Made by a program: the position numbers and the translations under genes
In this document: in pieces, positions 1 to 57,911 of the stretch
Layout of the letters: each line of letters begins with the position of its first letter
Numbering within the stretch: the first letter of the stretch is position 1
The notes under the pieces: model-generated
The model's input: only the letters and a program-made list of their open reading frames with translations
Told to the model about the DNA's origin: nothing
Database searches by the model: none
Source: a virus
Taxonomy: Duplodnaviria > Caudoviricetes
Length of the DNA stretch: 57,911 bases
Virus record (IMG/VR): IMGVR_UViG_3300027777_000041
Location: 1-57,911 of that record
Strand: one strand, 5' to 3'

Positions 1-43
1 GGGGGGGGGGGGCCCGGGGGGGGGGGGGGGGGGGGGGGGGGGG
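1..43. other. Poly-G tract at contig end (probable two-colour sequencing artefact or unresolved G-rich terminus)
   Basis: Almost pure G run at the very start; the far end (57882-57911) is also G-rich. Confidence 0.6.
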
Positions 44-238
44 TATGCTTGGGTTGGTTTGTACATCCTAGGATGTATGGGTGTTTGATGTGCCGAAGGG
101 ACCCAAATGGGGGGGGGGTACTCAAGTTGGTTTGTAAATACTGGTTTGTGGGGAGGTTTGAAGAGGGGGGAAAAGGGACCCAGACCGGCCCGGCCTCTTG
201 CCCAGCTTGTGTTACTCCGGTCGTCGTCAAGGGTACCT

Positions 239-275
239 GAACAAAACAAGAACAAACTTAGAACAAAACAGGAAC
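239..275 (+). promoter_or_regulatory. Tandem alphaproteobacterial LexA (SOS) boxes, GAAC-N7 x4
   Basis: GAAC at 239, 250, 261, 272 with exact 11-bp period; matches GAAC-N7-GAAC (=GTTC-N7-GTTC). Confidence 0.8.
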
Positions 276-308
276 AAATGCGGAGCGCGTCAGCATGAGC
301 GCGGCTAT

Positions 309-324
309 TGTTTCACGTGAAACA
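309..324. promoter_or_regulatory. parS: parS site 1
   Basis: Perfect palindrome TGTTTCACGTGAAACA, the chromosomal ParB-binding consensus. Confidence 0.9.
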
Positions 325-335
325 TTCTGCGCGGT

Positions 336-361
336 GTTCTTGCTTTGTTCACGGTTTGTTC
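336..361 (+). promoter_or_regulatory. Tandem LexA boxes, GTTC-N7-GTTC-N7-GTTC
   Basis: GTTC at 336, 347, 358. Confidence 0.8.
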
Positions 362-382
362 TGGCAACATAAGCTTGGCCTA

Positions 383-398
383 TGTTTCACGTAAAACA
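383..398. promoter_or_regulatory. parS: parS site 2 (one mismatch)
   Basis: TGTTTCACGTAAAACA. Confidence 0.8.
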
Positions 399-423
399 TT
401 CTTGGTTTGTTCATGGTTTGTTC
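398..423 (+). promoter_or_regulatory. LexA boxes, ATTC-N7-GTTC-N7-GTTC
   Basis: ATTC 398, GTTC 409, GTTC 420. Confidence 0.75.
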
Positions 424-430
424 TGCCGGA

Positions 431-456
431 GAACAGACCAGTAACAGAACGGGAAC
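431..456 (+). promoter_or_regulatory. Degenerate LexA boxes, GAAC-N7-TAAC-N7-GAAC
   Basis: GAAC 431, TAAC 442, GAAC 453. Confidence 0.55.
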
Positions 457-479
457 GCCCCCAACACAAGCTTGGCCTA

Positions 480-495
480 TGTTTCACGTGAAACA
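480..495. promoter_or_regulatory. parS: parS site 3
   Basis: Perfect TGTTTCACGTGAAACA. Confidence 0.9.
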
Positions 496-553
496 TCGCG
501 TCAACATGAACGTGGCTTTATACTGGAGCGGTGGACACATGGCATTGTGTCAG

Positions 554-569
554 TGTTTCACGTGAAACA
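554..569. promoter_or_regulatory. parS: parS site 4, abutting the terS stop codon
   Basis: Perfect TGTTTCACGTGAAACA. Confidence 0.9.
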
Positions 570-1223
570 TTAGGAGTCTTCATGCTTTGCCGCCAATAGC
601 AGTTGGCGCAATGAGTCGCGCTGCTCTAGCGACAGATCACGGGCGGAAACGTTTAGCGTATTGTGGTTGACCGTCACTTGCGCTGGTTCATTGGCCAGTC
701 TTTCAGCGTAAACCTTGGGGGCAAGCTTTCCCGCCATTCTTAGTCTGGTATCCACTCTGAGCTTGTCCCTAGCAATAGCAGCGTGGTTAATCTCCCCCGC
801 CTTTGTCACGTCACGCGAGTCGTCATCTGCTATATCTAGACATTCCTGAAACAATGTATGCGCTGCATGTTCGCGGGCGCGCCCGTATTTTTCGGCGAAA
901 AGTGGCTCTAAAGCAATCCAGTCATAAACCGTCGATATATGCGGCATGTAATCCAGTGTCGCGCATATATTGTTCAGGCTCTGGCCGTTCGCCATGCGAG
1001 TCACTATCTCGTCGCCTAATGCTTCAGTGTATTTGATCCTAGGCTTTCCCTGTCTAGCTATTGCGTCCGCCTTGGCTCTAATCACTTCCCATGCTTGTGA
1101 CTCTTCTATTGCTTGGGCTTCATTACGCTCTTTACGGGCTTTGAGCTTTTCTTGCGCCTTGTCAGTGGACTCGCCAATGGGCTTGGCGGATTTATTGCGT
1201 TCCTGATTCATAGCAGACTCCAT
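570..1223 (-). CDS. terS: Terminase small subunit (Sf6-like)
   Basis: KYTEALGDEIVTRMANGQSL..IC...PHISTVYDW...F.EKY.RARE...IADD...RDKLRVDTR..MAGKLAPKVY pattern of Sf6-type TerS. Confidence 0.85.
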   Translation of the reverse strand: MESAMNQERNKSAKPIGESTDKAQEKLKARKERNEAQAIEESQAWEVIRAKADAIARQGKPRIKYTEALGDEIVTRMANGQSLNNICATLDYMPHISTVYDWIALEPLFAEKYGRAREHAAHTLFQECLDIADDDSRDVTKAGEINHAAIARDKLRVDTRLRMAGKLAPKVYAERLANEPAQVTVNHNTLNVSARDLSLEQRDSLRQLLLAAKHEDS

Positions 1224-1299
1224 GCTAGATAGAGTCTATATATAGCACAAAGCGCCACGGTGTGAACCATGACGCTTCATGTTATTGCTAAGTTATAGT

Positions 1300-1857
1300 T
1301 TACTTTGGGCGATACCCTGAGATTGCATTTCGCCCCTTGACAGTGATAGCACCCGCCTTGTTCATCAATTCCAATTTAATTAGGCGCGCTTTAATTGCTT
1401 CTAATTCACCCGCATCAATTCCCATGCGGCGCGCTTCATCAGCCCGCGCAAAGCTTTTATAAGCGCAAATGATATACAAAACCGTCTTTTCACATTCCGC
1501 AAGTTCACAATAATCATGAGGCACAAGCTTCACAATATCATCGGGGTGAACGTAAAACGTCAAGCCCATATCTTTCCCGCAGAATATCGAATGCTGGATT
1601 AGACAGAAGCCCGGCCTAATCTCCACTGTCTTTTCAGACCGGCTTGCATTCCAAGGCGCGCCATCCTGTCCCGGCAAAGTGGCGACAGAGCCGCTTGCAA
1701 GTGACACAGCACTAAACAAGTCCCGTGAACCCTCAGACCACAAGCCCGCATCAGCAGGTATTGTGAAGCTTGTGCAAGCCCGCGCTTTGAAAGCTTTACC
1801 TTCATAACCATGACGCAAGAAAGCCGGAACCTGATTCTTTTCAAGATGATGTAGCAT
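1300..1857 (-). CDS. Hypothetical protein, possible C-terminal winged helix
   Basis: 185-aa ORF, AGGTGA RBS; C-terminal ARRMGI...LIKLELMNKAGAITVKG. Confidence 0.65.
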   Translation of the reverse strand: MLHHLEKNQVPAFLRHGYEGKAFKARACTSFTIPADAGLWSEGSRDLFSAVSLASGSVATLPGQDGAPWNASRSEKTVEIRPGFCLIQHSIFCGKDMGLTFYVHPDDIVKLVPHDYCELAECEKTVLYIICAYKSFARADEARRMGIDAGELEAIKARLIKLELMNKAGAITVKGRNAISGYRPK

Positions 1858-2035
1858 GTTTCACCTATTGCTTTGCTTGTGCTTGTTTCTACCTTTACAG
1901 TGTCGTCTATTAAGCCGATTCAGTCTAATCGTTTATTCCGATAATTGCGCCGCTTTCCATCGAATCAAACGATTGGAACCATATAAGGATTCGCGCTATT
2001 GTCTTTTCATAGGCAAACAACACGGGACAACGCAA

Positions 2036-2281
2036 ATGCACTACGCACAAGACCACCTAAAGGAAATTGCCCGCAAGTCAATACAGGCGTCCGATGATCT
2101 TGCCTGTATGTTCATGCACATTGCAGACATTGACGCGAAACAAGCGCAAGACCTTGTGCAATTCTACATTCGAAAAAAGCTTGTTAAGCTTGATTTGTGC
2201 ATGGGTCGCTATACGGTCAAACACGGCATGTATTTGGACCGTGAATTTATCGAACATGTTGTGTTGCGCGGCGCGTTCTAA
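2036..2281 (+). CDS. Hypothetical early protein
   Basis: ATG at 2036 within ORF 1856..2281. Confidence 0.65.
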   Translation: MHYAQDHLKEIARKSIQASDDLACMFMHIADIDAKQAQDLVQFYIRKKLVKLDLCMGRYTVKHGMYLDREFIEHVVLRGAF

Positions 2282-2347
2282 CATTGCAAATCAGCGCCGA
2301 TTACGGTCGGCGTCAATGTGCAATGACGCACACAATGGAGTCCAGTC

Positions 2348-2428
2348 ATGCAAGGAATCATCGAAGCGGTTATTGCCGTGGTCGCGTTGGCATGGGTCGG
2401 TGCGGTCGTCGCGCTTGCTTTCATCTAA
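2348..2428 (+). CDS. 26-aa single-TM peptide (not in ORF track)
   Basis: GGAG RBS; MQGIIEAVIAVVALAWVGAVVALAFI*. Confidence 0.6.
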   Translation: MQGIIEAVIAVVALAWVGAVVALAFI

Positions 2429-2440
2429 TAGGAGTCGGTC

Positions 2441-2608
2441 ATGCAATACATCATTAGAAAGACGGTCGGTCGGTCGGTCCAGTGGACCATATCAGAACAT
2501 CACCACAATAACGTCATAGGGTCTTATCCTACACGTAAGCAAGCGGTCATGGTTGCCCGGTTGCTTGCAGGGTGGAATGGGTCGGTCAGTGTGGAGTCGG
2601 TCAGATGA
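2441..2608 (+). CDS. 55-aa hypothetical protein (not in ORF track)
   Basis: AGGAG RBS; MQYIIRKTVGRS...SVESVR*; ATGA overlap with the next gene. Confidence 0.65.
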   Translation: MQYIIRKTVGRSVQWTISEHHHNNVIGSYPTRKQAVMVARLLAGWNGSVSVESVR

Positions 2609-2748
2609 GACAAGAAACCATTCGGTTAAAGACGTACAACGGCGCGAAACGTCGCGCCCCTTGGGCGGCGGTCATTGCCCGAATTTATGGCGGATTTATC
2701 GCCTTTGAATCGGTCGATGACTTTATAAGATGGAAGGGTCAACAATGA
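2605..2748 (+). CDS. 47-aa hypothetical protein (not in ORF track)
   Basis: MRQETIRLKTYNGAKRRAPWAAVIARIYGGFIAFESVDDFIRWKGQQ*; ATGA-coupled at both ends. Confidence 0.7.
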   Translation: MRQETIRLKTYNGAKRRAPWAAVIARIYGGFIAFESVDDFIRWKGQQ

Positions 2749-2966
2749 AAGTAGAACCAGCACCCTATAGCCTTGCTTGGTATACCAGACTCGCCAGTGG
2801 CTTATCGGTCGGTCAGCTACAGTATGCTGTCCGGGATATACACGCCACCCTACCCATATACCGTGAGCGCGACACACGCGACCCCTATGTAGCCAAGCTG
2901 TTAGCCGAAATGGACGCCTTCACTAGCGAAATGACACTTAGGAAACGTAAAGGGAATCGGTCATGA
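2745..2966 (+). CDS. Hypothetical early protein
   Basis: ATGA-coupled chain. Confidence 0.7.
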   Translation: MKVEPAPYSLAWYTRLASGLSVGQLQYAVRDIHATLPIYRERDTRDPYVAKLLAEMDAFTSEMTLRKRKGNRS

Positions 2967-3193
2967 AACATGAAACAATCACGCCCGGACATGCGGCATA
3001 CATCGAAGATTGTGCTCGGAAACCTAAATACGATACAGGCGAATTGCGCCGGTCATGGGAAATCCTAGATGACCTGACACGCTGGTCATGGGAGCGTGAA
3101 CCCACGCCCCGCGACTGGTCATCATTTCCTAAAGAGGAAATTGGCATTTCGGAGCAGTCCGCATGGTACGACACTAGTGCGGAGCTTGCCTGA
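2963..3193 (+). CDS. Hypothetical early protein
   Basis: ATGA-coupled; 76 aa. Confidence 0.7.
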   Translation: MKHETITPGHAAYIEDCARKPKYDTGELRRSWEILDDLTRWSWEREPTPRDWSSFPKEEIGISEQSAWYDTSAELA

Positions 3194-3293
3194 GATAATC
3201 AATATACGCCACAATAGCAGCGGCTCCCATCAAAAGAGCCGGTGCTACAAAAAACATTAGCATAGCAATAGCAAGAATGGCTTCATCGGTCAT
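3174..3293 (-). CDS. Possible 39-aa membrane peptide, antisense to the early operon
   Basis: MTDEAILAIAMLMFFVAPALLMGAAAIVAYIDYLRQAPH fills the gap between + genes. Confidence 0.4.
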   Translation of the reverse strand: MTDEAILAIAMLMFFVAPALLMGAAAIVAYIDYLRQAPH

Positions 3294-3413
3294 GGTCGGT
3301 CGGTCCTTTGGTCGGTCGGTCGGTCGGTCAATGCGCTTGCATTGCATCGGTCGGTCGGTCATCGGTCGGTCGGTCATAGGTCATAGGTCATAGGTCAACA
3401 TAGGAGATCGGTC
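3287..3413 (+). repeat. (GGTC)n / ATAGGTC short-repeat tract
   Basis: About 19 GGTC copies in ~127 bp in runs of 3-5, with a central CAATGC-gctt-GCATTG inverted repeat. Confidence 0.9.
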
Positions 3414-3414
3414 A

Positions 3415-3639
3415 ATGGCAAAACGATATTTCATCGAAGCTTGTAATGAGCCGCGTGGAGAAGGCAATGGGTGGGATTTATGTACTGATAGTGAAGCTAA
3501 ATGCTTTATGGTATGGGAGGTTACGGATGGCCTGATAGAAGAATGCATAAGCACTTTTCTTACACGTAATGAATCAGAAAAATACATCGGTCGCATTATA
3601 AGGGAATCGGTCAATGGCATGGGTAAGGATGACAGATAA
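3415..3639 (+). CDS. Hypothetical early protein
   Basis: AGGAG RBS; 74 aa. Confidence 0.7.
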   Translation: MAKRYFIEACNEPRGEGNGWDLCTDSEAKCFMVWEVTDGLIEECISTFLTRNESEKYIGRIIRESVNGMGKDDR

Positions 3640-3907
3640 AGAGAGGACGCCAAAGTTTGGTGATCCTTATATGATACAGGTGGTCTGTAGGTCAGATGCA
3701 GAAGCAGATGAAATAGAAGGACTCGCCAGTGCAGACCCGCGTTGGTCAAGAGTAATTATCATGGCTTCACGGGTCTATAAGCGCGCCGATATACCCGATA
3801 GGGTGGTCGAAACAATCACAGCGGAACAGTTTCGGTCAGGCGGTTTCCCCGTTGACCGGGCTGGAGTCATCGGCTACACTTTACCAGTCTCAAACAAAGG
3901 GGGTTAA
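3629..3907 (+). CDS. Hypothetical early protein
   Basis: Overlaps the previous stop; ORF 3614..3907. Confidence 0.65.
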   Translation: MTDKERTPKFGDPYMIQVVCRSDAEADEIEGLASADPRWSRVIIMASRVYKRADIPDRVVETITAEQFRSGGFPVDRAGVIGYTLPVSNKGG

Positions 3908-3908
3908 T

Positions 3909-4133
3909 ATGCATACGCAACATCTTCAAATTACAGACACAGACGGTGACACCATTACGTTCTGCTTTGACAATGATAGCAAGCAAATCGAAGTGGTCAG
4001 TTCATGTGATGATCTTGAAGCTTCGGTCGTCACATACATCAACCGCAAAGAAGTGAAGGCGCTTCAGTCGTTTCTAGACATGTTTACCGCACATATGTAC
4101 CGTCTTGAATCATTTGATGGAGACGACCTGTGA
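3909..4133 (+). CDS. Hypothetical protein, paralogue of 4130..4360
   Basis: HLQITDTDGDTITF...EVKALQSFLD resembles QLEVMDDDGDYMTF...DIREIKNFLD. Confidence 0.7.
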   Translation: MHTQHLQITDTDGDTITFCFDNDSKQIEVVSSCDDLEASVVTYINRKEVKALQSFLDMFTAHMYRLESFDGDDL

Positions 4134-4360
4134 GATCACATCAGCTTGAAGTCATGGATGATGACGGCGATTATATGACGTTTGAAACCAACAGTGCGGA
4201 TCCGGGTGCAGTTGCAATCTCTTGGACCGCTAAACTGACCGATGGATCTTTCAAACAAATTGCTTCGCTTATGTTCGATATTGACGATATTCGGGAAATC
4301 AAGAATTTCTTAGATATTGCCTGTCGAAATCACATAAAGTCCGAACTGTTTGCGGACTAA
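4130..4360 (+). CDS. Hypothetical protein, paralogue of 3909..4133
   Basis: GTGA overlap; followed by a terminator. Confidence 0.7.
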   Translation: MRSHQLEVMDDDGDYMTFETNSADPGAVAISWTAKLTDGSFKQIASLMFDIDDIREIKNFLDIACRNHIKSELFAD

Positions 4361-4362
4361 AG

Positions 4363-4386
4363 AAAGGGGGCTACGGCCCCTTTTTT
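4363..4386 (+). terminator. Rho-independent terminator
   Basis: GGGGC-TACG-GCCCC hairpin plus T run. Confidence 0.8.
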
Positions 4387-4389
4387 CTA

Positions 4390-4418
4390 TTGACCCGCAA
4401 AGTGATTCCTGGCATATT
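4390..4418 (+). promoter_or_regulatory. Sigma70-like promoter
   Basis: TTGACC-N17-CATATT upstream of ORF 4451. Confidence 0.6.
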
Positions 4419-4450
4419 GTCAGTGCCACAAAGGCAACAGGAGAAACCAA

Positions 4451-4675
4451 ATGTACTATCTTATCAATGACGACTCTGAAATGTCTTTTGCCCAGCAAAT
4501 CGCAATATGCGACACTTTTCACAACATCGCCAATGCCGTGCGTCGGGCAGACGCCCTCAAAACTAAGACCGGCCTAAATTGGTCTGTCGTTAAACTGGAA
4601 AGCGTTTATACAACACAGACTTTGCATGAAGCTATGCTTAAGTCTCCAGACGTTCCGATGATGGAACGGGCCTAA
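4451..4675 (+). CDS. Hypothetical protein in its own promoter-gene-terminator unit
   Basis: AGGAG RBS; flanked by two near-identical terminators. Confidence 0.75.
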   Translation: MYYLINDDSEMSFAQQIAICDTFHNIANAVRRADALKTKTGLNWSVVKLESVYTTQTLHEAMLKSPDVPMMERA

Positions 4676-4680
4676 CAGGG

Positions 4681-4704
4681 AAGGGGGCTACGGCCCCCTT
4701 TTTA
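4681..4704 (+). terminator. Rho-independent terminator at convergence point
   Basis: AAGGGGGC-TACG-GCCCCCTT plus T run. Confidence 0.8.
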
Positions 4705-5581
4705 TTTTGTGTATGTCGTTCCAATCGGTTCCCGGCAAATCAGGTATTCTAATCTCTACACCCAACTTGAACTGAACAGCAAGCCTATTGGCAAGCCGAT
4801 AGGCCGCAGCCTGACCTGTATAATTTAGGTCATTGTCGCCAAATACATACACAACCTTGGCAATTTCAGGCGGAACCCACTTAGCCAACAGGTTGGCGTT
4901 TACACATGCCCAAACTGGCATATCAAACAAGATGCTGGCGCTGATCGCAGTTTCAATGCCCTCTGCTACCCCCATAATGCCAGCAGCGGGCGCAAGCCTA
5001 ATGGCACAACCCTCTGGCAAGCTGCCCGGCAAGACCTTTCGATTAGGGGTTATGTCAGCCTTTTGGCCATCTTTGGTCAGGTAGGTCACATGTAAATTCA
5101 CTGGCTTGTCGTCTGATCCAGCGATCTTGGCGATCAGTGCTATTTTGTCGCACCGCTCTCTAAGGGCTTTAGAAGGCCACTGGCAGCCAAAACGGTTCTG
5201 TAGGTAAAGAGATACCGGGGAACCCTCTTCCGGCTCTACGGCCCCGTCCCAGACTGATTGCATGAGCCTTCGCTGATCGTTTTTAGGCTTGGCTGAATGT
5301 TGCTGGTTCAAAGTATTGGATATACCCAGCTCACATGCGATGGAATCAGCCACCTGTCGGAAAGACTTGCCAGTGACTTTCATCGCCAATGTGAACCCAT
5401 CCCCAGCACCACACTGGGAACAGAAGAAAGATCCAGAACCATCCCGATCATCAAATCGAAACCGATCTGTTCCGCCGCACACAGGACAACTGACGTGCTT
5501 TCCCGTCAAAAACCTTGTGTCTATGCCAAGCGCCGGTAATAACTCCCGCCACCTACCACGCGCCGCATCAGGTATTTTCAT
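4688..5581 (-). CDS. DNA primase (P4 alpha-type Zn ribbon plus Toprim)
   Basis: CPVCGGTDRFRFDD...CSQCGAGDG; GVAEGIETA; FGDND; DWND. Confidence 0.9.
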   Translation of the reverse strand: MKIPDAARGRWRELLPALGIDTRFLTGKHVSCPVCGGTDRFRFDDRDGSGSFFCSQCGAGDGFTLAMKVTGKSFRQVADSIACELGISNTLNQQHSAKPKNDQRRLMQSVWDGAVEPEEGSPVSLYLQNRFGCQWPSKALRERCDKIALIAKIAGSDDKPVNLHVTYLTKDGQKADITPNRKVLPGSLPEGCAIRLAPAAGIMGVAEGIETAISASILFDMPVWACVNANLLAKWVPPEIAKVVYVFGDNDLNYTGQAAAYRLANRLAVQFKLGVEIRIPDLPGTDWNDIHKIKRGP

Positions 5582-5786
5582 CTTTGTCCCCTAAAGAACA
5601 ATCTGTTGTCTCTAAAGCCTCCAAAATAATCGTTCGGGCCAATATATTAGCTCCCCAATCGCCAAGGCTAAGAATCTCCTTGAGGGCGTTTTCCAGTTGT
5701 TCAATTCGAACAGTAGCAGCTTTCAATTCTGAAAGCGCATCTTGCACTACATACTCCAATTCTGAAACGTAATCGGGGTCAATCAT
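5568..5786 (-). CDS. Small coiled-coil cassette protein
   Basis: RIEQLENALKEI...ALE motif shared with the cassette family. Confidence 0.65.
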   Translation of the reverse strand: MIDPDYVSELEYVVQDALSELKAATVRIEQLENALKEILSLGDWGANILARTIILEALETTDCSLGDKDENT

Positions 5787-6123
5787 CTTTCCCCTCCAGT
5801 GCGTTGACGCCTAATTTACGGTTACGAGCTTCCTCAAAATCCGCCTCAGTCATCAGCGCATTGTTGGCGATGATGATCCGATTTAGGAGCAGCGAGTGCA
5901 TGTCAATCGCGTCTTGGGGCGTAAAATCGGGATACCGGTAAACCCCCTCGGGGTCCGCCAACGCGATTGGCCGCCCAAGTTCCCGCAGCGCCGCCTCCAG
6001 CCTTTCGATGCGGTCGGCGGCTTCGTGTCGCTCTGACCATAGCACAGTTCGCGCTTCGCGGTGGCGCTGTCGATCTCCGGGCAGCTCATCTGCGCGCAGT
6101 CGTTTCACAAGATCATCGCTCAT
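5779..6123 (-). CDS. 'MSDDLVKRLR...LEAALR...ALEGKDD' cassette family protein
   Basis: Conserved N-terminal, middle and C-terminal blocks shared with neighbours. Confidence 0.75.
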   Translation of the reverse strand: MSDDLVKRLRADELPGDRQRHREARTVLWSERHEAADRIERLEAALRELGRPIALADPEGVYRYPDFTPQDAIDMHSLLLNRIIIANNALMTEADFEEARNRKLGVNALEGKDD

Positions 6124-7550
6124 TCTTTCCCCTCCAGTGTTTTGGCAACCTCTATGCGGGCCTTTGCAATTGCAAAGTATTCGCTGTTCATTTCAATTCC
6201 GATGAAATCAAAACCTTCTAACATCGCGGCTTTTCCAGTGCTACCACTTCCCATGAACGGGTCAAGCACTGTTCCGCCCGGCTGCGTCACAAGGCGGCAA
6301 AGATAGCGCATGAGGTCGGTGGGTTTGACCGTCGGGTGGTTGTTGGCCTCGCCACGATCTTTCTTGGCTGTCTTGGCGCAGTAGAAGAAGCGGGCGGCAG
6401 AGCCGGTGTCGCCGTAGCCTGTCTCTTGTTCGCCCGTTATATTGAGCCGCCCAGACATGGAATTTGTGTCATGCGCTTTGCGGCGGGTTCCGGGGTTCCC
6501 GCTTGTTGTCTCAGGAAACAAGTCCAACACCATCTGCGATCCGTCATGGATCAGGTTGGCGGGCCAGCGGCCAAGTGGCGATGATTTAACCGTTCCACGC
6601 GGAAGGCTTACAGTATCGCCGCTTTGCTGCTTTGATGTTGTCCATGCGCCATTTCCGCCAAGGCGAGGGTCATCTATATTTGGGTCAGTTTCAACCCTAC
6701 ACCCATCCACATTGATCGCCCCCGTCCCATGCGCCAGCACGTTCTCGGCCACCGTCCCGATCAGCGGCTTGCGGGCAACAGTGATAGGCTCCAAGGCGGG
6801 CTTGAGGGCGGTGCCCCATCCATCCCATTGCTGGGCGGCTTCGGTGGCGGGGGCTGTAAGATTTTCAACGCCATAACCAAAAATAGATTTGTTATTTTTA
6901 TTAGCGTCAGCCGCAGCCATTGTAACGCCAGATGTTTTTGCTTTTTCAACATCGCCACGAATTTTCTGCCCAATAACCTCCCGCTCCGCACCCGCCGCCT
7001 TATCAATCGCCTTACTCACATCTAGCGACTTCGGGAATCCAGACCCGTAAACCCATGCGATCATGTCGCGGATTTCAAAGCCAGCATCCTCAATTCCAGA
7101 ACACATGCGATGGTGTGTTCTCGTTCCGGCAAACGCCAGCAGATGGCCGCCCGGCTTCAAGACGCGGTAGCATTCAGAGGCCCATTCAGTCACCCACGTC
7201 TGAAAAACCCGCATCCGGTCTCCCCCACTGTGCTTTGGCTTTGGGCTGTCACATGTGCAGCGAGAGCCACCTTTACCAATCAACATTTTGCATTTTTCGC
7301 AACGATTCAAATTTGAGCCGGTGAATGACGGCCAAGATGTTTCGCGCTCACCAATTCCGGGTTCGCTGAACCCGCCACTTACCTGTTTCCAAGGCGCATC
7401 CCAATCCTTCCCCATAAACTCTAGGCCATAGGGCGGGTCGGTCACGATGGCGTCCACTGAGTTGTCAGGAAGCTCCCGCAGCCGCTCAAGGCAGTCACCC
7501 AACATCAAATTAATCTCGTTCATTTGCCGCCTCACAAGATCGTCAGTCAT
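6120..7550 (-). CDS. DNA methyltransferase, N4-C/N6-A (beta class)
   Basis: GDCLE...IVTDPPYG near N-terminus; HPTVKP...VLDPFMGSGSTG near C-terminus; start 7550 or 7523. Confidence 0.9.
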   Translation of the reverse strand: MTDDLVRRQMNEINLMLGDCLERLRELPDNSVDAIVTDPPYGLEFMGKDWDAPWKQVSGGFSEPGIGERETSWPSFTGSNLNRCEKCKMLIGKGGSRCTCDSPKPKHSGGDRMRVFQTWVTEWASECYRVLKPGGHLLAFAGTRTHHRMCSGIEDAGFEIRDMIAWVYGSGFPKSLDVSKAIDKAAGAEREVIGQKIRGDVEKAKTSGVTMAAADANKNNKSIFGYGVENLTAPATEAAQQWDGWGTALKPALEPITVARKPLIGTVAENVLAHGTGAINVDGCRVETDPNIDDPRLGGNGAWTTSKQQSGDTVSLPRGTVKSSPLGRWPANLIHDGSQMVLDLFPETTSGNPGTRRKAHDTNSMSGRLNITGEQETGYGDTGSAARFFYCAKTAKKDRGEANNHPTVKPTDLMRYLCRLVTQPGGTVLDPFMGSGSTGKAAMLEGFDFIGIEMNSEYFAIAKARIEVAKTLEGKE

Positions 7551-7740
7551 TTGTCGCCTCCAGTGCTTTGCGGGCAATGAGCTTCATGGTCTTCGACACG
7601 GCGCAGCAGTCCCAATCCGTGGACAGCTCTCGCAGCGCCGCCTCCAGCTTCTGGATACGGTCAGATTGTGACTGTAACTTGCTTGCCGCAGCATCGGATT
7701 CCCAGCTTCCGTTAGCGCGTAGCATTTCAACCAGCGTCAT
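7543..7740 (-). CDS. Cassette family protein
   Basis: MTLVEMLR...DRIQKLEAALR...ARKALEATND. Confidence 0.7.
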   Translation of the reverse strand: MTLVEMLRANGSWESDAAASKLQSQSDRIQKLEAALRELSTDWDCCAVSKTMKLIARKALEATND

Positions 7741-8056
7741 CTTTCCCCTCCAGTGCTTTGCGGGCGTAATCTTCAATGCAGCACCCGCAGTCCTCATAAA
7801 ACCATTGGCCGTGTTCGCAGCGGTCATGCTTTGATGATTGCCCATCATCGCGGAACGGGATCTTGACTGTGCGGGGTATGTCTCCTTCGGCGATATTCCG
7901 CAGCGCCGCCTCCAGCTTCTCAATGCGGTTATTCAAGATGCCGTTTTCGACCAATAAATTGGCACAGCGATCTTCCAAATGCTCAATGCGGTCGGCGGCT
8001 GGCTTGGCGAGATACCAGCCACTATTACGCAAATCCTTCACAAGATCATCTGTCAT
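7727..8056 (-). CDS. Cassette family protein with Cys/His cluster
   Basis: MTDDLVKDLR...AADRIE...LEAALR...CEHG...CGCC...ARKALEGKDD. Confidence 0.75.
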   Translation of the reverse strand: MTDDLVKDLRNSGWYLAKPAADRIEHLEDRCANLLVENGILNNRIEKLEAALRNIAEGDIPRTVKIPFRDDGQSSKHDRCEHGQWFYEDCGCCIEDYARKALEGKDDAG

Positions 8057-8087
8057 TTTTCGCCTTCTTGAATGATAGTCAAATTCA

Positions 8088-8312
8088 TCACATGCCATTT
8101 TTCTTCTCCATCAGTTGTTCAAGCGCAGCTTCACGGCAACTATCGCAGCAAGCGTTGGCAGCAATCGACCGCAGCGCCGCCTCCAGCTTCTTGATGCGGT
8201 CGGCTTGTTGCCTAATCGTTCGTGTCACCATGCCTTCAGTTGGTGCAGGTTGAGTATGACTGAGTTTTTCAAGATCATCGGTCATCTGGCTTTTGGTGAT
8301 TGGCTTAGTCAT
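8088..8312 (-). CDS. Cassette family protein
   Basis: MTDDLEK...ADRIKKLEAALRSIAANACCDSC. Confidence 0.65.
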   Translation of the reverse strand: MTKPITKSQMTDDLEKLSHTQPAPTEGMVTRTIRQQADRIKKLEAALRSIAANACCDSCREAALEQLMEKKNGM

Positions 8313-8538
8313 GATCCATCCACCTTCTAAATGCTCTACCGACTATCCAGCAAGATGCAACGCCAAGAACGACCCAATGGATAATCCCTGCTTGAAACCA
8401 TTCGTACACTAAGAAGCAACCGGCAAACGCCCCGAAAAGAAGGGCAAGCCCTTGTAGCGTATCAAGAAACCAATCAGGCGGCACAGGGAACATTGACTCT
8501 TGCATACGGCAGTTGTCATCTTTCTTTTCTTCAGTCAT
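8305..8538 (-). CDS. Small membrane protein
   Basis: MTEEKKDD...; two hydrophobic segments. Confidence 0.6.
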   Translation of the reverse strand: MTEEKKDDNCRMQESMFPVPPDWFLDTLQGLALLFGAFAGCFLVYEWFQAGIIHWVVLGVASCWIVGRAFRRWMDHD

Positions 8539-8833
8539 CTTTCCCCTCCAGTGCGTTGCGGGCTGTGCGGCCACAGTTCGCGCCGCCATCGTAGTATTCG
8601 ACGCCGCAGCCATCGTCAGGTTTGCAGTCGCAAGCATAGAGACGTAGCGCCGCCTCCAGCTTCTCAACACGCTGCTCTGCGTAATCGCGATGCTTCATAG
8701 CCAAATCAGCTACGCCATTCGCATAATGGATTTGCTCTTCCAGCTTCTCAATACGGTCGGCGGATTCGGCGTGTGATTTAAGGCTTGGCGTATAAAAGGG
8801 GTCACGCAGCCGCTTCACAAGATCATCGCTCAT
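8531..8833 (-). CDS. Cassette family protein
   Basis: MSDDLVKRLR...ADRIEKLE...LEAALR...ARNALEGKDD. Confidence 0.75.
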   Translation of the reverse strand: MSDDLVKRLRDPFYTPSLKSHAESADRIEKLEEQIHYANGVADLAMKHRDYAEQRVEKLEAALRLYACDCKPDDGCGVEYYDGGANCGRTARNALEGKDD

Positions 8834-8834
8834 G

Positions 8835-9050
8835 TTAACTTTCTCCCGTTTTTTTAACACGTTCTGCGGATGTGTTTAGTTTATTGACAGGTGAGGGTCC
8901 GCAGTAGATCAAGTTTTTGTCGCATTCAGGGCAGCGCATCGCGATCATCTTCTCTGCCGCTTCAGCGATGGGCATTGGCAGTTTCAAGGCAAACCATTCA
9001 TGCTTGCATGAGCCGCAGTGGACTAGCAAAGAGTCGGGTGCGTCAGTCAT
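8835..9050 (-). CDS. Small zinc-ribbon protein
   Basis: CGSCKHEW...CPEC. Confidence 0.7.
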   Translation of the reverse strand: MTDAPDSLLVHCGSCKHEWFALKLPMPIAEAAEKMIAMRCPECDKNLIYCGPSPVNKLNTSAERVKKTGES

Positions 9051-9379
9051 GCTTTGCCCCCATTGAGGATGTTGGCTGCATGAATTTCTCTGGTTTGCCG
9101 CATTGCTTCGTGTAACGCACGAGTCGATAAATCCATATGCTCGGCATATATTTCATCTGTTATTTCCCGATGGGTGATGATGTACCCCAGTTTTATTTCT
9201 TTCCATTCGTAAACCGGATGCGCCATGCTAGTTAAGCCAATACCATCCAATTCATGCAGATGCTGCGGCATCACTTTCATCGGCATGATGTTGGCAGCTT
9301 TGACAACCGCAGGCGCTGCTATCAGGCCAAACAGGCCGGTGAGGAACTTGCGTCTTGGCATTAAGAGATCAGTCATCAC
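9047..9379 (-). CDS. Twin-arginine-signal-like protein carrying a major-capsid-like fragment
   Basis: PRRKFL + hydrophobic stretch + VKA; residues 61-106 align ungapped to capsid residues 82-127 (21/46 identical). Confidence 0.75.
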   Translation of the reverse strand: MMTDLLMPRRKFLTGLFGLIAAPAVVKAANIMPMKVMPQHLHELDGIGLTSMAHPVYEWKEIKLGYIITHREITDEIYAEHMDLSTRALHEAMRQTREIHAANILNGGKA

Positions 9380-9567
9380 TTATCCCCCTGATGATAATCC
9401 GGGTCTGGGTTGTAGACATAATACGGCCAATAGTTGCCCATGATCTCTTTGCGGGCGATGTATTCCCACCAGATCGTAATGTCTTGGTTGGTTGCCTGAT
9501 TAGTGATGGTTTTGGGATACCAAGCGAACCAGCGATGCCATTCATGTTTTCCATCAGACCAGCGCAT
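9376..9567 (-). CDS. Trp-rich hypothetical protein
   Basis: WHRWFAWYP...IWWEYI.R; coupled overlaps. Confidence 0.7.
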   Translation of the reverse strand: MRWSDGKHEWHRWFAWYPKTITNQATNQDITIWWEYIARKEIMGNYWPYYVYNPDPDYHQGDK

Positions 9568-9890
9568 TATTCACCCCCCTTCCTTGGCGGCTCAGGCAAA
9601 GGCATCCAGTGGGTAGGCAAAGGCAACGCATGATTGCTCATATTAGCTTGCGTTTCTTCCTGAAAAAACCCAACACTATAACAAAGTTGCCAGCCTCCAA
9701 ATATGGAAGGATTGTGCATCGCTATTCCAACTTCTTGTATTTTCCTTATCAGGATTGGCCCATCCTTGGGTGCGGTGTCGATTGGTTGCCACAGGACGCT
9801 ATGGCAGCTAGTGCAAACCATCCGCCCATCTTCTGTCTTCAACTTGCTATGTTGCCCGCAATAGCAGTCTGCTGTCTGTTCCAAGCTCAC
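9567..9890 (-). CDS. DUF551-like protein
   Basis: WQPIDTAPKDG...PTHWMPLPEPP; GTG start overlaps helicase stop. Confidence 0.75.
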   Translation of the reverse strand: MSLEQTADCYCGQHSKLKTEDGRMVCTSCHSVLWQPIDTAPKDGPILIRKIQEVGIAMHNPSIFGGWQLCYSVGFFQEETQANMSNHALPLPTHWMPLPEPPRKGGE

Positions 9891-11362
9891 GCTGATCTCC
9901 TGTCGTTGGATTTGGCTTTGCGAATGTTGCGGTGACGAATCCATGATTCCACTTCTGGAGTCATTTGTCTAGCGGGTTCGCCAGAAAAATGTCGCGGCGG
10001 CTTTGATTTGAATTTGTCTTGATATGCCCAATAAGCCCAACCCGGCTTATAGCCACGAAGAATTGAGTACAGGATCAATTGCGCGTACCAGCTTTGACCA
10101 TCAGCGGTTGTCTTCTGATCCGGCTTGGCAGAATGCCTACTAGCCAGTTCGTATAGCTCTCCGCTTTCTACCTGTACTTTGTCTTGTGGGGTTGGGCGGT
10201 GTCCGCAGGCGGGACAATCCAATACCTTTGGCGGCTTTAGGAAGTGGCACTTGGAACATTCCTTGGGTAGCTTCTCCTTTGGGGCACCTTCAACGCGCTT
10301 GGCCTTGCCATCATCAAGCTTGTCATGATGGATGTCAGTGACAAAGCCAAGGTTAAGCGTAGTGCTAGAGTGATCTAAAATGATGCAAGATTCTTTGCCT
10401 TCCGCAGTCCGCAGCCCGCGCCCGATCATTTGTGTGTACAAAATCTCCGATTTGGTAGGGCGGGCCAGAATGATACACCGAACGTCAGCATCAAAACCTG
10501 TGGTGAGTACGCCGACATTGCAGATTACCTTCACATCGCCCTTTGCAAACTTGTCTACGATCTCCCGCCGGGCTGGCAGATCAGTGTAAGCATCCATGTA
10601 TTCTGCTGGCACCTTGGCATCAAGGAACTGCTGTTGGATGTGTTTGGCATGTACCCGGTTAACAGCAAAACATATTGTTGGCTCATTTTTGCCACGTTCT
10701 AGCCATGTCGAAACAATGTCAGCGACCAGATGGCCCTTGTCCATTGCATGTCCCAAGCCTTTCAGGTCAAAGTCGCCAGCCACCATCCTGACGCCCTTCA
10801 AATTAGGATGCGCCGGGGCAAACACTTTGAAGGATGATAGAGCTTGCCTGTCAATCAACTCACCAGTGGTTATGCCGACAATCAGATGATCCCATTTGCC
10901 GGGAGCGCCCATGCCTCTAGCCCACGGGGTTGCTGTTAGCCCGATGAATGGCACATTCTCCCATTCAGAAAGCTGCATCCAGCGTTCGTACAAGCTGAAC
11001 CCCACATGGCACTCATCTACGATCACAAGATCCGCTTTAGGCAAATTGCGGCGCGTCAGTGTCTGCACCGAACACACCTGAACAGGTTGGCTTATGTCCG
11101 TCATTTCATGGGTGGCTTGGATCACGCCCAGATCAAAAATTCCGTTCTGCCGGAACCTTTCTACTGTCTGGTCAATTAGGCTAAGAGCAGGAACGACAAA
11201 CATTACCCGCTTGCCCTTCTGGCGGGCCATGTTGACCAACGCAGCGGCGATAACCGTCTTGCCGCTTCCTGTGGGGGCTTGAACAACCGGCCTACGGTAG
11301 CCACTAGCCAATGCTTCACGGATTTTGTCGATGATGTCCGCTTGATAGTCCCGGAGTTCCAT
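9887..11362 (-). CDS. Superfamily 2 DNA helicase with C-terminal Zn finger
   Basis: LRDYQ; APTGSGKT; DECH; GLTATP; LTTGFD; QMIGRGLR; CSKC/CPAC. Confidence 0.93.
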   Translation of the reverse strand: MELRDYQADIIDKIREALASGYRRPVVQAPTGSGKTVIAAALVNMARQKGKRVMFVVPALSLIDQTVERFRQNGIFDLGVIQATHEMTDISQPVQVCSVQTLTRRNLPKADLVIVDECHVGFSLYERWMQLSEWENVPFIGLTATPWARGMGAPGKWDHLIVGITTGELIDRQALSSFKVFAPAHPNLKGVRMVAGDFDLKGLGHAMDKGHLVADIVSTWLERGKNEPTICFAVNRVHAKHIQQQFLDAKVPAEYMDAYTDLPARREIVDKFAKGDVKVICNVGVLTTGFDADVRCIILARPTKSEILYTQMIGRGLRTAEGKESCIILDHSSTTLNLGFVTDIHHDKLDDGKAKRVEGAPKEKLPKECSKCHFLKPPKVLDCPACGHRPTPQDKVQVESGELYELASRHSAKPDQKTTADGQSWYAQLILYSILRGYKPGWAYWAYQDKFKSKPPRHFSGEPARQMTPEVESWIRHRNIRKAKSNDRRSA

Positions 11363-11468
11363 TGTCTTGTTCCTGTTGTCGGGGATTTTGGTATTATAGT
11401 ATCTTATTCAGGTATCTTACTGGTAAGTGATTCTAGAAGTTACTAGTAGGTTCTAAGTGATAGTATAT

Positions 11469-11510
11469 GGCACTCTATTGGAGTGGGGGGGCACTCCATT
11501 GGAGTGGGGG
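11469..11510. repeat. Two 21-bp iteron-like direct repeats, each near-palindromic; candidate replication origin
   Basis: GGCACTC(T/C)ATTGGAGTGGGGG x2 at the 3' end of the HTH gene, next to AT-rich 11390-11468. Confidence 0.6.
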
Positions 11511-11795
11511 TAAGTTGCCTGATCTAAAAGTCACGCTCAAGTCCAATGTGTAGACATTAGCAGTCTGCCCATAAACACGCATCTGCATGACGCGCTGCAC
11601 CATGCCAGCCTTCTCCAGCCAGACAATGCACTTTCTGACCTTGGATGCAGACAAGCCCGAATCAGCCGCAAGACGGCCAACAGACGGCCAACATTGATTT
11701 GCGTCGTTGGCATAGTTCGCCAACATAAGCAGCACCATTTTTTCTGAGCATGGGAGTTGCTGCCGCACTGCCCAAGCCATAGCTTGAAACGACAT
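11475..11795 (-). CDS. Winged-HTH replication initiator/organiser-like protein
   Basis: MSFQAMAWA...KMVLLMLANYAN...CWPSV.RLA.DSGLS...N.Y.L, typical of phage O-like N-terminal domains; upstream of helicase and primase. Confidence 0.8.
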   Translation of the reverse strand: MSFQAMAWAVRQQLPCSEKMVLLMLANYANDANQCWPSVGRLAADSGLSASKVRKCIVWLEKAGMVQRVMQMRVYGQTANVYTLDLSVTFRSGNLPPLQWSAPPLQ

Positions 11796-11798
11796 GGA

Positions 11799-11981
11799 TT
11801 ATTTTCCTGTGTTGTAAAGTTCAAGTGCAAGAAATATGGCGCGGGGGAATTTTGTGTCCCCAGCCATCCAACGGAACAGCGTCCGTTCCGACACGCCAAG
11901 GTAGTCAGCAGCAAACCCGTAGTCCATTCGCAGTTCGCGAATCATCTTTTTCAGCTTTTCGCCATTAGAGTTATCAGACAT
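11799..11981 (-). CDS. Cro/XRE-like HTH protein
   Basis: AADYLGVSERTLFRWMAG. Confidence 0.75.
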   Translation of the reverse strand: MSDNSNGEKLKKMIRELRMDYGFAADYLGVSERTLFRWMAGDTKFPRAIFLALELYNTGK

Positions 11982-12027
11982 TTTCGCTCCTTTTTGGTGT
12001 CATGCTGTCATTAAATATGACGTATTG

Positions 12028-12258
12028 TCATTTATCAAGAGACTTTTGCGCCGCAATTATAATTTCCCTATTTTGTTGCACCCATTTCAGGGTCTTTAAT
12101 GCAGCTTCAACGGCGGGTAATCTTTTTTCCGTGTCATCAAGAATTTCTTTTGGACGCTCACCTTTGGCGACGTACCGGCGCACAAGATTAATGTAGCTAC
12201 GATGGTTGCGGACCACATCATCAAGGGCTGCAACTTGATCGTCTATGCCGATTTTCAT
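12028..12258 (-). CDS. Hypothetical protein
   Basis: ATGA-coupled; 76 aa. Confidence 0.7.
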   Translation of the reverse strand: MKIGIDDQVAALDDVVRNHRSYINLVRRYVAKGERPKEILDDTEKRLPAVEAALKTLKWVQQNREIIIAAQKSLDK

Positions 12259-12788
12259 GATTGGCGACCATAAAATACAGTTGATAGGCGCGGCCTTGTG
12301 TTATCAAACAGATACCAAGCGCAGTTGTCTTTGCCAACGCTAGGGCTATCTTCAATCCACTTCACGCGGCCCACAGAAACTACAGCGTGGCAATATTCCA
12401 TGTAAGCCGATGATTGACGTGTATGCGCCCAGTCAGCATCGAACAACAACCATGTTGGCTGGAGTAACGCGCAACGCTCTATGATTCGATGCAATATGGG
12501 GCGGTCCCAAGGTGGATTTGTAATGATGTAATCAGCACCCTGTAAATCGGCCAATGCAATTTGCGTGGCATCATGTTGCCAAATGTTGTCGCCCATCGGC
12601 TCTATGTCAAAAGCGGATATGCAATTAAACCCAAAAAACTTTAGCCCTCTAACTAAATCTCCTGCGCCAGCACAAGGTTCACAATACCGCGCACCGGCTG
12701 GTAAGTGACTTACCAATGGCGTGATAGCTGACAAAGGAGTCGGGTAGAAGTCCCGCTCCATGCGTTCAAAGTTCGACCTCTTGCCCAT
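12255..12788 (-). CDS. DNA adenine methyltransferase (small phage type)
   Basis: DFYPTP; EPCAGAG; IITNPPW. Confidence 0.85.
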   Translation of the reverse strand: MGKRSNFERMERDFYPTPLSAITPLVSHLPAGARYCEPCAGAGDLVRGLKFFGFNCISAFDIEPMGDNIWQHDATQIALADLQGADYIITNPPWDRPILHRIIERCALLQPTWLLFDADWAHTRQSSAYMEYCHAVVSVGRVKWIEDSPSVGKDNCAWYLFDNTRPRLSTVFYGRQS

Positions 12789-13017
12789 CGCTATCTCCCA
12801 AGACCTGTGTGGCAATTTCTAAACCCAGATGTGCGTCTGCTAAAGGCAATCTGGAAATATCTTCCAATGCCCTTTCAAGCTTCATGATGTATGTTGCGGC
12901 TTCCTGCCCAACTTGTTTGTCTTTGATCGTAACTTTTCTATTTAGATTGTGTCCTATTCGAAGAAGGCGATATGTTAGACTGAAGTAGGTGGGATAGCTT
13001 CCAAGGTTATCAAGCAT
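12766..13017 (-). CDS. Hypothetical protein (start uncertain)
   Basis: Fills the gap between rusA and the MTase; EAATYIMKLERALEDI resembles the cassette motif. Confidence 0.5.
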   Translation of the reverse strand: MLDNLGSYPTYFSLTYRLLRIGHNLNRKVTIKDKQVGQEAATYIMKLERALEDISRLPLADAHLGLEIATQVLGDSDGQEVEL

Positions 13018-13334
13018 GGCGGTCCTTCCGGCACCCACTTGGCTACAATCCATTCGCACAAATGATCGTCATCTACGATCCCTGAATGAACTAGCGCGTC
13101 GTTGATTGCCTTCTCCAAGTTTCCAATGTCACGTTTACGTTTGTCTGGTCTGACGGCTTCAATGGTGAGTTTATACTGACCAGATATGCGCCGCCGTTTT
13201 GCCTGTTCTTTGATTTCCCATAGGGCTTCCTTAGTCCAATCTACATACTCTTTTGACCGATACACCTTACCAGTTTTGGTAGCCCTCCAGAGACGGTTGA
13301 CGCTAGGAGGGAACGGGATGGACATTTCGATCAT
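12975..13334 (-). CDS. rusA: RusA-family Holliday junction resolvase
   Basis: PFPPSVNRLWR...PDKRKRDIGNLEKAINDALV...DDD. Confidence 0.9.
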   Translation of the reverse strand: MIEMSIPFPPSVNRLWRATKTGKVYRSKEYVDWTKEALWEIKEQAKRRRISGQYKLTIEAVRPDKRKRDIGNLEKAINDALVHSGIVDDDHLCEWIVAKWVPEGPPCLITLEAIPPTSV

Positions 13335-13340
13335 GGGGGC

Positions 13341-13405
13341 ATTATGCGTTGATACAGATTCTTCGTCAAGAGGGGTTGACTCCAAATATGGTTCTGCTAT
13401 GCATT
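13341..13405. promoter_or_regulatory. Divergent sigma70-like promoters between replication and recombination operons
   Basis: Minus strand TTGACG-N17-CATAAT (13369-13341); plus strand TTGACT at 13376 with GCTATG downstream. Confidence 0.65.
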
Positions 13406-13430
13406 ATGCATCCTACCACAGGAGAGCAAA

Positions 13431-13784
13431 ATGAACCTGAGCCCAATCCAGTACACCTTAGACGAACATGCGCTCACGCCAGACATCTACCTGTATGGCA
13501 AGCTAGACATCCTCATTGACCATGTGGATGATATGCCCTTCATTGATTCCTTTGAGCTTGTGCGCGTAGTGAACCTTGACGAAGAAAATGAAGAGCGCAC
13601 GGAAGTTATTTTTGTAAAGGACAAGGACAACGAACCGATTGCATGTGCCGTGTGGACCATGCTAAATCGTGATGAAAAGCTCATGAACGACATCTTCGAT
13701 GATTGCGCCCGCGAAGGTATGTGGGCGGCAGAAGACGACGCAACCGACTTTAGACTGCAAGCCCGCCGTGATGGCGAATACTAA
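13431..13784 (+). CDS. Acidic hypothetical protein
   Basis: AGGAG RBS; 117 aa, D/E-rich. Confidence 0.75.
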   Translation: MNLSPIQYTLDEHALTPDIYLYGKLDILIDHVDDMPFIDSFELVRVVNLDEENEERTEVIFVKDKDNEPIACAVWTMLNRDEKLMNDIFDDCAREGMWAAEDDATDFRLQARRDGEY

Positions 13785-13795
13785 GGAACAACCCA

Positions 13796-14380
13796 ATGAA
13801 AATGTCTGAAACAATCAACCAGCTTTCTACTGCCCTAGCTATCGCACAGGGCCAGATTGACGATGCTGTAAAGGACCGCAAGAACGACTTTTATAAAGCG
13901 AAGTATGCAGACTTGTCGTCTGTTCGTGCGGCAATCCGTAAGCCATTTGCTGACAATGGTTTGTCCGTGATTCAGTTCCCCCGCACCGTTCAGGGGGGCA
14001 TTGAAGTTGAAACTATGCTCATGCACTCATCTGGTGAGTTCATGGCTGAAACCTTGTTTCTCCCAGTTAAGCATGAGATCCATCCCATTGGGTCTGGCAT
14101 TTCATATGCCCGCCGGTATGCCCTGATGTCGATTGCAAATCTTGCAGCCGATGATGATGATGGCAATGCAGCGCAAGTTGCTAAAGCCCCTACAGAGCCA
14201 AGCATTGAAGACCGGGCTCTTGCCCTGAAAGCTTCCAAAGTTGCTGAGAGGGGAACCGCTGCCCTCAGTGAATTTTGGAAAGGCTTGACACAAGCCCAGC
14301 GCAAGGTGTTTGATGCGGAGGCTATCGCTGATTTGAAGGCTCTTGCCGCCCAATATGACCAAACGAAGGATACCAAGTGA
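13796..14380 (+). CDS. erf: ERF-family single-strand annealing protein
   Basis: KAKYADL...GSGISYARRYAL...DDDDGN. Confidence 0.9.
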   Translation: MKMSETINQLSTALAIAQGQIDDAVKDRKNDFYKAKYADLSSVRAAIRKPFADNGLSVIQFPRTVQGGIEVETMLMHSSGEFMAETLFLPVKHEIHPIGSGISYARRYALMSIANLAADDDDGNAAQVAKAPTEPSIEDRALALKASKVAERGTAALSEFWKGLTQAQRKVFDAEAIADLKALAAQYDQTKDTK

Positions 14381-15015
14381 TGGAACAGCGCAGTGATGAA
14401 TGGTTTGCGGCTCGCCTCGGCAAAGTCACGGCATCCCGCGTAGCTGACATTATCGCCAAGACCAAGACCGGCTATAGCACTAGCCGAGCTAATTACATGA
14501 GCGAATTGATTTGCGAACGTCTGACTGGAAAACGTACTGCGTTCTTTCAGACCGCCGCAATGGCGTGGGGGACAAACACGGAGCCGATGGCGGCGCTGGC
14601 TTATGAGGCCAAGACCGGCAATCTGGTTGAGGGGGTAGGGTTTGTCCCCCATCCTACTATTGAAGCCGCTGGCGCAAGCCCTGATGGCCTTGTAGACCAT
14701 GATGGCTTGATCGAAATCAAGTGCCCTAACACATCTACTCATTTGGACACTGTATTGGCTAGTACTCCACCAACACAGTATGTTGCCCAGATGCAATGGC
14801 AAATGGCCTGCACAGGTCGCCAGTGGTGTGACTTCATATCATTTGATCCGCGCCTGCCTGAGAAGATGCAAATCTTTATTCAGCGTGTTCCACGGGATGA
14901 CGATATGATTGCTAACTTGGAGAAGGAAGTGAACCTTTTCCTTAAAGAGATAGGCGACAAGATCGCCTTGCTGGACGCAGCTTTTAACGTAGAAGGGGAA
15001 GACAATGGCATATGA
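14377..15015 (+). CDS. YqaJ/lambda-type exonuclease
   Basis: EQRSDEWFAARLGKVTAS; GASPDGLV; EIKCP; QMQWQM. Confidence 0.92.
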   Translation: MMEQRSDEWFAARLGKVTASRVADIIAKTKTGYSTSRANYMSELICERLTGKRTAFFQTAAMAWGTNTEPMAALAYEAKTGNLVEGVGFVPHPTIEAAGASPDGLVDHDGLIEIKCPNTSTHLDTVLASTPPTQYVAQMQWQMACTGRQWCDFISFDPRLPEKMQIFIQRVPRDDDMIANLEKEVNLFLKEIGDKIALLDAAFNVEGEDNGI

Positions 15016-15268
15016 ACAGCGTGATAATACCGGCGCTATGTTTAAGAACACCCGCAAAGAAAATGACAAGCAGCCTAACCTTACTGGCAACGCCCTCATT
15101 GAGGGTGTTGATTATTGGGTTAGTGGGTGGACTAAGGTAGATAAAAACAATGAGAATTGGATCAGTTTTTCACTAAAGCGCAAAGATGGGAACACGGCAT
15201 CCGGCAACAAGCCAGCGCCAAATCGCCAGACGGCGGCTGAACTTGAAGACAATGATCTGCCTTTTTGA
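15005..15268 (+). CDS. Putative ssDNA-binding protein
   Basis: Small beta-rich protein ending DNDLPF, inside the recombination operon. Confidence 0.6.
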   Translation: MAYEQRDNTGAMFKNTRKENDKQPNLTGNALIEGVDYWVSGWTKVDKNNENWISFSLKRKDGNTASGNKPAPNRQTAAELEDNDLPF

Positions 15269-15276
15269 GGTTAACT

Positions 15277-15591
15277 ATGGAAAACGCCCCCTTGTCAGAG
15301 CAATTTCGACTTGCAGCAGAAGAATGGGTAGACGCTGATGCAGCCGCTAATTTCTTAGAGGAAACCAAGGGTGCGGTGTTGTCACGCATGATGGCGGCTT
15401 ACGGTGAAATAGCCGTAAGCCGCGCAGAAATGAATGTCAAATCATCCGACGCTTGGATGGATCACTTGAAGAAAATGTTGGCGGCGCGTGAAAAAGCCGC
15501 CATGCTAAAAGTAAAAGTAGACTACATCAAAATGCGATTCCAAGAATGGCAATCAGCAGAAGCAAACAACCGCGCTGAAATGCGCCTATAG
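15277..15591 (+). CDS. Helical hypothetical protein (possible recombination mediator)
   Basis: GAGG RBS; coiled-coil character. Confidence 0.65.
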   Translation: MENAPLSEQFRLAAEEWVDADAAANFLEETKGAVLSRMMAAYGEIAVSRAEMNVKSSDAWMDHLKKMLAAREKAAMLKVKVDYIKMRFQEWQSAEANNRAEMRL

Positions 15592-15600
15592 GAGAAACAG

Positions 15601-15933
15601 ATGAAAAACAAAATGGAGCGCCTTGAAAAAGAAATCTCCGAAATGCCCGAGGGACAAACCAAGGATGTTTCTGAACTTTTTCTTGAAATTGAAAAGACCC
15701 TTGATGGCAGTGATTTTGCCATGAAAATGTCGGCACTTTCAACGGCTATGTTGAATGCCATCATGGAGTATGCTGACGACTCAAATGAAGCCCGCTCACA
15801 TGCGGCTATTGTATCCTACAATTTAGTTTGGGGGATTCAAATGGCCTGTGAAGCCATGAAGCAAACAATGGAAGGGCATGATGCAGACCAAGAGCTTGAT
15901 GATGAATTTCACAAGCAAATGATGAAGCATTAA
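15601..15933 (+). CDS. Hypothetical protein
   Basis: AGGAG RBS; 110 aa. Confidence 0.7.
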   Translation: MKNKMERLEKEISEMPEGQTKDVSELFLEIEKTLDGSDFAMKMSALSTAMLNAIMEYADDSNEARSHAAIVSYNLVWGIQMACEAMKQTMEGHDADQELDDEFHKQMMKH

Positions 15934-16295
15934 TGAAACGGGTCCGTATTACAGCAAAAATGCGGGCTGACATTTTTTTGCGACATAGTGGCGTATGCCA
16001 TTTATGTTGCATGAAGGTGGTGCCGGGTGAAGATTGGGACGTTAGCCATGAAATCCCATTGGAAGCTGGCGGTAAGGACGATGATACTAATTGGCTGGTT
16101 GCTCATCGCAAGTGTCATCGCACCCATACTAGCAAAGTGGACATCCCGCTAATAGCAAAGGTTAAACGCATCCATCAAAAACACATAGGTGCCAAACGCC
16201 CTAAATCTCAGATGCCGGGTGGGCGAAATTCTATGTGGAAGAAAAAGATGGATGGATCTGTTGTTAGAAGGGATGGGAAACATGACGGAGAGTAA
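15933..16295 (+). CDS. HNH endonuclease
   Basis: CHLC...WDVSHEIPLEAGG.D...N...AHRKCHRTHT. Confidence 0.85.
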   Translation: MKRVRITAKMRADIFLRHSGVCHLCCMKVVPGEDWDVSHEIPLEAGGKDDDTNWLVAHRKCHRTHTSKVDIPLIAKVKRIHQKHIGAKRPKSQMPGGRNSMWKKKMDGSVVRRDGKHDGE

Positions 16296-16740
16296 GACCG
16301 CTTTTCAGGATAGGTTAAAAGGATCTATTCCCGCTGTATTTGTGGTGGCGAAGTGGTTGCACATAAAGGGCTATGATGTAAATGTCCCTGCCCAAAGAAC
16401 CGTCGCTGATGATGGCGATATATTTGCCCACAAGCCTGACCAACCAGTGAAACGCATTGAAGTTAAGGGCAGAAATATAAACTTTACAAGTGCTGCCGAT
16501 TGGCCTTATGTAGATGTTCTAGTATCGAACGAAGCTGCTGTAAAAAGGGCATGGGATGATGATCCGCACTATATTATATTAAATGCTGCGATGACCCATG
16601 CAGCAATTATCGCTCCAGAATCCAAAGAACACTGGAAGGTAATCAAAAAATGGGCTAGTAATACCCGCAAGCACGAAAACTTCTACACATGCCCAACAGA
16701 ACACGTCAAATTCGTCAGAATTGACATTGAAGGAGAATAG
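16282..16740 (+). CDS. PD-(D/E)XK nuclease-like protein
   Basis: DDGDIF...RIEVKGR. Confidence 0.6.
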   Translation: MTESKTAFQDRLKGSIPAVFVVAKWLHIKGYDVNVPAQRTVADDGDIFAHKPDQPVKRIEVKGRNINFTSAADWPYVDVLVSNEAAVKRAWDDDPHYIILNAAMTHAAIIAPESKEHWKVIKKWASNTRKHENFYTCPTEHVKFVRIDIEGE

Positions 16741-16741
16741 C

Positions 16742-17089
16742 ATGAGATTTCTAATTACTATGAACATGCCCAGCACTTCCGGCAACTTGGTCCATCATGT
16801 GACTATGGATGTTAACGAAGTAAACTCATGTGATGAATTTTGTGAAATGATGAACGGCGATGAGTTTATCATAGGCCGCCAATGGTATCGCCGGAAGAAC
16901 TATGATGACAGCATCTTCTGGGAGGATCGCGGAATGACAATTTTGAATACCTCCCACATTGGGAAAGTTCAAGAATTTATCGACATGGAAGAGAAGATCA
17001 ATGATGACGCCCAAGCAAATGCTGGTTCAGTGCGCCGAAATAATGAACCAGCGCGGGGAGGAGTATGGACATCTAGAGGAAAACTTTAA
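16742..17089 (+). CDS. Hypothetical protein
   Basis: AGGAG RBS. Confidence 0.7.
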   Translation: MRFLITMNMPSTSGNLVHHVTMDVNEVNSCDEFCEMMNGDEFIIGRQWYRRKNYDDSIFWEDRGMTILNTSHIGKVQEFIDMEEKINDDAQANAGSVRRNNEPARGGVWTSRGKL

Positions 17090-17282
17090 CAGAATCAGTG
17101 CGGTAGCTTCTGTTATGTTAGGTAAGCACATCAGCAATTACGAAATTGCGATGATGTTGCTTGCCGTCAAGTTGGGCCGCATGAAAGAAAGCAAACACTA
17201 TCTGGACAACTATGTAGACGGCATTAACTACATGGCTATTGCCGCCTATTTTTTGAAAGATGAAACGCCATCTGATGAATAG
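17001..17282 (+). CDS. DUF6378-like protein
   Basis: RGEEYG..EENFNRI...AMMLLAVKLGR...DNYVDGINY. Confidence 0.75.
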   Translation: MMTPKQMLVQCAEIMNQRGEEYGHLEENFNRISAVASVMLGKHISNYEIAMMLLAVKLGRMKESKHYLDNYVDGINYMAIAAYFLKDETPSDE

Positions 17283-17290
17283 GAAACCCA

Positions 17291-17761
17291 ATGAAAACTG
17301 TAATAAACCCTAATACGGATGCAATCATTGATATGTGGCAGACGGGCCTATCCGGCGGACAAATTGCTTGCAGGCTTGGCATTACCCGAAATGCAGTTAT
17401 GGGCATTCTTGGGAGAAGCCGCGCTGCTGGTAAAATTGACTACCGGATAGATATGGAACGGATTAGAAATATCCGGGCTGATGTTGCTGAGATTGAACAA
17501 AAAAGGGCGTCTGTTATTGGTGAGTTTTTGCAGATAGCAATTGCCGGTGGTGATTTGCCTAGCAACAAACCAACCAGTGGCATCACGCTGATGAAACTGA
17601 AACCAAGTTCTTGCCGATATATTATCGGAAGAAATGTGGATGATGAATTTTTGTTCTGTGGAGAACAACGCGGAGCATCATCATACTGTAAAACCCACCA
17701 CAAACTTTGCTATACACCCTTGTCAAAGCTGAAGGAGAAAAACTATGTTGTTACAGCTTAA
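17291..17761 (+). CDS. gcrA: GcrA cell-cycle regulator homologue
   Basis: N-terminal W..GLSGGQIA.RLGITRNAVMG..R; C-terminal TLMKL....CRYIIG...FCG......YC..H...Y. Confidence 0.88.
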   Translation: MKTVINPNTDAIIDMWQTGLSGGQIACRLGITRNAVMGILGRSRAAGKIDYRIDMERIRNIRADVAEIEQKRASVIGEFLQIAIAGGDLPSNKPTSGITLMKLKPSSCRYIIGRNVDDEFLFCGEQRGASSYCKTHHKLCYTPLSKLKEKNYVVTA

Positions 17762-17957
17762 CCCACCAATCCCTGTTGTTACGCCCAAAGGGAAAGGTCT
17801 TGCCCATATTTTAGTGGATTATGGTAGCGACCATGATCTCATTTGGATTGTCTTCCAAAATGATGGGCAATGCTGGTGCTGGCAAAATACAGACATCAGG
17901 GGGCAAACAAACATCACATATGGCCGTTCTACAAGCAGTGAATTTTTGAACCCATAA
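17745..17957 (+). CDS. Hypothetical protein
   Basis: AGGAG RBS; MLLQLNPPIPVVTPKG. Confidence 0.75.
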   Translation: MLLQLNPPIPVVTPKGKGLAHILVDYGSDHDLIWIVFQNDGQCWCWQNTDIRGQTNITYGRSTSSEFLNP

Positions 17958-18003
17958 GAGTCAAATGGCTTGCATGGTTTCGATGATTCTGACATAGTAA
18001 GCG

Positions 18004-18126
18004 GGTCAAGGAATAGTCCTTGGCTTACATGCGGCGATAGTTATGCGTAGGCGCTTGTAGGTCCAGCTCTGTGAATTGTCGAAACGCTTACTTGCCCCGG
18101 TCAGTTCGGTCTGGCCGGGGTTTTTT
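18004..18126 (+). ncRNA. Candidate small RNA
   Basis: TTGCAT-N17-CATAGT at 17970-17998; 5' hairpin TCAAGGA-atag-TCCTTGG; ends in a terminator; no credible ORF. Confidence 0.4.
18094..18126 (+). terminator. Rho-independent terminator at convergence with the late region
   Basis: CCCCGGTCAG...CTGGCCGGGG plus T run. Confidence 0.75.
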
Positions 18127-18493
18127 ATTCAGCGATCAGCTTCCAACTCACCGTAGGCTCATCCCAAACATACTGCTGGCCGTCAGCCGGGTACGGCACG
18201 GGCGCGCTCCACAGCCACGTCGTCTGATCCAGCGTCCAGCTTGCAAAGGGCTGCGGCGCGTAGAACACGTCATTGGCCTGATCGTAGGTGTAGCCAATCC
18301 CTGCGTAATTACCACGCAAGGTCGCGCCGCCATCGGGCTCCCCATCAGGACCGTAATGGACCCCTCCACGGGTGTTGTAGCTGGTCTGTATCCACGAGCC
18401 GGGCGAGGAATCCACGAACGTGTTAAAGAACTCAGGACCGGCGACGATGACTTGGAGTACCTTGCCATCGCAGACCTTGGCGTAATGGCTCAT
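18125..18493 (-). CDS. Tail-fibre-associated (chaperone-like) protein
   Basis: MSHYAKV...WIQTSYNT...RGNYAGIGYTYD...APVPYP; directly follows the Gly-rich fibre gene. Confidence 0.7.
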   Translation of the reverse strand: MSHYAKVCDGKVLQVIVAGPEFFNTFVDSSPGSWIQTSYNTRGGVHYGPDGEPDGGATLRGNYAGIGYTYDQANDVFYAPQPFASWTLDQTTWLWSAPVPYPADGQQYVWDEPTVSWKLIAE

Positions 18494-20064
18494 GCCGTGT
18501 AGCTCCCTGATTGCGTAAACTTAATCACGGTGTTAGACCCGCTTGTTGTCACCACCGTGCTGTATCCGGTGATGGTAGTTGAGGCCGCCACAGTCTGGGA
18601 TGGCGTGACAGTCCAAGACGACCCGCTGCCCGCAGTGATTGTTGTTCCCGCAGTGACGCCCGTGCCAGATAAAACCATACCAATGGCAATGGTTCCAGAC
18701 GTAACAGACGCAACGGTAAGTGTGGTAGCTGCTATAGCTCCAACAAACACAGCCGTAGAGCCGGTTGTGGTGCCTGAGTAGAATGCGGTGGGGACAGACA
18801 GGATCACTACGCCGGAGCCGCCTGCGCCTCCGGCCATTGGGACATAACTACCAGAAACATAACCGCCGCCGCCACCGCCGCCGCCACCTGTGTTTGACGT
18901 TCCAGAACCTGCTGGAGTCGCCAACGCAAGGCCACCAATTCCACCTCCGCCGCTGCCTGCGGCACCCTGAACAGTGGCCCCTCCAGCGGCATAAGCGCCA
19001 CCGCCACCGCCACCAGCATATGTTACGGATGAGCCTGTTATTGAAGACGCTGCACCCGCCCCGCCCGCCGAACCATTGGGGGCTGTGGCAGACGCATTTT
19101 GTCCCGCAGCGCCTGCGCCGCCCCCTCCCGCCCCATCATAGTAAGTGTTATTGGTGGCCCCGTTGCCGCCGATATTTCCTTGACCAGACGTTGCGGTGCC
19201 GCCTGTTGATGTTTGTGATGCACCTTGCGGGGAACCGCCGCCGCCGCCTGAACCGCCACTTCCCGCAGTGGTATTGATGTTGGCGTTCGGGTATCCGGTT
19301 GATACACCCCCGCCAACGGCGGTGAGCGCATTGAAGGTTGAATTGTTGCCAGCGGTCATGCCGGTGGACACGCGAGTTGCCGTTCCACCAGTGCCGCCAG
19401 CGCCAACTGTAACTGTATAAGTGGTGCCAGCAGTTAATGTAGATGTTCCTGTAAGCAGTCCGCCGCCGCCGCCGCCGCCGCCAAGATCGCCGGATGCGCC
19501 TCCGCCCCCTGCGACAACGAGATATGATGCGCTGTATGTTCCGGGGTTTGTGGCGTTGATACCAGAATAAACAAGCCACCCTTGTGTTGCGTCAATGTAA
19601 ACAAGCGCAACGCTTTCACGGGCGGTTGTTGCCGAAAAGCCGCCGCTTCCGCCGTTGATCTTGCTACCGTTCGGCGCGATGGTGACGTTGTTTGTAGCCC
19701 AAGTCCCCGCATAGTCCGTCAACTGCACGATGTTGCCCGCAGACGGGCTGGCGGGGAGCGTGGCGGTGATCGCGGCGGATGTGGTGTTGACGGGGTAGCC
19801 GCTGCCCGACGCAGCAGTGAAAGAGGCAGTGCGGACAGACTGCCAAGTAATACCGCCGCCGCCGCCAGTCTGCGCCACCCATGAGGTGACGCCTGTGCCG
19901 TCAGTACCAAGAACGTACCCGTTCGTCCCAGCCGTCGTAGGCACAGTGAAAGTCCACGTTCCCGCATTCGCCGCGCCAGTGAGCGTGACGACACCGGAGA
20001 CGCTGCCAGCCAACGCAGTGGTGGGAGAGTTGATGCCGGTGGTGCCGGAAAGCGTGATGGACAT
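18490..20064 (-). CDS. Glycine-rich tail fibre / receptor-binding protein
   Basis: YLVVAGGGG...YAGGGGG...NTGGGGG...GGSGVVI Gly-rich domain. Confidence 0.8.
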   Translation of the reverse strand: MSITLSGTTGINSPTTALAGSVSGVVTLTGAANAGTWTFTVPTTAGTNGYVLGTDGTGVTSWVAQTGGGGGITWQSVRTASFTAASGSGYPVNTTSAAITATLPASPSAGNIVQLTDYAGTWATNNVTIAPNGSKINGGSGGFSATTARESVALVYIDATQGWLVYSGINATNPGTYSASYLVVAGGGGASGDLGGGGGGGGLLTGTSTLTAGTTYTVTVGAGGTGGTATRVSTGMTAGNNSTFNALTAVGGGVSTGYPNANINTTAGSGGSGGGGGSPQGASQTSTGGTATSGQGNIGGNGATNNTYYDGAGGGGAGAAGQNASATAPNGSAGGAGAASSITGSSVTYAGGGGGGAYAAGGATVQGAAGSGGGGIGGLALATPAGSGTSNTGGGGGGGGGYVSGSYVPMAGGAGGSGVVILSVPTAFYSGTTTGSTAVFVGAIAATTLTVASVTSGTIAIGMVLSGTGVTAGTTITAGSGSSWTVTPSQTVAASTTITGYSTVVTTSGSNTVIKFTQSGSYTA

Positions 20065-20243
20065 TAGGGGCTCGCGGGTGCAATGGTCAACTTGCCCTCA
20101 TCGACAAGCTGCATGATATTTTGGTAGTCAGTATTGTCTGGATCAAGTGGCACAGAACTTTGCACCCCGTTGATGTCTCAGCGGATGCTAACAGGGCCGT
20201 ATCCGGTAATTGGGTCATTGTAATACTGAGCATTGGTGTACAT
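20064..20243 (-). pseudogene. Fibre-associated small gene interrupted by an in-frame TGA at codon 22
   Basis: MYTNAQYYNDPITGYGPVSIR*DINGVQSSVPLDPDNTDYQNIMQLVDEGKLTIAPASP*; tightly coupled to both neighbours. Confidence 0.65.
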
Positions 20244-20245
20244 GA

Positions 20246-21316
20246 TCAAAGCTCCGAATTGAATTGAACAATTGCACCGCTAATAATGGCCCCGCGCCCA
20301 GCCGTGTAGCCACTTGCAATTGTGAAATCAACACGAGCGCCAGTGGTCGAACCCGCGAACAAACTGCCACCTGTGATGCTGTACCCTGCAAATCCGTCAG
20401 CCATTGTTCCTCCAGAAATCCAAGCGAATGTCGGGGCTGTCCGCATTGTGACGGGGAACTGATACGCCCCCGGAATGGCCGCATTGGCAACCACTCCAGA
20501 CACGGCTGCCTGCGAGGCAAGGAAATACTTCTGGCACTGCGCGAGCTGGTCGCCATAAATTTGCCGCTCATAGGGAGTAGCCACAGAGCCCGGCTCCAAC
20601 TGCACATTACCAATCGTCCATGTGCCGCTTGTCTGAGCCCCGACAGTGAACAAAATTTGCAGGCCGGTCGTGGCCGCAGACGGGATGCTGATTTGAGCAT
20701 TATAGCGCGTCACAGTTGAAGTGACGGTAAATGTGCCTGTGGCGATAGAAGTGACCGTGGGGGATGCCAACGAACCAAATGTGTCAGTCGTGTTGGCGTA
20801 ATAGGCGGTCCATGTGACGGTGGTCAGAAGGCTGTTGGCAAGATCCACAGAGAGCGTTGCGGTCGTATTAGCAAGATCCGCAGAGTTGATTGCCTCAATG
20901 CGCTGGGCAAATCCAATGGCAGTGACAGACGCCGCGCCAGTGAAACGGTAGCGATATTGGTTCGCAGTCGCGCCCGCAATCTGTTGCCCCGTCACGTTTG
21001 CGCCAGTGCAGTAAGCGTAAAAACGATCTACGGTATAAGCCAACGCGGCGGCTGCTGTGATTGTTTGAGCCGCGCCAGCGTTGCGCTGATCAGAAGCCAT
21101 GTTGCCATTGATCAGGCGATTGCGCTTGAAGCTGGAGCCCATTGCGACAGTGCCGGTGGCCGTTATGCTGCCAGCAGCAGTGACGTTGCCCGTCAGCGTG
21201 GATGTCCCCGCCACCGTCAAGTTGTTGCCCACAGCCACATTGCCGCTGGCGTCGTTGACGATGTTGTTCACCGCGCTGGAGGGGTGGAGGATGGTAACGA
21301 CTTTGGCGGTTGACAT
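20246..21316 (-). CDS. Tail fibre/spike protein with carbohydrate-binding-like domain
   Basis: RNRLINGNM..DQR...VDRF...VQLEPGSVATPYE...LAQCQKYF...FPVTMRTAPT. Confidence 0.75.
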   Translation of the reverse strand: MSTAKVVTILHPSSAVNNIVNDASGNVAVGNNLTVAGTSTLTGNVTAAGSITATGTVAMGSSFKRNRLINGNMASDQRNAGAAQTITAAAALAYTVDRFYAYCTGANVTGQQIAGATANQYRYRFTGAASVTAIGFAQRIEAINSADLANTTATLSVDLANSLLTTVTWTAYYANTTDTFGSLASPTVTSIATGTFTVTSTVTRYNAQISIPSAATTGLQILFTVGAQTSGTWTIGNVQLEPGSVATPYERQIYGDQLAQCQKYFLASQAAVSGVVANAAIPGAYQFPVTMRTAPTFAWISGGTMADGFAGYSITGGSLFAGSTTGARVDFTIASGYTAGRGAIISGAIVQFNSEL

Positions 21317-21327
21317 ATCTCGTCTCC

Positions 21328-21543
21328 TTAAGTGCCAGACGTGGAGGCAAGAATGTAATAAACAGTGCCGCCGATATTGATGGCGATTTTATTCGTCACC
21401 GTGTTGGTGGTTGAGGATGACACCGCAGTCGATACGACCGCAGTCCCCGTCGCGTTGGGCAACGTAACTGTGGTGTCGGTAGCCGCCGCAGCAGCCGAGA
21501 GAGTGACGGACCCGCCGCCAGTTCCTTTGATTGATACGGGCAC
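21328..21543 (-). CDS. Small fibre-associated protein
   Basis: GGSVTLSA.....VTLPNATGT; T/A-rich. Confidence 0.7.
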   Translation of the reverse strand: MPVSIKGTGGGSVTLSAAAAATDTTVTLPNATGTAVVSTAVSSSTTNTVTNKIAINIGGTVYYILASTSGT

Positions 21544-22106
21544 TAAATGACACTCCAGTATGAGCCGGGAGAAACCGTAACGACAATTCCAGAATTTATG
21601 GTCACGGGTCCTGCCGTCATTGCATTTTTGCCAACAGGGATAGTATAGCTTGTAGTGATAGTGATGTCATTAAGATAAAATGCGTAATTTGTTCCACCGC
21701 CAGTCGGTGATGTAGAAGAACTAACCAGTGAACAGTTCGTTCCATCGCTAATGACAGTCGCCGTCAACCCATTCGCAACAGTAGCAGTCGTTCCCGCGCC
21801 ACCCGATGCGATGATGACATTGTACCCACCAGAAGTTCCGTTAACAACAACCCATTGGCCACCAACGCTAGTCGGTATTGTATAGGTCACGTCACCGGAA
21901 ATAGACCCCGAAACTTTAAGAATAAGGGGCCGATACTGTGTGCTAGTAAGCGTGGCGTTTCCAGAGGTAGCGTTGAGGTTAGTTGTTCCGCCAAAGGCGC
22001 TATCAATGATGTTCATGTCACCATTGACGGGGATGTTCCACGTATCGACGTAATCGCCATTGGCTGGTAATTCCAAGGACTTGTTGGTGCTGAAAGTACT
22101 AGACAT
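21543..22106 (-). CDS. Tail fibre/adaptor protein
   Basis: N-terminal LELPANG...TW..PVN.DM.IID; C-terminal [21 protein letters not shown] shared with the collagen protein. Confidence 0.75.
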   Translation of the reverse strand: MSSTFSTNKSLELPANGDYVDTWNIPVNGDMNIIDSAFGGTTNLNATSGNATLTSTQYRPLILKVSGSISGDVTYTIPTSVGGQWVVVNGTSGGYNVIIASGGAGTTATVANGLTATVISDGTNCSLVSSSTSPTGGGTNYAFYLNDITITTSYTIPVGKNAMTAGPVTINSGIVVTVSPGSYWSVI

Positions 22107-22107
22107 T

Positions 22108-24507
22108 CTAGCCCTCTAAATTTCTGTTAGCGATTGCCAACGCATGTGCCACATGGCTATCAGGAGTATTTAATAGTGATTCGGTATCGGAATTGATACT
22201 TTTTTTGGAGCGTTCTACTTCACGGATGAGGCGGTCAGATACGCGCCCACCGGCCTTGCGGCCCATGCGGGGAGTACCCAATGGACGTGGGTCTTGATAG
22301 CCTTCTTCCTGACCGGGGCGGCCAATCAATGCAGCTTCCGGCAATCTATATGCCGCTGGTGTACGGAGCAAACTTGGTATTTCAGGAGCCTGTCTAGTTA
22401 CCGGTGCGCCAGCTAATTCAGAGCGCCGCGCAGCCCCGGACCGCAATGCAGACGCCCCCGCCTGCGCCCCTTCGGTTGCCGCATAAGTCAACGCACTGGG
22501 GATAACGCCATGCCCTGCACCAAGCGTAACAAGCGTTCCCTTGGTAAGCCAACCAACCAATGAGCCGATGCGGCTAACTTTTTCTTCGGCGGGGGCTTTG
22601 CTGTTATTAACAATCCTGATGCTCTCAGAGAGTTTCCGCAAATTTTGTATGGACGGTTGTTCTCCAACCCCTGAAAACACGCGCTGCGCGACTTTAGGAT
22701 TATACGCTATAAACTTATCAATTCGATCTGGCAAGGAAGATAGATCCTTACCAACCTCTGGCGTCAGCACATGATTTTGTATTTGCTGAGTTACAGCAGT
22801 CATTTCGGGGGTATTTTTCCCAAGAGCATTTTCTAACCGGACATACATGGCTTCGCCAAGTTGTGGCTTCATAATACTGCCGGTAAGAATTTTTTGTGCG
22901 GCTGATGCAGACCCCACTGGGATGTTATTAACAATTTGGCCAGTGCTTTGGTCAACCATTTGGTTTACTACACGCATGAATTCAGGGCTTGAAGTCCCAT
23001 ACTTCGCAGTAAACCGTTGATGGAAATCTTTTGATGCTTCACGGGCCTTGGTAAGTTGATCAGTAATCTTCTTACCAATATCAGGATCACCCTCTTTAGT
23101 AAGGGCGGTCTTCAATGCGTTGTTGTAGACCTTATCAAATCCGTCAAGAATCACAGAAGCTGCGGTTCTATCTTCTCCAGTTGCATCATTACGAAACCCA
23201 CGCAGAACTTTACGAACGGCTTCATAATTTGATACATCGCGGGGAGCAACACCGGTTACTAAATCTTTCAACGGAAGATTATCAGACGCAATACCTTCTT
23301 CCACATACTTCATAGCCTTGGAAGCTTTATCATATCCCGCCCTTGCAAGCTCCTCTGATTCAAAAGGAATTTGCTTATCAGCAAGCATAGGGGTTATAGT
23401 TTTAATAAAATTGCCGGGGACGCTTTCATCAAACATGGCCCCCTTACCCAGCTGGGAAAGTTGTTCATATTCAGCACGGACAGCAGGCTTGGCCTCCGTT
23501 ATTTTGCGATGTAAAGCTTCGCCGATAGCTTCTTCAGCTGGCGCTGTTCCGGCCATCTTTTCCGCTTGAGCCGCCAAAGTATCTTTAGCTTTTTGCGCTG
23601 CTTGTTCACTAACTTCTTTCGCCGCAGCGGGAGCCGCCCGCCCAGACACCATACTAAGCGTGGGGGTTTCCACATTTTGGGATTGCAAAATAGCTTGCCG
23701 CGCAACGTCCGGGGTAGCGCCACGTTCAGCCGCTAGTTCCCTGTATCCCGGAATATCATTAACGCCAATTTTACCCGGCCCAACAGCCCGGTCTAAAGCT
23801 CCTTGCAACTCTGTATCAGATGCAGGCTTAACCTTGCCCGGCAAAAGTGAACCAAGTGCGCCATGAAGCGTTCCGCCAAGAACCGCGCCCGTAGCTGCGC
23901 CCTTCAAAGCTTCTCTAGGGTCCATAGTTTCAAGGGCAGAGGATACGCCGCTCAGTCCAGCAGCTTCCGCGCCTGCGCCACCAATCTCTGCGGCTCTAGT
24001 GGCAGCAGTCCCTAGTTTGGCTGCACCCGCTGCTTCCCCGGCCAGTCTTGCACCCGCGCCAAACCACCCAGTAGGCAGCAAAAAGCCTGCGCCAATGCCA
24101 GCGGCAGTGCCAGCCCCAGACAAGTATGGATTTTGCCGCTCAAGCGCCTCTTCATACTGTTTTTGTTTTTCAAATGCTTCTGAATATGTTGGTGCATTCC
24201 CAGCCAAATATCTGCCAGCCGCAATAGCCGCTCTAGGAGCGTAAAGGCCAAGCGCATTAGCACCAGATATTAATGGTGCTTGAATGGCTTGGGCAGTAGG
24301 AGACCATCCGCTTTGCTCAAGAAGCTCTTTGTCTGACTTCGCTTGCTTCTCACCCGGCGTTACCGCAACAGGCGCATTCGCCTGTGGTGCGGGTTGGGAA
24401 AATTGGGAAGCAATTTCATTTACAGTACTTTGCTGCGCTTCTGGCGACAGCCCAGTAAACTCATCGCCAACTTCTACCCTGCGGCCCATAATTTCAAGAA
24501 TAGGCAT
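22108..24507 (-). CDS. Internal virion (ejection) protein
   Basis: ~800 aa, Ala/Gly-rich; follows the S74 ejection protein. Confidence 0.7.
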   Translation of the reverse strand: MPILEIMGRRVEVGDEFTGLSPEAQQSTVNEIASQFSQPAPQANAPVAVTPGEKQAKSDKELLEQSGWSPTAQAIQAPLISGANALGLYAPRAAIAAGRYLAGNAPTYSEAFEKQKQYEEALERQNPYLSGAGTAAGIGAGFLLPTGWFGAGARLAGEAAGAAKLGTAATRAAEIGGAGAEAAGLSGVSSALETMDPREALKGAATGAVLGGTLHGALGSLLPGKVKPASDTELQGALDRAVGPGKIGVNDIPGYRELAAERGATPDVARQAILQSQNVETPTLSMVSGRAAPAAAKEVSEQAAQKAKDTLAAQAEKMAGTAPAEEAIGEALHRKITEAKPAVRAEYEQLSQLGKGAMFDESVPGNFIKTITPMLADKQIPFESEELARAGYDKASKAMKYVEEGIASDNLPLKDLVTGVAPRDVSNYEAVRKVLRGFRNDATGEDRTAASVILDGFDKVYNNALKTALTKEGDPDIGKKITDQLTKAREASKDFHQRFTAKYGTSSPEFMRVVNQMVDQSTGQIVNNIPVGSASAAQKILTGSIMKPQLGEAMYVRLENALGKNTPEMTAVTQQIQNHVLTPEVGKDLSSLPDRIDKFIAYNPKVAQRVFSGVGEQPSIQNLRKLSESIRIVNNSKAPAEEKVSRIGSLVGWLTKGTLVTLGAGHGVIPSALTYAATEGAQAGASALRSGAARRSELAGAPVTRQAPEIPSLLRTPAAYRLPEAALIGRPGQEEGYQDPRPLGTPRMGRKAGGRVSDRLIREVERSKKSINSDTESLLNTPDSHVAHALAIANRNLEG

Positions 24508-27500
24508 TAGGGCACCACCTTCCACGGAACATTGGTTGTGCTTCTACCGGACGACGGAACAGATGTAGCAGGCGGCTTGCCTACAACTTCTGCCCCCTTC
24601 GGAACAAAATCCGGCCCAAATTCGTCGCGCAAAGTGTCAACTGTCACGCGCCCATTGGGGTCTTTGGGAAGTGGAATTGTGCTATAGGCAGCTTTCCGGT
24701 AATTTTGGTAGGCGTCCTTGCCTGTCTTGTCCCTATATTCTACCAAGAACTTAGACGGAGATTTGCCAACATGATTTTTGACATATTCCGTATCCCGATC
24801 ATTTACATAGTTTAGATCGGCCAATGAATCGCCTAGCAAACGATAAACCGCTCCGGGCTCCATCGTCGGCATGGACGTTGTGCGTTCCAGTGCTTTCAAG
24901 CTAGAGGCAGGCGCTCTAGTAAGGCCAGCCTGAACTGAATCTTGCACAACCTTCCTCATAGCTTCTTTCATGGCGTAATCAAAGTCGGCGGCTTTATCGC
25001 CGGGAATGGTAATGCCAAACCGTTGTGCAAGGCTCTTGATATATGCCTGCACATCTGCACCGCGTCCAGATTGGAATCGGCTATATGTATTGGCAAGATT
25101 GAGGAGTTCTTGCCTTTGATTGTCTGCAACATCAAGCCGCTTGGTAGCATCTTTTTCGTAATCGTTAGCATTCCCAAGAACTTGTTCAGCCCTCTTTTCA
25201 TTCTGTTTATATTGAAGATCAGTTGCCTGCTTCAAAAGAGTATCCATACGTGTTTGTTCTTGTTGCGCTTGGCTGTTCAAAAGAGATGCTTGAGCCTGCG
25301 CCGTTGGAGTTTGGATGGATGCAAGAGAATTAGCCCTTGTCTTCAATCTATTAATGTCTTGCTGGATAAGGCGCGGATCATTGGTCCCTGTAAGCTTATA
25401 CGCAGCGGGATTTTGTCTGGCATCATCCATCAATTCTTGTTGGCTCATATCTTCTTTGGGCTTGCTTTCTGATCTTTGGATTTGGACTTGCGGAGGGTCT
25501 AATGTCTGTGCCGCGCCTGCGGGTGGCGCACTAATAGCAGGAGTAGTAGCGCCCGCTACTTCTTTTCGGGCCGCAGGGGTTTGTGGACGCGGCGGCATAT
25601 CAGAAGGTTCTTGCCTAACAAGACCACCGCCGACCGGGCCTAGCCCATATTGAGCCGGAGAAATACCAGCAGAACTGAGCATTTTCGCTACAGAAGATTG
25701 GACCTGTCCGGGAGAAACAAGATTCCCCGTCATTGTGTCGCGGAACGCAACATTATTATTGTCATCTCTTGTTTCTTGGAAACGACCCTTAACAAGGTCA
25801 AAGATTTGCTTTGCAGCTTCTTGCTGTTGTTTGAATTGGGTTTGATAGCCGGATACGCCGCCGACAAGACCTTCGCCTACAGCGCCAAGAAGAGTTTGGT
25901 TCTTGGAAGCCAACATAGAGCCTAGACCAGCCAATGCGGGGACCCAGAAATTAGCCGACGTAGGCGTTCCCTGCGGCAGATACTCACTAGCAACATCACC
26001 CAAAGACGCTTCACCAGCACCCTTACCGCTATATGTGGATGGGGCGCGCTCAGAACGTCCAATCATACCGGGCGGGGACAGCCCTTGGTTGAACGAAGTC
26101 CATGTAGGGGAAAGCGTTTTGAGAATTGGGGGCGACAGCCCTTGTTCCTTCAAATCAGCATCAAGGTCACGGCCTGTGCGGGCCTTATAATCCTGCATTG
26201 CTAATTCTTTAGTAGCAGCGTCTTGATAGCCTTCAGTCATAGGAGCGCCGCCAGTTATGCGGTTCCAAGTGCCATGAATGAATTGACCAGCACCAGCGGC
26301 GGATGATTCGCCGCCCATTGGCTTACCGGGGCCGGGGTGCCCCTCTTCGGGGTTAAATGTTTCTTTCCCGCCTTGGCGGATGTTGTAACGGGGCTTACCG
26401 TTTTCATCCATTCCGCCTTCACCAGCATATGTCCTATTAATGAACTGCTGCCAGTGCGGCTCCATTTCTTCTTTTCTTTGCGGAGCAATTTTATATGTTG
26501 GTTCGTCGCCACCGCCGCCATCTGCCGAAACTACAGAATCTAAATCCTGTGTGTCATTGGCAAGAACGCGCTCACCGTCCGCATGATGCTGGCGCGGGAT
26601 CAAGCCACCATAAGCAAACGGCGTCCTGCCACCATCAGCAGCGAAAAGTGTTGGCAAGAATTTTGCGAAGCTGGAGCCAGCACTATACAGACCGCCAACG
26701 CCCTTCGCCAAATTAGCAGCATCCATAATGTCATTGCCAATACCCCGGCCCTGACCGGGAGCGCCGCCAACACCGGGCTTTTGAAGGCTTTTGGAAATCA
26801 GCGACCCGGATTGAAGAACATCCTTCATGGGGTCTTCGCCAGCTTTGGTTTCATCATAGTTGTAGGGCGTTGGCTCATCGTCACCTACGCCGCCAGCAGT
26901 TGCATAACCGTGACGCGGAACAATTAGACCGCCGTTGGCCGCAATTTGCTTTTTACCCCAAGCAAGGCCACTCTTGCCCATGTCATATAGGCCAGCAATG
27001 TTTTTGCCGGTTTCAACAGCCGAACCCAATCCGGCTTGGTTTTGTCGCAACAGCTTAGAATCAGCAATCATCAACTTGCCAATAGGTAGGTTTGCAGCAG
27101 GAACATACCCCGCCACGCCCGGCATACCACCAGTGTTTGGCATTCCCGGCATACCACCGTCCGCAAAACCCTCACCAGCAAGACCGGGGGCAACTGCGCC
27201 GCCCATCGAAGACGGATCATAGTCACCCATGACGCCGCCACCGTAGTCCTTGTTGGTCCGGGTAGCCTTGTCATAATCAACCGTCTTGTACATCTTGCCA
27301 TCAGAGGCAGGCGCAAGACCAACCGCTTCGGGCTTACGCTTTTCAACGTCCTGCGCCATCAAACCAATTTGGGTCTTGTTGTCGCCATTGTACTTGTAGC
27401 TGTAAATCGGCAAACCATCATCGGTCTCACCGATTCGACGGGCATCATGCTTCAGGCGTTCATCGGAGAAGAACCCTTGCGGCTGCGTGGTGGTCGTAGT

Positions 27501-28277
27501 TGAACCAGACAGCGCGCCAGTGCCCATAGCAATGTTGGCAAGGAACTGGGCAGTTTGGAAGTCGTAACCGCGCTGTTGAAGGAACTGTTGATACTTGGCA
27601 GTAAGATCTGCCTGTTGGGTTTGTTGCTCCACCGTACCGGCAGCAATCTGAGCTTGTGCGCCTTGGAGCCCAGCTTGCTGGGCTGCAGTACCAAGACCGG
27701 CAACTTGCTGACCAGCTTGCATCCTGCGGGCCAAATCAGCGGCAACAACACCTTGTTGACCCTGCGCCGTTTGCACAGCCTGCTGGTAGCCTTGTTGATA
27801 GATCGGGGCAATCGCCTGTGCAGTAGCAAGGTTCTGTTGACCGGCCAGCTGCGCCCGCTGAAGGCCGGAACGCTCACCAAACGCAGCACCAGACTTAATA
27901 GCCTGCGCTTGTTGTTGGGAACGCTCTTGGCCTTGCTGTTGTTGCAATGCTTGAAGAGTAGGCGCGGCAACTGCCTGCGTATAGGGGTTCTGATAGTAGC
28001 CAATTTGATTTTGTGTCAGAGCGCCGACATCTTGCGCTCCAGACAAAGTTAGACCCGTAGCGGCATTATAATAAGGCTGCGCTTGTGTAGCAGAAGTAGA
28101 AGTATTCTGAATGCCCGCAGTTTGGGTGGGCGTCAGACCGGCAACAAATTGATCAGTATAGGGCTGGAACGGTGTTTGAGCGACTTGTTCTGCGCGGGCA
28201 TTGACGGAGTTATACCGCGCCAGAACTTCTGGCGGGATACTAACCGACTGGCTAGATTGACTTGTCTTGCCACCCAT
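24507..28277 (-). CDS. Large ejection protein with S74-like intramolecular chaperone and lambda-R-like lysozyme domain
   Basis: Q/A/G-rich N-terminus; SDERLKHD...IYSYKY...GLMAQDVE...VDY; SSAAGAGQF...TW...QD......WTSF. Confidence 0.8.
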   Translation of the reverse strand: MGGKTSQSSQSVSIPPEVLARYNSVNARAEQVAQTPFQPYTDQFVAGLTPTQTAGIQNTSTSATQAQPYYNAATGLTLSGAQDVGALTQNQIGYYQNPYTQAVAAPTLQALQQQQGQERSQQQAQAIKSGAAFGERSGLQRAQLAGQQNLATAQAIAPIYQQGYQQAVQTAQGQQGVVAADLARRMQAGQQVAGLGTAAQQAGLQGAQAQIAAGTVEQQTQQADLTAKYQQFLQQRGYDFQTAQFLANIAMGTGALSGSTTTTTQPQGFFSDERLKHDARRIGETDDGLPIYSYKYNGDNKTQIGLMAQDVEKRKPEAVGLAPASDGKMYKTVDYDKATRTNKDYGGGVMGDYDPSSMGGAVAPGLAGEGFADGGMPGMPNTGGMPGVAGYVPAANLPIGKLMIADSKLLRQNQAGLGSAVETGKNIAGLYDMGKSGLAWGKKQIAANGGLIVPRHGYATAGGVGDDEPTPYNYDETKAGEDPMKDVLQSGSLISKSLQKPGVGGAPGQGRGIGNDIMDAANLAKGVGGLYSAGSSFAKFLPTLFAADGGRTPFAYGGLIPRQHHADGERVLANDTQDLDSVVSADGGGGDEPTYKIAPQRKEEMEPHWQQFINRTYAGEGGMDENGKPRYNIRQGGKETFNPEEGHPGPGKPMGGESSAAGAGQFIHGTWNRITGGAPMTEGYQDAATKELAMQDYKARTGRDLDADLKEQGLSPPILKTLSPTWTSFNQGLSPPGMIGRSERAPSTYSGKGAGEASLGDVASEYLPQGTPTSANFWVPALAGLGSMLASKNQTLLGAVGEGLVGGVSGYQTQFKQQQEAAKQIFDLVKGRFQETRDDNNNVAFRDTMTGNLVSPGQVQSSVAKMLSSAGISPAQYGLGPVGGGLVRQEPSDMPPRPQTPAARKEVAGATTPAISAPPAGAAQTLDPPQVQIQRSESKPKEDMSQQELMDDARQNPAAYKLTGTNDPRLIQQDINRLKTRANSLASIQTPTAQAQASLLNSQAQQEQTRMDTLLKQATDLQYKQNEKRAEQVLGNANDYEKDATKRLDVADNQRQELLNLANTYSRFQSGRGADVQAYIKSLAQRFGITIPGDKAADFDYAMKEAMRKVVQDSVQAGLTRAPASSLKALERTTSMPTMEPGAVYRLLGDSLADLNYVNDRDTEYVKNHVGKSPSKFLVEYRDKTGKDAYQNYRKAAYSTIPLPKDPNGRVTVDTLRDEFGPDFVPKGAEVVGKPPATSVPSSGRSTTNVPWKVVP

Positions 28278-28282
28278 TCCAT

Positions 28283-28774
28283 TTACTCCGATGGGGCCGC
28301 GAAGGCACCCGTTTCTGCATTATACAAGAAAAACGCCCCACTAGGCTTACCAAATTGACGCTCATAAAGACGAACTTTGGCTTCCGTCCTATGATTGGAA
28401 AGTACTCCAATAATCAAAGGCAACCCTAATTCATCTGACGCCTGTTTAGTAAACTCACAAAGACGCCTAGCTCTTCCACCCTTGGCGCTTCTGTGTTCAG
28501 GATGCACAAAAATAGCCTTTTCTTCTAATACAGGACTTTGACTATACCACATGGTTCCTATCCTGAGAAGGACTGCACCTTCCAAAATACCATTTTCACC
28601 CTCAATGATACCCATTAAACCTTTATCAAGATTTAATGCAGGCCAGATTTCAGCCAATAATTTCTGCGGATCAGGATTTACAAATCCATTTTCCCCGCAG
28701 GCGCTTAATGCCAATTCCATCATAGGATGCACATCTTCCGGCACCCCAATCCGTACCCCCAAGTCTTCAACCAT
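28283..28774 (-). CDS. GNAT-fold acetyltransferase-like protein
   Basis: FVHPEHR.AKGG.ARRL...RLYER; lies upstream of ejection genes. Confidence 0.65.
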   Translation of the reverse strand: MVEDLGVRIGVPEDVHPMMELALSACGENGFVNPDPQKLLAEIWPALNLDKGLMGIIEGENGILEGAVLLRIGTMWYSQSPVLEEKAIFVHPEHRSAKGGRARRLCEFTKQASDELGLPLIIGVLSNHRTEAKVRLYERQFGKPSGAFFLYNAETGAFAAPSE

Positions 28775-28787
28775 GCCTATACCCCCA

Positions 28788-29348
28788 TTAATCCTGCTTC
28801 GGGCCGGGTAGCTTCTTAAGCGTATCCACTGTCTTCGCCCGCATTTTCTTCACAAACTCATCTAGTTCGCCGTGTCCTGCATCCATGTCGCCATTGCCCA
28901 TATTAGCGACTACTTCGGGAGAAATAACATATTCACCGCCTGCCGCAACAATAGGAACTAGTTGGCCCGCATACCCACCAGTGGCATATCCGGCAGGATG
29001 CCCACCATATTGGTTAGTAATATCGTTCATAATCTTAAAGCCAGCCATCGTATTGCCTTCACCCATTGCAGAGATTATGTCTGCGGGGATGACATACGAT
29101 CCTGATGGAACATGCATTGGCAAGTGATCTGTGCGGCCAGCAACCGCACTATGGATAGGACCAACATGCGGCTTGACGCCCTGCGTCTGTGGCTTTGCGG
29201 GTGGCAATGGGCTACCGCCCCCGGCCTTCTTTTTGCGTGATTCGCTAAGTGCTATGGCGATTGCTTGTTTTTGCGGGCGTCCGCTATGAACCAGTTCACT
29301 GATGTTAGAACTGACGATCTTGGGCGATGATCCGTGCTTCAGCGGCAT
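28788..29348 (-). CDS. Virion protein with duplicated G(S/E)YVI..D/E..A.MG.G module
   Basis: GRTDHLP..VPSGSYVIPADIISAMGEG and AAGGEYVISPEVVANMGNG. Confidence 0.7.
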   Translation of the reverse strand: MPLKHGSSPKIVSSNISELVHSGRPQKQAIAIALSESRKKKAGGGSPLPPAKPQTQGVKPHVGPIHSAVAGRTDHLPMHVPSGSYVIPADIISAMGEGNTMAGFKIMNDITNQYGGHPAGYATGGYAGQLVPIVAAGGEYVISPEVVANMGNGDMDAGHGELDEFVKKMRAKTVDTLKKLPGPKQD

Positions 29349-29351
29349 GAT

Positions 29352-29708
29352 TTACCCCGGAGAATATGTGACATTGATAGACTGCCCAGTGCCGGGGACA
29401 ATTACCAAACCAGAATTAAAAAACTGCCCAGTTTGATAAACGCCAACAGTTGCGGGCGTTGCACACAAAACATTTCCAGCAGCTGCTAGTGCCGTGGTCG
29501 ATGCGTTATTAATTGTGCCAGCAGCACTGCCCGCTACGACTACAGCATAATTAACCAGATACCCGCTTCCAGCGATTACCAGTGTTGAAGCCGTAACGGT
29601 AGCAGAGGTTTGCGTTCCTTGCCCACGTAAATTGGATGTTGACACATTGTTGAGCGCAACAACGCCGTTCTTCTGGGTAGTAAGGATGTCGGAAAGACTA
29701 GCAGTCAT
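29352..29708 (-). CDS. Virion structural protein
   Basis: 118 aa, in the late operon. Confidence 0.7.
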   Translation of the reverse strand: MTASLSDILTTQKNGVVALNNVSTSNLRGQGTQTSATVTASTLVIAGSGYLVNYAVVVAGSAAGTINNASTTALAAAGNVLCATPATVGVYQTGQFFNSGLVIVPGTGQSINVTYSPG

Positions 29709-31990
29709 TAGTATCTACCGTCAGGTTGGAAGCGATAGCGGATGTTTCCAAGACGCCACCAAGAGCCAATGTCATTGCTTTCAATCTTAACAGAGACAAG
29801 GCGGCCCCGAAACCTTGGTGTTAAAAACGTAGTAGCTTGTGTCATTGTATATGGGCCATATACCAAAGGTGTTTGGCCAGCATAATCAGCAACGTAGAAC
29901 GTGATTAGCACGTTTGCGCCTTGCGTACCACCATAATAGCCCCACTTCATATCGGGCCAAATCTGGTCAATAAACATCTTTTCATTGGCTTCAGTAATAA
30001 CAAAATAACCAGTTTGAAAAGATGACAGCATTGCCTTCCCGTCAGCATCGGGAGAAGTTTCATGTTGATAAATATAAGTATCGTCAGCCGCTCCAATTGG
30101 CGGTCCAAGTACAGATTCATTAATCCAAGCGGTTCTGCTAAGTTTACCAAAATCCCATTGATCAAGTACATAATTGTACTTTACGTAATGGCTGTTTTCC
30201 CCGCCGTTTGACTTGGTTGGATAGTACCAAGCAACCTCACCAAAACGGGAGTTCGCAGCAAATCTAATATTATCTAGCTTGTTGGTATCTAAATCTTGGA
30301 ACACAACATCCCAGACAGGGCACCGAATGGGGGACACACCGTCCCCAGATAGCCGATAAAACTGGCTTTGTCCCATCCAGTAAACCACACCACTGACAGA
30401 TCCAGCTGCCTTGCGGCCAATCAATCCGCAGCCAGTTCCCAGTTCATTGAATTGGTAGACGTATGGTGGGCCAGCGTATTGCATAGCCCATATGCCAAGA
30501 TCAGTCCAAATAAGTCCTTGTTGGGGGCCTTGAATACATTGGACAATTCGGGAACCTTTGGGAATCCGGTAGCTTCCCGCTTGGTTGGTGATAAGAGCAA
30601 TCCATTGGTTATAGTCGTTTACATCGCACCAGCGGATGAGCATAGGGTCTACAATACCGGTAAATGTAGAGCCCCACGCAATGATTTGGCGTTGTGGCAT
30701 GGCAACGAACATGCCGTTATTGACGGGAGGGGCTTGTGGGATAATTGTTGCAATAGGATTGCCCGAATTGGGGTCCCATTCATAAATTGGCCCACCATAA
30801 GGAGACGCCAACAGAAATCCGCCCCAATTATCTAGGGTCCAATCTATTGCATTGATCGGTACGCCAGCACCATTTTGCCCACCGGCCCCAGTTCCATATG
30901 CGCCAGACCCATATCCGCCTGCACCATAACCTTTTGCTGCACTGCCGGGGCCAATCCCGTTATGGTATAGAAGACGGACGTTGCCGGAATTTTCGTAACC
31001 ACTAGTAGTTAAGGTGGCGATGGAAGGACCGGAAATTAAAAACTGGCTTGTGCTAGATACAGATATAACTGTGTAATTTCCATAAAAAGTTATGCCGCCT
31101 ATTGTAGAAGCGACAAGAACAGGGAAAGTATCTCCAGCCGCATATCCGTGGTTTGCTAGTGTTACAGTAGCAAAATCACTAGCTAGTGTTGTATTAAATT
31201 GCGACACAACCCCGCCATTAACTACAGTAGACGTTGCATTTGCTGGGTTTCCAAGTGGATCTATTGCATAAATTGTATATGTATTTGCTGATCCGCCATA
31301 GTTATAACATTGGTACTGGCCAAATAATACTATTCCACCAACGGTTACTTGCGTTAATATGTTAACAACATCGTATGGGTCTGCATACCGGCCCGTATCT
31401 GTAATAGTTACGACATTGCTCCCAGTTGTAGTAGAGAAACTAACAGCAATATTGACAGTGAGATCTTGTGGCGTCAGGTCATTAATGCCGCCGCTCACAA
31501 TTACCGACAGAGATCCGCCGCCACCAGCAATGGTTCCGCCAGAGACATATGTGGTGGTTGTGGAACTAGAGTAAGATACTGAATTTGCTGTTGTTCCTGT
31601 GACGATATAAGTTCCGTTATACGCAGATGGGTTTATCCCAGCCACAATAATTTTTTGGTTTGTGACAAAAGTAAACGGTTTCGCATATGTGAGCGTAACG
31701 GTAGTTCCGTTTCCACTTGCGCCAGTAACCACAAGCGGGGCTTGGCCATCGGCACCAACAGCCAGATATGAGTTTGCGTTGCTATCTTCCCATGCCCATA
31801 GGCAACGAACGTAAGACCCTATCGCCCCATAGAAAAATTTAGTCCAGCCACCAAGTTTTTGGACCAACCCACCAAGGGTTCTATCCGGTATGAACCGGAC
31901 AAGTTGGCTCACAGAAATTGCAGCTTCATTGAGGGTTGGAGTTTTGTTCTGGTCCACGCCCGGCAAAATTTTGAACGCGCTGTGGGGCAT
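29708..31990 (-). CDS. Tail tubular/nozzle (DNA stabilisation) protein
   Basis: WTLDNWG; DPMLIRWCD; NQAGSYR; IWPD; RFRGR...WRLG..R...PDGR beta-propeller pattern. Confidence 0.75.
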   Translation of the reverse strand: MPHSAFKILPGVDQNKTPTLNEAAISVSQLVRFIPDRTLGGLVQKLGGWTKFFYGAIGSYVRCLWAWEDSNANSYLAVGADGQAPLVVTGASGNGTTVTLTYAKPFTFVTNQKIIVAGINPSAYNGTYIVTGTTANSVSYSSSTTTTYVSGGTIAGGGGSLSVIVSGGINDLTPQDLTVNIAVSFSTTTGSNVVTITDTGRYADPYDVVNILTQVTVGGIVLFGQYQCYNYGGSANTYTIYAIDPLGNPANATSTVVNGGVVSQFNTTLASDFATVTLANHGYAAGDTFPVLVASTIGGITFYGNYTVISVSSTSQFLISGPSIATLTTSGYENSGNVRLLYHNGIGPGSAAKGYGAGGYGSGAYGTGAGGQNGAGVPINAIDWTLDNWGGFLLASPYGGPIYEWDPNSGNPIATIIPQAPPVNNGMFVAMPQRQIIAWGSTFTGIVDPMLIRWCDVNDYNQWIALITNQAGSYRIPKGSRIVQCIQGPQQGLIWTDLGIWAMQYAGPPYVYQFNELGTGCGLIGRKAAGSVSGVVYWMGQSQFYRLSGDGVSPIRCPVWDVVFQDLDTNKLDNIRFAANSRFGEVAWYYPTKSNGGENSHYVKYNYVLDQWDFGKLSRTAWINESVLGPPIGAADDTYIYQHETSPDADGKAMLSSFQTGYFVITEANEKMFIDQIWPDMKWGYYGGTQGANVLITFYVADYAGQTPLVYGPYTMTQATTFLTPRFRGRLVSVKIESNDIGSWWRLGNIRYRFQPDGRY

Positions 31991-31993
31991 GGA

Positions 31994-32737
31994 TTACCCC
32001 CGCGTCGGTGTTGCAGTGGTAGATGGAGACTGCGAAGACCAAGCGGCAGCTTCGAACTTCTTGCGGTTTTCTTCCGTAAGTGCCGATTTCAAGAGTGCCT
32101 GATATTGGCTCTCATAAGTGATAGCCATCTGGGGGTCATCATTAGCCCGACCAAAGTTTCTTTGATACGCGCTGATGTAGATCATGGATGCCATGATAAA
32201 CACATCTGGCAAGTAAAGGCTAATAAATGTTGTAGTATTCGTGGCCGACAAGCTATCTGGACGGTATGTGCCAACTATTTCACATGTATAATTAGCGTCT
32301 GGATAGGGGCCAACCAGAAACGTATAGTCGTCAAATGGCACAAAATATTGCGGGGTTCCACGGTTTGCTACAGCACCAGACCCATATACCGCATCAAGAA
32401 ATTCTTTAGTTGTAGGCAACAATGGAACACGGGTGCCAATGTCTGGATTACTTGTGCCGCTGGGGGTAATTACGTTGATTTGTTCTGGAACCACAAGAGT
32501 GCCCGCAGGAACGGCGATGATCCGGTTCCCTGCCGTGAGGCCGTAGGCTGTGGTGGCGATAGAGGTAAACAGAAAATCCAGATCACGGTACATCCTATTT
32601 TCAGCATAGGTGATCATTTGCGGCAAGATAGTAAGATAGGCAGAATCAGTCGGCGACACTACAGCCATCGTGGCAATCTGGTCCACATAGCTATTCGTGC
32701 CCGTTACAGTCCCAGCGTATGAAAGACCAGTAGTCAA
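31994..32737 (-). CDS. Head-tail adaptor / tail tubular protein
   Basis: ITYAENRMYRDL...GTPQYF...VGPYPDANY...YLPD. Confidence 0.7.
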   Translation of the reverse strand: MTTGLSYAGTVTGTNSYVDQIATMAVVSPTDSAYLTILPQMITYAENRMYRDLDFLFTSIATTAYGLTAGNRIIAVPAGTLVVPEQINVITPSGTSNPDIGTRVPLLPTTKEFLDAVYGSGAVANRGTPQYFVPFDDYTFLVGPYPDANYTCEIVGTYRPDSLSATNTTTFISLYLPDVFIMASMIYISAYQRNFGRANDDPQMAITYESQYQALLKSALTEENRKKFEAAAWSSQSPSTTATPTRG

Positions 32738-32768
32738 TGCCTATCTCCTTACCGGCCCACTATAACAC

Positions 32769-32966
32769 TTAATTAAGGCCAGCGCACCAGCCTTCTCTGC
32801 GGGCATTGTTTACTTTAATTTCACGGATTGTTTGATCCGTATCTTTGGAGGACCAAGAAACGTCCCGCCAAACGCTACAAGCAGATTTAGTCGTTACGCT
32901 GGAACTGGTCATGCTGGCGCAGCCTGCCAGAGGACAGATCAATAGAATCGCCAGAACGTACCGCAT
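32769..32966 (-). CDS. o-spanin (Rz1-like lipoprotein)
   Basis: MRYVLAILLICPLAGC lipobox; overlaps the i-spanin gene. Confidence 0.75.
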   Translation of the reverse strand: MRYVLAILLICPLAGCASMTSSSVTTKSACSVWRDVSWSSKDTDQTIREIKVNNARREGWCAGLN

Positions 32967-33120
32967 TTTCAGCCCTCCGAAGCGCGTCCGCAGTAGCCCT
33001 TGCCTCAACTTCTGCAACAGCATCTCTGCGTATTTTGTAAATGACACAACTAGTTAGCCCAATGACTAACATTGCAATAGCGGCATACTTACCAATGGGC
33101 GTAAACAAAAACGCAATCAC
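32887..33120 (-). CDS. i-spanin (Rz-like)
   Basis: N-terminal TM then helical region; downstream of the endolysin. Confidence 0.7.
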   Translation of the reverse strand: MIAFLFTPIGKYAAIAMLVIGLTSCVIYKIRRDAVAEVEARATADALRRAENAVRSGDSIDLSSGRLRQHDQFQRND

Positions 33121-33845
33121 TGGCCCGTTTCCTGCATGTTCCTATAACGCCAATACCAGATAGCCCCTGCTAAAATTCCAATTGAAAGAAGGATTAAGAA
33201 ATTTGGACCATGTACAATAGAAGTAAAAACATCAATAATATCAGATGCATCTTTAACTTGGGCAGAAGCTTCTTTAGCAGCACCCATGACCGCCAATCCG
33301 CCAGTGATAAATGCAGCATTGCCCTGCTTGCTGTCCGCCATCGTCTTTGCGGGCGGGAGAGCATCGGGTTTTGAGCTAGATTCTTGATGGTTTAACTGGG
33401 CAGTCTCATCCACCCCCCGCCACAATGCAGCTTCAGCACGGCGGCGGCGAACAAGGCCGGGGAGTTCCTGCCCTGCGGCCCGTGTCCATTTCATAAATTG
33501 GGCTGGAACCGCATCAAATTTACTGTCATTAACAAGCTTGAGAAGCGTAGATGAGCGAAGATTTCCAATTCCACAATTGTAGGCAAAGGACACAAGCGCG
33601 TCAAATTGGTGTTGCTTAAGGTCAACCTTAACAAGCTCATCAACGCCCTTTTCAAAAACCAACAAATCAACCCGAAGAAAATCGTCAGCCTGCCACTTGG
33701 TTATAATCAGCCCACGCGAAACCCCCTTGGTGTGCCCATATCCAATGGTCCACGGAGCCCCGCCCGTGCCGGGATCTGGATAAGCCTCAAGGCGGCAACC
33801 CTCAAATTGCTTGATGAGATCAATCGCCGCATTGCTTACTATCAT
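33117..33845 (-). CDS. Endolysin (GH24 lysozyme) with C-terminal hydrophobic segments
   Basis: FEGCRLEAYPD....WTIGYGHT; QFDALVSFAYNCG; LPGLVRRRRAE. Confidence 0.92.
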   Translation of the reverse strand: MIVSNAAIDLIKQFEGCRLEAYPDPGTGGAPWTIGYGHTKGVSRGLIITKWQADDFLRVDLLVFEKGVDELVKVDLKQHQFDALVSFAYNCGIGNLRSSTLLKLVNDSKFDAVPAQFMKWTRAAGQELPGLVRRRRAEAALWRGVDETAQLNHQESSSKPDALPPAKTMADSKQGNAAFITGGLAVMGAAKEASAQVKDASDIIDVFTSIVHGPNFLILLSIGILAGAIWYWRYRNMQETGQ

Positions 33846-33855
33846 AATATTTTCC

Positions 33856-34101
33856 TCATCTGTCGGCTTTACGTTGCTCTAGGCTGCTTATCTTTTCAAA
33901 GATTTGTCGGCATATTTCTTTAATTTCTTTAAAATCTTCCCCATATTCTGTTTTGCTAACATATGTTTTTGGTAGGTCTACCTCCAAAGCATGAAGGTCT
34001 ATCTGCAATTTTTGGACCGAATCCCAAATTTGGCGCGCAAACCAGCCAATACCCGCAACAACCAGACCGGCAGCAAGGTTGAACAACATTTGCGGGTCCA
34101 T
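33856..34101 (-). CDS. Holin-like protein
   Basis: N-terminal TM plus coiled coil, directly upstream of the endolysin. Confidence 0.55.
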   Translation of the reverse strand: MDPQMLFNLAAGLVVAGIGWFARQIWDSVQKLQIDLHALEVDLPKTYVSKTEYGEDFKEIKEICRQIFEKISSLEQRKADR

Positions 34102-34111
34102 TATAACCTAC

Positions 34112-35191
34112 CTAAACACTAGCAATCTTGTCTTGAATATACACTACATTGCCAGAAAGACGAAGATCGTCAGGGGCTATTTCTGATGCTTTTTTTGCTT
34201 GTTCTAAGGAAACATTCAAAAGGCCAAGATGGTAGGCGGATATACTTGCCAAATCATGAGCTTTATATCCCCAAACCTCTGGATCACACGTATAAACCTT
34301 ATCCCTATCCGTAATCTTTAATGTTTTCATAGAGTAAGCAAAACACTCTTCCCAACGGGATTGATAATACATAAGCATAGCAAGTTCGCACCAAGGCTCC
34401 CTTGTGTTGGGGGCTTCCGATGCGGCCATTTGAAAAGCCTTTTCAGCCTCCCAAGGCTGCCCAATTTCATTATAGCATCGGCCCATAACCCGGTAGGCAT
34501 AGCACCGCTCATTTTGCCATGTAGCGCGAGGAAGTTTTAGGTAGTTGTTACAAGCTGCGATAGCTTCCTCCCATCGGGAATGAAAGCTGAGTTCGCGAGC
34601 GTAGTAAAAAGCATTGCGGGGACATTGGGGATCTTCCTTTACGGAAAGCTCCAAAAGATCCATGTATTGTCCCCGGCTTTTGGTCGGGTCTGGTTTGTGG
34701 ACTGCAAGCAACATGTCGGTTTGCGCCCAGACTTCCGTAATGCGTCCATCAGGCACAGGATATTCGTGGCAGGGATGGTGCCAGAAATATCCGTTACGGG
34801 CGTGGATTTTTTCGTAGTAGAACGCAATTCCGCAGCCCCAGTCAAACATATAACGGAGGCGGGTGGTCTCCCCTTTGATCCAGACACGTTCTATTTCCTC
34901 CCTCCATCCCGGCTGAAGAACTTCGTCAATATCCAAGCTGATACAGACATCCATGTCCGGCGGAACAAGTGCCAAAGCAGCATTGCGCGCCAAGTCAAAT
35001 CGCCAAGGGCTAATGCTAATGCTATGCACAGTTGCTCCGCAACGTGCAGCTTCTTCTGGAAGACCATCTGTAGACCCCGTATCTGCGATTAATATCAGAT
35101 CAGCTTCTTTAGCCGAATTACAAAACCGTTTTATGAAATGTGCTTCATTTTTACTGATAGCATAGACGCAAATCTTCAATTTGTTTTTCAC
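34112..35191 (-). CDS. Glycosyltransferase family 2 with TPR repeats
   Basis: ICVYAISKNE; DTGSTD; FDLARNAAL; LDIDE; C-terminal TPR-like helices. Confidence 0.9.
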   Translation of the reverse strand: MKNKLKICVYAISKNEAHFIKRFCNSAKEADLILIADTGSTDGLPEEAARCGATVHSISISPWRFDLARNAALALVPPDMDVCISLDIDEVLQPGWREEIERVWIKGETTRLRYMFDWGCGIAFYYEKIHARNGYFWHHPCHEYPVPDGRITEVWAQTDMLLAVHKPDPTKSRGQYMDLLELSVKEDPQCPRNAFYYARELSFHSRWEEAIAACNNYLKLPRATWQNERCYAYRVMGRCYNEIGQPWEAEKAFQMAASEAPNTREPWCELAMLMYYQSRWEECFAYSMKTLKITDRDKVYTCDPEVWGYKAHDLASISAYHLGLLNVSLEQAKKASEIAPDDLRLSGNVVYIQDKIASV

Positions 35192-35215
35192 TGCTTATCC
35201 CCCTTGATAGCAGAA

Positions 35216-36658
35216 TCAGATAACCGTCCACGTACTTCCAGATGGAACCGTAACAGTGACGCCTGAATTTATCGTAACTGGTCCAAATGTACCAGCATTA
35301 TAGCTAGTTGTTATTGTATAATCGGCACTGATGGTTTGTTGATTTTCATAGAAAATACGGTCAGGAGACCCACCAGTGGGGTAAATGGATCCAGTCGGCC
35401 CAGTGGGGCCTGTGCCACTTGGACCAGTAGGCCCAGTCGGACCAGCAACACTGGACGCCGCTCCAGTCGGGCCAGTAGGGCCAGTGGGGCCGGTTGCCCC
35501 GACATTGCCAGCGGCCGAAATATTCCATGAAGTGTATGTACCTGAGCCGCCCGTAGCATCCGAAGTGATGGTAAGGGAAGTCCCGCTAAATGCAGTGATA
35601 ATGCCTTCAACGTAATTGGTTGGGGTTACTGTGTAGGCAATGCGAACACGTTGGCCCACCGCAAAAGCCGTTGCGGTGCTTGCTAGGTTAGTTGTAAACG
35701 TCAACGAACCTACACTGACCAGTGTTGATGTGCTGCTAGTTAACCCCGCATAACCAATTCCGGTGGGTCCTGTCGGCCCCGTAGCGCCCGCCGTACCAGC
35801 TGTTCCCGTAGGCCCAGTCGGCCCCGCGCTTCCTGCTGAACCCGCTGTCCCCGTAGGGCCTGTCGGGCCTGCAACCGTGGATGCTGCGCCCGTAGGGCCA
35901 GTTGGACCGGTAGGGCCAGCTACAGTGGAGGCAGCCCCGGTCGGACCAGTTGGGCCAGCTACAGTGGACGCTGCGCCAGTTGGGCCGGTAGGGCCGGTAG
36001 CACCCTGCGTTCCCGCTGAACCTGTAGGACCTGTAGGACCGGCCACGGTGGAATCTGCACCAGTGGGGCCTGTAGGGCCGGTCGCGCCTTGCACTCCCGT
36101 AGGACCGGTTGGCCCCGACACGCCCGTAGGACCGATGGTCCCCTGCGGGCCGGTAGCGCCAGTAGCGCCGGTAGGCCCAGCAATGCCTTGCAAACCCTGC
36201 TGACCAGTGGGGCCAGTCGGTCCGGGGATAGTTGATGTTGGGCCAGTAGACCCGGTAGGCCCCGTAGACCCCAATGGGCCTTGCGGCCCAGTAGGTCCAG
36301 TAGGACCAGCAACTGTTGAATTTGGGCCGGTCGGGCCAGTGCTTCCAGTGGGTCCAGTAGGCCCTGCAACCGTTGAATCTCCACCGGTTGGGCCGGTCGG
36401 GCCGGTAGCGCCCGTAGAGCCTGTAGGTCCAGCTATTGTGGATGCAGCACCCGTAGGCCCTGTGCTTCCAGTAGGCCCTGTGTTTCCTGCGGGGCCTGTT
36501 GGGCCAAACCCACCAGAAGGACCAGTCGGACCCGGTACTAACCCTGCAATTGCGCCTGTTGTGGTGCGTTTTGAAGTTCCGGCTTGCACAACTTCCAGCT
36601 GTTCCGCCCCGCTAAGGGAGGTTGCCGCTGGAAGGTTTGGAATTTGTGCATTTGCCAC
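35216..36658 (-). CDS. Collagen-like fibre protein (GPT/GxT repeats)
   Basis: Long G-x-T triplet region with periodic STVA interruptions. Confidence 0.9.
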
Positions 36659-36662
36659 TGCA

Positions 36663-36938
36663 TTACACCGAAGTTATGGTCTGCCAAGCAGAACCTGTGT
36701 AAACACATAACTTGCCAAGAGTTGTATCAAAAACGATGCGCCCAGACCCGGCGCTAAGAGCGTTTTTTTGCGCCGTAGTAACATTCTGCGCTACTGTCAA
36801 CGTAGCAAGATTGGCAATTTGCTGCGTAGTGCATCGAACAGAAGTTCCAGCCTGAACAATTTCAACTTGCTCAGTCCCCGAAAGCGATATAGCTGCCCCT
36901 AGATTGGGTATCTGTATATTACTAGCGTATCTAGGCAT
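36663..36938 (-). CDS. Small virion protein sharing its N-terminal domain with the collagen fibre
   Basis: [25 protein letters not shown] versus [25 protein letters not shown]. Confidence 0.75.
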
Positions 36939-37669
36939 CAGAGGGGTCCTGTCTTGGGCACTTCATCGAAGCCGTAGGGCAAGCTTGGATCATTAATAAC
37001 ATACCCACCAGTGGTATATACCCCCGAATATACAGAATCATTAAGGTCAAACTGGGTCGCATTCACCACAGTAATGACCCACCTTCCGTTGGCGGGGACG
37101 CCATTAACATCGCCGATTATAACACGTTGGTTGGTAATAAATCCAGAAGTAACCGTAACAGTGATTCGGATCAAACCGGAGCCATTATCAGCAACGGTAA
37201 TGATATTGCGGTAAGTAACTGCATTAGGATCGGTGCCCGGCTTCTGGTTGGTTCCGCCGGGAGCTTCACCAGTTTGCTGGGTAACACGGGTCTTATCAGG
37301 CACCGTACCATCAACAGTGGTAACACGGGTGTCACCTTGTTGGATCGGGATACCCGTTGCCGGATCTTTTGCGTTATACCCAGATACCTGACGACGATCA
37401 ATCTCATCCCAAGCATAAGGCTCAACACGGGGGTTCACAATCGGCACAGGATCAGCCGGTATAATAATAGCGCGAAGTTGTTCTTGAGGGGTATCGTAAC
37501 ACGTATCACAAACCAAAATACGCTTGTTAATCAGGGATGCACCAGCCCAATCAAATTGCCATTTAAGATCAACATGATTGTACCATAGGGAACACCTATC
37601 ACAGATACCAAAAGCTCTGGGATTTCTAGCATCTGTTTTTGCGCGGCCCGATTTGGAAGCGTATCCCAT
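36938..37669 (-). CDS. Conserved late protein with CxxC pairs
   Basis: AFGICDRC...LVCDTCYDTPQEQL. Confidence 0.75.
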   Translation of the reverse strand: MGYASKSGRAKTDARNPRAFGICDRCSLWYNHVDLKWQFDWAGASLINKRILVCDTCYDTPQEQLRAIIIPADPVPIVNPRVEPYAWDEIDRRQVSGYNAKDPATGIPIQQGDTRVTTVDGTVPDKTRVTQQTGEAPGGTNQKPGTDPNAVTYRNIITVADNGSGLIRITVTVTSGFITNQRVIIGDVNGVPANGRWVITVVNATQFDLNDSVYSGVYTTGGYVINDPSLPYGFDEVPKTGPL

Positions 37670-37678
37670 AGCTCCCCC

Positions 37679-38371
37679 TTATCGGAAATATCCAGAAATC
37701 ATAGGTGAGATATACTGCTGCGCCGTTTCCACGTTTTGGTCGGCTGCAATCTGATACGATTCATCTGCCATCGGCTTAATAGTCTGAGCCATTGCAGGAG
37801 ACCATATTTGAGCAAGCCGATAAGCAAGTCCATAAGCAAACGCCTCTAGCCATAAGTATGGGACATCTACAGTTGTCCCATTGGACAAGGCTGAATCTTG
37901 TATTTGCACAACACGGTAATACTTTAGATATTGCGGCCCATTGTCAGTATTTGGCACAGGCCAAATTGTAACAGTAGGCTGTAACAAACGGTCAAACCAA
38001 AACACTGTTGGGAAGCCCTGCTGTTCCTTATTAGGATAGCTGGCATATTCCGTGCGGCTGATTGGAAGAATAATTCTGTCGATGTTCGCGCCGGATGCGT
38101 CACTGGTTAGGTAGGCATCCAAAATAACCACAGTGTTTGCTTGTACGCTGTAGCTACTTTGGCCTGTTACCAGAGGCACGGTCACAAGATCGACATTCCA
38201 AAGGTTAACCCCTTGGTTAGACCACCGGGCACACAGCATATTAGCTGCCATGCGGGCGCTCTCAAGATGCTCTTGCAAAATGGCAGTATTGCGAACACCG
38301 CACAGATTAAAAGCATATAGAGTCAACTCACCAAGGGATGGGTTGAAGTTGAAAGTCCCGGTGGTTGCCAT
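37679..38371 (-). CDS. Head-tail adaptor protein
   Basis: WSNQGVNLW...ISRTEYA.YPNK..QG.P...WPVP...GLAYRLA. Confidence 0.7.
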   Translation of the reverse strand: MATTGTFNFNPSLGELTLYAFNLCGVRNTAILQEHLESARMAANMLCARWSNQGVNLWNVDLVTVPLVTGQSSYSVQANTVVILDAYLTSDASGANIDRIILPISRTEYASYPNKEQQGFPTVFWFDRLLQPTVTIWPVPNTDNGPQYLKYYRVVQIQDSALSNGTTVDVPYLWLEAFAYGLAYRLAQIWSPAMAQTIKPMADESYQIAADQNVETAQQYISPMISGYFR

Positions 38372-38382
38372 GTCAGACTACC

Positions 38383-39183
38383 TTACAGTGAGCCGTCGTT
38401 CTTAATAAGAACACCACCAATGTTGATGCTGACAACCGCCGCAGTTGCGGCACTTGAGGCAATCTGCCAACGCAAATCAGTCTTCTCGGCATAGGGCAAC
38501 GGAAAATGCCGCATAACCTCATAAACAGTGTTAAATGGGGTCTGTACAATGATCTTTTGAACACCCGCAGAAGAATTGGTTATGGCCCGATAGGTTGTAT
38601 AGTTAGCAGTATTCCCATTGAACGAAGAATAAGCGCCATACCTTTGTCCATAAAACGTGTAGCCAGCCGGAACAGTAAACACAGCCATTTGTGTCTGCCC
38701 GATGCTAGACGTTGTTGCATTGTAAACGGCAGTGTTGATCTGGGCGTAAATGGTTCCGCTATTGGAAAGAGTAATAACGCCAACAGGGTTTGTCGCGCTA
38801 CCGCTAGAGACAGCCATGTTGTTGATGCGGAAATACTGGTTAACCGTAGGGACGTTGGTAGTGCCGTTCAACGCAAGCGTTTCAGAGATAACTGCATAGT
38901 TAGCATCAAGGCCCGTAATAGTGATGGAAGCGGTGTCACCGGCAGAAGCACTGACAAGTTGCATAGTCAATGCAGAACTAGGAAACACATATTCTGTGCT
39001 GCCCATGTTTTCCCAAACAGTGCGGAACAAGCCAGCAGTTGCGGCAGTCGTTCCGTTGGCAAATATATTCCGTTCAGCATGAAAACTAATCTGGTCGCGG
39101 GCAACTTGAAGCTCAAATGGTTCAAATGTGCCAACGCGGGTAATAGACTGACTGACAGCGCCGGTAGATGTAAAAGCGGCCAT
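38383..39183 (-). CDS. Virion structural protein
   Basis: EPFELQVAR...GLDANY...FTVPAGYT. Confidence 0.7.
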   Translation of the reverse strand: MAAFTSTGAVSQSITRVGTFEPFELQVARDQISFHAERNIFANGTTAATAGLFRTVWENMGSTEYVFPSSALTMQLVSASAGDTASITITGLDANYAVISETLALNGTTNVPTVNQYFRINNMAVSSGSATNPVGVITLSNSGTIYAQINTAVYNATTSSIGQTQMAVFTVPAGYTFYGQRYGAYSSFNGNTANYTTYRAITNSSAGVQKIIVQTPFNTVYEVMRHFPLPYAEKTDLRWQIASSAATAAVVSINIGGVLIKNDGSL

Positions 39184-39185
39184 TT

Positions 39186-39662
39186 TTAGCTCCTTTTGCC
39201 AGCCCTAGCGGCGGCGGCAGTTTCATGGTACGAACCTCTTTCTTTAAGGTAGGCAGATGCCTTTTCTAAAAGAAGTTGGCTGTCACGGGCCATCCCAAGC
39301 ATTGTATTGCAAGACAAGCAAAGGATACCCCTAAATTCTCCAGTTTCGTGATTATGATCAATTGCATAACCCCGACGCCTGTTATTATACACCAAAAGAT
39401 CGGGAAGCACTTCTTCGCAAATAGCGCATCCGCCATTTTGTTTTTCAAGAGAATCGTTAAGCTGTTTAATTGTTAAAGAATATTTATATTTTAGGTGCTG
39501 CTCAAGACGCTTTTTAGGAGTTCTGCTATCCCACCTATTTTTTTGACGGTCCTTAGTGCATTCAATGCAAAGGCTTTGCCCTTTCCAAAAATTACCTTCA
39601 ATAGGTTTATTGGATTGGCAGCCATTGCAGTGTTTGAGGGAAGGCATAGTTACTACATTCAT
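39186..39662 (-). CDS. Endonuclease VII-family (free-standing homing-type) nuclease
   Basis: CNGC...CIEC...KYKY..T...QNGGCAIC...IDHNHETG.FRGILCLSCN.MLG. Confidence 0.88.
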   Translation of the reverse strand: MNVVTMPSLKHCNGCQSNKPIEGNFWKGQSLCIECTKDRQKNRWDSRTPKKRLEQHLKYKYSLTIKQLNDSLEKQNGGCAICEEVLPDLLVYNNRRRGYAIDHNHETGEFRGILCLSCNTMLGMARDSQLLLEKASAYLKERGSYHETAAAARAGKRS

Positions 39663-39823
39663 TTAGGCTTCCCCGCCCGTGCTGCCGCAATATTGTCAAC
39701 AGCGTTTGGATAGGGACGCCCTGCGGCGCGAGCCCTAGCCTTAGCAGACTGAATTTGCTTGCGATCAAGATGCTTTTTTTGAGCATCCTTAGGGGCTTCT
39801 TTTTCCCAAAACGGCTTGTCCAT
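39659..39823 (-). CDS. 54-aa basic protein (not in ORF track)
   Basis: MDKPFWEKEAPKDAQKKHLDRKQIQSAKARARAAGRPYPNAVDNIAAARAGKPK*. Confidence 0.75.
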   Translation of the reverse strand: MDKPFWEKEAPKDAQKKHLDRKQIQSAKARARAAGRPYPNAVDNIAAARAGKPK

Positions 39824-39824
39824 T

Positions 39825-40064
39825 TTAGCAATCCCACTTTCGCAGTGATTTATTAATACGGCTGTCAGGATCGGCTGCCTTGGCAGAACCAGTCAACTTC
39901 CGTTTCATGCCGGTCATTCTAGCACAGAAGCTATCCTTTCGGGAACCACCTTCTGGCTGGGGGCGTTTAATATCATGGCCTTCTGCCTTCAAGGAAGCGC
40001 GGCCTTTGTCATTTAGGCCACCAGAGGCAGACTTGCCTTCTTTTCTAGTCCAAGCACCAGACAT
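39825..40064 (-). CDS. Small basic conserved phage protein (DUF6321-like)
   Basis: AWTRKEGK...GGLN.KGRAS...SFCARM.GM...RINKSLRKWDC. Confidence 0.75.
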   Translation of the reverse strand: MSGAWTRKEGKSASGGLNDKGRASLKAEGHDIKRPQPEGGSRKDSFCARMTGMKRKLTGSAKAADPDSRINKSLRKWDC

Positions 40065-40077
40065 CTATGTCTCCTAG

Positions 40078-40101
40078 AAAAACGGGGGCACTAGGCCCCC
40101 G
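40078..40101 (-). terminator. Rho-independent terminator after the capsid genes
   Basis: Minus strand CGGGGGC-ctagt-GCCCCCG-TTTTT. Confidence 0.75.
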
Positions 40102-40130
40102 CTAACTACTGACCAGAACTTTCGTCCTAT

Positions 40131-40433
40131 TTACTCTACAATGCTACCCGAAACATCGCGACCGGGGGCAGGAGAGCCCTTGGCGGCAGACGAAAGCGGG
40201 CTCATGTTAGAACCAGTGCGGCCACCGGACTTGCGGGGCTTGCGGCCCGCATGGTGCATGGCGGACTCGCCGTCAACCTTGCCCATCGTCTTGCCACCAC
40301 GCTTGCGAGCTTCGGCTTCACCGAAAATCTTAGGCGCAATGTTGCGGCGCTCCGGCTTATCGGCAAGATCCTTCGCGGCGTCATTGACACCCTTCATGGA
40401 CCCACCGTCCTTACGCATTTTACGACTCTTCAT
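40131..40433 (-). CDS. Basic protein with RKxGG repeats
   Basis: RKDGG, RKRGG, RKSGG. Confidence 0.75.
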   Translation of the reverse strand: MKSRKMRKDGGSMKGVNDAAKDLADKPERRNIAPKIFGEAEARKRGGKTMGKVDGESAMHHAGRKPRKSGGRTGSNMSPLSSAAKGSPAPGRDVSGSIVE

Positions 40434-40444
40434 AAGAGCCTCCT

Positions 40445-41587
40445 TTAGGCTTGCGTTACGCCGAACAGACCGGCAATAGAACCGACGTTCGTCACAGGGG
40501 AGTTTTGGTAGAAGAACAGACGCTTGGTCTTGTCCGCAACCGACTGAACCGCATAAGTACCGCGAACGTCACCAGTCGTTGTGGTGGCGGGCGAAGTAGT
40601 CACCGCAGCGGTGTATCCGGTCGAAGCCGTAATGCCCGTGGCATTGTAGTTAAGAACCACATCACCAAAGAAATCAGAGCGGATCGGGAAGCCAAATGTG
40701 TCAAGCGTACCAACGGAGTAGTTGATGGCGTCAGTCGCATTCGGGACAACCGAAGCGATGTACTTGAACGCCTTCTTGCCGCTGACGGTGGTGCTGGCAG
40801 CCACAGGGCCGATCAGTTCAGACATCGGGACGCCATAAATGTCGTAGCCCGAAACCAAGAAGCTAACCGAACCAGAAGCCGAAGCCGCGCCCGTGACACT
40901 AACTGCGCGGGCACAAAGCGCCTGCGGGTTCCACATTTCAATAGTGCCAGCTTGACCCATCGGAAGACGAAGGGAGGCATTGCCATTGGTGGAGCTAGAA
41001 GTCACGCCCGTGATGGTGGTGGACGAAACAGTCGTTGAACCAACAACCGAATACGTTCCAGCGCCACCAGTGGGGCCAGTCAACTGGGCAGTGATCGTCG
41101 TGCCAGCGGTAACGCCCGTGCCGGAAATGGTCATTCCGACAATGATAGTTCCAGTCACGCTGGAAGCAGTCAGAACGCCGGAAGCCACAACGCCCGTGAA
41201 GGACGCAAGACCATCAAGCATCAGAAGACCACTAACCAGAAGACCGGTGTTGTAGTTAATCGTATATTGACTAACTGCCACACCAGTGGTGGTGGAATTG
41301 GACGAAACCAAGGTCATCGCAGTGCCAGACACCACGTTCGCAGCAGCCGCAATGGCGGAAGTGCTGAGAGCGTAGGGCTGATAGTTCAACGTCTGGATGT
41401 TGGACGAACCCAAAAATCCAGCCGTGCAAGCACCAAAATCCTGACCGGGCTGATAGGTGAAGGGAGCGCGGGGATCAAGAATCCCCGTGCCGTTGAAGAA
41501 GAGAGACGTGCCCGCCTCTGGGTTGTAGTCAGGAAACTGACCTTGCCCAAAAGAAACTACGGGGCCGGAGAATGCGCTAACAGACAT
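40445..41587 (-). CDS. Capsid-associated structural protein
   Basis: MSVSAFSGPV N-terminus directly after the capsid gene; T/S/G-rich. Confidence 0.7.
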   Translation of the reverse strand: MSVSAFSGPVVSFGQGQFPDYNPEAGTSLFFNGTGILDPRAPFTYQPGQDFGACTAGFLGSSNIQTLNYQPYALSTSAIAAAANVVSGTAMTLVSSNSTTTGVAVSQYTINYNTGLLVSGLLMLDGLASFTGVVASGVLTASSVTGTIIVGMTISGTGVTAGTTITAQLTGPTGGAGTYSVVGSTTVSSTTITGVTSSSTNGNASLRLPMGQAGTIEMWNPQALCARAVSVTGAASASGSVSFLVSGYDIYGVPMSELIGPVAASTTVSGKKAFKYIASVVPNATDAINYSVGTLDTFGFPIRSDFFGDVVLNYNATGITASTGYTAAVTTSPATTTTGDVRGTYAVQSVADKTKRLFFYQNSPVTNVGSIAGLFGVTQA

Positions 41588-41602
41588 CTACAGTCTCCGT
41601 TC

Positions 41603-42517
41603 TTAAGAGGTGGGGAAGGAGCCGAAGATGGAACGCCAGTTATAGTAACCGAAGCTGTAACGCTCGTAACCCTTGACAAGAAGATTGTCAGTGACAAAAT
41701 CGACTTGCATATCGGATTCAAACTTCACGCGCTCCATGTACGACAGGCCGTCGATGTTGGTCAGCAAGAACCAAGCATAGGCAGAGGTCAAGAAGTCGTT
41801 GACCATGTAGCCTTCGGGAAGGCCACCAGCCGTCATCATAATGGCATTGACGTCATTGTCCGCAGTACCCGGACGGAGTTCCGTCTTGGTGAGTCGGATA
41901 GCAACCGGCTCAAGCTGCGGGGGAACAATGAGCTTGCGGCCACGGGCGAACACCTTCAGGCCAGCCTGATCCTTGAAGTTCGTGCGGATCGCAATCATCG
42001 CGTTCAGCAGGGTAGCTTCGTTCAGATCAACCTGAGTGGAGGGCGTATTGGCAACCGTACCACCGTCAATTGGATGCGAAGCGGAGCAAAGAGCCACACC
42101 GTCACCACCGATAGAAGCGTTATAGGTCGTCGCCGTGTTCAGCAAGTTAGCGCCATAGATTTCCTTCGTTTGCTGGAAGGACTCAATGAGGCCAAGGTTC
42201 GACGGAGCAAACTGGGTCTTGTACAGGTTGTCGTCAATCGCCTTGCGGGTAATCGCATACCCAAGGGCAATTTCCGTGTGCTCCTGATTGTAGACGTAGC
42301 GTTCGCCAGCGCCGTTATCAAAGGCAGTCTGACCGCCTTCAGTCTTAAGCTGGGCCAAGCCAAGGAAACGCATCTCAGCGGTGCGCTCCAGAGCCATCTT
42401 TGACTCATGCTTGGTGAAGATCTTGTCGTACTGCGACGGGATCTGCTCATACTTACCTTCAACGCCCCGGAGACCGGGAAGGAGAAGGTCTTTGATAGCC
42501 GAAAGATTAACAGCCAT
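41603..42517 (-). CDS. Major capsid protein (HK97 fold)
   Basis: LLLPGL; H.EIALGYAITRKAIDDNLY; GGDGVALCSASHP; LIVPPQL; DFVTDN...ERYSFG. Confidence 0.9.
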   Translation of the reverse strand: MAVNLSAIKDLLLPGLRGVEGKYEQIPSQYDKIFTKHESKMALERTAEMRFLGLAQLKTEGGQTAFDNGAGERYVYNQEHTEIALGYAITRKAIDDNLYKTQFAPSNLGLIESFQQTKEIYGANLLNTATTYNASIGGDGVALCSASHPIDGGTVANTPSTQVDLNEATLLNAMIAIRTNFKDQAGLKVFARGRKLIVPPQLEPVAIRLTKTELRPGTADNDVNAIMMTAGGLPEGYMVNDFLTSAYAWFLLTNIDGLSYMERVKFESDMQVDFVTDNLLVKGYERYSFGYYNWRSIFGSFPTS

Positions 42518-42530
42518 TGGTCCTTACTCC

Positions 42531-43118
42531 TTAAATGCCGGTAAGCTGCTTGGTGGAGACGTTGTTGAACGCAACGACAACCCAATCATAAGCCTGCCCG
42601 TTGCTGTTGGTGCCCTGCGACCCCGGAGGGAAGTCGATCAGGCTGATAACGCGGAAGGGAAGCGTGTTAGTGGTGTTAATGGTGGACGTATCAAGATACG
42701 CACCAGAAATACCGCTTGCGGTGTTGCCCGTGCCGATGGCAAAGCCAATGTTGGCATTGATGTCGGTGGTGGCCACGCCGGTCGCGTCGGACTGAGCAAC
42801 CCACTTGGCATTCGGGTCATTGACAATGTAGCCAGTCACGGTGTTGCCGGAAGCAACGTCCGAACCGGGCCAATAGTTCGACCAAACGGTGCGCTTCTGG
42901 GCAACCGACAAATACTGGCAACCAACGAAGATACCAGCAACCTGAACGGAGTTAGAAGAAGCCTGCACAACGTAGCCGTTGGAATCGGGGGCAACGGGGT
43001 CGCCGAAGAAGATATTGGTAGCATTATAGACAATACGAACGGCAATCTGCTCATAGGTCGGGGCAGAACCAGTGCCGCTGAATTGACGGAAACCAAAAGG
43101 CGCGTTTGTATTCGCCAT
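42531..43118 (-). CDS. Capsid decoration/cement protein
   Basis: MANTNAPFGFR...IFFGDPV...GIFVGC.Y; lies directly upstream of the capsid gene. Confidence 0.75.
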   Translation of the reverse strand: MANTNAPFGFRQFSGTGSAPTYEQIAVRIVYNATNIFFGDPVAPDSNGYVVQASSNSVQVAGIFVGCQYLSVAQKRTVWSNYWPGSDVASGNTVTGYIVNDPNAKWVAQSDATGVATTDINANIGFAIGTGNTASGISGAYLDTSTINTTNTLPFRVISLIDFPPGSQGTNSNGQAYDWVVVAFNNVSTKQLTGI

Positions 43119-43307
43119 TGGAATTTTCCTTCTTACAGGGAGGTCCTTCGCCACACGCCGGGGCAGCTAGGAACCGGGGAAAGTTTAACCTTCACGCCGG
43201 GGAAGGTGGAGTCCAATAGGATTCTAAATAAAATAATACTTTAATTTTTAAATAAGTAAAGGGCCACCCATAGATGACCCTTCTTTTTATTGCAGTAAAT
43301 TGCAATT

Positions 43308-43910
43308 TTAATCTTTAGGGACAGGAATTGCTTCGTAAGCCTTATTAATTACCGGGCGAACGCGAGCATCATCGCGGGTCAAAGTACCTTCGGGAGTCGC
43401 ATTAAGCTGCGCTTCCTTCTGCCTAACCTGATTTTTAGCCTTCCTATATTCAATTTGGCGGGCTTCATCAGAAATAACAGCAGGGCGCATCATTAATGTC
43501 TGGCCCTTTCGCTCAATAGTCGGGTAATTACCCATGCCCGGCATCATTTCAGGATGACGGGTAGTAGGAACTGCTTCCCAACCCATGCGGGCCAAATGAA
43601 CCTGATAGGCAGGATCTTCCTGACCAAGCACAGTCTTCCGCTTCCACTCATATTCCCAGCCATCTGGTGCCTTGGGGGCGCGGAATTCGTCCGTTCCCTC
43701 ATCCATTTCGCCCAAATGGCCCCGAATTTCGGCGGCACGGCGGGCGGCAGCAACGCGGGGATCTTCTTCGCGCAACGCAGGGCGCATAGCAGGGCGGTCA
43801 GCTTCACGGGTTTCCATAACTACCTTTTCCTCTTCAACTTCAGCCCGGATAACCGGGGTTTTCGGGGGGCGACCACGGCGGCGGGCCGGGGCTTCGGATA
43901 CAACGTCCAT
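43308..43910 (-). CDS. Conserved head-morphogenesis protein
   Basis: APDGWEYEWKR...GWEAV; follows the scaffold gene. Confidence 0.65.
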   Translation of the reverse strand: MDVVSEAPARRRGRPPKTPVIRAEVEEEKVVMETREADRPAMRPALREEDPRVAAARRAAEIRGHLGEMDEGTDEFRAPKAPDGWEYEWKRKTVLGQEDPAYQVHLARMGWEAVPTTRHPEMMPGMGNYPTIERKGQTLMMRPAVISDEARQIEYRKAKNQVRQKEAQLNATPEGTLTRDDARVRPVINKAYEAIPVPKD

Positions 43911-43919
43911 TTATTCCTC

Positions 43920-44804
43920 CTACTGGCGGGCTTCGCCTTTTACCTTGTTGCGGTAGTACTCTTGGGGAGTAATGCCACTGATTTTGGCAGCTTCTACTTC
44001 CGCAGCGGTAAGGGTAACAACGCCAGACCGATTAGTGCTGGTCCCAGAACGCGACACCGGAGCCGAAGGAGGCGACGAACGCTTCTGGGTAGGCTTGGCA
44101 GAGTATTCCATCGCATCATCCAAACCGGGGATGGCGCGCTTAGACTCACCAATGCCAAGACGGTTTTCGACAAACTTAAAATACGCATCTGATTCGGGGA
44201 TGATCCCATAATCAACGGCATCTTCATGAGCGCGGGCCATCACGCGGATTGAGCGCGAATCAGGCAAATGTTCACGGTTTGTTCGCAACCACTCAGCAGA
44301 ACGTGGAGTTACCTGATTAATCAGGGAATCAACATTCATTTCACGCGGCTGGGGGGCTACAGGCTGACGCGGAGTATTCCGCATTTCCTCATAACCGCTT
44401 TCCAGCTGGCTCAACTTGTTGAAATTGACCTGCATTGCTGACTGAATATCAGTAGCCTTGTCAAAATCACCGATTGCCATCGAATCACGCAAATGAGCCT
44501 TCAGGATTTCCTGATCCCGCTTTACGCTATCAATTGCGCTGGCAACAAGATGCATATTGGTGTCAGACACCTCACCATATGCCGCCTGCGCCTTTTGGTC
44601 AGACACGCGGGCGCGCTCTTCAGCTTGCTCACGGGCTAGACGCTCTTGCTCAAGACGCGCATTAAGCTCCTTAAGAGCCGAATCAACGTCTTTCCCCTTT
44701 TTAGGGGCTTCAACTACTTCAATTTCCTGTTCTTCAGCTTTCTTAGTGTCAACCTTTGGGGCGTCATCCAAGATAACTTCAACAGTTTCTTCCATATCAG
44801 ACAT
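43920..44804 (-). CDS. Capsid scaffolding protein
   Basis: Acidic N-terminus, coiled coil, C-terminal APVSRS...VTLT..E...AK..GIT..EY. Confidence 0.75.
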   Translation of the reverse strand: MSDMEETVEVILDDAPKVDTKKAEEQEIEVVEAPKKGKDVDSALKELNARLEQERLAREQAEERARVSDQKAQAAYGEVSDTNMHLVASAIDSVKRDQEILKAHLRDSMAIGDFDKATDIQSAMQVNFNKLSQLESGYEEMRNTPRQPVAPQPREMNVDSLINQVTPRSAEWLRTNREHLPDSRSIRVMARAHEDAVDYGIIPESDAYFKFVENRLGIGESKRAIPGLDDAMEYSAKPTQKRSSPPSAPVSRSGTSTNRSGVVTLTAAEVEAAKISGITPQEYYRNKVKGEARQ

Positions 44805-44818
44805 AATAGACTCCATAA

Positions 44819-45211
44819 TTACCACACACGGTCAGGCTGATCGACGCGGGCCTTGACATTAACATCGTCAATCATCCGGCAAAGGACGCCATTGACGGTA
44901 ATGCTCCAACCATCTGAAGGCCGGAAGACAATCCAATCACCTTCGTTGATTTCCACATCCCCAAACCACTCACCCGACTTGTCCACAAAGGCAGATGGCC
45001 CCATCTTGACCACCAAACCAACCTTGGACTGAAACCGATCTTCATCAGTTGTTTGACTGGTTAGGATAATTCCGCTTTTTGTCTTCTGAGGGCGGATATA
45101 AACCGCCACCAGCATTTGATTGTTAAATACTTCAACACTACTAAGGTCGCCAAGTTCTTTTACCAAAGCGCCTGCGGGATCAACTTCATGATCCATAGTC
45201 ATAAACGGCAT
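44819..45211 (-). CDS. groES: GroES-like co-chaperonin
   Basis: KTKSGIIL...VGLVVKMGP.AF...EGDWIVF...I.D..V. Confidence 0.85.
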   Translation of the reverse strand: MPFMTMDHEVDPAGALVKELGDLSSVEVFNNQMLVAVYIRPQKTKSGIILTSQTTDEDRFQSKVGLVVKMGPSAFVDKSGEWFGDVEINEGDWIVFRPSDGWSITVNGVLCRMIDDVNVKARVDQPDRVW

Positions 45212-45212
45212 A

Positions 45213-45428
45213 CTAACCCCCTTCTTTGCCACTTAACGTAGCGTTTACTTCTTCGCAAAGCTCCAATGCCGTGCGAAGTCCTTCTATTCTTCCTACTTGG
45301 TGCTTGTAAGAAGAAAAGTCAAACCCTTCTACTTGATGAAGACTTACTAAAGCCTCTTTAAGGCGGTCTATTTCCATTTTAATCTGTTTTGTCAGCTCAA
45401 ATTGATAGAAAGCTTGCTGTGTTAACAT
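45213..45428 (-). CDS. Small conserved head-operon protein
   Basis: YKHQVGRIEGLRTA helical motif. Confidence 0.75.
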   Translation of the reverse strand: MLTQQAFYQFELTKQIKMEIDRLKEALVSLHQVEGFDFSSYKHQVGRIEGLRTALELCEEVNATLSGKEGG

Positions 45429-45464
45429 CTTTAACCGCCCCCTGACGGTTCCCCTTGGTTGATT

Positions 45465-45499
45465 GGACGGTAGCGTAAAGGGGGGTTACGCTACCGTCC
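45465..45499. repeat. Perfect 14-bp inverted repeat with 7-nt loop
   Basis: GGACGGTAGCGTAA-AGGGGGG-TTACGCTACCGTCC. Confidence 0.9.
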
Positions 45500-45529
45500 G
45501 GTTGCCGACTACTTTATCGTCGCCAGCAA

Positions 45530-46615
45530 TTACTTACCCTTCTGGATCTCAGTTTTTTCCAAACGGCCCTCACCCGAACCAGCACCCGCATCCATATCCT
45601 TATAGGAACGGTAGGTACGGCCACCAGACTTGCGGGGCATGGGCAGGCCACCAGCGGGAGCGCCGCCAGCGGGAGGGGCGGGCATCGGCATGGGCATACC
45701 AGCAGGCATACCGCCACCAGCGCCGGGCGGGGGAACAGGAATAGGCATTGGGGGAGGCGTAGGGCCACCCATACCGGGAGGAGTCATGTCGCCAGCGCCA
45801 GCGGGCTTGCCAGCACCAATGATGATGTTGATGTTGGTCTTACCCTTGCCAGCCTTGCCGCCATCGGCGCGGGCAGTGCGACCACCGGGAACTTCACCGG
45901 GAACCTTACCGGGGTAGCTGGGGCCAGTAAACACGCCGCCACCAGACTTACGGGCAGTGCGACCGCCAGATTTCAAGCCCTTCATGGATTCCTGCTTGTC
46001 GTGCTTCTCATCCATCTTGGATGATTCCCACTCCTTCATGGACATTCCATGCTTCTTGGCCAGTTTCTTATCCTGCGCCTCATCCTTGGCAGAACCCTCA
46101 AACTCAGCCATGCCGCCCTTCTTCAGGCCAACCGCACGGGCCGGGGATAGGGAACCCTTTTTGACGCCGCCAAAGTTCATCAACGCGCCGGGAACGCCAG
46201 AAGTTTGCTGGGCGTCCATCATCATTTTGTTAGCGCCAGCCATCGGGCCACCAAGGGCCTTCTTGGCAGGGCCGCCACGCTTCATGCCGCCAACATGCTT
46301 TTCGCCCTCACGCTCTTCATTAGCGTCTTTGACGTTGCGGTTAATCTTGGCATTAGCGTATTCAGTGGGCTCAGTCCTGCCGCCAGACTTGCGGGGTTTT
46401 TTGCCCATGTCTGCTTTGGCAGGCTCACCAATGACTTTGCCGCCCTTTTTGAAGCCCCTACGGCTGATCGGACGGAGGCCCGTCTTCACATCAGCCTCCA
46501 GCGGCTCCGCAGGGGACCAGTCAGCAGAAGAAACCATTTGGCCCTTTCCGGGCGCAGCAAGGTTCTTAGCCTTAGTTTTCATGGCCTCACGGGCCTTTTT
46601 CGCCATTTCGTACAT
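45530..46615 (-). CDS. Low-complexity K/G/P/M-rich internal head protein with many xKxGG repeats
   Basis: FKKGG, RKSGG x3, MKRGG, LKKGG, LKSGG, RADGG. Confidence 0.8.
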   Translation of the reverse strand: MYEMAKKAREAMKTKAKNLAAPGKGQMVSSADWSPAEPLEADVKTGLRPISRRGFKKGGKVIGEPAKADMGKKPRKSGGRTEPTEYANAKINRNVKDANEEREGEKHVGGMKRGGPAKKALGGPMAGANKMMMDAQQTSGVPGALMNFGGVKKGSLSPARAVGLKKGGMAEFEGSAKDEAQDKKLAKKHGMSMKEWESSKMDEKHDKQESMKGLKSGGRTARKSGGGVFTGPSYPGKVPGEVPGGRTARADGGKAGKGKTNINIIIGAGKPAGAGDMTPPGMGGPTPPPMPIPVPPPGAGGGMPAGMPMPMPAPPAGGAPAGGLPMPRKSGGRTYRSYKDMDAGAGSGEGRLEKTEIQKGK

Positions 46616-46686
46616 AATAACTCCTAGCTAGGTCTATCCGGGCGTCCCCGGTGCTGCGCTAAACTTGGGCAGCTTCAAGTTATACT

Positions 46687-49161
46687 TTACTTTACCACAC
46701 CCAATTTCTTTGCAACAGCCTTGTTTTTGCCCTTTGTATGCTTGTTGGCAATCTTTAATGCTTTTTGTACAGCAGCATCATTTGGGCGGACATGTTTCTT
46801 AAACCGGATAAACCCGCCACGCTTTTCCCCACCACCCCCATCTCCACCGCCACCCCCATCTCCACCGCCACCCCCATCACCACCGCCCCCACCATCCCCG
46901 CCCCCGTCGCCCCCGTCGCCCCCCTCACCGCCGCCATAGCTGCCATCACCGTCCGCGCCTGAGCCGCCCCACCCCCCCCAGCCACCGCTATCTGTTCCAC
47001 CTTCTGCTGTAGCCCCTTCAGCAGCAGCGGCTGCTGCGTCAGCATCATCTTGCGCAGCAGCTAATGCAGCAGCAAGGCCGGGGTTATCGCTGAAGTTGGA
47101 TTGGGAAATTCCCATGCTAGTATCAACATCAGGGGCCGTTGCAGGAGCAGAAGGTGCATCAAGGGCAGACGGCGCAGCAGGGGCCGCAGCAGGGGCAGCA
47201 GCAAACGACCCAGTTTCGCCGCTAATTGTTTGGTCCTGTGCAGTTTCGCTAAACGGCAACCCGCCAATAGTTGGCCCCACCATGTCTGCTGGGACATCTG
47301 CAAGTTCTTCAGCAGTTGCAAAAGACGGAGGCGCAGCAAATGATGGTGACTGGATGCCCGGCATTGTGCCTTTAGACAGTGATCCTGCGGGCGCGGCAGT
47401 AGATGGCGTTGCCCCATAGGGGTTAGCGCCGGGAACTGTCACATTGCCCATAGCATCAAATGTAGCTTGATTGTTCTGTGGCCCCGGACCAAGTGCGCCA
47501 AATGGACTTGAAGATTTGCCCGCAGATGCTGCTGGCGTGGCTGCTGGCGTTGATCCTATTGTATTGAGAGCATTGCCAACTTGGGCACCAATGTGAGTAC
47601 CAAGAGCAGCTGGATTTGCAGCGGGGGCATTTGTAGCCGCAGGCTGCCCCGTATACATGTTGCCAAACTGGTTTGGTGCAGGAGCAACAGACGATGTTTG
47701 CACCGATCGCGTAGAAAGCGGCGCTTCAGCCACTGGCGCAGGAAGGTCATAAGACTCCACCAATCCAATGGGGGCACCGTTAAAAGAGAAACTAGGGGCC
47801 GCAGCCGTTCCGGGCGTTATGCTGCCCGGTTCTGTGGCATTAGTAGATGTTGAAGACATTATTCCTTGTGGCGTGGCAGTATCTGGCGTGTATGAACTTG
47901 TTGTAGCCCCGTCACCGCCGCTTCCCGGTAATTCATACAACCCAGTCTTGGATAGTTCTGGTTTTACAAGATCATCTGAAGTCGGGGTTGCCCCCTTGGG
48001 TTGAGGTGCGGGGTTGCCTTTTGCGCCTTTGTACAGATCGAACTGTCCTACTGGTATGTTTGTCTTCCTACCAGCTATATCAGCCATAAGCCGGTTATAG
48101 GCTTCTTGGCCGTAAAAGGGGCTTCCTCCTGTAGCGTAGTGGTTGCGGGCAACCTCAATTGCACTATCAACATTGCCACCATTCTGGTAGGGTTCAGGAA
48201 GTTGCATTTTTTGATATTCATCCAAACTTCTGGTTTGCGGAACAACACGCAAATCTTCCGGCAATCTTTCAGAAAACATCATTTTTAATCTTTCATCTTT
48301 ATATGGTCTCCAATACGGAAGTTTTTCTTGGATGTTAGAAATCATTTCAGATTTAATTGGGTAAGATGGCTCAAGCCTAACCAAAGAAACTGGTTCATTA
48401 ATTTTTTCAAGTGCCAAAGATCTATGGCGGCCTTCATGCCCAACAATTGCTGGAATGTTTTGAATTTCACCAAATGTAAGGTGGGGAACGTCCGAAAAAC
48501 CACCAGTTTGAGGTAATTTGGACAAGGATCGCACATAAGCATTCCATGCTTTTGATGATCCCTCTTTGGCTATTTTTGATTCTTCTGTAAGAGGAGACGC
48601 AAACTTTGCAAAGTCCTGTGGCCTCATAGTCATCAAAAGGCTTTCATCTCCCATTGGGCCAACAAAAGCTTCGCGAAGAGCATTCGGTGTGTAAAGTTTT
48701 TCTAAATTAGGTATTTCATCTGCCGCCCTTTCTAAACGACGGGCAGCAACAATTCCACGATCATTTTCAATTTGCTGCATAAGTTTTTTTATTGGCCCCG
48801 ACCCAAGTACTGTTTCACCGGCCCTTGCAGAAACGCCGCCCATGCCACCAGTTAGGGCAAACCCAGCCAAATCAAATGCGTCAGCTAAATCTGCATCAGA
48901 ATGTGGGTCAAACGACCTATTTCCAGCCAAAATATCACCGGGCATTTTAGCCAAGTCTACTGCCCGGTTAAATTTACCTTGAAGATATTGGCTCAAAACT
49001 TCTTGATTGTAATCAGTGTCATAGTTTTCTTCTACAGGGGTTATATTGGCGGCTAATGATTGGGGAGTAATGGGACGCCCGCCATCAGCATAACCAGTAC
49101 GACCGGTAATGCCTTTAGCAAGCTTGATTGCTTTCTTGGAGGACTTACCAGTCATGACCAA
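46687..49161 (-). CDS. Large internal virion protein with ParB/Srx-like segment and low-complexity tail
   Basis: IVGHEGRHR motif; P/A/T-rich middle; GGD-repeat C-terminus. Confidence 0.7.
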   Translation of the reverse strand: MVMTGKSSKKAIKLAKGITGRTGYADGGRPITPQSLAANITPVEENYDTDYNQEVLSQYLQGKFNRAVDLAKMPGDILAGNRSFDPHSDADLADAFDLAGFALTGGMGGVSARAGETVLGSGPIKKLMQQIENDRGIVAARRLERAADEIPNLEKLYTPNALREAFVGPMGDESLLMTMRPQDFAKFASPLTEESKIAKEGSSKAWNAYVRSLSKLPQTGGFSDVPHLTFGEIQNIPAIVGHEGRHRSLALEKINEPVSLVRLEPSYPIKSEMISNIQEKLPYWRPYKDERLKMMFSERLPEDLRVVPQTRSLDEYQKMQLPEPYQNGGNVDSAIEVARNHYATGGSPFYGQEAYNRLMADIAGRKTNIPVGQFDLYKGAKGNPAPQPKGATPTSDDLVKPELSKTGLYELPGSGGDGATTSSYTPDTATPQGIMSSTSTNATEPGSITPGTAAAPSFSFNGAPIGLVESYDLPAPVAEAPLSTRSVQTSSVAPAPNQFGNMYTGQPAATNAPAANPAALGTHIGAQVGNALNTIGSTPAATPAASAGKSSSPFGALGPGPQNNQATFDAMGNVTVPGANPYGATPSTAAPAGSLSKGTMPGIQSPSFAAPPSFATAEELADVPADMVGPTIGGLPFSETAQDQTISGETGSFAAAPAAAPAAPSALDAPSAPATAPDVDTSMGISQSNFSDNPGLAAALAAAQDDADAAAAAAEGATAEGGTDSGGWGGWGGSGADGDGSYGGGEGGDGGDGGGDGGGGGDGGGGGDGGGGGDGGGGEKRGGFIRFKKHVRPNDAAVQKALKIANKHTKGKNKAVAKKLGVVK

Positions 49162-49168
49162 CCCCGTT

Positions 49169-50698
49169 TTAACGCGAACGAATCATGTGGTGAATGATTT
49201 CCAGCGCCTTGTGTAGTGCAGCATCCTTATCGGGCTTGCCGCTAACGCTACCGCCGCCAGCCTTGCCCTCCATAGCCATGCGGGCCTTGTCGGCACGGAA
49301 GAAGTCGGCGGCATTGTCGCCGCTTCCATAGTTTACACCTTGCCCGTCTTCTTTAACAACGCGCTCACCCGTGGACTGGTATTCTGGTCCACTGAAAAGA
49401 CGGGACAAAATTCCGGGGCGTGAAACATCTTGGCCAGAAGTTAAATCAATTGGTTTCCCAGCATTAAAATTTGAAGATGCCGCAGGACCGGATAAACTTC
49501 TTTTAGCCAACTGTACTGGGCTAGAAGAATATGCCCCCATCTCATTAACGCCTGCCGAATCATTGCGGTTATAATTATGAACAGCACCAGCGGGGTAAGC
49601 AGATAGTTCATCTACGCCCAATGTATTTGTGCGGTCCATACCACTAGTTGGGTGGCGAACCCCAAAAAGATTTGGGTCCAAATGTCCCTCATCTACATCA
49701 ACAGGAGCTTGGCGGCCCATTACACCCACGCCGGGGCGCGTCATTGCGCCCGCAAGAATGGTCCCTGTAGCTACAGGAAGGCTCATGGGGTTTGCGGGCA
49801 ATGGGTTTGCCGCCGCAAATGATTTTTGCATGGCTGCGATTTCATCGGCATTCATTTCGCGTGGCATACCCTCCCTAGCGCGCTGGGCCGCCGCATCAAT
49901 AGCGTTTTGCACCGCTGAATTTTGACGGGTTTGTGCAGTATCACCCGCAGCATTTTTAATGATGTTATCAATATGAGCTTGGCGCGCAACATTTTGAGAA
50001 TAAGCTTGGCCGCCCATTTCAGGGTTGCGGGCGCTTCCGATAGGTGCCTGCACAGGCCCAATAGACCCTTCGGAGGGCATAGACTCATATCGCATAGCAT
50101 ATTGGGTTGTAGGATTTACTTTAGGGGTAGGGGCGGAAGCCCTTGGCCCACCTACTGTTGCAGCACTATTAATGCCAAGATAGTCCAAAAATTCGCGCAT
50201 CCGGCGTTGTTCTGCATTGGCGTATCCAGTATCACCTGTTGCTGCTTCTACGCCCGCCCCATAGGCTCCAGAAGCCCCTCCAGTCACCGCGCCGGGTACG
50301 CGGGAAACCGCGTTCAAAGCTTTTGCAACGGGGTCCATGTATTTGGACATTGTTGGATAATTGGCGCGGTCTTGTTCAGACACACCAGAAAGCGGTTGGC
50401 TCCCAAAACCTTCCGTCACACCCTCCACAAATCTATTGCGGTCTTGCTTGGGGGCGGCAGGGGCACTTGGAACAAGAACAGTATTTCCATCTGCATCCCG
50501 CGCAAGTTCGTATGATTCTTGCCGTGGCGCAGCTTGTTGTGCCGCCATTCTAGCAGCCATTTGTTTTGCCAAAGCTGCATTAGAAGCAGTTAGATCGGGG
50601 TTGCTAGCCGTCAGCCTACCTTTGGGCGCGGCCCCAAAAGACCTAGCCAAGCGAAGAGCTTCCGGGTTAGAGTATTGGTCGTCGTACCGGTCAGCCAT
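49169..50698 (-). CDS. Probable internal virion protein
   Basis: 509 aa; follows the portal gene; C-terminal KAGGG.V...KAL.I. Confidence 0.7.
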   Translation of the reverse strand: MADRYDDQYSNPEALRLARSFGAAPKGRLTASNPDLTASNAALAKQMAARMAAQQAAPRQESYELARDADGNTVLVPSAPAAPKQDRNRFVEGVTEGFGSQPLSGVSEQDRANYPTMSKYMDPVAKALNAVSRVPGAVTGGASGAYGAGVEAATGDTGYANAEQRRMREFLDYLGINSAATVGGPRASAPTPKVNPTTQYAMRYESMPSEGSIGPVQAPIGSARNPEMGGQAYSQNVARQAHIDNIIKNAAGDTAQTRQNSAVQNAIDAAAQRAREGMPREMNADEIAAMQKSFAAANPLPANPMSLPVATGTILAGAMTRPGVGVMGRQAPVDVDEGHLDPNLFGVRHPTSGMDRTNTLGVDELSAYPAGAVHNYNRNDSAGVNEMGAYSSSPVQLAKRSLSGPAASSNFNAGKPIDLTSGQDVSRPGILSRLFSGPEYQSTGERVVKEDGQGVNYGSGDNAADFFRADKARMAMEGKAGGGSVSGKPDKDAALHKALEIIHHMIRSR

Positions 50699-53022
50699 TA
50701 CAATTCTCCAGTCTGTGTGCCATCAAGAGTTGGTTCGTTTTGCTCCAGCCGCTGCAACATGTTGGGGTCAACAATAGACTCCGCAACTTGCAGACCAGCG
50801 GGGTTACGAATCAACTCTTCAGCAAGCTTGATAGTGGCAAGACGCTCGCGGCTTTCCCGGTCCCTCTTGCGGTTAATTGCGTCCAACGCTGTATCTTGTG
50901 CGCGCTGGTCAACTTCGTTCTGGCGAACTTGAAGATCGGCCATCTTGGCCGGGTCGCCTTGGCTATTTCCCATTTCCATTTGAAGGCGGGCCTGATCCAA
51001 TTGGATCTTAGCGTCCGTCTCCTTAGCACGGGTCTGGCTATCCATCATACGGGCCGCAGCATTGCTCTTTTGGTTCTGCATGTTGGCCATCGCCTGAATA
51101 AGTTCAGGCGGCGGATTGGCTTGGGCAGACTTGGGTATCATGAACTGCGAAGGATTAGACCAACCAAGGGCTTGCAACGCCGCTGTATCAACTGCAATCG
51201 GGTCATACAGCGACGGGTTAGAAGCTACCAGCTGCTTCAAAGCCATAACCTTCATCAGGCGCTGCGTTTGGCTAGAAGTATTGGGATCGGCCTGCGGAAC
51301 AAAGTAATAATTGTCCAAAGCTTCCGTAAACGTCTTTTCATCCCACGGGAACGCAGGCTTGCGGGCCTTAATCCAAAATGCTTCGGGATGTTCCCTAAAG
51401 CATTCAACCAAAAGCTCAAATTCTTCAGCCTGCGCGGCATGAAGGCGTTTGTGAACTGAATTAAGGATCTTTTGTGCCTGTTCAATCAACGCTAACGTAG
51501 TGCCAACCGGCGCATCAGCACGGCCCTCACCCACAGCAGCCTCAGAAGTTCCGCCAACACGGGCACCCGTGTCTGCCATCTGTGTGACAAGGTTCATAAG
51601 CGCCCCGGACGGCTCTTTATAGGGCAACGGCATAATGGCTTGCGAGATCGGCATACCATTTGTCTTTACCAGCGCACCACCACCCGGAGGAACGCGGAAA
51701 ATGTTAGTATTTTGTCTAGCCCCAGTGTCGGCCATAAGGAAACCGGGGAAATTGTTATACATGCCAGCGTCAAGAAGCTCACGCCAAGCAGCGGTAATGG
51801 CATTTGTCGTATTGCCAAGTATATGTAACAACCCAATATCATAAAAACCCATGCCGGGAACAAAAGTATATTTAACAAATCGTTTTTTAGCTGTCGGAAG
51901 ATCATCGTCATCTTCATCATAATTGCGAACAAGTGACAAAATGGTCTGGGAAGACACATCTATAGTTGCAATGTACGGTATCTCCAAACCAGAAGGTTTA
52001 CCTTTGTGCTTATGCTCAAAGCCGGGCACATCTAGTTCGCAATAAACCTCATAAATCTCGCGATCCCGGTCTTCTGGGTTAAATGCATCAAACGAAATGC
52101 CTTGTTGGGCGTTCTTTTCACGTTGAACACTATCCAGATCGGGCATCTTGGGCGTGGATAGGTCCATATCCTTGTACACACCAAGAATTTGTAACCTTTT
52201 GACCGTACTGGGGCGCATAAACGACCTATGCGTAATGCGCGTGGCGTTAGATAGGTCAGTAGCCGAATTACTGACAATCAAATCGTTGGCGTCGATGCTT
52301 TCTGACACCGGGCGGTTTCGCAGTGGGCAAAAATAAACCTTTTTGAAGCTTGTTCCGCCAAAACCAAGCATAAGCAACATGCGGTCGGTATCTGGGTAGT
52401 ACTCACTAGCGGTCGCAGTCAGATAATGATTAAGATCCCGCTCCAGACAACCGGCTAATTGGTCATCTTGCAGGGTAGCATTGTTATTATCGTTGCGAAC
52501 TTTGACCGGTCCATCTGTTGGAAGTAACTCAGACCGGGCATTCGCTTGGAAACGCAACACTGCTTCAAGCAGCAGCGGGTGGCGGACCTTACTCATGCCC
52601 TCAACCGGAGCGCCGTCAGACCCTCCCTGCAAACCGGGGATCTCAATCTTTAGACCAAGCAGCTTAATTCCTTGCGCCCGGTCCTCAATCCAATCCTTGC
52701 GGCTTTCAATGTCGTCCCGAATACCGCGAAGAAGGTCTTGTGCGATCTTGTTTAGCTGCCCATCGGCAACATCATCAACCAGATTGCGAAACCAATTGTC
52801 TTCGTCCCGCTCTTCTTTGTGGTCTTCAATTGGTTTGCCATCCAATGACACCGTGATCGACCCATCGGCGTGTTCAATCTCAAGGATTGCGCCTTTGTCA
52901 TCAATTTTGGGGGTGTCTTCGCCGTCCTCAATGACCTCAACAATCATTTCACCGCCGTCCAAAGAGTCATCTTCGGGTGCGGGTTGCCGAATGTTGGGCA
53001 TCAAGCCGGGGACCATAGGCAT
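50698..53022 (-). CDS. Portal protein (P22/podovirus-like)
   Basis: HPLLLEAVLRFQA; FKKVY; PGMGFYDIGL; PLPYKEPS; APVGTTLAL; 774 aa downstream of terL. Confidence 0.88.
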   Translation of the reverse strand: MPMVPGLMPNIRQPAPEDDSLDGGEMIVEVIEDGEDTPKIDDKGAILEIEHADGSITVSLDGKPIEDHKEERDEDNWFRNLVDDVADGQLNKIAQDLLRGIRDDIESRKDWIEDRAQGIKLLGLKIEIPGLQGGSDGAPVEGMSKVRHPLLLEAVLRFQANARSELLPTDGPVKVRNDNNNATLQDDQLAGCLERDLNHYLTATASEYYPDTDRMLLMLGFGGTSFKKVYFCPLRNRPVSESIDANDLIVSNSATDLSNATRITHRSFMRPSTVKRLQILGVYKDMDLSTPKMPDLDSVQREKNAQQGISFDAFNPEDRDREIYEVYCELDVPGFEHKHKGKPSGLEIPYIATIDVSSQTILSLVRNYDEDDDDLPTAKKRFVKYTFVPGMGFYDIGLLHILGNTTNAITAAWRELLDAGMYNNFPGFLMADTGARQNTNIFRVPPGGGALVKTNGMPISQAIMPLPYKEPSGALMNLVTQMADTGARVGGTSEAAVGEGRADAPVGTTLALIEQAQKILNSVHKRLHAAQAEEFELLVECFREHPEAFWIKARKPAFPWDEKTFTEALDNYYFVPQADPNTSSQTQRLMKVMALKQLVASNPSLYDPIAVDTAALQALGWSNPSQFMIPKSAQANPPPELIQAMANMQNQKSNAAARMMDSQTRAKETDAKIQLDQARLQMEMGNSQGDPAKMADLQVRQNEVDQRAQDTALDAINRKRDRESRERLATIKLAEELIRNPAGLQVAESIVDPNMLQRLEQNEPTLDGTQTGEL

Positions 53023-53252
53023 TATACGGTTTCCTTACCGGAAATCAGGGCTTCAACTTCTGCGACAAACCGACGAATGCCCTCTTGTGCAGCTATTGTA
53101 TCCGATTTTGCCATAATTTCATAGACCCTAACATAGTCATTAGGCTCCTTGCCCCAGACTTCAACGGCAAACCTACCAATAGAAACAGGGGTTGCGGGCT
53201 TAATTACATCCACAACGGCGTTCGCAAGCACTTGATCCATGTATATCCCCAA
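53022..53252 (-). CDS. Hypothetical protein
   Basis: Between terL and portal; TAATG coupling. Confidence 0.7.
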   Translation of the reverse strand: MGIYMDQVLANAVVDVIKPATPVSIGRFAVEVWGKEPNDYVRVYEIMAKSDTIAAQEGIRRFVAEVEALISGKETV

Positions 53253-53291
53253 TGATGCTGGACAGCATTTGGAAACAATACATCATTTTTA

Positions 53292-55013
53292 TTAAATTGG
53301 GTATAGCGGTTCGTAAGTATTATTGCCCTTGAACGTAAACCGGCTTTCGTTGTCCGCTTCCCATTCTTCGCCACGCATAATCGCGCCAGTATCGCGCAAA
53401 TGGCGCATTGCCATGCTTACGGTGTCTACAAGGTCGTCATGTTTTGCTTTTGGAAACTGGCCTACTTGGGTAATTACCATGTCAGCCCATTGTTTGTTGG
53501 GGGCATATACCAGTCCTTCGGCAAACAAATGCTGGACGGAGTACAGTCTGGCCAATTTATCTTGGCTTTTTGGGTCAAACATGTGAACCCCAAATCGCTC
53601 ATGCCCGTACATGCGCCGGATTTCCTGCGCTACGGAGAACCCAGCGGCTTTGTTTTCGATCAAAAGCACGTCTACTTTTAACTTTCGGCAAGTTTCTGAC
53701 ACTTTTTGAACTAGATCGTGCAACTCATGCCGCCCCTGCCATGCATACATAAGCATAACTTTAGGCGATACTTCAGTATAATTTCTTGCTGCATCCACTA
53801 ACCCACCATGTCGGCCACCGGCATGGGTGGACGCTTGCACGGAAATGGCACTAGAAAACACCCCCCACACCGTCATGGCGGATGGGTCGTTTTCTGTTTT
53901 GGTGGTATATGCGGTATCTAATGTAGCAATTACTAGGTCCATGTTTGGGTAGTTGGGAGAATCCCAAGGTTGCCACCAGTCACGTTTAATAATACCGCCG
54001 CCTTTGGGTTCTGGTCTTTGCTGGAGCTGCCCCGCCGCGGCCCAAGGACCTAACTGCTTTTCAAGGATAGCAACTTCGGTTTCACCAAACCGCTCAGGCC
54101 ATAAAAGCAAACCTTCGCGCTTTTCCAATTCAACTTCGGCTTCAAACGACACAGGGATACGGTCGCCATTTTTGGCAACACTAACCAGTGCTTCACCTTC
54201 ATCATTTGTGCCACGCGGGTCATTCCAACCAATTGATGTTGCGGAGTGCCTGTTCCATTCGTATCGCATGGGCAAACACAAGTGTGTCCACTCACCCATG
54301 TTCTTTGACATGATATGTCCGGTTAGGTCTTCTTCTGAAAGCCTCTGCTGGATGACAACAAAGGCACCCGTTTTGGGGTCATTGAGGCGCGTGGACAGGG
54401 CAGAGTCCCACCAGTCAATTGTTGATGCGATGGTAGCTTCTGAGTGGGCTTCTTGCGCTGCATTGGGATCATCGACAACAATAATAGAGCCGCCTTCGCC
54501 AGTAAGTGCGGAGCCCACCGATGTGGAAAGACGCGAACCATTTTTGTCATTATCAAACCTTGTCTTGGTGTTTTGGTCACTGGTTAGTTTGAACCTATCA
54601 CCCCACAAAGATTGATACCACGGGCTTTCAATCAAGCGCCTGCACTTAACCGAATCGCGCAACGCAAGCTGCTGGGCATAGGATGAGTGCAATAGTTGCA
54701 CTCCCGGCCCAGAGGTAGGAGAGATCCACGGTTGTGCCCAGATCCATGCAGGAAAGGCGCAAGATGTAATAGATGATTTACCCATGCGGGGCGGAATATT
54801 GATGATTAGCCGCCTAATGTCACCATCAACAACGGCTTGCAAATGTTCCGCAATAGCTTCGATGGGCCACCCCTCTGTAAAAGGAGAGGCATCAATGTAC
54901 CGCCAAGCATGTTTTAGGAACGTGTACAGGCTGTCTTCACAGTCTGCGCGGTCTAGTTCCTGCAACTGCCTTTCAATGTCGATATGCTTGCCGTCAAGGT
55001 CAAGCGTCGTCAA
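53292..55013 (-). CDS. terL: Terminase large subunit
   Basis: INIPPRMGKS (Walker A); IVVDDP; QQRP; LDTA; IENKAAG; HDDLVD; TTG start at 55013 with GGAG RBS. Confidence 0.93.
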   Translation of the reverse strand: MTTLDLDGKHIDIERQLQELDRADCEDSLYTFLKHAWRYIDASPFTEGWPIEAIAEHLQAVVDGDIRRLIINIPPRMGKSSITSCAFPAWIWAQPWISPTSGPGVQLLHSSYAQQLALRDSVKCRRLIESPWYQSLWGDRFKLTSDQNTKTRFDNDKNGSRLSTSVGSALTGEGGSIIVVDDPNAAQEAHSEATIASTIDWWDSALSTRLNDPKTGAFVVIQQRLSEEDLTGHIMSKNMGEWTHLCLPMRYEWNRHSATSIGWNDPRGTNDEGEALVSVAKNGDRIPVSFEAEVELEKREGLLLWPERFGETEVAILEKQLGPWAAAGQLQQRPEPKGGGIIKRDWWQPWDSPNYPNMDLVIATLDTAYTTKTENDPSAMTVWGVFSSAISVQASTHAGGRHGGLVDAARNYTEVSPKVMLMYAWQGRHELHDLVQKVSETCRKLKVDVLLIENKAAGFSVAQEIRRMYGHERFGVHMFDPKSQDKLARLYSVQHLFAEGLVYAPNKQWADMVITQVGQFPKAKHDDLVDTVSMAMRHLRDTGAIMRGEEWEADNESRFTFKGNNTYEPLYPI

Positions 55014-55188
55014 GCGGCGGCTCCGGCAAATCAATCCAATGGCTGAAGGGGTTTGCAGGATCAAGACCACCTTCGGAGGTCCACTGGTCTTCCCAGTCGT
55101 CCCACCAAGCAATTTCAATCATGTATCCATTCCATGCCAGAAAATCCCGGTCTTTGGGGGCAGTGTCAACAGTTTGCCAATCCATCAC
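55000..55188 (-). CDS. DUF551-like protein
   Basis: WQTVDTAPKD...SHWIDLPEPP. Confidence 0.75.
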   Translation of the reverse strand: MMDWQTVDTAPKDRDFLAWNGYMIEIAWWDDWEDQWTSEGGLDPANPFSHWIDLPEPPLDDA

Positions 55189-55400
55189 ACATTCTCCTTT
55201 AGCTTCTTGCGGGGTCCACGGGGGCGAACAATTGCCCGTGGGTCCCCATTGGGAAGTTCATCTGTACGCATTTCTCTAGCACGGAGTATTATATTACAGA
55301 CATGTCCACGGCATACGCCATAGACGGCAGAAATCTCAGCGGATGTCATTCCGCTGGCCCAGTCATTAAGAATTGCTTCCTTGTCAGCTTTCTTACGCAT
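55185..55400 (-). CDS. Small HTH protein
   Basis: WASGMTSAEISAVYGVCRGHV..II.RAR. Confidence 0.65.
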   Translation of the reverse strand: MRKKADKEAILNDWASGMTSAEISAVYGVCRGHVCNIILRAREMRTDELPNGDPRAIVRPRGPRKKLKENV

Positions 55401-55451
55401 AATTCCCCCAGATGGCGGCATTATAACCCACCAATGGCTTTGACGCCAGTG

Positions 55452-55688
55452 TTAGGTCTTGCCACCGCCAAGAACTTTCAAATCAGCTGTCGGCGCTGAT
55501 TTAATCGTAGATGTAACTTTCTTCATCATGGCATGAACGATGTCTTTGGTATCCGCCCCGGCTAGATTGTCGGCGCAGTTTGCCAACGAAACAAATGCCA
55601 TCATGCGTTGGGCCAGCGGATCAGAATAGATGTCCGCGTCCTCAATGTCCGCAAGCATCACAATATCATCATCATCATCCATTGCCAT
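55452..55688 (-). CDS. Hypothetical protein with acidic N-terminus
   Basis: MAMDDDDDIV; overlaps the upstream stop. Confidence 0.65.
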   Translation of the reverse strand: MAMDDDDDIVMLADIEDADIYSDPLAQRMMAFVSLANCADNLAGADTKDIVHAMMKKVTSTIKSAPTADLKVLGGGKT

Positions 55689-55959
55689 TATCCTTCCCGG
55701 TAGCCAGCCAAGCGTCGTCATCTACTGGATTGTAGAGAGCGGGAGCTTTAGGCGGCGCATAAGCCCGTGGCGGTTCACGGTGGAAGCTGCGAAGTCGGTC
55801 GCTTTCTAGGCGCTCAATCCGCGTTTCCAATTTTATAATGATTCGGTTAAGCTCTATAAGCTCCCGCGCCATTGCGTCTTCTGCATCCATAACGCCATAT
55901 TTAAGCCTAAACATGGACCGAAGTTCCTCCGTAAAAGGAGACATAGCATCTAACATCAT
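55675..55959 (-). CDS. Hypothetical coiled-coil protein
   Basis: ATGA-coupled to the phosphoesterase gene. Confidence 0.65.
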   Translation of the reverse strand: MMLDAMSPFTEELRSMFRLKYGVMDAEDAMARELIELNRIIIKLETRIERLESDRLRSFHREPPRAYAPPKAPALYNPVDDDAWLATGKDNGNG

Positions 55960-56951
55960 CCGTATTTTTCCCCCAACTGATCCATGCTAATGAACTGGTG
56001 TGACACAATATGGCCACCTTTTACTACAAGGTCAAATATACCATACGACCAACCAGTGGTTGCGGTCCCGGCATATTTGGCAATGTATCCTTCTGGCATA
56101 GCAGATCCCAAATTCAAGACTTCTATGCTATTATTGACTCCGATCTTTGGTGCTTTCCGAAAGGCAGAACGATGCGTGTGACCATAGACAATGCTGTGAG
56201 TAGCATGATTTGCTATCTGATTTTCGGAGTTTGCGCCGCCATATGGTTTACCCATTATGTTCTTCGGTGCATGGGTAAAACCAACCCCATCAACAAATAG
56301 CCACTGGCCGTAGGCATGAAGTCTCCAGCGATACCGGGCGCATAGCTCTTCAAACTGTGTATACATTGTAGATACGGTTTCGGGGTTTTTGTTTTCGTAG
56401 CGGGTAATTCGGTCTTCATGGTTCCCGGCGGTCAACTCCATTGGAATGTCTAGATCACCTAGTTCTTTGTAGAAATAACACATCGCTTCTTCGCAGCTTT
56501 CTAAGTCTGCTTTGAAGGATGGCCTACCAGCATGTCCAAGGGAACCAAGCGTTTCATGGGCAGACACCGAATCAAACGAACAGAAGTCACCAATCTGAAT
56601 AATTCGGTCAGGCATTACTTCTCGGCAATGGCGGGCCATCCATTTAAATCGGTCTTTGTTCATACCGGGCTGGTCATGGGTATCGCCAATTGCGATGATT
56701 CGGGTGCCGGAAGACTTACCAGAAACAAACCGGGGTTTAGTACCGGATAGGATAGACACACGTTGCTTAAGCTTTACAACTTCATCTTCAAGGGCTTTAA
56801 CTGTAAATATTGTCTCACTAACTCTAATTCCTATTTTGTTGCCCATTCGATGCCGGTAGGTGCTTTCAGCTAGGCCAACGTATTTGGCAGCTTGCCGAAT
56901 GCTACCTTGTTCTTTCACAAGGTCCTGCATTTGCTCTGCTGTCATTTGCAT
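55956..56951 (-). CDS. Calcineurin-like metallophosphoesterase with N-terminal HTH and coiled coil
   Basis: GSIRQAAKYVGLAESTYR; IGDTH; IGDF; GNHE; THAP; GHTHR. Confidence 0.88.
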   Translation of the reverse strand: MQMTAEQMQDLVKEQGSIRQAAKYVGLAESTYRHRMGNKIGIRVSETIFTVKALEDEVVKLKQRVSILSGTKPRFVSGKSSGTRIIAIGDTHDQPGMNKDRFKWMARHCREVMPDRIIQIGDFCSFDSVSAHETLGSLGHAGRPSFKADLESCEEAMCYFYKELGDLDIPMELTAGNHEDRITRYENKNPETVSTMYTQFEELCARYRWRLHAYGQWLFVDGVGFTHAPKNIMGKPYGGANSENQIANHATHSIVYGHTHRSAFRKAPKIGVNNSIEVLNLGSAMPEGYIAKYAGTATTGWSYGIFDLVVKGGHIVSHQFISMDQLGEKYG

Positions 56952-57028
56952 ATAAAGCTCCAGCCGGGTGTCTCTGATAACACCCTACACAATAAATTGA
57001 CGCCACGCTAGGGGTTGACGTTATTTAA

Positions 57029-57057
57029 TTGACGACACCATACCTAGCCAGTAATGT
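57029..57057 (+). promoter_or_regulatory. Sigma70-like promoter for the tRNA transcript
   Basis: TTGACG-N17-TAATGT; further TTGACG copies at 56997, 57015, 57059. Confidence 0.6.
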
Positions 57058-57062
57058 ATTGA

Positions 57063-57124
57063 CGCCTACTGGTGTTTGCCCGTGCCGGTCACATCGAAAG
57101 ATAGGCGCTCTGCAAAAGGGGCAA
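57063..57124 (+). ncRNA. Candidate structured RNA (three-way junction plus pseudoknot) in the tRNA leader
   Basis: P1 CGCCT/AGGCG; P2 ACTGGTG/TGCCGGT; P3 ATC-GAAA-GAT; loop TTGCCC complementary to downstream GGGCAA. Confidence 0.45.
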
Positions 57125-57133
57125 CGGACTTTA

Positions 57134-57207
57134 TCCCGCGTCGTCCAAAGGTAGGACATCTGACTTTGACTCAGGCAATCGTGGTTCGAATCCATGCGCG
57201 GGAACCA
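57134..57207 (+). tRNA. trnQ: tRNA-Gln (anticodon TTG)
   Basis: Acceptor TCCCGCG/CGCGGGA; D arm GTC..GAC; anticodon loop CTTTGAC; GGTTCGAATCC T arm; encoded CCA. Confidence 0.93.
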
Positions 57208-57222
57208 AACAAGGGGGTAGTC

Positions 57223-57429
57223 ATGAAGTGGAAGCCGATCAAGAGTGCGCCGAAAGATGCAGCGGAGTTGCTGCTGTGGGCTGAAGGCAAACTCACCAAT
57301 GAAGGGGTGGCTTGGATGGGTATCTGGGAGCCCGAAGACGAACAGTGGCATGTGCTGGGATATGACATGGTGATTAATCCGACGCACTGGATGCATATCC
57401 CGGAGGGGCCGAAGGTGGTTAAAGAATAG
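57223..57429 (+). CDS. DUF551-like protein
   Basis: MKWKPIKSAPKD...NPTHWMHIPEGP. Confidence 0.75.
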   Translation: MKWKPIKSAPKDAAELLLWAEGKLTNEGVAWMGIWEPEDEQWHVLGYDMVINPTHWMHIPEGPKVVKE

Positions 57430-57543
57430 GCAGGGGGACCCCGGTAAAGGTCACTGGGTAGTTCGGTTATCAAAAAGACACATTCTAGCCTCATTATCTT
57501 TCTTCCCATTCCGCCGTGCGGAAAGGTCTAAAAGGAGAGAAGC

Positions 57544-57804
57544 ATGAAGTGGCTTATCGAAAAGATCATGTCCTATCCAGTTCCTAACAAGGAGTTCGGA
57601 CTGTTCTACATCCCCGGCTTTGAGTGGGTTGCTGAGTTCTGCAACAGCAACGAAGAGAACGATGGTTGCGTCCTTGGCGAAGTTGAAGGCGACTACCGTG
57701 GTTTTGGCTCCACCCCCGAAGAGGCTCTGGAAGACCTGATCGAAGAGCTTGAGCTTTGCGATTGGGAAGACGCGGAAGAGGATGAAGAGGAAGAGGAAGC
57801 CTAA
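57544..57804 (+). CDS. Very acidic small protein
   Basis: AAGGAG RBS; GFGSTPEEALEDL; C-terminal EDAEEDEEEEEA. Confidence 0.75.
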   Translation: MKWLIEKIMSYPVPNKEFGLFYIPGFEWVAEFCNSNEENDGCVLGEVEGDYRGFGSTPEEALEDLIEELELCDWEDAEEDEEEEEA

Positions 57805-57842
57805 CCTACGGTTCAGGCACCTAGTACCTACCTAGTACCTAG

Positions 57843-57871
57843 CAGGGGACCCACAAGTCCCCTGTTTTTTT
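57843..57871 (+). terminator. Rho-independent terminator
   Basis: CAGGGGAC-ccacaa-GTCCCCTG-TTTTTTT. Confidence 0.8.
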
Positions 57872-57911
57872 GTGCCTATATGGGGCAGGGGGACCCGGAG
57901 GGGTGGGGGTA

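What the first reader, a model, noticed from the sequence alone, without database searches (positions are those of the whole stretch)
239..569. Non-coding host-regulator hub: interleaved parS and LexA-box array next to terS
Seen: within ~330 bp, four runs of GAAC/GTTC with exact 11-bp periodicity (239-275, 336-361, 398-423, 431-456) alternate with four parS palindromes (309, 383, 480, 554), roughly as repeating [LexA run]-[18-bp motif]-[parS] units. Established: GTTC-N7-GTTC is the alphaproteobacterial LexA box and TGTTTCACGTGAAACA is the chromosomal ParB site. I recognise no phage lexA, parA or HTH-bearing parB, so the sites would bind host proteins. Inference, two models. (a) DNA decoy: replicating phage genomes titrate LexA (SOS genes derepressed without damage) and ParB (host segregation and division disturbed). 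(b) Protein-free episome maintenance: with no integrase or CI, the phage borrows host ParAB/SMC for partition and host LexA as a damage-responsive switch. I do not know of a described phage element combining both.
Basis: partly seen in the sequence, partly recalled or inferred. Interest (0 to 1): 0.92.

Follow-up and report, generated by a model that had tools for sequence, protein, structure and literature searches.

The report
Host ParB and LexA docking array
An uncultured freshwater phage keeps, just after its small-terminase gene, a conserved gene-free block that interleaves four copies of the bacterial chromosome "centromere" site with rows of sites matching its likely host's DNA-damage repressor, so it probably borrows or soaks up two host proteins, as phage phi29 is known to do.

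Summary
Window 239-569 has four parS sites (three exact, one with 1 mismatch; expected 0.04). It also has five exact matches to the extended Caulobacter LexA consensus GAACA-N6-GAACA-W (six genome-wide, expected 0.07). These lie in 11-bp phased runs interleaved with an 18-bp third motif.

The block is not chimeric. It lies downstream of terS in every relative found with terS at 52% identity or more, in two sub-clades. One relative reads across the record's ends. Contigs of three other runs carry the block unchanged.

The phage encodes GcrA, which points to an alphaproteobacterial host. Six-frame searches found no ParB, ParA, LexA or integrase.

I read the block as a promoter-less docking array for host ParB (about 0.8) and host LexA (about 0.5). 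The repeat reader is unproven. Phased GAACA arrays also occur as in-gene iterons in other phages, and terS (a pac site) remains a rival.

LexA as a GIL01-like lysogeny switch is not supported, because the boxes sit between convergent genes with no promoter-like site.

Closest known is phi29, with host Spo0J parS sites plus Spo0A boxes. This scan has noted host-type parS and LexA-box arrays separately on other DNA. The interleaved combination is a new variant. No binding was tested.

The parts
239..278 (+). Run 1: four GAACA units at exact 11-bp spacing, giving three overlapping exact matches to GAACA-N6-GAACA-W
291..308 (+). Degenerate copy of the 18-bp third motif, directly 5' of parS1
   Evidence: family D1, 77% to the reference copy
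309..324 (.). parS1, exact 16-bp consensus palindrome
335..361 (-). Run 2: three TGTTC units at 11-bp spacing, inverted relative to run 1. One box is exact and one has a single mismatch to the extended LexA consensus
365..382 (+). Third motif CAACATAAGCTTGGCCTA, reader unknown
   Evidence: conserved in both sub-clades
383..398 (.). parS2, one mismatch (TGTTTCACGTAAAACA)
398..423 (-). Run 3: ATTC, TGTTC, TGTTC at 11-bp spacing, with one exact extended box (407-423). It directly abuts parS2
431..457 (+). Run 4: degenerate GAACA / TAACA / GAACG at 11-bp spacing
   Evidence: D2, 72%
462..479 (+). Third motif CAACACAAGCTTGGCCTA
480..495 (.). parS3, exact
554..569 (.). parS4, exact. It abuts the terS stop codon
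570..1223 (-). Small terminase subunit (Sf6_terminase family), transcribed towards the array
   Evidence: PF20901, E 9.6e-32; phrog_1482, E 1.7e-30
1..235 (.). Remainder of the same gene-free region: a poly-G run at the assembly break, two 53-nt G/T-rich direct repeats (36-88, 109-161) and AAGGGACCCA motifs (96, 173)
   Evidence: continuity across the record's ends in L006
57804..57911 (.). Right-end part of the same convergent intergenic region, with a hairpin plus T-run after the acidic ORF 57546-57803 and GGGGACCC motifs
44268..44284 (-). The only other exact extended LexA-type box (GAACAAACCGTGAACAT). Its first 15 bases are identical to the box at 347-361. It lies inside ORF 43920-44825
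17291..17761 (+). Phage GcrA homologue, used as a marker for an alphaproteobacterial host
   Evidence: PF07750, E 2.7e-18; among 14 control genomes the family rings only in Caulobacter and Sulfolobus

Best explanation
Window 239-569, with the G-rich stretch on its other side, is a promoter-less, cis-acting docking array in the gap between terS and terL of an alphaproteobacterial phage.

Inferred from sequence identity: the four parS sites load the host's ParB-CTP clamps onto phage DNA.

Inferred, less certain: the phased GAACA runs bind the host's LexA dimers, side by side on one face of the helix.

Inferred consequence: every replicating phage genome assembles a host partition complex. It is then positioned or segregated by the host machinery (the phi29 precedent), and this also drains ParB from the host's own origin region. 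The LexA runs regulate no gene. They either soak up LexA or form an SOS-sensitive protein block beside the parS sites.

The 18-bp third motif has no assigned reader.

My sub-odds: parS read by host ParB about 0.8. GAACA runs read by host LexA about 0.5. If both are true, positioning or carrier-state inheritance versus pure titration is roughly even.
For: - Three parS sites match the consensus at 16 of 16 positions and one at 15 of 16, all within 261 bp.
- There are 5 exact matches in the array to the experimentally defined Caulobacter LexA consensus (T/A)TGTTC-N6-TGTTC (PMC13384398, passage read; counts).
- GAACA cores are the best-conserved columns among 3 close relatives: 0.93, against 0.76 for the N6 spacers and 0.52 for other non-coding columns.
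- Both motif types lie downstream of terS in L005, L006 and L007 (terS 69-80% identical). They also do so in a second sub-clade, L040, L067 and L073 (terS 53%, terL 83%). All 11 of 11 metagenome contigs fetched with a junction pattern carry both, but that pattern required both motifs.
- The phage has no ParB, ParA or LexA of its own.
- Host class: phage GcrA and terL relatives on Rhodobacterales and Paracoccus phages.
- The same unit, TGTTCACG(N)TTTGTTC, occurs in non-coding arrays of two other phage lineages whose nearest named relatives infect Alphaproteobacteria. L201 has terL 67-69% identical to DSS3P8, RcXuper and MD18. L200 has terL 39% identical to Pelagibacter phages. Neither record has the Sf6-type terS: 0 of 5 other array-bearing records, against 3 of 3 positive controls. 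No small window protein is shared with 15 such loci.
- Paired consensus parS sites occur on 49 viral contigs, and only 1 of the 47 searched has a ParB_N domain.
- Precedents: phi29; SGI1 hijacking a helper plasmid's parABS (PMC10954446, search listing only).
Against: - No binding was tested and the host is unknown. Both genome-contig scans found nothing.
- LexA operators normally sit at promoters, and about 97% of Caulobacter SOS promoters have a single box (bioRxiv 10.1101/2025.01.26.634973, passage read). Here there are 0 promoter-like sites and the boxes overlap in runs.
- GAACA arrays at 11-bp phasing are not LexA-specific. Of 122 runs of four or more phased units listed from the viral-contig loci, I judged by eye that most belong to a 'GAACAACAAGT' type. 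In all 9 loci of that type that I translated, the array lies inside a replisome-organiser-like gene, which looks like in-gene iterons.
- Positions beyond the LexA consensus (GAACAAAMC) are also fairly conserved.
- Named alphaproteobacterial phages show no arrays. The 8 named phages with alphaproteobacterial hosts had 0-3 isolated boxes, the unassigned relative MW202675 had 0, and the 6 non-alphaproteobacterial phages had 0-1.
- The array is co-inherited with one terS sub-family and is absent from 25 of 25 more distant terS relatives and from 2 named relatives. That also fits a terS reader.
- Relatives often use TGTTTCACGGGAAACA. All 3 sites of L005 are this variant. Its affinity for ParB is unknown to me.
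Confidence: 0.45

Rival explanations
1. The parS sites dock host ParB, but the phased GAACA runs are the packaging recognition (pac) site. The phage's own small terminase oligomer would bind the phased direct repeats and wrap the DNA, as described for lambda cosB and SPP1 pacL/pacR (both recalled).
For: - The runs start within 150 bp of the terS stop and lie in the terS-terL gap.
- In L067 the runs extend into the 3' end of terS.
- The runs occur only with one terS sub-family (52-100% identity) and in 0 of 25 more distant terS relatives.
- In L200 and L110 similar runs lie about 0.9 kb upstream of terL.
- Phased direct repeats in inverted blocks suit a ring-shaped binder.
Against: - The nearest named relatives have terS and terL adjacent, with no gap and no runs. 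The block therefore looks like an accessory insertion.
- The same unit occurs in records without this terS family (0 of 5, against 3 of 3 controls). In L201 it occurs at several separate intergenic sites, which a unique pac site would not do.
- An identical box lies 44 kb away inside an ORF.
- The exact match to the host-class LexA consensus would then be a coincidence.
Confidence: 0.2
2. The block is a plasmid-like maintenance region. The GAACA runs would be iterons of a replication origin read by an unidentified phage initiator, with a centromere (parS) beside it that uses host ParB. The phage could then persist as an episome.
For: - Phased direct repeats in inverted blocks, with strong dyad symmetry (DNA fold z = -6.5).
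- GAACA arrays at 11-bp phasing lie inside a replisome-organiser-like gene, where I read them as in-gene iterons, in another phage group.
- parS next to an origin is the chromosomal and plasmid norm (recalled).
- There is no integrase or resolvase.
- Distant terL relatives (35% identity) sit on 57-109 kb plasmids of Candidatus Megaera polyxenophila.
Against: - No initiator gene was recognised. The neighbouring wHTH-like gene is not conserved in the second sub-clade.
- There are no DnaA or IHF boxes. The neighbouring stretch is G-rich rather than the AT-rich element I would expect beside an origin.
- No repressor was recognised; the only hit is a sub-threshold HTH_3 match.
- No close relative was found among 72,556 plasmids, and genome contigs gave nothing.
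Confidence: 0.12
3. One reading: host LexA is the phage's lysogeny repressor, as in the tectivirus GIL01, and parS provides partition of a stable plasmid prophage.
For: - GIL01 uses host LexA at SOS boxes in its promoter P1 (PMC4551915, abstract in search listing).
- The phage lacks CI-type and integrase genes.
Against: - The boxes are not at promoters. They lie in a convergent gene-free region with 0 promoter-like sites.
- The divergent early control region at about 13385-13431 has no box.
- No episomal or prophage relative was found.
Confidence: 0.08
4. Both motif types are read only by phage-encoded proteins, and the identity to parS and the LexA box is coincidental. Alternatively, the stretch is an assembly chimera.
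For: - In L200 the palindrome that alternates with TGTTC runs is a different one (TGTCAAATATTTGACA-like), so the architecture can exist without parS.
- The record ends in a poly-G run.
Against: - Three 16-of-16 matches to the universal parS consensus cannot be chance (expected 0.04).
- The phage encodes no ParB-like HTH.
- The block has the same synteny in more than 10 other contigs, and it appears with 0 differences in contigs of three other runs.
Confidence: 0.04

Closest known systems
Bacillus phage phi29: host Spo0J parS sites plus host Spo0A boxes (PMC2731898, introduction and discussion passages read)
   Same: A phage without its own ParB carries several host-type parS sites (five in phi29). 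On the same genome it also carries binding sites for a second host DNA-binding regulator. The host proteins handle the phage genome.
   Different: In phi29 the parS sites are spread over the genome, the 0A boxes sit at promoters and near the DNA ends, and the biology is spore entrapment. Here both site types are packed and interleaved within 330 bp away from promoters, the second factor would be LexA, and the host is a non-sporulating alphaproteobacterium.
Alphaproteobacterial LexA operator: GTTC-N7-GTTC direct repeat, Caulobacter consensus (T/A)TGTTC-N6-TGTTC (PMC3323433, PMC9578287 and PMC13384398, passages read)
   Same: Core, spacing, direct-repeat geometry and the flanking W all match in 5 boxes of the array.
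   Different: The boxes overlap in runs of 3-4 half-sites, are not at a promoter, and show extra conservation (GAACAAAMC).
Tectivirus GIL01, whose lysogeny depends on host LexA (PMC4551915 and PMC11511902, abstracts in search listing)
   Same: A phage with no classical repressor relies on host LexA binding to phage DNA.
   Different: In GIL01 the boxes are in promoter P1 and a phage protein (gp7) assists. No promoter and no gp7-like partner was recognised here.
SGI1 hijacking the IncC plasmid parABS system (PMC10954446, title and abstract in search listing)
   Same: A mobile element carries parS sites for a ParB encoded elsewhere. This stabilises the element and disturbs the owner of the system. 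It is a precedent for both the maintenance and the decoy readings.
   Different: SGI1 is an integrative mobilisable element and the system is a plasmid's, not a phage using the chromosomal ParB.
Terminase recognition sites with phased repeats (lambda cosB R sites, SPP1 pacL/pacR, P1 pac hexamers; recalled, not checked here)
   Same: Blocks of short repeats beside the terS gene.
   Different: Those repeats do not match a host regulator's consensus. Here the nearest relatives lack the whole block.
Plasmid-prophage partition sites (P1 parS, N15 sopC-like sites; recalled)
   Same: Clustered or multiple centromere sites on a phage genome.
   Different: Those phages encode their own ParA/ParB or SopA/SopB. 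This one encodes none.

Membership tests
Chromosomal-type parS (ParB nucleation site) | 16-bp palindrome matching TGTTTCACGTGAAACA | tested here: met
   3 exact sites and 1 with one mismatch; expected 0.04
Chromosomal-type parS (ParB nucleation site) | A cognate ParB is present in the same cell | not testable with these tools
   The phage has no ParB_N or HTH_ParB. The host is unknown.
Chromosomal-type parS (ParB nucleation site) | Specific, CTP-dependent ParB binding and loading | not testable with these tools
   Needs EMSA, ChIP or single-molecule assays.
Alphaproteobacterial LexA operator | Direct repeat GTTC-N7-GTTC, extended consensus (T/A)TGTTC-N6-TGTTC | tested here: met
   6 plain boxes and 5 exact extended boxes in 239-423. 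Consensus taken from PMC13384398.
Alphaproteobacterial LexA operator | Overlaps or adjoins a promoter that it represses | tested here: not met
   0 promoter-like sites in 1-1400. The flanking genes converge on the region.
Alphaproteobacterial LexA operator | The host belongs to a group whose LexA uses this motif | tested here: inconclusive
   Phage GcrA and terL relatives on Rhodobacterales and Paracoccus phages point to Alphaproteobacteria. No host genome was found.
Alphaproteobacterial LexA operator | LexA binding, lost on RecA-stimulated cleavage | not testable with these tools
   Needs a bench test.
pac/cos terminase recognition site | Lies beside or within terS | tested here: met
   The array begins at the terS stop codon.
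pac/cos terminase recognition site | Packaging termini map to it | not testable with these tools
   Only assembled contigs were available, and no starts or ends were reported.
pac/cos terminase recognition site | Unique site that travels with its terS family | tested here: inconclusive
   Present with all terS at 52% identity or more, absent in 25 of 25 more distant ones. But the same unit occurs at 44268 and in records lacking this terS family.
Iteron-type replication origin | Phased direct repeats next to or inside an initiator gene, with an AT-rich element or DnaA boxes | tested here: not met
   Repeats are present, but no initiator was recognised, there are no DnaA or IHF boxes, and the neighbouring stretch is G-rich.
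Self-encoded plasmid-prophage partition module (P1 / N15 type) | Own ParA and ParB beside the centromere | tested here: not met
   No ParB_N, HTH_ParB or AAA_31 in six frames.

The most novel reading that the evidence does not exclude
The array is an SOS-gated ParB corral. LexA dimers stacked on the inverted GAACA runs flank parS1 and parS2 on both sides and parS3 on one. There they act as roadblocks that keep host ParB-CTP clamps concentrated in a compact partition complex, and perhaps keep terminase off the neighbouring packaging region, while the host is undamaged. When DNA damage cleaves LexA, the clamps are released and the complex dissolves. The phage's positioning, silencing or packaging would thereby be coupled to the host's SOS state without any phage-encoded regulator. 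It would be a purely cis-encoded logic element built from two host proteins.
Probability: 0.1. Interest if true: 0.85.

Novelty: new variant of a known kind. Interest (0 to 1): 0.6.

Why it matters
If host ParB and LexA really bind here, a phage with no partition or repressor genes can plug into two central host systems, chromosome segregation and the SOS response, using DNA sites alone.

That would extend the single worked example, phi29 in Bacillus, to Alphaproteobacteria, where ParB also anchors the origin at the pole and positions the division site through MipZ (recalled).

It would fit with the phage's own GcrA and DNA methyltransferase genes as a wider programme of cell-cycle interference.

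It would also help explain a recurrent pattern seen here. Paired host-type parS sites lie on 49 viral contigs, and only 1 of the 47 searched has a ParB domain.

The 330-bp fragment is small enough to test directly with Caulobacter ParB and LexA.

Tried and rejected
- Host identification failed. A genome-contig scan with a terS alignment matched 108 pattern stretches but none encoded a relative. A scan with the phage GcrA matched 485 stretches, again with no relative.
- I could not build a LexA weight matrix from host SOS promoters. The two primary papers with box lists (PMC2238201, PMC545464) are not held. Supplementary box lists, such as Fig. S3A of bioRxiv 10.1101/2025.01.26.634973, could bear on the spacer preference but were not seen.
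- A DNA search of window 1-6000 against named phages found no match. Searches with L106, L148 and L093 also found none, so the hosts of those array-bearing contigs stay unknown.
- GcrA as a marker for alphaproteobacterial phages among other array-bearing records was uninformative: 0 of 15 non-coding-type records and one sub-threshold match among 10 coding-type records.
- Read laying returned only assembled contigs. It gave no molecule starts or ends and no joints usable for terminus mapping. Contigs of X2-X4 stop near 173, at the G-rich repeats, and I take that as an assembly effect, not a finding.
- Rfam found only tRNA-Gln.
- There are no DnaA, CtrA or IHF consensus sites in the region, and GANTC is not enriched.
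- The neighbouring wHTH-like gene (1300-1857) was rejected as reader of the repeats, because it has no counterpart beside the array in L067.
- Phased repeats as a general feature of this terS family were rejected. None of the 25 distant relatives has a 10- or 11-bp phased run near terS; the only 11-bp run, in L012 and L015, lies 2.6 kb away.
- Searches for print precedents of phages using host ParB or LexA sinks were (0 papers). Beyond phi29, GIL01 and SGI1 I saw nothing, but most subscription journals are not in the library.
Full report
WHAT IS THERE. The window is a whole IMG/VR virus record of 57,911 bp, classed linear, with CheckV completeness 100.

At 239-569 the sequence shows four copies of the bacterial parS palindrome. 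Sites 309, 480 and 554 are exact and 383 has one mismatch. These are the only 4 matches at up to 2 mismatches in the genome; 0.04 are expected and 0 of 100 shuffles reach 4.

Between the parS sites lie four runs of GAACA/TGTTC words at 11-bp spacing. Runs 1 (four units) and 2 (three units) are exact. Run 3 has two exact units and one degenerate unit. Run 4 is degenerate.

The simple pattern GAAC-N7-GAAC occurs 7 times in the genome, 6 of them here (expected 1.36).

An 18-bp third motif, CAACAYAAGCTTGGCCTA, sits directly 5' of parS2 and parS3, with a degenerate copy before parS1. It occurs nowhere else at up to 3 mismatches.

The runs are arranged as inverted blocks around the parS sites. As a result the stretch has strong dyad symmetry when folded as single-stranded DNA (z = -6.5 against 100 shuffles).

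SURROUNDINGS. The ORF at 570-1223 on the minus strand is a small terminase (Sf6_terminase, E 9.6e-32; phrog_1482). Its stop codon abuts parS4, so the array is downstream of terS.

On the other side come G/T-rich direct repeats and a poly-G run at the record's left end.

The related contig L006 reads straight from the array, through a poly-C run, into sequence that matches the window's right end (acidic ORF, DUF551-like ORF). The record is therefore closed on itself, and its ends are an assembly break in a homopolymer.

The gene-free region is about 680 bp long (57804-57911 plus 1-569). It lies between convergent genes. Beyond it, on the far side, come tRNA-Gln, a metallophosphoesterase, terL and an SU10-type portal.

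The simple promoter scan finds 0 sigma-70-like sites in 1-1400, against a mean of 1.5 in shuffles.

Rfam finds only the tRNA. No DnaA, CtrA or IHF consensus sites lie in the region.

WHAT THE PHAGE ENCODES. The phage encodes a primase, an SF2 helicase, an N6/N4 DNA methyltransferase, ERF, a YqaJ exonuclease, RusA, an HNH nuclease and a GcrA cell-cycle regulator homologue (PF07750, E 2.7e-18).

Six-frame searches find none of the following: ParB_N, HTH_ParB, AAA_31 (ParA type), LexA_DNA_bind, Peptidase_S24, tyrosine integrase, resolvase. The only helix-turn-helix hit is a sub-threshold HTH_3 match. In each search the control genomes rang.

The best named terL relatives are an uncultured Caudoviricetes record (46% identity), Roseobacter phages CRP-901 and CRP-902 (40%) and Paracoccus phage Pkon1 (36%). 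Together with GcrA this points to an alphaproteobacterial host.

The stretch occurs in freshwater metagenome runs. No host genome or prophage relative could be found. The best plasmid-borne terL is only 35% identical.

IS IT REAL AND CONSERVED? Three close relatives (terS 69-80% identical) carry the same block in the same place, with 3, 5 and 3 parS-type sites and phased GAACA runs.

A second sub-clade, L040, L067 and L073 (terS 53%, terL 83% identical), has the same interleaving directly after terS. It is followed by G/C-rich repeats, tRNA genes and further parS-type sites before terL.

A metagenome scan with a run-to-parS junction pattern returned 11 contigs. All 11 have at least 3 parS-type sites and at least 2 boxes, and 9 of them also carry the terS homologue; the other two are contigs under 2 kb. 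That pattern demanded both motifs, so this count shows spread, not independent co-occurrence.

Contigs from three other sequencing runs cover 173-857, 174-518 and 173-787 with no differences.

Within the alignment of the four close genomes, identity to the window differs by column class:
- GAACA cores: 0.93
- parS: 0.79 (lowered because parS4 is absent in two relatives)
- 18-bp motif: 0.78
- N6 spacers: 0.76
- remaining columns: 0.52

So the words, not just the region, are under constraint.

By contrast, 0 of 25 more distant terS relatives (29-52% identity over the core domain) have either motif or any 10- or 11-bp phased run near terS. In the two nearest named genomes, terS and terL are adjacent and neither motif occurs anywhere.

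The block therefore looks like a clade-specific accessory insertion into the packaging module, gained once.

WHO READS parS? Three 16-of-16 matches to the universal chromosomal consensus cannot be chance, and the phage has no ParB-like protein. The host's ParB is the only known reader.

The situation is recurrent. A viral-contig scan for two consensus parS sites 20-50 bp apart returned 49 stretches. Of the 47 records that could be searched, 1 has a ParB_N domain, though many are fragments.

The documented precedent is phi29. Its genome carries five parS sites for host Spo0J and boxes for host Spo0A, used for spore entrapment and for suppressing the lytic cycle (PMC2731898, passages read).

One caveat applies. 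Relatives often carry TGTTTCACGGGAAACA, and all three sites of L005 are this variant. I do not know how well ParB binds it.

WHO READS THE GAACA RUNS? The experimentally defined Caulobacter LexA consensus is (T/A)TGTTC-N6-TGTTC (PMC13384398, introduction passage). The class-wide motif is the GTTC-N7-GTTC direct repeat (PMC3323433 and PMC9578287).

Written as GAACA-N6-GAACA-W, it has 6 exact matches in the window, 5 of them in the array; 0.07 are expected and 0 of 100 shuffles reach 6. The fifth core base and the W position were not part of the original observation, so this is a passed prediction.

Further support comes from other viral contigs. Among them are non-coding arrays with the same unit, TGTTCACG(N)TTTGTTC, in unrelated genomes:
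- L201 has terL 67-69% identical to the 147-150 kb Rhodobacterales phages DSS3P8, RcXuper and MD18. It carries 12 boxes at several intergenic sites, just after terminator hairpins.
- L200 has terL 39% identical to Pelagibacter phages. Its TGTTC runs alternate with a different palindrome, about 0.9 kb upstream of terL.

Those records lack the Sf6-type terS: 0 of 5, while 3 of 3 hub-bearing controls ring, and only one of the five is near-complete. No small window protein is shared with 15 such loci.

A common host factor explains this more simply than a common phage protein.

AGAINST LexA. No binding was tested.
- The boxes sit at no promoter, whereas about 97% of Caulobacter SOS promoters have one box.
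- The words are conserved beyond the LexA core (GAACAAAMC).
- The 8 named phages of alphaproteobacterial hosts that I checked have 0-3 isolated boxes and no arrays. The unassigned relative MW202675 has 0, and the 6 non-alphaproteobacterial phages have 0-1.
- Phased GAACA arrays are not LexA-specific. By eye, most of the 122 runs listed belong to a 'GAACAACAAGT' type. In all 9 loci of that type that I translated, the array lies inside the open frame of a conserved replisome-organiser-like gene. That looks like origin iterons embedded in an initiator gene.
- The array's distribution follows one terS sub-family, which a terS (pac) reader would also predict.

I put LexA at about 0.5, terS/pac at about 0.2, an unidentified phage initiator (iterons) at about 0.12, and the rest on other readers.

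WHAT DOES IT DO? Shown: the sites, their conservation, the lack of phage-encoded readers, and the lack of a promoter. Everything further is inference.

The GIL01-type reading, with LexA as the phage's repressor, does not fit. The boxes control no recognisable promoter. The only other box (44268-44284, whose first 15 bases are identical to the box at 347-361) lies inside an ORF of unknown function near the capsid genes.

The most economical reading is a docking array. Each phage genome loads host ParB and forms a partition complex. The genome would then be positioned or inherited in slowly growing or stalled cells (the phi29 logic). Once the genome is in many copies, ParB would also be drained from the host's own origin region.

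The LexA runs would either add a LexA sink or act as an SOS-sensitive block next to the parS sites. SGI1, which carries parS sites for a helper plasmid's ParB and both stabilises itself and expels the helper, shows that maintenance and interference can be two faces of one device (PMC10954446, listing only).

The phage's own GcrA and methyltransferase genes make interference with the host cell cycle plausible, but that link is conjecture.

COMPARISON AND NOVELTY. Each half has a known counterpart: host parS on a ParB-less phage (phi29) and host LexA sites on phage DNA (GIL01).

Earlier notes of this scan report both halves separately on other DNA. These include host-type parS beside terS or origins in several uncultured phages, and promoter-less arrays of LexA-type boxes in two uncultured phages. 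I treat those notes as leads.

What is new here is the tight, conserved interleaving of the two site types, with a third unassigned motif, in one 330-bp promoter-less block inside the packaging module. In five literature searches I found no description of such a composite. The library lacks most subscription journals.

I therefore class it as a new variant of a known kind. It is of solid but not exceptional interest, and it is directly testable with Caulobacter ParB and LexA.

Noticed in passing
window 17291-17761 (+) and 6120-7577 (-): The phage encodes a GcrA cell-cycle regulator homologue (PF07750, E 2.7e-18) and a 485-aa N6/N4 DNA methyltransferase. Together they suggest interference with the alphaproteobacterial cell cycle.
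   Followed up: partly
window 1-45 and 57880-57911; L006 5060-5110: The record's two ends join in a long G/C homopolymer run, as L006 reads through it. The 'linear' record is therefore an assembly break, not a physical terminus. The GGGCCC inside the poly-G may be an artefact.
   Followed up: partly
window 36-182 and 57433-57895: There are two 53-nt G/T-rich direct repeats (36-88, 109-161) and recurring AAGGGACCCA / GGGGACCC words on both sides of the junction. The second sub-clade has GGTACC words in the same place. This could be the real packaging or terminus region.
   Followed up: no
window 44268-44284 (-): A lone exact LexA-type box lies inside ORF 43920-44825, which has no family match. 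Its first 15 bases are identical to the box at 347-361.
   Followed up: partly
L077 4700-6330: An unrelated 68.9-kb viral contig (GC 0.45) has six exact parS sites. Each follows a terminator-like hairpin and a GAACC(C) 5-6-bp repeat in successive intergenic gaps. No ParB_N was found in the record.
   Followed up: partly
L039, L044, L048, L051, L056, L059 and similar: Many small viral records of 13-15 kb, several rated 70-100% complete and one with inverted terminal repeats, carry 3-6 exact parS sites and no ParB_N domain. I did not identify what these viruses are.
   Followed up: no
L148, L106, L118, L140, L144, L090, L088, L124, L101 and, by eye, many other loci listed: A 'GAACAACAAGT' array of 4-5 units at 11-bp phasing lies inside the open frame of a conserved replisome-organiser-like gene ('GWIKLHRK...'). 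It encodes an EQQ/NNKRTT linker. It looks like origin iterons embedded in the initiator gene.
   Followed up: partly
L200 (= L109) 17900-18477: A pelagiphage-like contig (GC 0.38) has TGTTC runs at 11-bp spacing that alternate with several copies of a different 16-bp palindrome (TGTCAAATATTTGACA-like), about 0.9 kb upstream of terL. The architecture is the same as in the window, but the palindrome is not parS.
   Followed up: partly
L201 5600-9792: A DSS3P8-like Rhodobacterales-type phage fragment repeats one module in several intergenic gaps: terminator hairpin, then TGTTC-N6-TGTTC boxes, then a conserved element of about 100 bp (GGACGGATTCCGCC...TTCCTGACCTC).
   Followed up: no
L073 4076-4626; window 9047-9379: In the second sub-clade a homologue of window ORF 9047-9379 (no family match) sits between terS and terL on the opposite strand. 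It is bracketed by two parS-type sites.
   Followed up: no
plasmids CP113870.1, AP017967.1, CP113869.1: Plasmids of 57-109 kb in Candidatus Megaera polyxenophila carry a terL 35-36% identical to the window's. They may be phage-plasmids of a distantly related group.
   Followed up: no

Follow-up and report, generated by a model that had tools for sequence, protein, structure and literature searches.

Between the small and large terminase genes (terS and terL) of an uncultured freshwater phage lies a composite module, in which four phased arrays of GAAC half-sites are interleaved with four 16-bp palindromes of the canonical chromosomal parS type (TGTTTCACGTGAAACA). An earlier description of this DNA, made from its letters alone (the 'sequence-only reading'), had presented the arrays as chained LexA boxes and had left the parS sites unreported. 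The module occupies approximately 330 bp immediately 3' of terS, on the side that faces terL, and its best explanation, put forward at somewhat less than even confidence, is that it may act as a conserved, promoter-less 'protein-loading platform' in which the GAAC pairs would serve as phased half-sites. The repeats have the look of a docking site for proteins of the host, not of a switch that controls a gene, and a platform for host proteins is supported because parS sites target a host protein and the phage itself has no ParB.

The DNA studied here (the 'window') is an IMG/VR virus record of 57,911 bp, rated complete, with a GC content of 0.507. In addition to the genes collected in Table 1 it encodes portal, capsid, tail and lysis functions, a primase, a helicase, RusA and SSB; no integrase, repressor, ParA, ParB, ParM, ParR or Rep was found among 84 ORFs (PHROGs) or 51 ORFs (Pfam), and a six-frame search of the phage genome for ParB_N and HTH_ParB returned zero matches at E values up to 1. 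The closest match to its TerL comes from an uncultured phage (46% identity), and the closest from phages with a named host are those of the Roseobacter phages CRP-901 and CRP-902 and of a Paracoccus phage (36-40% identity). GcrA is a regulator of Alphaproteobacteria; because the phage carries a GcrA homologue, and in keeping with the relatives of its TerL, the host is probably alphaproteobacterial. The same homologue, taken together with two DNA methyltransferases, suggests possible interference with the host cell cycle.

Near-identical DNA is present in contigs of 14 freshwater metagenome runs, and the contigs of four of these runs revealed no DNA ends, no array variants and no contig joining the two window ends. 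No near-identical DNA was found among GenBank phages, a BLAST comparison of the array-plus-parS stretch with phages gave zero matches, and the genome collection yielded no close prophage or plasmid relative, a TerS scan of its bacterial genomes producing distant matches (at most 41%) in Devosia, a Salinarimonadaceae MAG and others. Other contigs from the same freshwater samples (X1-X4) match window positions 303-571 only over parS stretches of approximately 20 bases, and some of them have two sites separated by 16 bases; they probably come from host chromosomes or from other phages.

Table 1. Coordinates of the composite module, its flanks and the genes mentioned in the text (positions in the window).
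Feature	Position	Strand	Details
G-run region	36-182		Distal module flank; two copies of a 53-nt repeat; AAGGGACCCA at 96 and 173
Array A1	239-282	+	Four GAACAAA units, 11-bp period; GAAC at 239, 250, 261, 272
Array A2	334-361	-	Three GTTC half-sites (336, 347, 358), two being full TTTGTTC units
Array A3	398-424	-	ATTC at 398, GTTC at 409 and 420
Array A4	431-456	+	Degenerate: GAACAGA, TAACAGA, GAACG, starting at 431, 442, 453
Perfect pairs	239-253, 250-264, 261-275	+	GAAC-N7-GAAC
Perfect pairs	336-350, 347-361, 409-423	-	
One-mismatch pairs	272-286, 398-412, 431-445, 436-450, 442-456		
Seventh perfect pair	44270-44284	-	Lone; inside a structural-region gene
parS-1	309-324	palindrome	Perfect, TGTTTCACGTGAAACA
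parS-2	383-398	palindrome	One mismatch, TGTTTCACGTAAAACA
parS-3	480-495	palindrome	Perfect
parS-4	554-569	palindrome	Perfect; abuts the terS stop codon
terS	570-1223	-	Sf6-type small terminase; Pfam Sf6_terminase, E 1e-31; phrog_1482
wHTH ORF	1300-1857		Upstream of terS
DNA methyltransferases (two)	6120-7577 and 12255-12815		
GcrA homologue	17291-17761		Cell-cycle regulator; Pfam, E 3e-18
terL	53292-55118	-	Large terminase (PHROGs)
tRNA-Gln	57134-57207		Anticodon TTG; between module and terL

The sequence-only reading had counted six perfect GAAC-N7-GAAC pairs between positions 239 and 456, and a recount gives the same number, all six being held within 185 bp. The entire genome contains seven such pairs; 100 shuffled versions contained 1.36 on average and five at most, with none reaching seven. 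The three one-mismatch pairs that had also been described are those in register with the arrays (starting at 398, 431 and 442), and the full count is five. At up to one mismatch, 11 sites fall within positions 200-620 and 48 on both strands of the whole window. Half-sites are indeed shared between successive pairs, in both orientations and with an 11-bp period, and the repeat unit consists of GAACAAA followed by four bases that vary from unit to unit. Array A3 repeats A2 with 93% identity at a distance of 62 nt, and A3 and A4 together form an inverted array pair, in the same back-to-back layout that is found in the viral contigs L200, L209 and L235. The 15-mer of the lone seventh pair is identical to that at 347-361, and the pair is missing at the homologous place in both of the clade-2 relatives (described below) that have the gene in which it lies.

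The four parS sites are the only matches to the palindrome at up to two mismatches, against 0.04 expected, and a 35-nt repeat around parS-2 is common to parS-1, parS-3 and parS-4. The same 16-mer served as the parS DNA for Caulobacter ParB in PMC7053999, and elsewhere in the literature, among the matches listed, it occurs mostly in work on ParB/parS and chromosome segregation. When compared with the chromosomal parS cluster and its ParB (PMC7053999), the phage cluster is similar in presenting four 16-bp palindromes, with a single mismatch in parS-2, within 260 bp; it is different in being accompanied by neither parA nor parB (so that a cognate ParB is missing from the same replicon), in being located between packaging genes and in being combined with GAAC arrays. 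As a separate observation, one unit plus its spacer (TTGTTCACG) and a parS half plus centre (TGTTTCACG) differ only by a swapped G and T, and in the relative L438 a parS-like site is embedded in an array (region 1912-1960).

Among the relatives of the phage, parS was found in all 11 of the examined contigs of the group (one to five copies each) and GAAC arrays in seven of the 11, and the module adjoins terS in 10 relative contigs, the exception being L439, which is without an identified terS. Clade 1 (L005, L006, L007, L172 and the 538-nt fragment L276; TerS 69-80%) possesses three to five parS sites together with arrays. Its parS often takes the variant form TGTTTCACGGGAAACA, which is asymmetric and accounts for all or most sites in some of L005, L006, L007 and L276; the base changed is among the positions that distinguish parS from the Noc-binding NBS site given in PMC7053999. 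Clade 2 (L174, L175, L056 and L096; TerS 29-56%, TerL 81-88%) carries three to five perfect parS sites between terS and terL and zero GAAC-N7-GAAC pairs. Right after its terS stop codon, arrays of an AACTA pentamer (L175, 3095-3160; L056, 2212-2300; L096, 2327-2430) stand in the place taken in clade 1 by parS and the GAAC arrays, and L174 contains no AACTA array either. Clade 3 (L438; TerS 40%, TerL 72%) has one parS-like site and ten GAACAAA units directly after terS, and clade 4 (L439; TerL 61%) has one perfect parS and short arrays approximately 4 kb upstream of terL.

Further afield, 25 remoter TerS loci (at most 52% over the best segment) display neither parS nor arrays within approximately 3 kb, the cultured phages CRP-902 and MW202675 have no arrays near their terminase genes, and the cultured VpJYP1, EXVC032P and Vibrio phage 1.262.O have no arrays, the whole records of these five phages giving two chance-like one-mismatch matches, both in the AT-rich EXVC032P. 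Of five cultured phages of Alphaproteobacteria, not one has three phased GAAC half-sites. Residues 1-64 of the window's TerS form an N-terminal extension, rich in Lys and Glu, that precedes the Sf6_terminase match; parS-bearing relatives align with this extension, and the 25 distant TerS proteins from parS-less loci match only from approximately residue 54 onward.

Constraint on the module was compared over five clade-1 relatives, using classes of positions set on the window sequence, and defining the classes in that manner cannot alone create conservation in the relatives. The GAAC tetramers are identical at 245 of 252 aligned positions (97.2%) and parS at 226 of 240 (94.2%), as against 155 of 180 for unit positions 5-7 (86.1%), 188 of 237 for spacer positions 8-11 (79.3%) and 367 of 433 for the remaining positions (84.8%). 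Because the tetramers and parS exceed the spacers and flanks in identity, the alignments indicate that the GAAC tetramers, at their 11-bp spacing, and parS are under selection and that the spacers are not. At the DNA level, four relatives match the module at 85-91% identity and terS at 76-83%. These values bear upon the notion that the module is structural DNA only, in which phased A-tracts generate curvature or a tandem duplication is decaying with no specific binder. Each unit does contain an A3-4 tract at an 11-bp period, and viral contigs often contain 11-bp tandem repeats; however, GAAC is conserved above the A-tract (97% versus 86%), the spacers differ between units (and so do not represent a recent duplication) and the module is better conserved than the neighbouring terS. 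A purely structural role is considered barely probable.

The placement of the arrays downstream of terS agrees with the original description, as does the lack of a credible gene start nearby: a consensus scan identified zero sigma-70-like sites in positions 1-1400, and this absence of a promoter upholds the view that the element is unlike an ordinary operator. No Rfam family was found in positions 1-1300. The module is flanked by the 3' end of terS and by + strand ORFs, at the far window end, that run toward it. The contiguity of terS, module and terL across the window ends, upon which a proposal of gated read-through from terS to terL had depended, is borne out by the relative L006, which runs through the junction. 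The read-through itself fits relatives of the L174 type, in which terS, module and terL are co-directional, but fits the window less well, where + strand ORFs and a hairpin-plus-T-run (approximately 57843-57871, as read from the sequence) intervene between module and terL.

Within the G-run region that forms the distal flank, the two 53-nt repeats (36-88 and 109-161) are 72% alike and start 73 nt apart, and each opens with 8-10 consecutive G and then TA; C/G-run flanks homologous to this region are also found in relatives. In the first 43 bases of the window a single CCC interrupts an otherwise unbroken stretch of G, G-runs occur again at its far end (57886-57911), and the assemblies of the phage and its relatives tend to break in such runs. 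The breaks may reflect an artefact of homopolymers or, alternatively, the proximity of true DNA ends. Motifs consisting of a G-run plus TA also flank the arrays of an unrelated lineage (L200/L235).

Phased direct and inverted short repeats that adjoin centromere sites could also be read as a replication origin or a plasmid-type centromere, in which the repeats would represent iterons or the sites of an RHH protein and, in combination with parS, would provide for episomal maintenance. Sites of the parS type are usually located near origins, and a primase-helicase gene directly adjoins the arrays of lineage L187. Nevertheless, positions 1-700 of the window contain no DnaA box, CtrA box, IHF core or AT-rich stretch (the lowest GC content of any 50 bp being 0.40), no initiator gene is adjacent (the primase gene being 4 kb off), the scanned ORFs include none of the integrase, repressor, ParA, ParM, ParR and Rep genes that were sought, and the genome collection offers no close prophage or plasmid relative; such an origin or centromere is regarded as very improbable. 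The centromeres of plasmid R1 (parC) and its kin are repeat arrays bound by RHH proteins, and the R1 repeats flank a promoter. The likeness to parC resides in the blocks of 11-bp phased direct repeats of a high-avidity partition complex, whereas no ParR/ParM or ParG-type gene was found in the phage and the repeats of its module flank no promoter.

The LexA protein of an alphaproteobacterial host is the best single candidate for a binder of the arrays, an assignment that the motif and the likely host class suggest and that is made tentatively, at a confidence that does not reach even. To our knowledge, alphaproteobacterial LexA is the only protein in the likely host class with a specificity for GAAC repeated one turn apart, and we know of no established role for LexA other than at operators. 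The consensus of the alphaproteobacterial LexA box is GTTC-N7-GTTC in Caulobacter (PMC12700426). The module contains this direct repeat in its six perfect and five one-mismatch sites and combines conserved tetramers with free spacers (97.2% versus 79.3% in the five relatives); a regulated promoter is what it lacks, with 0 promoter-like sites in positions 1-1400. Judged by eye, the window sites are similar to the 32 boxes that supplementary file 3 of PMC12700426 gives for Caulobacter; those boxes mostly have T, T/A and T before the second GTTC, and TTT stands before the second GTTC in all six perfect window sites. The similarity to the operator described in PMC12700426 covers the tetramers, their spacing, the T-rich 3' part of the spacer and the probable host class. 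The differences are that the module chains up to four half-sites, in four arrays and on both strands, that it comes with neither promoter nor regulated gene, and that it is interleaved with parS.

A three-unit array occurs in only one of 401 sampled alphaproteobacterial genomes, and cellular LexA regulons therefore do not use such a layout. The LexA-box reading stands only in part: the GTTC-N7-GTTC motif, the restriction of constraint to the tetramers and the likely host class agree with it, but it ignored the four interleaved parS sites, and sister phages whose TerL is 81-88% identical keep parS without GAAC pairs. Counting against LexA are the absence of a promoter, the lack of arrays in clade 2, the commonness of 11-bp arrays and the occurrence of GAACAAA beside unrelated terminases. 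Because viral contigs commonly carry 11-bp arrays built from many other units, it is estimated that a GAAC-bearing unit would mimic chained LexA boxes by chance in roughly 1 array family in 12.

Arrays of GAACAAA-N4 are found in at least 123 other viral loci, at a local GC content of 0.24-0.60, often as back-to-back inverted array pairs near contig ends and terminase genes. Of the 80 loci examined with their flanks, 25 have a terminase gene no more than 1.5 kb from the array; these form four groups of related contigs, and the terminases in question belong to three TerS and two TerL PHROG families. Terminases aside, the window proteins that recur at the 80 flanked loci amount to four short matches to small ORFs, three of them in L227, itself a relative of the phage group. 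When the tetramers alone were scanned, 109 of the 120 loci among the matches listed were without a GAACAAA unit, and tandem or phased 11-bp arrays with many different units proved common in viral contigs (L182-L304, L441-L560). The viral match count was rejected as a measure of enrichment, a composition-matched control pattern likewise giving only a lower bound ('at least'). GcrA, used as a host marker on five long array-bearing viral records, gave one weak match, below the cut-off, and the unit sequence was encountered in the literature only in unrelated papers. Since the same unit stands beside unrelated terminases and almost no other window protein recurs at those loci, a shared host factor would be favoured, and since LexA is the sole known reader of the motif, LexA would in turn be favoured as that factor.

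The same association with terminase genes also lends itself to the main rival account, possible though on balance unlikely, in which the module is a terminase recognition site resembling pac or cosB. An oligomerising phage protein (TerS, or a small HTH or RHH protein) would bind the units and wrap or bend the DNA, the match to LexA boxes would be coincidental, and parS would be a host accessory-factor site or would have a separate role. In phage lambda, cosB consists of gpNu1 R-sites interleaved with the IHF site I1 and is located beside the small-terminase gene. The phage module shares with it the mixing of repeated protein-binding elements with host-factor sites, in non-coding DNA beside terS; it differs in lying downstream rather than upstream of terS, in having parS in place of an IHF site, in units that do not co-vary with TerS, and in being known here from sequence alone. 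Two reviews (PMC9611059, PMC4669245) give general support for the lambda comparison.

Several further points agree with a terminase recognition site. The module lies in the terS-terL stretch across the phage group (in L439, approximately 4 kb upstream of terL), 25 of 80 GAACAAA loci are, as noted above, at most 1.5 kb away from a terminase gene, G-run motifs are found beside the arrays both here and in L200/L235, and the commonness of 11-bp arrays with lineage-specific units fits phage-specific binders. A repeat-filled terS-terL spacer of 0.5-1.6 kb also suggests a cis site, because in phages terS and terL generally stand side by side (PMC9611059). Opposed to these are the observations that the TerS families beside the same GAACAAA unit differ; that the TerS recognition helix is nearly that of the window in the array-less L174 and L175 and is divergent in the array-bearing L006, L172 and L007, so that the unit and the DNA-binding domain of TerS fail to co-vary; that no conserved candidate binder is encoded nearby; and that TerS of pac phages binds DNA weakly and without sequence specificity in vitro (PMC9611059). 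The wHTH ORF upstream of terS was considered as a binder of the arrays and rejected, being without a homologue at L173 (which has arrays) or L175 and present in the array-less L174; it provided only weak wHTH leads and does not resemble the GP88-family neighbour that other arrays have.

A host factor other than LexA would likewise account for the same unit standing beside unrelated terminases. Regulators of the OmpR/PhoB type bind direct repeats of 7+4 bp spaced one turn apart, and the units are laid out as 7 bp plus a 4-bp spacer; alternatively, ParB itself might use the units as weak, half-site-like pads, in view of the resemblance of TTGTTCACG to a parS half plus centre and of the parS-like site within an array of L438. 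Yet no known regulator with the unit motif was identified, the likeness to a parS half is seen in only some window units, and the constraint across genomes falls on GAAC and not on the wider unit, so a binder of either kind is judged improbable. A predicted complex of TerS with Caulobacter ParB scored 0.25, with the mark at 0.32.

Under the preferred explanation, that of a platform for host proteins, host ParB would nucleate on the phage parS sites, and a second protein that reads GAAC one helical turn apart would coat one face of the DNA beside it; this second protein would most likely be host LexA. The arrays would then act by avidity and not as an operator, through 13 half-sites common to overlapping boxes. 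If LexA does bind, the module may quite possibly, with a likelihood a little under even, be a host-factor scaffold for the initiation of packaging, with LexA and ParB taking the role that IHF has at lambda cosB. Again given LexA binding, a copy-number-dependent titration of LexA and ParB by replicating phage DNA can be entertained at a similarly tentative level, and would be expected to derepress SOS genes and to disturb ParB-dependent segregation and division. A roadblock that tunes transcription from terS to terL is, on the same premise, unlikely. The location of the module between terS and terL and the link between arrays and terminases favour a packaging role; the titration of regulators is favoured by the exact parS sites in a phage without ParB, by a genome present in many copies and by the GcrA- and CcrM-like genes that the phage itself carries. 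That a virulent-looking phage carries a dual LexA/ParB pad, either to soak up both proteins or to employ them as co-factors of packaging initiation, is a proposal given only a small chance; together with the GcrA- and CcrM-like genes, such a pad would rewire the SOS response and the cell cycle through DNA sites, with no protein effector. The literature searched, mostly open-access, contained no report of a parS cluster beside phage terminase genes or of chained LexA boxes in a phage.

If LexA and ParB do load upon the module, it would be a case of a phage acting on host regulators by means of binding-site arrays alone, and would offer a handle on the ways in which alphaproteobacterial phages disturb the control of division by ParB/MipZ and SOS. 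Should the binder prove to be a phage protein, the module would be a conserved and well-defined candidate pac region for an uncultured group of freshwater phages, and the recurrence of GAACAAA arrays beside unrelated terminase genes would still call for an explanation.

Follow-up and report, generated by a model that had tools for sequence, protein, structure and literature searches.

Which protein reads a bacterial centromere on the genome of a phage that has no partition genes, and what would the phage gain from it? This question is raised by a stretch of about 260 nucleotides beside the small terminase gene of a phage from freshwater, in which four sites of the chromosomal parS type were noticed. 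ParB-CTP loads at parS, clamps the DNA and slides along it, and it recruits ParA and SMC and, in alphaproteobacteria, also PopZ and MipZ. The ParABS system has been studied as a device of chromosomes and plasmids, and its one well-known use by a phage, in phi29, is tied to sporulation. The window, that is, the whole stretch of DNA that was analysed, corresponds to an entire virus record of IMG/VR; it measures 57,911 bp and has a GC content of 50.7% (CheckV 100% complete; IMG/VR class 'linear').

Four parS sites beside the small terminase gene

Based on a scan of the whole 57,911-base record, the palindrome TGTTTCACGTGAAACA is present three times with 0 mismatches (309-324, 480-495 and 554-569), and TGTTTCACGTAAAACA, which is parS with 1 mismatch, is located at 383-398; no further parS-like match with up to 3 mismatches was found elsewhere in the 57,911 bases. 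In 100 dinucleotide shuffles the mean number of parS matches was 0.14 and the maximum 2, and a number of 4 was reached in 0 of the 100. The original prediction had listed three perfect 16-bp sites and one with a single mismatch (starting at 309, 383, 480 and 554), had judged four matches to be very unlikely by chance and had placed the last of them against the stop codon of terS. All three statements were borne out: the sites are genuine and chance does not account for them, and parS 4 runs straight into TTA (570-572), which on the minus strand is the TAA stop codon of ORF 570-1223. As terS is encoded on the minus strand, the array lies 3' of it. Related left flanks, which form repeat family D1, are found at each parS, with 19 nt of left flank common to parS 2 and parS 3, and the spacings are 74, 97 and 74 nt (Table 1).

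By their sequence the sites are of the chromosomal type, being 16-bp palindromes that match TGTTTCACGTGAAACA. Their carrier, however, is not a cellular chromosome with oriC and parAB nearby, but a complete phage genome without parA or parB. The claim that partition genes are lacking held within six-frame HMM searches of the whole record for ParB_N, AAA_31 and CbiA. ParB_N (PF02195) and AAA_31 (PF13614, ParA) gave no match, and CbiA (PF01656) gave only a 17-bit P-loop match, below the cut-off, inside the helicase. In the records of five relatives ParB_N was not found either. The array is not part of a ParABS cassette, in which parA and parB of the phage itself would stand beside the centromere.

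Table 1. Coordinates of the parS array and of the features discussed with it; positions refer to the window unless a locus is named.
Feature	Position	Strand	Remarks
parS 1	309..324		perfect 16-bp palindrome TGTTTCACGTGAAACA; near the centre of an imperfect inverted repeat with GAACAAA/TTTGTTC arms
parS 2	383..398		one mismatch, G11 to A
parS 3	480..495		perfect
parS 4	554..569		perfect; abuts the terS stop codon (570-572)
Four GAACAAA repeats, exact 11-bp spacing (239, 250, 261, 272)	239..278	+	from repeat analysis
Two copies of TTCTTGSTTTGTTCAYGGTTTGTTCTG (337-363, 399-425)	337..425	+	inverted partners of GAACAAA; each just 3' of a parS
Poly-G tracts (1-12, 16-43, 109-118), duplicated unit (D3)	1..118		break point of the record and of other assemblies
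Small terminase subunit terS, Sf6-like	570..1223	-	PF20901 Sf6_terminase 9.6e-32; phrog_1482 1.7e-30
185-aa protein with C-terminal winged helix	1300..1857	-	adjoins terS; predicted structure
GcrA cell-cycle regulator homolog	17291..17761	+	PF07750 2.7e-18; NF050816 1.1e-14, below its cut-off
Large terminase terL	53292..55118	-	array about 3.1 kb upstream of terL on the closed map
Terminator-like hairpin plus T-run	57843..57872	+	closes the small acidic ORF 57544-57804(+); hairpin also in L143
parS before an opposite-strand gene in six relatives	L222 3371, L195 1359, L180 2323, L199 2996, L197 3587, L198 3396		gene of about 211-220 aa

Organisation of the genome

Nearly all genes are on the minus strand. 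The left part of the record encodes a primase, an SF2 helicase, two methyltransferase-like genes, RusA and terS, and the right part encodes terL (53292-55118), portal, capsid and tail proteins, endolysin and spanin. A DNA polymerase gene was not recognised among the replication genes, which include primase, SF2 helicase, SSB, RusA and endonuclease VII, and replication therefore probably relies on the host replisome. In contig L143 (5060-5110) a C13 tract is read through into the reverse complement of the right end of the window, and this match takes in the hairpin-plus-T-run terminator. As L143 thus joins both ends, the record represents a closed or permuted genome that was broken at a homopolymer. 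The array is internal on this closed map, and the break in the record need not place it at a physical end of the DNA. Other contigs also end in or beside the equivalent poly-G/C tract, and the relatives G005 and G006 are assembled through the terS-terL region. On the closed map terS is followed by the four parS sites with interleaved repeats, the poly-C units, the terminator, the small acidic opposite-strand ORF, a tRNA-Gln gene, a metallophosphoesterase and terL. The acidic ORF (57544-57804, plus strand) converges on terS across the array.

The first 43 nt of the record are G apart from an interrupting CCC, and its other end (57880-57911) is G-rich; the GGGCCC inside the starting G run may be an assembly artefact. 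The mechanical ORF 57025-57396(-) encloses the tRNA-Gln (UUG) at 57134-57207 on the plus strand, a tRNA that is kept in L143 and other relatives, and this ORF is for that reason probably not a gene. A near-identity search of positions 1-6000 against 50,697 phage records gave no match, and an Rfam search of positions 1-1300 gave 0 matches at E ≤1. No sigma-70-like promoter was found in positions 1-1400, and the same scan for promoters and terminators gave 7 terminator-like hairpins, all weak, versus 1.7 expected. The runs that contain the sequence are all contigs of freshwater metagenomes, with no RNA run among them. In the assembled contigs of four runs no joints or termini were seen, and breaks occurred in the poly-G tract and at position 173. 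Other contigs of the same freshwater metagenomes match the parS 20-mers only, several of them with two parS about 16 nt apart in GC-rich sequence; they presumably belong to co-occurring organisms, as chromosomal centromeres or as other elements.

Lifestyle and probable host

The phage looks virulent. Tyrosine integrase and serine recombinase were not found in six-frame searches of the complete record, and no repressor family was present among its PHROGs and Pfam matches. No prophage relative was detected in one genome each of 185,579 species, in which the best matches had 43%, 37% and 28% identity and came from MAG bins. Many ORFs, including most of the early genes, have no known function.

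The host was assessed from a homolog of the cell-cycle regulator GcrA (Table 1). Among 14 named control genomes the GcrA family gave matches only in Caulobacter and Sulfolobus. On the presence of this homolog the host is probably an alphaproteobacterium, a member of a class without endospores; a spore-forming host of the phi29 type is thus not indicated. Caulobacter serves here only as a model for the inferred host class. GcrA is also encoded by the relatives G004-G006, with and without parS, and since the parS-less G004 still has it, the link between GcrA and parS is loose. The 485-aa N6/N4 DNA methyltransferase at 6120-7577 was considered as an orthologue of CcrM and rejected, as it scored 91 bits against a cut-off of 830.

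Repeats and palindromes around the array

Besides the four repeats upstream of parS 1 (239, 250, 261 and 272), GAACAAA/TTTGTTC occurs at 344 and 355 and again at 406 and 417, with the 11-bp spacing that corresponds to one helical turn. Of the 21 copies in the record, 8 are within positions 1-570, where 0.2 would be expected (40-fold). This enrichment was seen only in the window and in L178 and not in the other parS-bearing relatives, and it follows the subclade with similar terS. The GAACAAA repeats are a candidate binding array for a second, subclade-specific protein; recognition by terS at a pac site, or a role as iterons, would fit them well.

Palindromes of the type GGGWCCC/GGGGNCCCC cluster in the gap that contains the array, at 96-105, 173-182, 57435, 57846 and 57890, with 6 of the 8 copies of the record near the junction. 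In the distant terL clade (L032, L042, L045, L066 and L139) such a palindrome is located just before the terL start codon.

Conservation of parS among relatives

The terL survey comprised 80 loci, 23 with a terL at least 80% identical to that of the window and 57 with 43-79% identity; at least 1300 nt of upstream sequence was available for 20 of the former and 39 of the latter. Between terS and terL, 1-5 parS sites (≤1 mismatch) were found in 18 of the 20 close relatives with enough flank, compared to 0 of the 57 loci with terL 43-79% identical. The two exceptions without parS, L179 and L194, have a terL of at least 80% identity. G004, the record behind L179 (complete, 57,560 bp; terL 82%), has no parS anywhere, and G004 and L194 show that at least some relatives can do without the array. 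In the whole records of G005, G006 and G007 all sites (3, 4 and 4, respectively) form one cluster. The nearest named phages by terL, MW202675.1 (46%) and Roseobacter phage CRP-902 (40%), have no parS with up to one mismatch.

In the three closest relatives by terS (69-80% identity) 3-5 sites each are found immediately after the terS stop codon. As the whole intergenic region is 73% identical among these three, the conservation at this distance is not specific to parS. The arrays persist, however, where terS is only 30-57% identical to that of the window, and parS is identical across terS alleles of 30-100% identity. Because parS stays constant while terS varies, terS is unlikely to be the reader of the sites.

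Pooling the sites of 18 records gave 55 parS: 48 perfect sites, 7 with one mismatch and 0 with two. The 55 sites comprise 53 distinct 36-mers with unrelated flanks, and in the site logo the base frequencies are at background beyond two A/T-rich positions on each side of parS. Such a pattern is the mark of selection that acts on the 16-20 bp site itself. The proposal that a phage without ParA or ParB keeps host-type ParB sites under selection was strengthened in this respect, by their presence in 18 of 20 relatives, the 48 perfect sites, the unrelated flanks and the independence from terS. Six of the 55 sites are altered in one half-site at the adenine in which parS and the Noc site differ, five as TGTTTCACGGGAAACA and one as TGTTTCCCGTGAAACA, which is the same change on the other strand. 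According to extracts of PMC7383237, this adenine distinguishes parS from the Noc site, and the change may weaken the affected half-sites.

The window, G005 and G006 share ORFs 12028-12258 and 13431-13784 and a tail-fibre gene that are absent from G004. As a search for a partner gene that co-occurs with parS this comparison was uninformative, since it included one complete parS-less genome (G004).

Host-type parS in other viral contigs

Perfect parS was present in at least 137 IMG/VR stretches, compared to 2 for a control palindrome consisting of the same letters read backwards. For a survey of the flanks, 190 ORFs from 79 IMG/VR parS loci (L005-L084 without L068) were searched against Pfam, and none of the 190 belonged to a ParA or ParB family at E ≤1e-5. 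The commonest carriers of parS in this survey were phi29-like loci (16/79, with Gp16, Phi29_MCP, protein-primed polB, SSB and connector), and 2/79 were microviruses (L013 and L041). The two microviruses encode a scaffold protein of the Chlamydia-phage type and Rep, with the perfect parS between the scaffold and replication genes.

With tblastn, seven loci were found that have a perfect parS just upstream of terL (L032, L042, L045, L066, L015, L139 and L122). Their terL is 25-44% identical to that of the window; five loci show 26-31%, and for L122 and L139 the identity of 37-44% refers to short fragments. A conserved GAAACATGGYCC element follows about 50-70 nt beyond parS in four of the seven. 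Taken together, the phi29-like, microvirus and distant-terL carriers indicate that orphan host-type parS recurs in several phage lineages.

Discussion

Our analysis leads us to propose, with a probability of roughly 60%, that the four palindromes are an orphan centromere, a set of high-affinity sites that load the chromosomal ParB of the host, on a phage that looks virulent and has no ParA or ParB of its own. Host ParB is favoured as the reader because 48 of the 55 sites match the universal chromosomal consensus perfectly, whichever terS allele accompanies them. Four other explanations of the array were weighed against this one.

Since the array adjoins terS, and since all parS-bearing relatives have theirs between terS and terL, it could be a packaging element, as part of a pac or cos site, which would work via terS or with host ParB/SMC as accessory and would mark the start of packaging or separate the units of a concatemer; IHF is such an accessory factor at lambda cos. 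In the second group of phages, with terL 26-31% identical, one perfect parS also lies just upstream of terL, 8 of the 79 surveyed IMG/VR parS loci are beside a phi29-type packaging ATPase and 2 beside terS, and the 11-bp phased repeats together with the nearby contig breaks resemble a pac region. We nevertheless regard this explanation as unlikely, as the parS sequence is fixed while terS ranges from 30 to 100% identity and the putative terS repeats (GAACAAA) vary independently of parS. G005 and G006 were assembled across this region without a break, and the parS-less relatives presumably still package their DNA. Also, the terS-terL gap is the main variable or moron region, containing in the relatives opposite-strand DUF551, RNA-polymerase-alpha-CTD-like and function-unassigned genes, and the co-location may be passive. 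The hint at packaging initiation that had been taken from the closeness to terS is thus sustained by position, with the arrays beside the terminase genes and always in this gap, but not by co-variation of parS with terS. A role in transcription appears improbable to a higher degree. The sites would then be ParB-responsive operators or insulators, and host ParB bound to them would repress or block transcription where the early operon, with terS as its last gene, meets the late operon, until the replicating phage DNA titrates ParB away. Such a role is suggested by six relatives in which a parS precedes the start codon of one and the same opposite-strand gene by 16-17 nt (Table 1), with a DUF551 domain in 3 of the 5 scanned copies of this 211-220-aa gene, and parS and the DUF551 gene together look like an operator-promoter module. 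These six cases are, however, one homologous module and not independent events. Similarly, 18 of 51 sites are 5-45 nt from an outward-facing start, but 33 of the 51 have no such start nearby. The array of the window lies between convergent genes and 0 promoter-like sites were found flanking its four parS. In P. aeruginosa, ParB represses the promoters beside parS3 and parS4, according to the abstracted text of a preprint (10.1101/151340).

It would be more surprising still if the palindromes were read by a phage protein, for which the winged-helix protein encoded at 1300-1857 was the one candidate that could be seen, and their identity to parS were a coincidence or a mimicry that blocks ParB. 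The fold of this protein is confidently predicted (pLDDT 89.8), its gene adjoins terS and is 90% identical in the closest relative, and residues 116-185 resemble MarR/PadR winged helices in VIA-align (Z 8.1-8.7, rmsd 2.1-3.3 A over 61-71 residues). These Z values are in the range that the tool calls common, the family has 329 database relatives and is far wider than the parS clade, and the parS-bearing G005 (complete), G006 and G007 gave no homolog with tblastn or in a second search that had no positive control; tblastn did find the protein in L178. Without host ParB it would be difficult to account for a match to the consensus at 16 of 16 positions in 48 of the 55 sites. We therefore rejected the 1300-1857 protein as parS reader or hidden ParB on account of its absence from G005-G007, the breadth of its family and its generic winged helix. 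A Foldseek search of this protein against the PDB gave no match at E ≤0.001; it has a confidently predicted beta-rich N-domain, and only the generic C-terminal winged helix was aligned. Strongly disfavoured is the explanation that the array is a non-functional passenger, either a captured piece of a host centromere or an assembly chimera. Phages do pick up host DNA, and the record was assembled from a metagenome and breaks at a homopolymer. Against this, many independent contigs and samples show this arrangement, the sites have stayed perfect although they were duplicated and moved into unrelated flanks, no host genes accompany them, and a Logan contig at a depth of 54.8 spans positions 53-2000.

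If the host ParB is captured by the orphan centromere, the following sequence of events may be envisaged. After entry and circularisation of the phage DNA, host ParB-CTP dimers would nucleate at parS, form closed clamps and slide onto the flanking phage DNA, and the phage genome would behave as a competing centromere. ParA, SMC, PopZ and MipZ would be drawn to the phage DNA, which would be moved, anchored or compacted. As the phage replicates, the 3-4 strong sites per copy would drain ParB from the host centromere. In extracts of PMC5815017, a strong parS on a plasmid is described to decrease the viability of Caulobacter about 1000-fold, and two strong sites to be lethal. Together with the results on phi29 and SGI1, this toxicity makes it plausible that phage DNA acts as a competing centromere.

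Several benefits could have been selected, provided that ParB binds. A take-over of host segregation and division appears the leading candidate, with slightly less than an even chance, and the odds are somewhat lower for a role in positioning the phage DNA, or in its inheritance, when an infection is slow or stalled. Help with the organisation or packaging of concatemers is a minor candidate, and local transcription control has a smaller chance again. In its furthest form, which we put forward only tentatively, the dose of perfect parS would rise with replication and strip ParB from the host centromere, freezing segregation and division, and orphan parS would be a general, repeatedly evolved strategy. 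MipZ, PopZ, SMC and the parS-translocation signal for CtrA would be lost together with ParB, and the array would be a protein-free device for host take-over that acts alongside the GcrA homolog of the phage. Translocation of parS is reported in a preprint to activate the CtrA pathway (10.1101/2021.03.08.434431).

A freshwater phage clade, probably of alphaproteobacteria, thus keeps host-type parS arrays without any partition gene. The arrays of this clade and the excess of parS over the control palindrome suggest that the borrowing or draining of host ParB is more widespread among phages. If the draining of ParB were true, the excess of perfect parS in viral contigs and its occurrence among microviruses, phi29-like phages and two terminase clades would mean that capture of ParB by orphan parS is a general strategy and not a curiosity of phi29. 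Since ParB in alphaproteobacteria is linked to cell division and polarity, and since additional strong parS sites are toxic to Caulobacter, the phage array could be a natural, DNA-only perturbation of the cell cycle. The natural parS-less relatives are built-in controls, and the array is directly testable with existing Caulobacter tools.

Comparison with known systems

With the chromosomal ParABS of Caulobacter and other bacteria the array shares the identical 16-bp consensus and the presence of several sites within a few hundred bp. By analogy, CTP-dependent loading and sliding of ParB and recruitment of ParA, SMC, MipZ and PopZ would be expected, as far as described in extracts of PMC5815017 and PMC7383237. 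Unlike the chromosomal system, the phage array is not beside parAB or a cellular origin, and its replicon probably kills its host. Also, 48 of the 55 phage sites are perfect; of the sites on the Caulobacter chromosome, the extracts of PMC5815017 call only two strong. In the integrative island SGI1, parS mimics hijack the ParABS of the IncC plasmid, so that SGI1 is partitioned and the helper plasmid displaced (PMC10954446, in extract). Like the phage, SGI1 is an element without ParAB that carries the parS of another replicon, and its competition rises with copy number (same extracts of PMC10954446). The victim of the island is its helper plasmid, whereas here the carrier is a phage and the consensus chromosomal. 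The parABS cassettes of P1, N15 and mycobacteriophages consist of own ParA and ParB with own, non-chromosomal parS, in temperate phages. They resemble the window as phage genomes with centromere repeats, but own ParA/ParB and genes for a temperate lifestyle were not found in the window.

In phi29 the parS sites are spread over a 19-kb protein-primed genome. Here, in contrast, a compact array lies in the terS-terL gap of a 58-kb phage that packages its DNA with a terminase. The text of PMC2731898, as extracted, describes with reference to Meijer et al. (2005) five parS that are read by host Spo0J and used for entry into the spore; along with Spo0A boxes, they serve to trap the phage genome there. 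Both phages are without partition genes and carry several host-type parS, and phi29 is classed as lytic. Since GcrA marks alphaproteobacteria, which are without endospores, the rationale of entrapment in a spore cannot apply to the phage studied here. In the titles and abstracts searched there was no description of host-type parS on phages of non-sporulating hosts. The precedent of phi29 lowers the novelty: the principle was already known from that phage, and the conserved arrays on phages probably of alphaproteobacteria are the new part.

What the first reader, a model, noticed from the sequence alone, without database searches (positions are those of the whole stretch)
9047..9379. Tat-like signal fused to a fragment of a major capsid protein
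Seen: N-terminus PRRKFLTGLFGLIAAPAVVKA fits the twin-arginine pattern (RRxFL, h-region, VKA). Residues 61-106 (EIKLGYIITHREITDEIYAEHMDLSTRALHEAMRQTREIHAANILN) align without gaps to capsid residues 82-127 (EIALGYAITRKAIDDNLYKTQFAPSNLGLIESFQQTKEIYGANLLN), 21/46 identical by hand. The gene is in the replication operon, 32 kb from the capsid gene, so it is probably expressed earlier. The segment probably corresponds to the strand and spine helix of the HK97 fold (inference). Established: several defences (CapRel, Lit) are triggered by capsid proteins. Inference: a capsid-epitope decoy that sequesters a capsid-sensing immune protein at the membrane or Tat machinery, or a dominant-negative poison of a competing phage's capsid. 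Its divergence suggests an old duplication or another phage's capsid as source.
Basis: partly seen in the sequence, partly recalled or inferred. Interest (0 to 1): 0.82.

Follow-up and report, generated by a model that had tools for sequence, protein, structure and literature searches.

The report
Export leader fused to capsid fragment
A freshwater phage carries a small, conserved early gene that joins a secretion-type leader to a rearranged piece of its own capsid protein; it belongs to a wider, undescribed phage family that puts this leader on varied payloads, some of them pieces of capsid, portal or tail proteins.

Summary
ORF 9047..9379(-) most likely starts at the ATG at 9376. It encodes a twin-arginine-type leader followed by two pieces homologous to the phage's own major capsid protein (41603..42517(-)), in permuted order: residues 45-56 match capsid 139-150, and residues 58-106 match capsid 79-127 (BLASTP E=1e-11; profile-profile E=3.8e-17). 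The gene is not a one-off: 194 homologues were found. Leader amino acids stay fixed while their codons vary (dN/dS about 0.13), and the payload is also under purifying selection (about 0.2). Most relatives carry the capsid N-terminal arm instead of the strand-plus-helix piece. A leader-only search found the same leader on many other payloads, including portal fragments and a tail-collar domain. Only 3 of 13 payloads tested match a structural protein of their own genome. The gene is accessory: four structurally close phages lack it. Function is untested. My best guess (0.35) is an exported or membrane-anchored mimic of a virion-protein surface that acts in the cell envelope, probably in competition between related phages. 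No Pfam or PHROG family matches, and my literature searches found no description of it.

The parts
9047..9379 (-). ORF of the small protein (P0002; 110 aa from the GTG, 109 aa from the likely ATG at 9376; stop codon at 9047-9049)
   Evidence: start codon usage in relatives
9296..9376 (-). Twin-arginine-type leader (residues 2-28): RR motif at 9350-9355, uncharged stretch, V-K-A
   Evidence: Invariant residues in alignment A1. Synonymous codon variation with fixed amino acids. dN/dS 0.13. Same motif in a bacterial NMT1-type binding protein.
9275..9295 (-). Conserved extension of the leader after the predicted cleavage site (residues 29-35; x-x-[IL]-M-P-[VI]-[KR] in relatives)
   Evidence: M and P nearly invariant across 45 and 30 diverse leader proteins
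9248..9274 (-). Variable linker (residues 36-44)
   Evidence: alignments; dN/dS 0.63 for the middle part
9212..9247 (-). Segment homologous to capsid residues 139-150 (residues 45-56), placed before the main capsid-like segment, i.e. in permuted order
   Evidence: second HSP, 6 of 12 identical; 1 of 2000 shuffles reach the score; relatives 8-9 of 13 identical, 0 of 2000
9062..9208 (-). Segment homologous to capsid residues 79-127 (residues 58-106)
   Evidence: AF2 helix at residues 77-105, pLDDT about 68-80
41603..42517 (-). Major capsid protein gene (P0003, 304 aa), source type of the payload; homologous stretches at 42137-42283 (res 79-127) and 42068-42103 (res 139-150)
9376..9567 (-). Upstream 63-aa ORF whose stop overlaps the small gene's ATG (TGATG)
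8835..9050 (-). Downstream 71-aa Cys-rich ORF whose ATG overlaps the small gene's stop (ATGA)
4688..11362 (-). Context: primase (4688-5581), DNA methyltransferase (6120-7577), a run of small accessory ORFs, helicase (9887-11362). In a relative, helicase and primase are adjacent with nothing between them.

Best explanation
Shown: this is a real gene under selection for a roughly 109-aa protein with two modules.

Module 1 is a leader of about 34 residues with the hallmarks of a twin-arginine (Tat) signal peptide or signal anchor. It is the most conserved part of the protein.

Module 2 is a diverged copy (about 45% identical) of the phage's own major capsid protein segment 76-150. It is circularly permuted (139-150 first, then 79-127) and on its own is predicted to be one long helix plus disordered chain.

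The gene belongs to a modular, mosaic family of uncultured (mostly freshwater) phages in which the same leader carries interchangeable payloads. Most members carry the capsid N-terminal arm. Other payloads include portal pieces, a tail-collar domain and many unrecognised sequences.

Inferred: the leader sends the payload to the inner membrane or periplasm. There it acts as a mimic of a virion-protein surface and competes for whatever normally binds that surface.

Because export removes it from the phage's own assembly line, I think the most likely role is conflict at the cell envelope. That would be exclusion of superinfecting related phages, for example by binding proteins ejected from the incoming particle, or by masking receptors in the case of the tail-type payloads.
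For: Homology to the own capsid. Permuted second piece.

Family size and conservation:
- 194 of 199 candidates at E<=0.01.
- 18 invariant leader residues in 31 sequences.
- Up to 4 synonymous codons at invariant residues.
- dN/dS: leader 0.13; N-arm payload 0.19; window vs L001 payload 0.22.

Capsid N-arm payload in relatives:
- Capsid residues 2-37 hit the small protein of G001 (E=6.8e-4).
- Own-genome test: 34.3 bits vs shuffle maximum 23.1.
- Profile-profile E=1.1e-5.
- L167 is 54.5% identical over 33 aa.

Other virion payloads:
- L161: Phage Tail Collar, 50.9 bits against cut-off 24.
- L163: portal family PF12236, 30.7 bits against cut-off 27.
- L162: matches its own genome's portal at 31.6 bits vs shuffle maximum 24.3. 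That ORF is a portal by PDB 8ck0_A, E=2.3e-39.

Leader is signal-like:
- A distant homologue, P0124, passes TIGR01409 (18.0 vs 16.7).
- 9 of 45 and 4 of 30 leader proteins touch PF10518.
- The same motif heads a bacterial NMT1-type periplasmic binding protein.

Accessory and mosaic:
- 4 of 5 phages with 92-94% identical capsids lack it.
- Modules are reshuffled among members.
- In two freshwater runs, contigs share only the leader and diverge on both sides of it.

The phage has podovirus-type ejection proteins (phrog_4287). That membrane- or periplasm-targeted small phage proteins often block DNA entry (HK97 gp15, TP-J34 Ltp, T4 Imm) is recalled knowledge, not a call.
Against: - No experiment or expression data exist.
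- The window protein itself does not reach any TAT_signal model. The residue before the predicted cleavage site is not conserved in distant leaders, so it may be an uncleaved anchor or not exported at all.
- Nothing shows that capsid N-arm or P-domain surfaces contact ejected proteins.
- The payload keeps residues that are invariant across capsids. That fits binding to capsid or scaffold proteins in the cytoplasm at least as well.
- Only 3 of 13 payloads tested match a structural protein of their own genome, so 'virion mimic' is not a rule for the whole leader family.
- The host is unknown, so the presence of a Tat system is unknown.
Confidence: 0.35

Rival explanations
1. Immune decoy. The capsid-like payload binds a host protein that senses capsid protein. 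It blocks that sensor, tethers it to the membrane, or carries it out through Tat as a hitchhiker.
For: The recognised payload sources (capsid, portal, tail fibre) are the same classes reported as triggers of defence systems, according to passages read in review PMC13728456. The gene is accessory, fast-changing and sits in an early block next to an orphan DNA methyltransferase. Different capsid pieces in close relatives could track different sensors.
Against: Known capsid sensors are cytoplasmic and are switched on by binding (recalled), so a mimic could trigger them. The strongest constraint is on an export-type leader, which a cytoplasmic decoy would not need. The payload keeps residues invariant across capsids rather than obviously surface ones. 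No decoy of this kind turned up in my searches.
Confidence: 0.2
2. Assembly interference or control in the cytoplasm or at the membrane. The fragment binds capsid subunits or the scaffolding protein through the interface it copies. It would act as a dominant-negative poison of co-infecting relatives or satellites, or as a membrane tether or timer for the phage's own head assembly.
For: The payloads are the capsid N-arm and the 76-150 segment, and they retain capsid-invariant residues. Alone, the payload is predicted to be mostly unfolded apart from one helix, as expected for a piece that needs a partner. Portal pieces also occur. That the N-arm and spine helix form the scaffold-binding face in HK97-fold capsids is recalled, not tested here.
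Against: Capsids of relatives are 87-99% identical to the phage's own, so a poison would hit self. Four relatives with near-identical capsids do without it, so it is not needed for assembly. The export-type leader is unexplained unless it is only an anchor.
Confidence: 0.2
3. The leader is the active part (for example it loads or jams the export machinery, or perturbs the membrane). The payload is a tolerated filler picked up from the phage's own DNA by recombination.
For: The leader is by far the most conserved module and heads very diverse payloads. 10 of 13 payloads have no detectable source in their own genome. Mosaic exchange at the leader boundary is visible.
Against: Payloads are under purifying selection (dN/dS 0.19-0.22). 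The same capsid pieces recur behind divergent leaders (P0124; the L248 type at E=0.0021 with low probability). All recognised payloads are in-frame pieces of proteins, not random DNA.
Confidence: 0.1
4. A decaying remnant of a capsid gene duplication, or a chance similarity, with no function.
For: Short ORF with no Pfam or PHROG family; absent from some relatives.
Against: E=3.8e-17 profile match; 194 homologues; purifying selection; start and stop codons overlap the neighbours' on both sides; an identical copy occurs in another freshwater run (record 1).
Confidence: 0.02

Closest known systems
Twin-arginine (Tat) signal peptides of bacterial periplasmic proteins (TIGR01409 / PF10518)
   Same: RR-x-F-L motif, short uncharged stretch rich in Gly/Ala/Pro, a basic residue near an A-x-A-like site. 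A bacterial NMT1-type binding protein found in the same scan carries almost the same motif.
   Different: Encoded by a phage; followed by a conserved [IL]-M-P-V-[KR] extension; the window copy does not reach either model's threshold; the cargo is a protein fragment of about 75 aa, not a folded enzyme.
Major capsid proteins of HTVC023P-type podophages (phrog_371; Mu gpT-like)
   Same: Payload residues 45-106 are homologous to capsid residues 79-150. tblastn of the small protein against 50,697 phage records hits only capsid genes (8 of 8 records).
   Different: Covers only about 60 of 304 residues, in permuted order, at about 45% identity; it cannot form a capsid fold by itself.
Superinfection-exclusion proteins that act at the membrane (HK97 gp15, TP-J34 Ltp, T4 Imm/Sp; recalled, not searched)
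   Same: Small, envelope-targeted, accessory, variable among relatives.
   Different: No sequence similarity known. Those proteins are not copies of virion proteins. No exclusion phenotype has been tested here.
Gol peptide of T4 gp23 / capsid triggers of CapRel, Thoeris, CBASS (for the latter; Gol recalled)
   Same: A short stretch of a major capsid protein that is biologically active on its own.
   Different: Those are parts of the capsid gene itself and act as triggers. Here a separate, exported copy is encoded by the phage.

Membership tests
Tat signal peptide | Twin-arginine consensus (S/T)-R-R-x-F-L-K | tested here: met
   P-R-R-K-F-L-T in the window protein. R-R and F are invariant in 31 relatives, and R-R in 45 and 30 diverse leaders.
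Tat signal peptide | Moderately hydrophobic stretch, then a basic residue and a small-x-small cleavage site | tested here: inconclusive
   G-L-F-G-L-I-A-A-P-A-V-V then K-A is present. In distant leaders the site varies (for example ...V-R-V...V-T-F), so the leader may be an uncleaved anchor. No SignalP or TatP was available.
Tat signal peptide | Score above the curated cut-off of TIGR01409 or PF10518 | tested here: not met
   The window protein has no hit. Distant homologue P0124 passes TIGR01409 (18.0 vs 16.7). 9 of 45 and 4 of 30 leader proteins hit PF10518 at E<=1 or E<=0.1. Every individually listed score was below the 22.7 cut-off (best 20.3); scores of the members not listed individually were not seen.
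Tat signal peptide | Export depends on TatABC and on the RR pair | not testable with these tools
   Needs reporter fusions in tat+ and tatC- cells; the host is unknown.
HK97-fold major capsid protein | Sequence homology to a capsid family | tested here: met
HK97-fold major capsid protein | Complete fold (N-arm, E-loop, P-domain, A-domain) of about 300 residues | tested here: not met
   Only capsid residues 79-127 and 139-150 are represented. AF2 gives a helix plus disorder, pLDDT 55.7.
Superinfection-exclusion proteins | Blocks entry of a second phage when expressed | not testable with these tools
   Uncultured phage. The PADLOC library was never searched. PHROGs gave no family for this protein.
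Anti-defence decoy of a capsid sensor | Binds and neutralises a host capsid-sensing protein | not tested
   No host or sensor is known. Literature searches found no precedent.

The most novel reading that the evidence does not exclude
Uncultured phages own a portable export leader that repeatedly captures fragments of their own virion proteins (capsid N-arm, capsid P-domain, portal, tail-fibre modules). This produces a shuffled repertoire of exported 'self-mimics'. The mimics either trap the ejected proteins or mask the receptors of incoming related phages. Alternatively, they bind cytoplasmic capsid- or portal-sensing immune proteins and drag them to, or through, the Tat translocon as hitchhikers. 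Either way it would be a new principle of phage conflict: structural self-mimicry coupled to export.
Probability: 0.3. Interest if true: 0.9.

Novelty: categorically new. Interest (0 to 1): 0.78.

Why it matters
Phage structural proteins are emerging as the main cues that bacterial immunity reads, and as the interfaces that satellites and competing phages attack. This is a conserved, selected gene that exports or membrane-tethers a rearranged piece of the capsid. Its sister genes do the same with other capsid, portal and tail pieces. No such class of phage accessory protein turned up in my literature searches. It gives a concrete, testable entry point: a short leader, defined payloads and natural swap variants. 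It bears on three questions: how phages use mimicry of their own parts, whether Tat export is exploited by phages, and how tiny mosaic genes evolve by permutation and module exchange. The phage group is very abundant in fresh water: 7621 of 8000 scored capsid candidates matched at E<=1e-5.

Tried and rejected
- Search for a close capsid donor. The search for homologous proteins with 'longer' lengths on residues 41-110 found nothing. A full HMMER scan of 1.84 billion representatives gave only 6 hits at E<=0.001. The best capsid was P0127, 51% identical over 45 aa, against 45% for the phage's own capsid. Two hits (P0125, P0126) are repeat proteins that I regard as spurious. No clear donor lineage emerged.
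- Complex prediction of capsid plus payload residues 36-110: verdict 'no answer'. This is not evidence either way.
- AF2 of the capsid from a 4-row alignment failed (pLDDT 31.7). PDB sequence searches with the capsid and with its profile found nothing usable. The HK97 mapping therefore stays unverified.
- ESM Atlas: no usable hit.
- The search of earlier findings: nothing.
- Near-identical DNA in the phage collection: none.
- Two other leader proteins (L166 and L147 types) against the phage collection: no match.
- Bacterial genome scan: only one locus, on a 61-kb contig of a MAG that is probably the phage itself. It gives no host clue.
- Promoter and terminator scan: not above shuffles (12 found vs 10.3 expected, and 11 vs 11.2).
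- Sequencing runs: no RNA holder listed, so nothing can be said on expression.
- My guess that the L243/L249/L271 payloads are N-termini of another capsid family was not supported by Pfam. My first guess that the L248 type carries an N-arm was replaced by a weak match to capsid 88-151 (E=0.0021, probability 13%).
- Own-genome tests were negative for 10 of 13 leader genes. Five of those genomes are only 37-64% complete.
- Supplements of PMC9599517 were not opened; they may list orthogroups that include this gene.
- Regex classification of the 120 listed homologues (one search used a faulty pattern and is discarded): 84 N-arm type, 21 spine-helix type, 15 unassigned. By eye, most of the 15 are N-arm variants.

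Full report
**What is there.** The window is a complete 57,911-bp virus record. Nearly all genes lie on the minus strand. The structural block has terminase, portal, a GroES-like co-chaperonin, the major capsid protein, tail and ejection proteins and an endolysin. The replication block has helicase (9887-11362), a DNA methyltransferase (6120-7577) and primase (4688-5581).

The capsid is 91.7% identical to that of an uncultured spring-water phage. It is about 40-42% identical to the capsids of Pelagibacter phage HTVC023P and Roseobacter phage CRP-901. A GroES gene is reported as core to HTVC023P-type phages (passages read in PMC9599517). The phage is therefore a freshwater relative of that podovirus group. 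Its host is unknown.

**The gene.** ORF 9047..9379(-) lies in a tightly packed run of small ORFs between helicase and primase. The upstream ORF's stop overlaps an ATG at 9376 (TGATG), which follows a GGGGGA run. The downstream ORF's ATG overlaps this gene's stop (ATGA). In 22 of 26 relatives the corresponding first codon is ATG, so I take 9376 as the start.

- BLASTP gives 22 of 49 identical, E=1e-11.
- Within the phage genome the capsid gene is the only other match.
- Shuffled payloads reach at most 24.3 bits against 43.9 observed.
- The profile-profile comparison gives 98.9% probability and E=3.8e-17.
- Against 50,697 phage records the small protein hits only capsid genes (8 of 8 records).
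- DNA identity of the two segments is 71 of 138, so the copy is old or fast-evolving.
- A second, shorter piece (residues 45-56) matches capsid 139-150; at most 1 of 2000 shuffles reach the score, and in relatives 8-9 of 13 residues are identical with 0 of 2000 shuffles.

Because that piece precedes the 79-127 copy, the payload is a circular permutation of capsid segment 76-150 with the connecting loop dropped.

**It is a family under selection.** A word-indexed search found 194 proteins of 60-193 aa (of 199 candidates). All 120 listed carry the leader. By a regular-expression sort, 21 carry the helix-type payload of this window and 84 carry a different payload; 15 are unassigned.

That second payload is homologous to the capsid N-terminal arm:
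- Capsid residues 2-37 hit the small protein of a complete relative (E=6.8e-4).
- The own-genome test gives 34.3 bits against a shuffle maximum of 23.1.
- The profile-profile comparison gives E=1.1e-5, 82% probability.

Eighteen leader residues are invariant in 31 sequences, while their codons vary freely, for example three Pro codons, three Arg codons, and four Ala and Val codons. Pooled Nei-Gojobori estimates give dN/dS of 0.13 for the leader, 0.19 for the N-arm payload (dS near saturation) and 0.22 for the window payload against its closest DNA relative. The protein is therefore translated and both modules are constrained. The family is also mosaic: leader, middle motif and tail recombine independently. 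In two freshwater runs, contigs match only the leader stretch and diverge on both sides of it.

**A portable leader.** Searching with the leader alone returned 57 viral and 101 metagenomic loci, of which 80 were kept. Their payloads are 50-210 aa and very diverse. Recognised payloads:
- A tail-collar domain, 50.9 bits against cut-off 24.
- A portal N-terminal region, 30.7 bits against cut-off 27. That ORF runs off its contig, so it could be a whole portal.
- A portal internal piece that matches the portal of its own genome (31.6 bits against shuffle maximum 24.3). That ORF is confirmed as a portal against PDB 8ck0_A.
- A weak CBM_5_12 hit (E=0.0028).
- More capsid pieces behind divergent leaders: P0124 and L167, plus a weak case, the L248 type.

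Results against the generalisation must also be told. Of 13 leader genes in 12 fetched genomes, only 3 match a structural protein of their own genome. Several common payload types have no recognisable source, although five of those genomes are incomplete.

One scan hit is an ordinary bacterial NMT1-type binding protein with nearly the same leader motif. That supports reading the leader as a genuine export signal.

**Is it Tat?** The motif fits by eye. A distant homologue passes TIGR01409. PF10518 touches 9 of 45 and 4 of 30 leaders, and every individually listed score was below the cut-off. The window protein hits neither model. The most conserved feature after the hydrophobic stretch is [IL]-M-P-V-[KR], not the cleavage site, so an uncleaved signal anchor is as likely as a cleaved signal. 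Either way the positive-inside rule puts the payload outside the cytoplasm; this is inference.

**Accessory status.** Capsids of family-bearing phages are 87% identical to the window's. Yet four complete or near-complete phages with 92-94% identical capsids have no family member, and a fifth has the leader on an unrelated 150-aa payload. Their replication modules differ strongly (helicase 66%, 56%, 39% identical, or absent). In one of them helicase and primase are adjacent with no small genes between. The gene therefore belongs to a variable accessory island.

**Structure.** AF2 of the small protein is low-confidence (pLDDT 55.7). It shows a leader helix (9-30), a long helix at 77-105 (pLDDT about 68-80) and disorder between them. 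This fits a piece that needs a partner. The capsid model failed, so the 'strand plus spine helix' assignment remains a reasonable inference, not a result.

**Mechanism.** What is shown: an export-type leader plus a self-capsid mimic, both under selection, in an accessory, mosaic family.

What is inferred: I rank an envelope-located mimic acting in phage-phage exclusion first (0.35). The reasons are that the leader is the dominant constraint, that export would spare the phage's own assembly, and that tail-type payloads make sense at the cell surface. Cytoplasmic immune decoy (0.2) and assembly interference or scaffold titration (0.2) are serious rivals. The latter is favoured by the retention of capsid-invariant residues. 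A 'leader-only' function with filler payload (0.1) is weakened by payload constraint. A remnant or chance match (0.02) is contradicted.

**Novelty.** No Pfam or PHROG family covers the protein. My literature searches found no description of exported or leader-fused capsid fragments in phages. The searches were: twin-arginine + major capsid protein + phage + signal peptide; decoy + major capsid protein + anti-defense + phage; twin-arginine + bacteriophage + superinfection exclusion; superinfection exclusion + capsid + fragment + signal peptide + periplasm; and HTVC023P. For these I saw listings and abstracts, plus passages of PMC13728456 and PMC9599517. Subscription literature is not covered.

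Noticed in passing
window 5779-8860 (-): A tandem family of 5-6 small paralogous genes. Each begins with M-[TS]-D-D-L... and contains a coiled-coil-like ...R-I-x-K-L-E-A-A-L-R motif. Each is preceded by the same ~25-36-nt junction element carrying the ribosome-binding site (repeat families D1-D6). The methyltransferase ORF also starts with this element.
   Followed up: partly
window 44819-45232 (-): GroES-like co-chaperonin gene (phrog_3188, 1.2e-12) inside the head module, as reported for the core genome of HTVC023P-type pelagiphages.
   Followed up: partly
window 40445-41587 (-): A 380-aa Ser/Thr/Gly/Ala-rich protein (P0001) directly downstream of the capsid gene, with no clear family. It may be a decoration or fibre-like head protein.
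   Followed up: no
window 11469-11510: Two tandem copies of a 21-nt unit (95% identical) just upstream of the helicase gene.
   Followed up: no
G001 (record of L024) 19949-20455 (-) and 31377-31709 (+): One complete relative carries two leader genes. One has a capsid N-arm payload; the other has an unrelated 130-aa payload.
   Followed up: partly
window 8835-9050 (-) and proteins P0042, P0045, P0098: Some relatives' small proteins end with the C-terminal tail (...N-T-S-x-E-R-V...) of the downstream Cys-rich ORF. This suggests deletions that fuse the two genes.
   Followed up: no
L275 (metagenome contig, 347-aa ORF): A bacterial NMT1/THI5-type substrate-binding protein carries almost the same leader motif as the phage family. 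This hints that the phage leader was taken from, or converged on, host periplasmic protein signals.
   Followed up: partly
L163 (2.1-kb viral contig): The leader is joined directly to the N-terminal region of a T7-type portal (PF12236, 30.7 bits). The ORF runs off the contig, so a full-length portal with this leader cannot be excluded.
   Followed up: no
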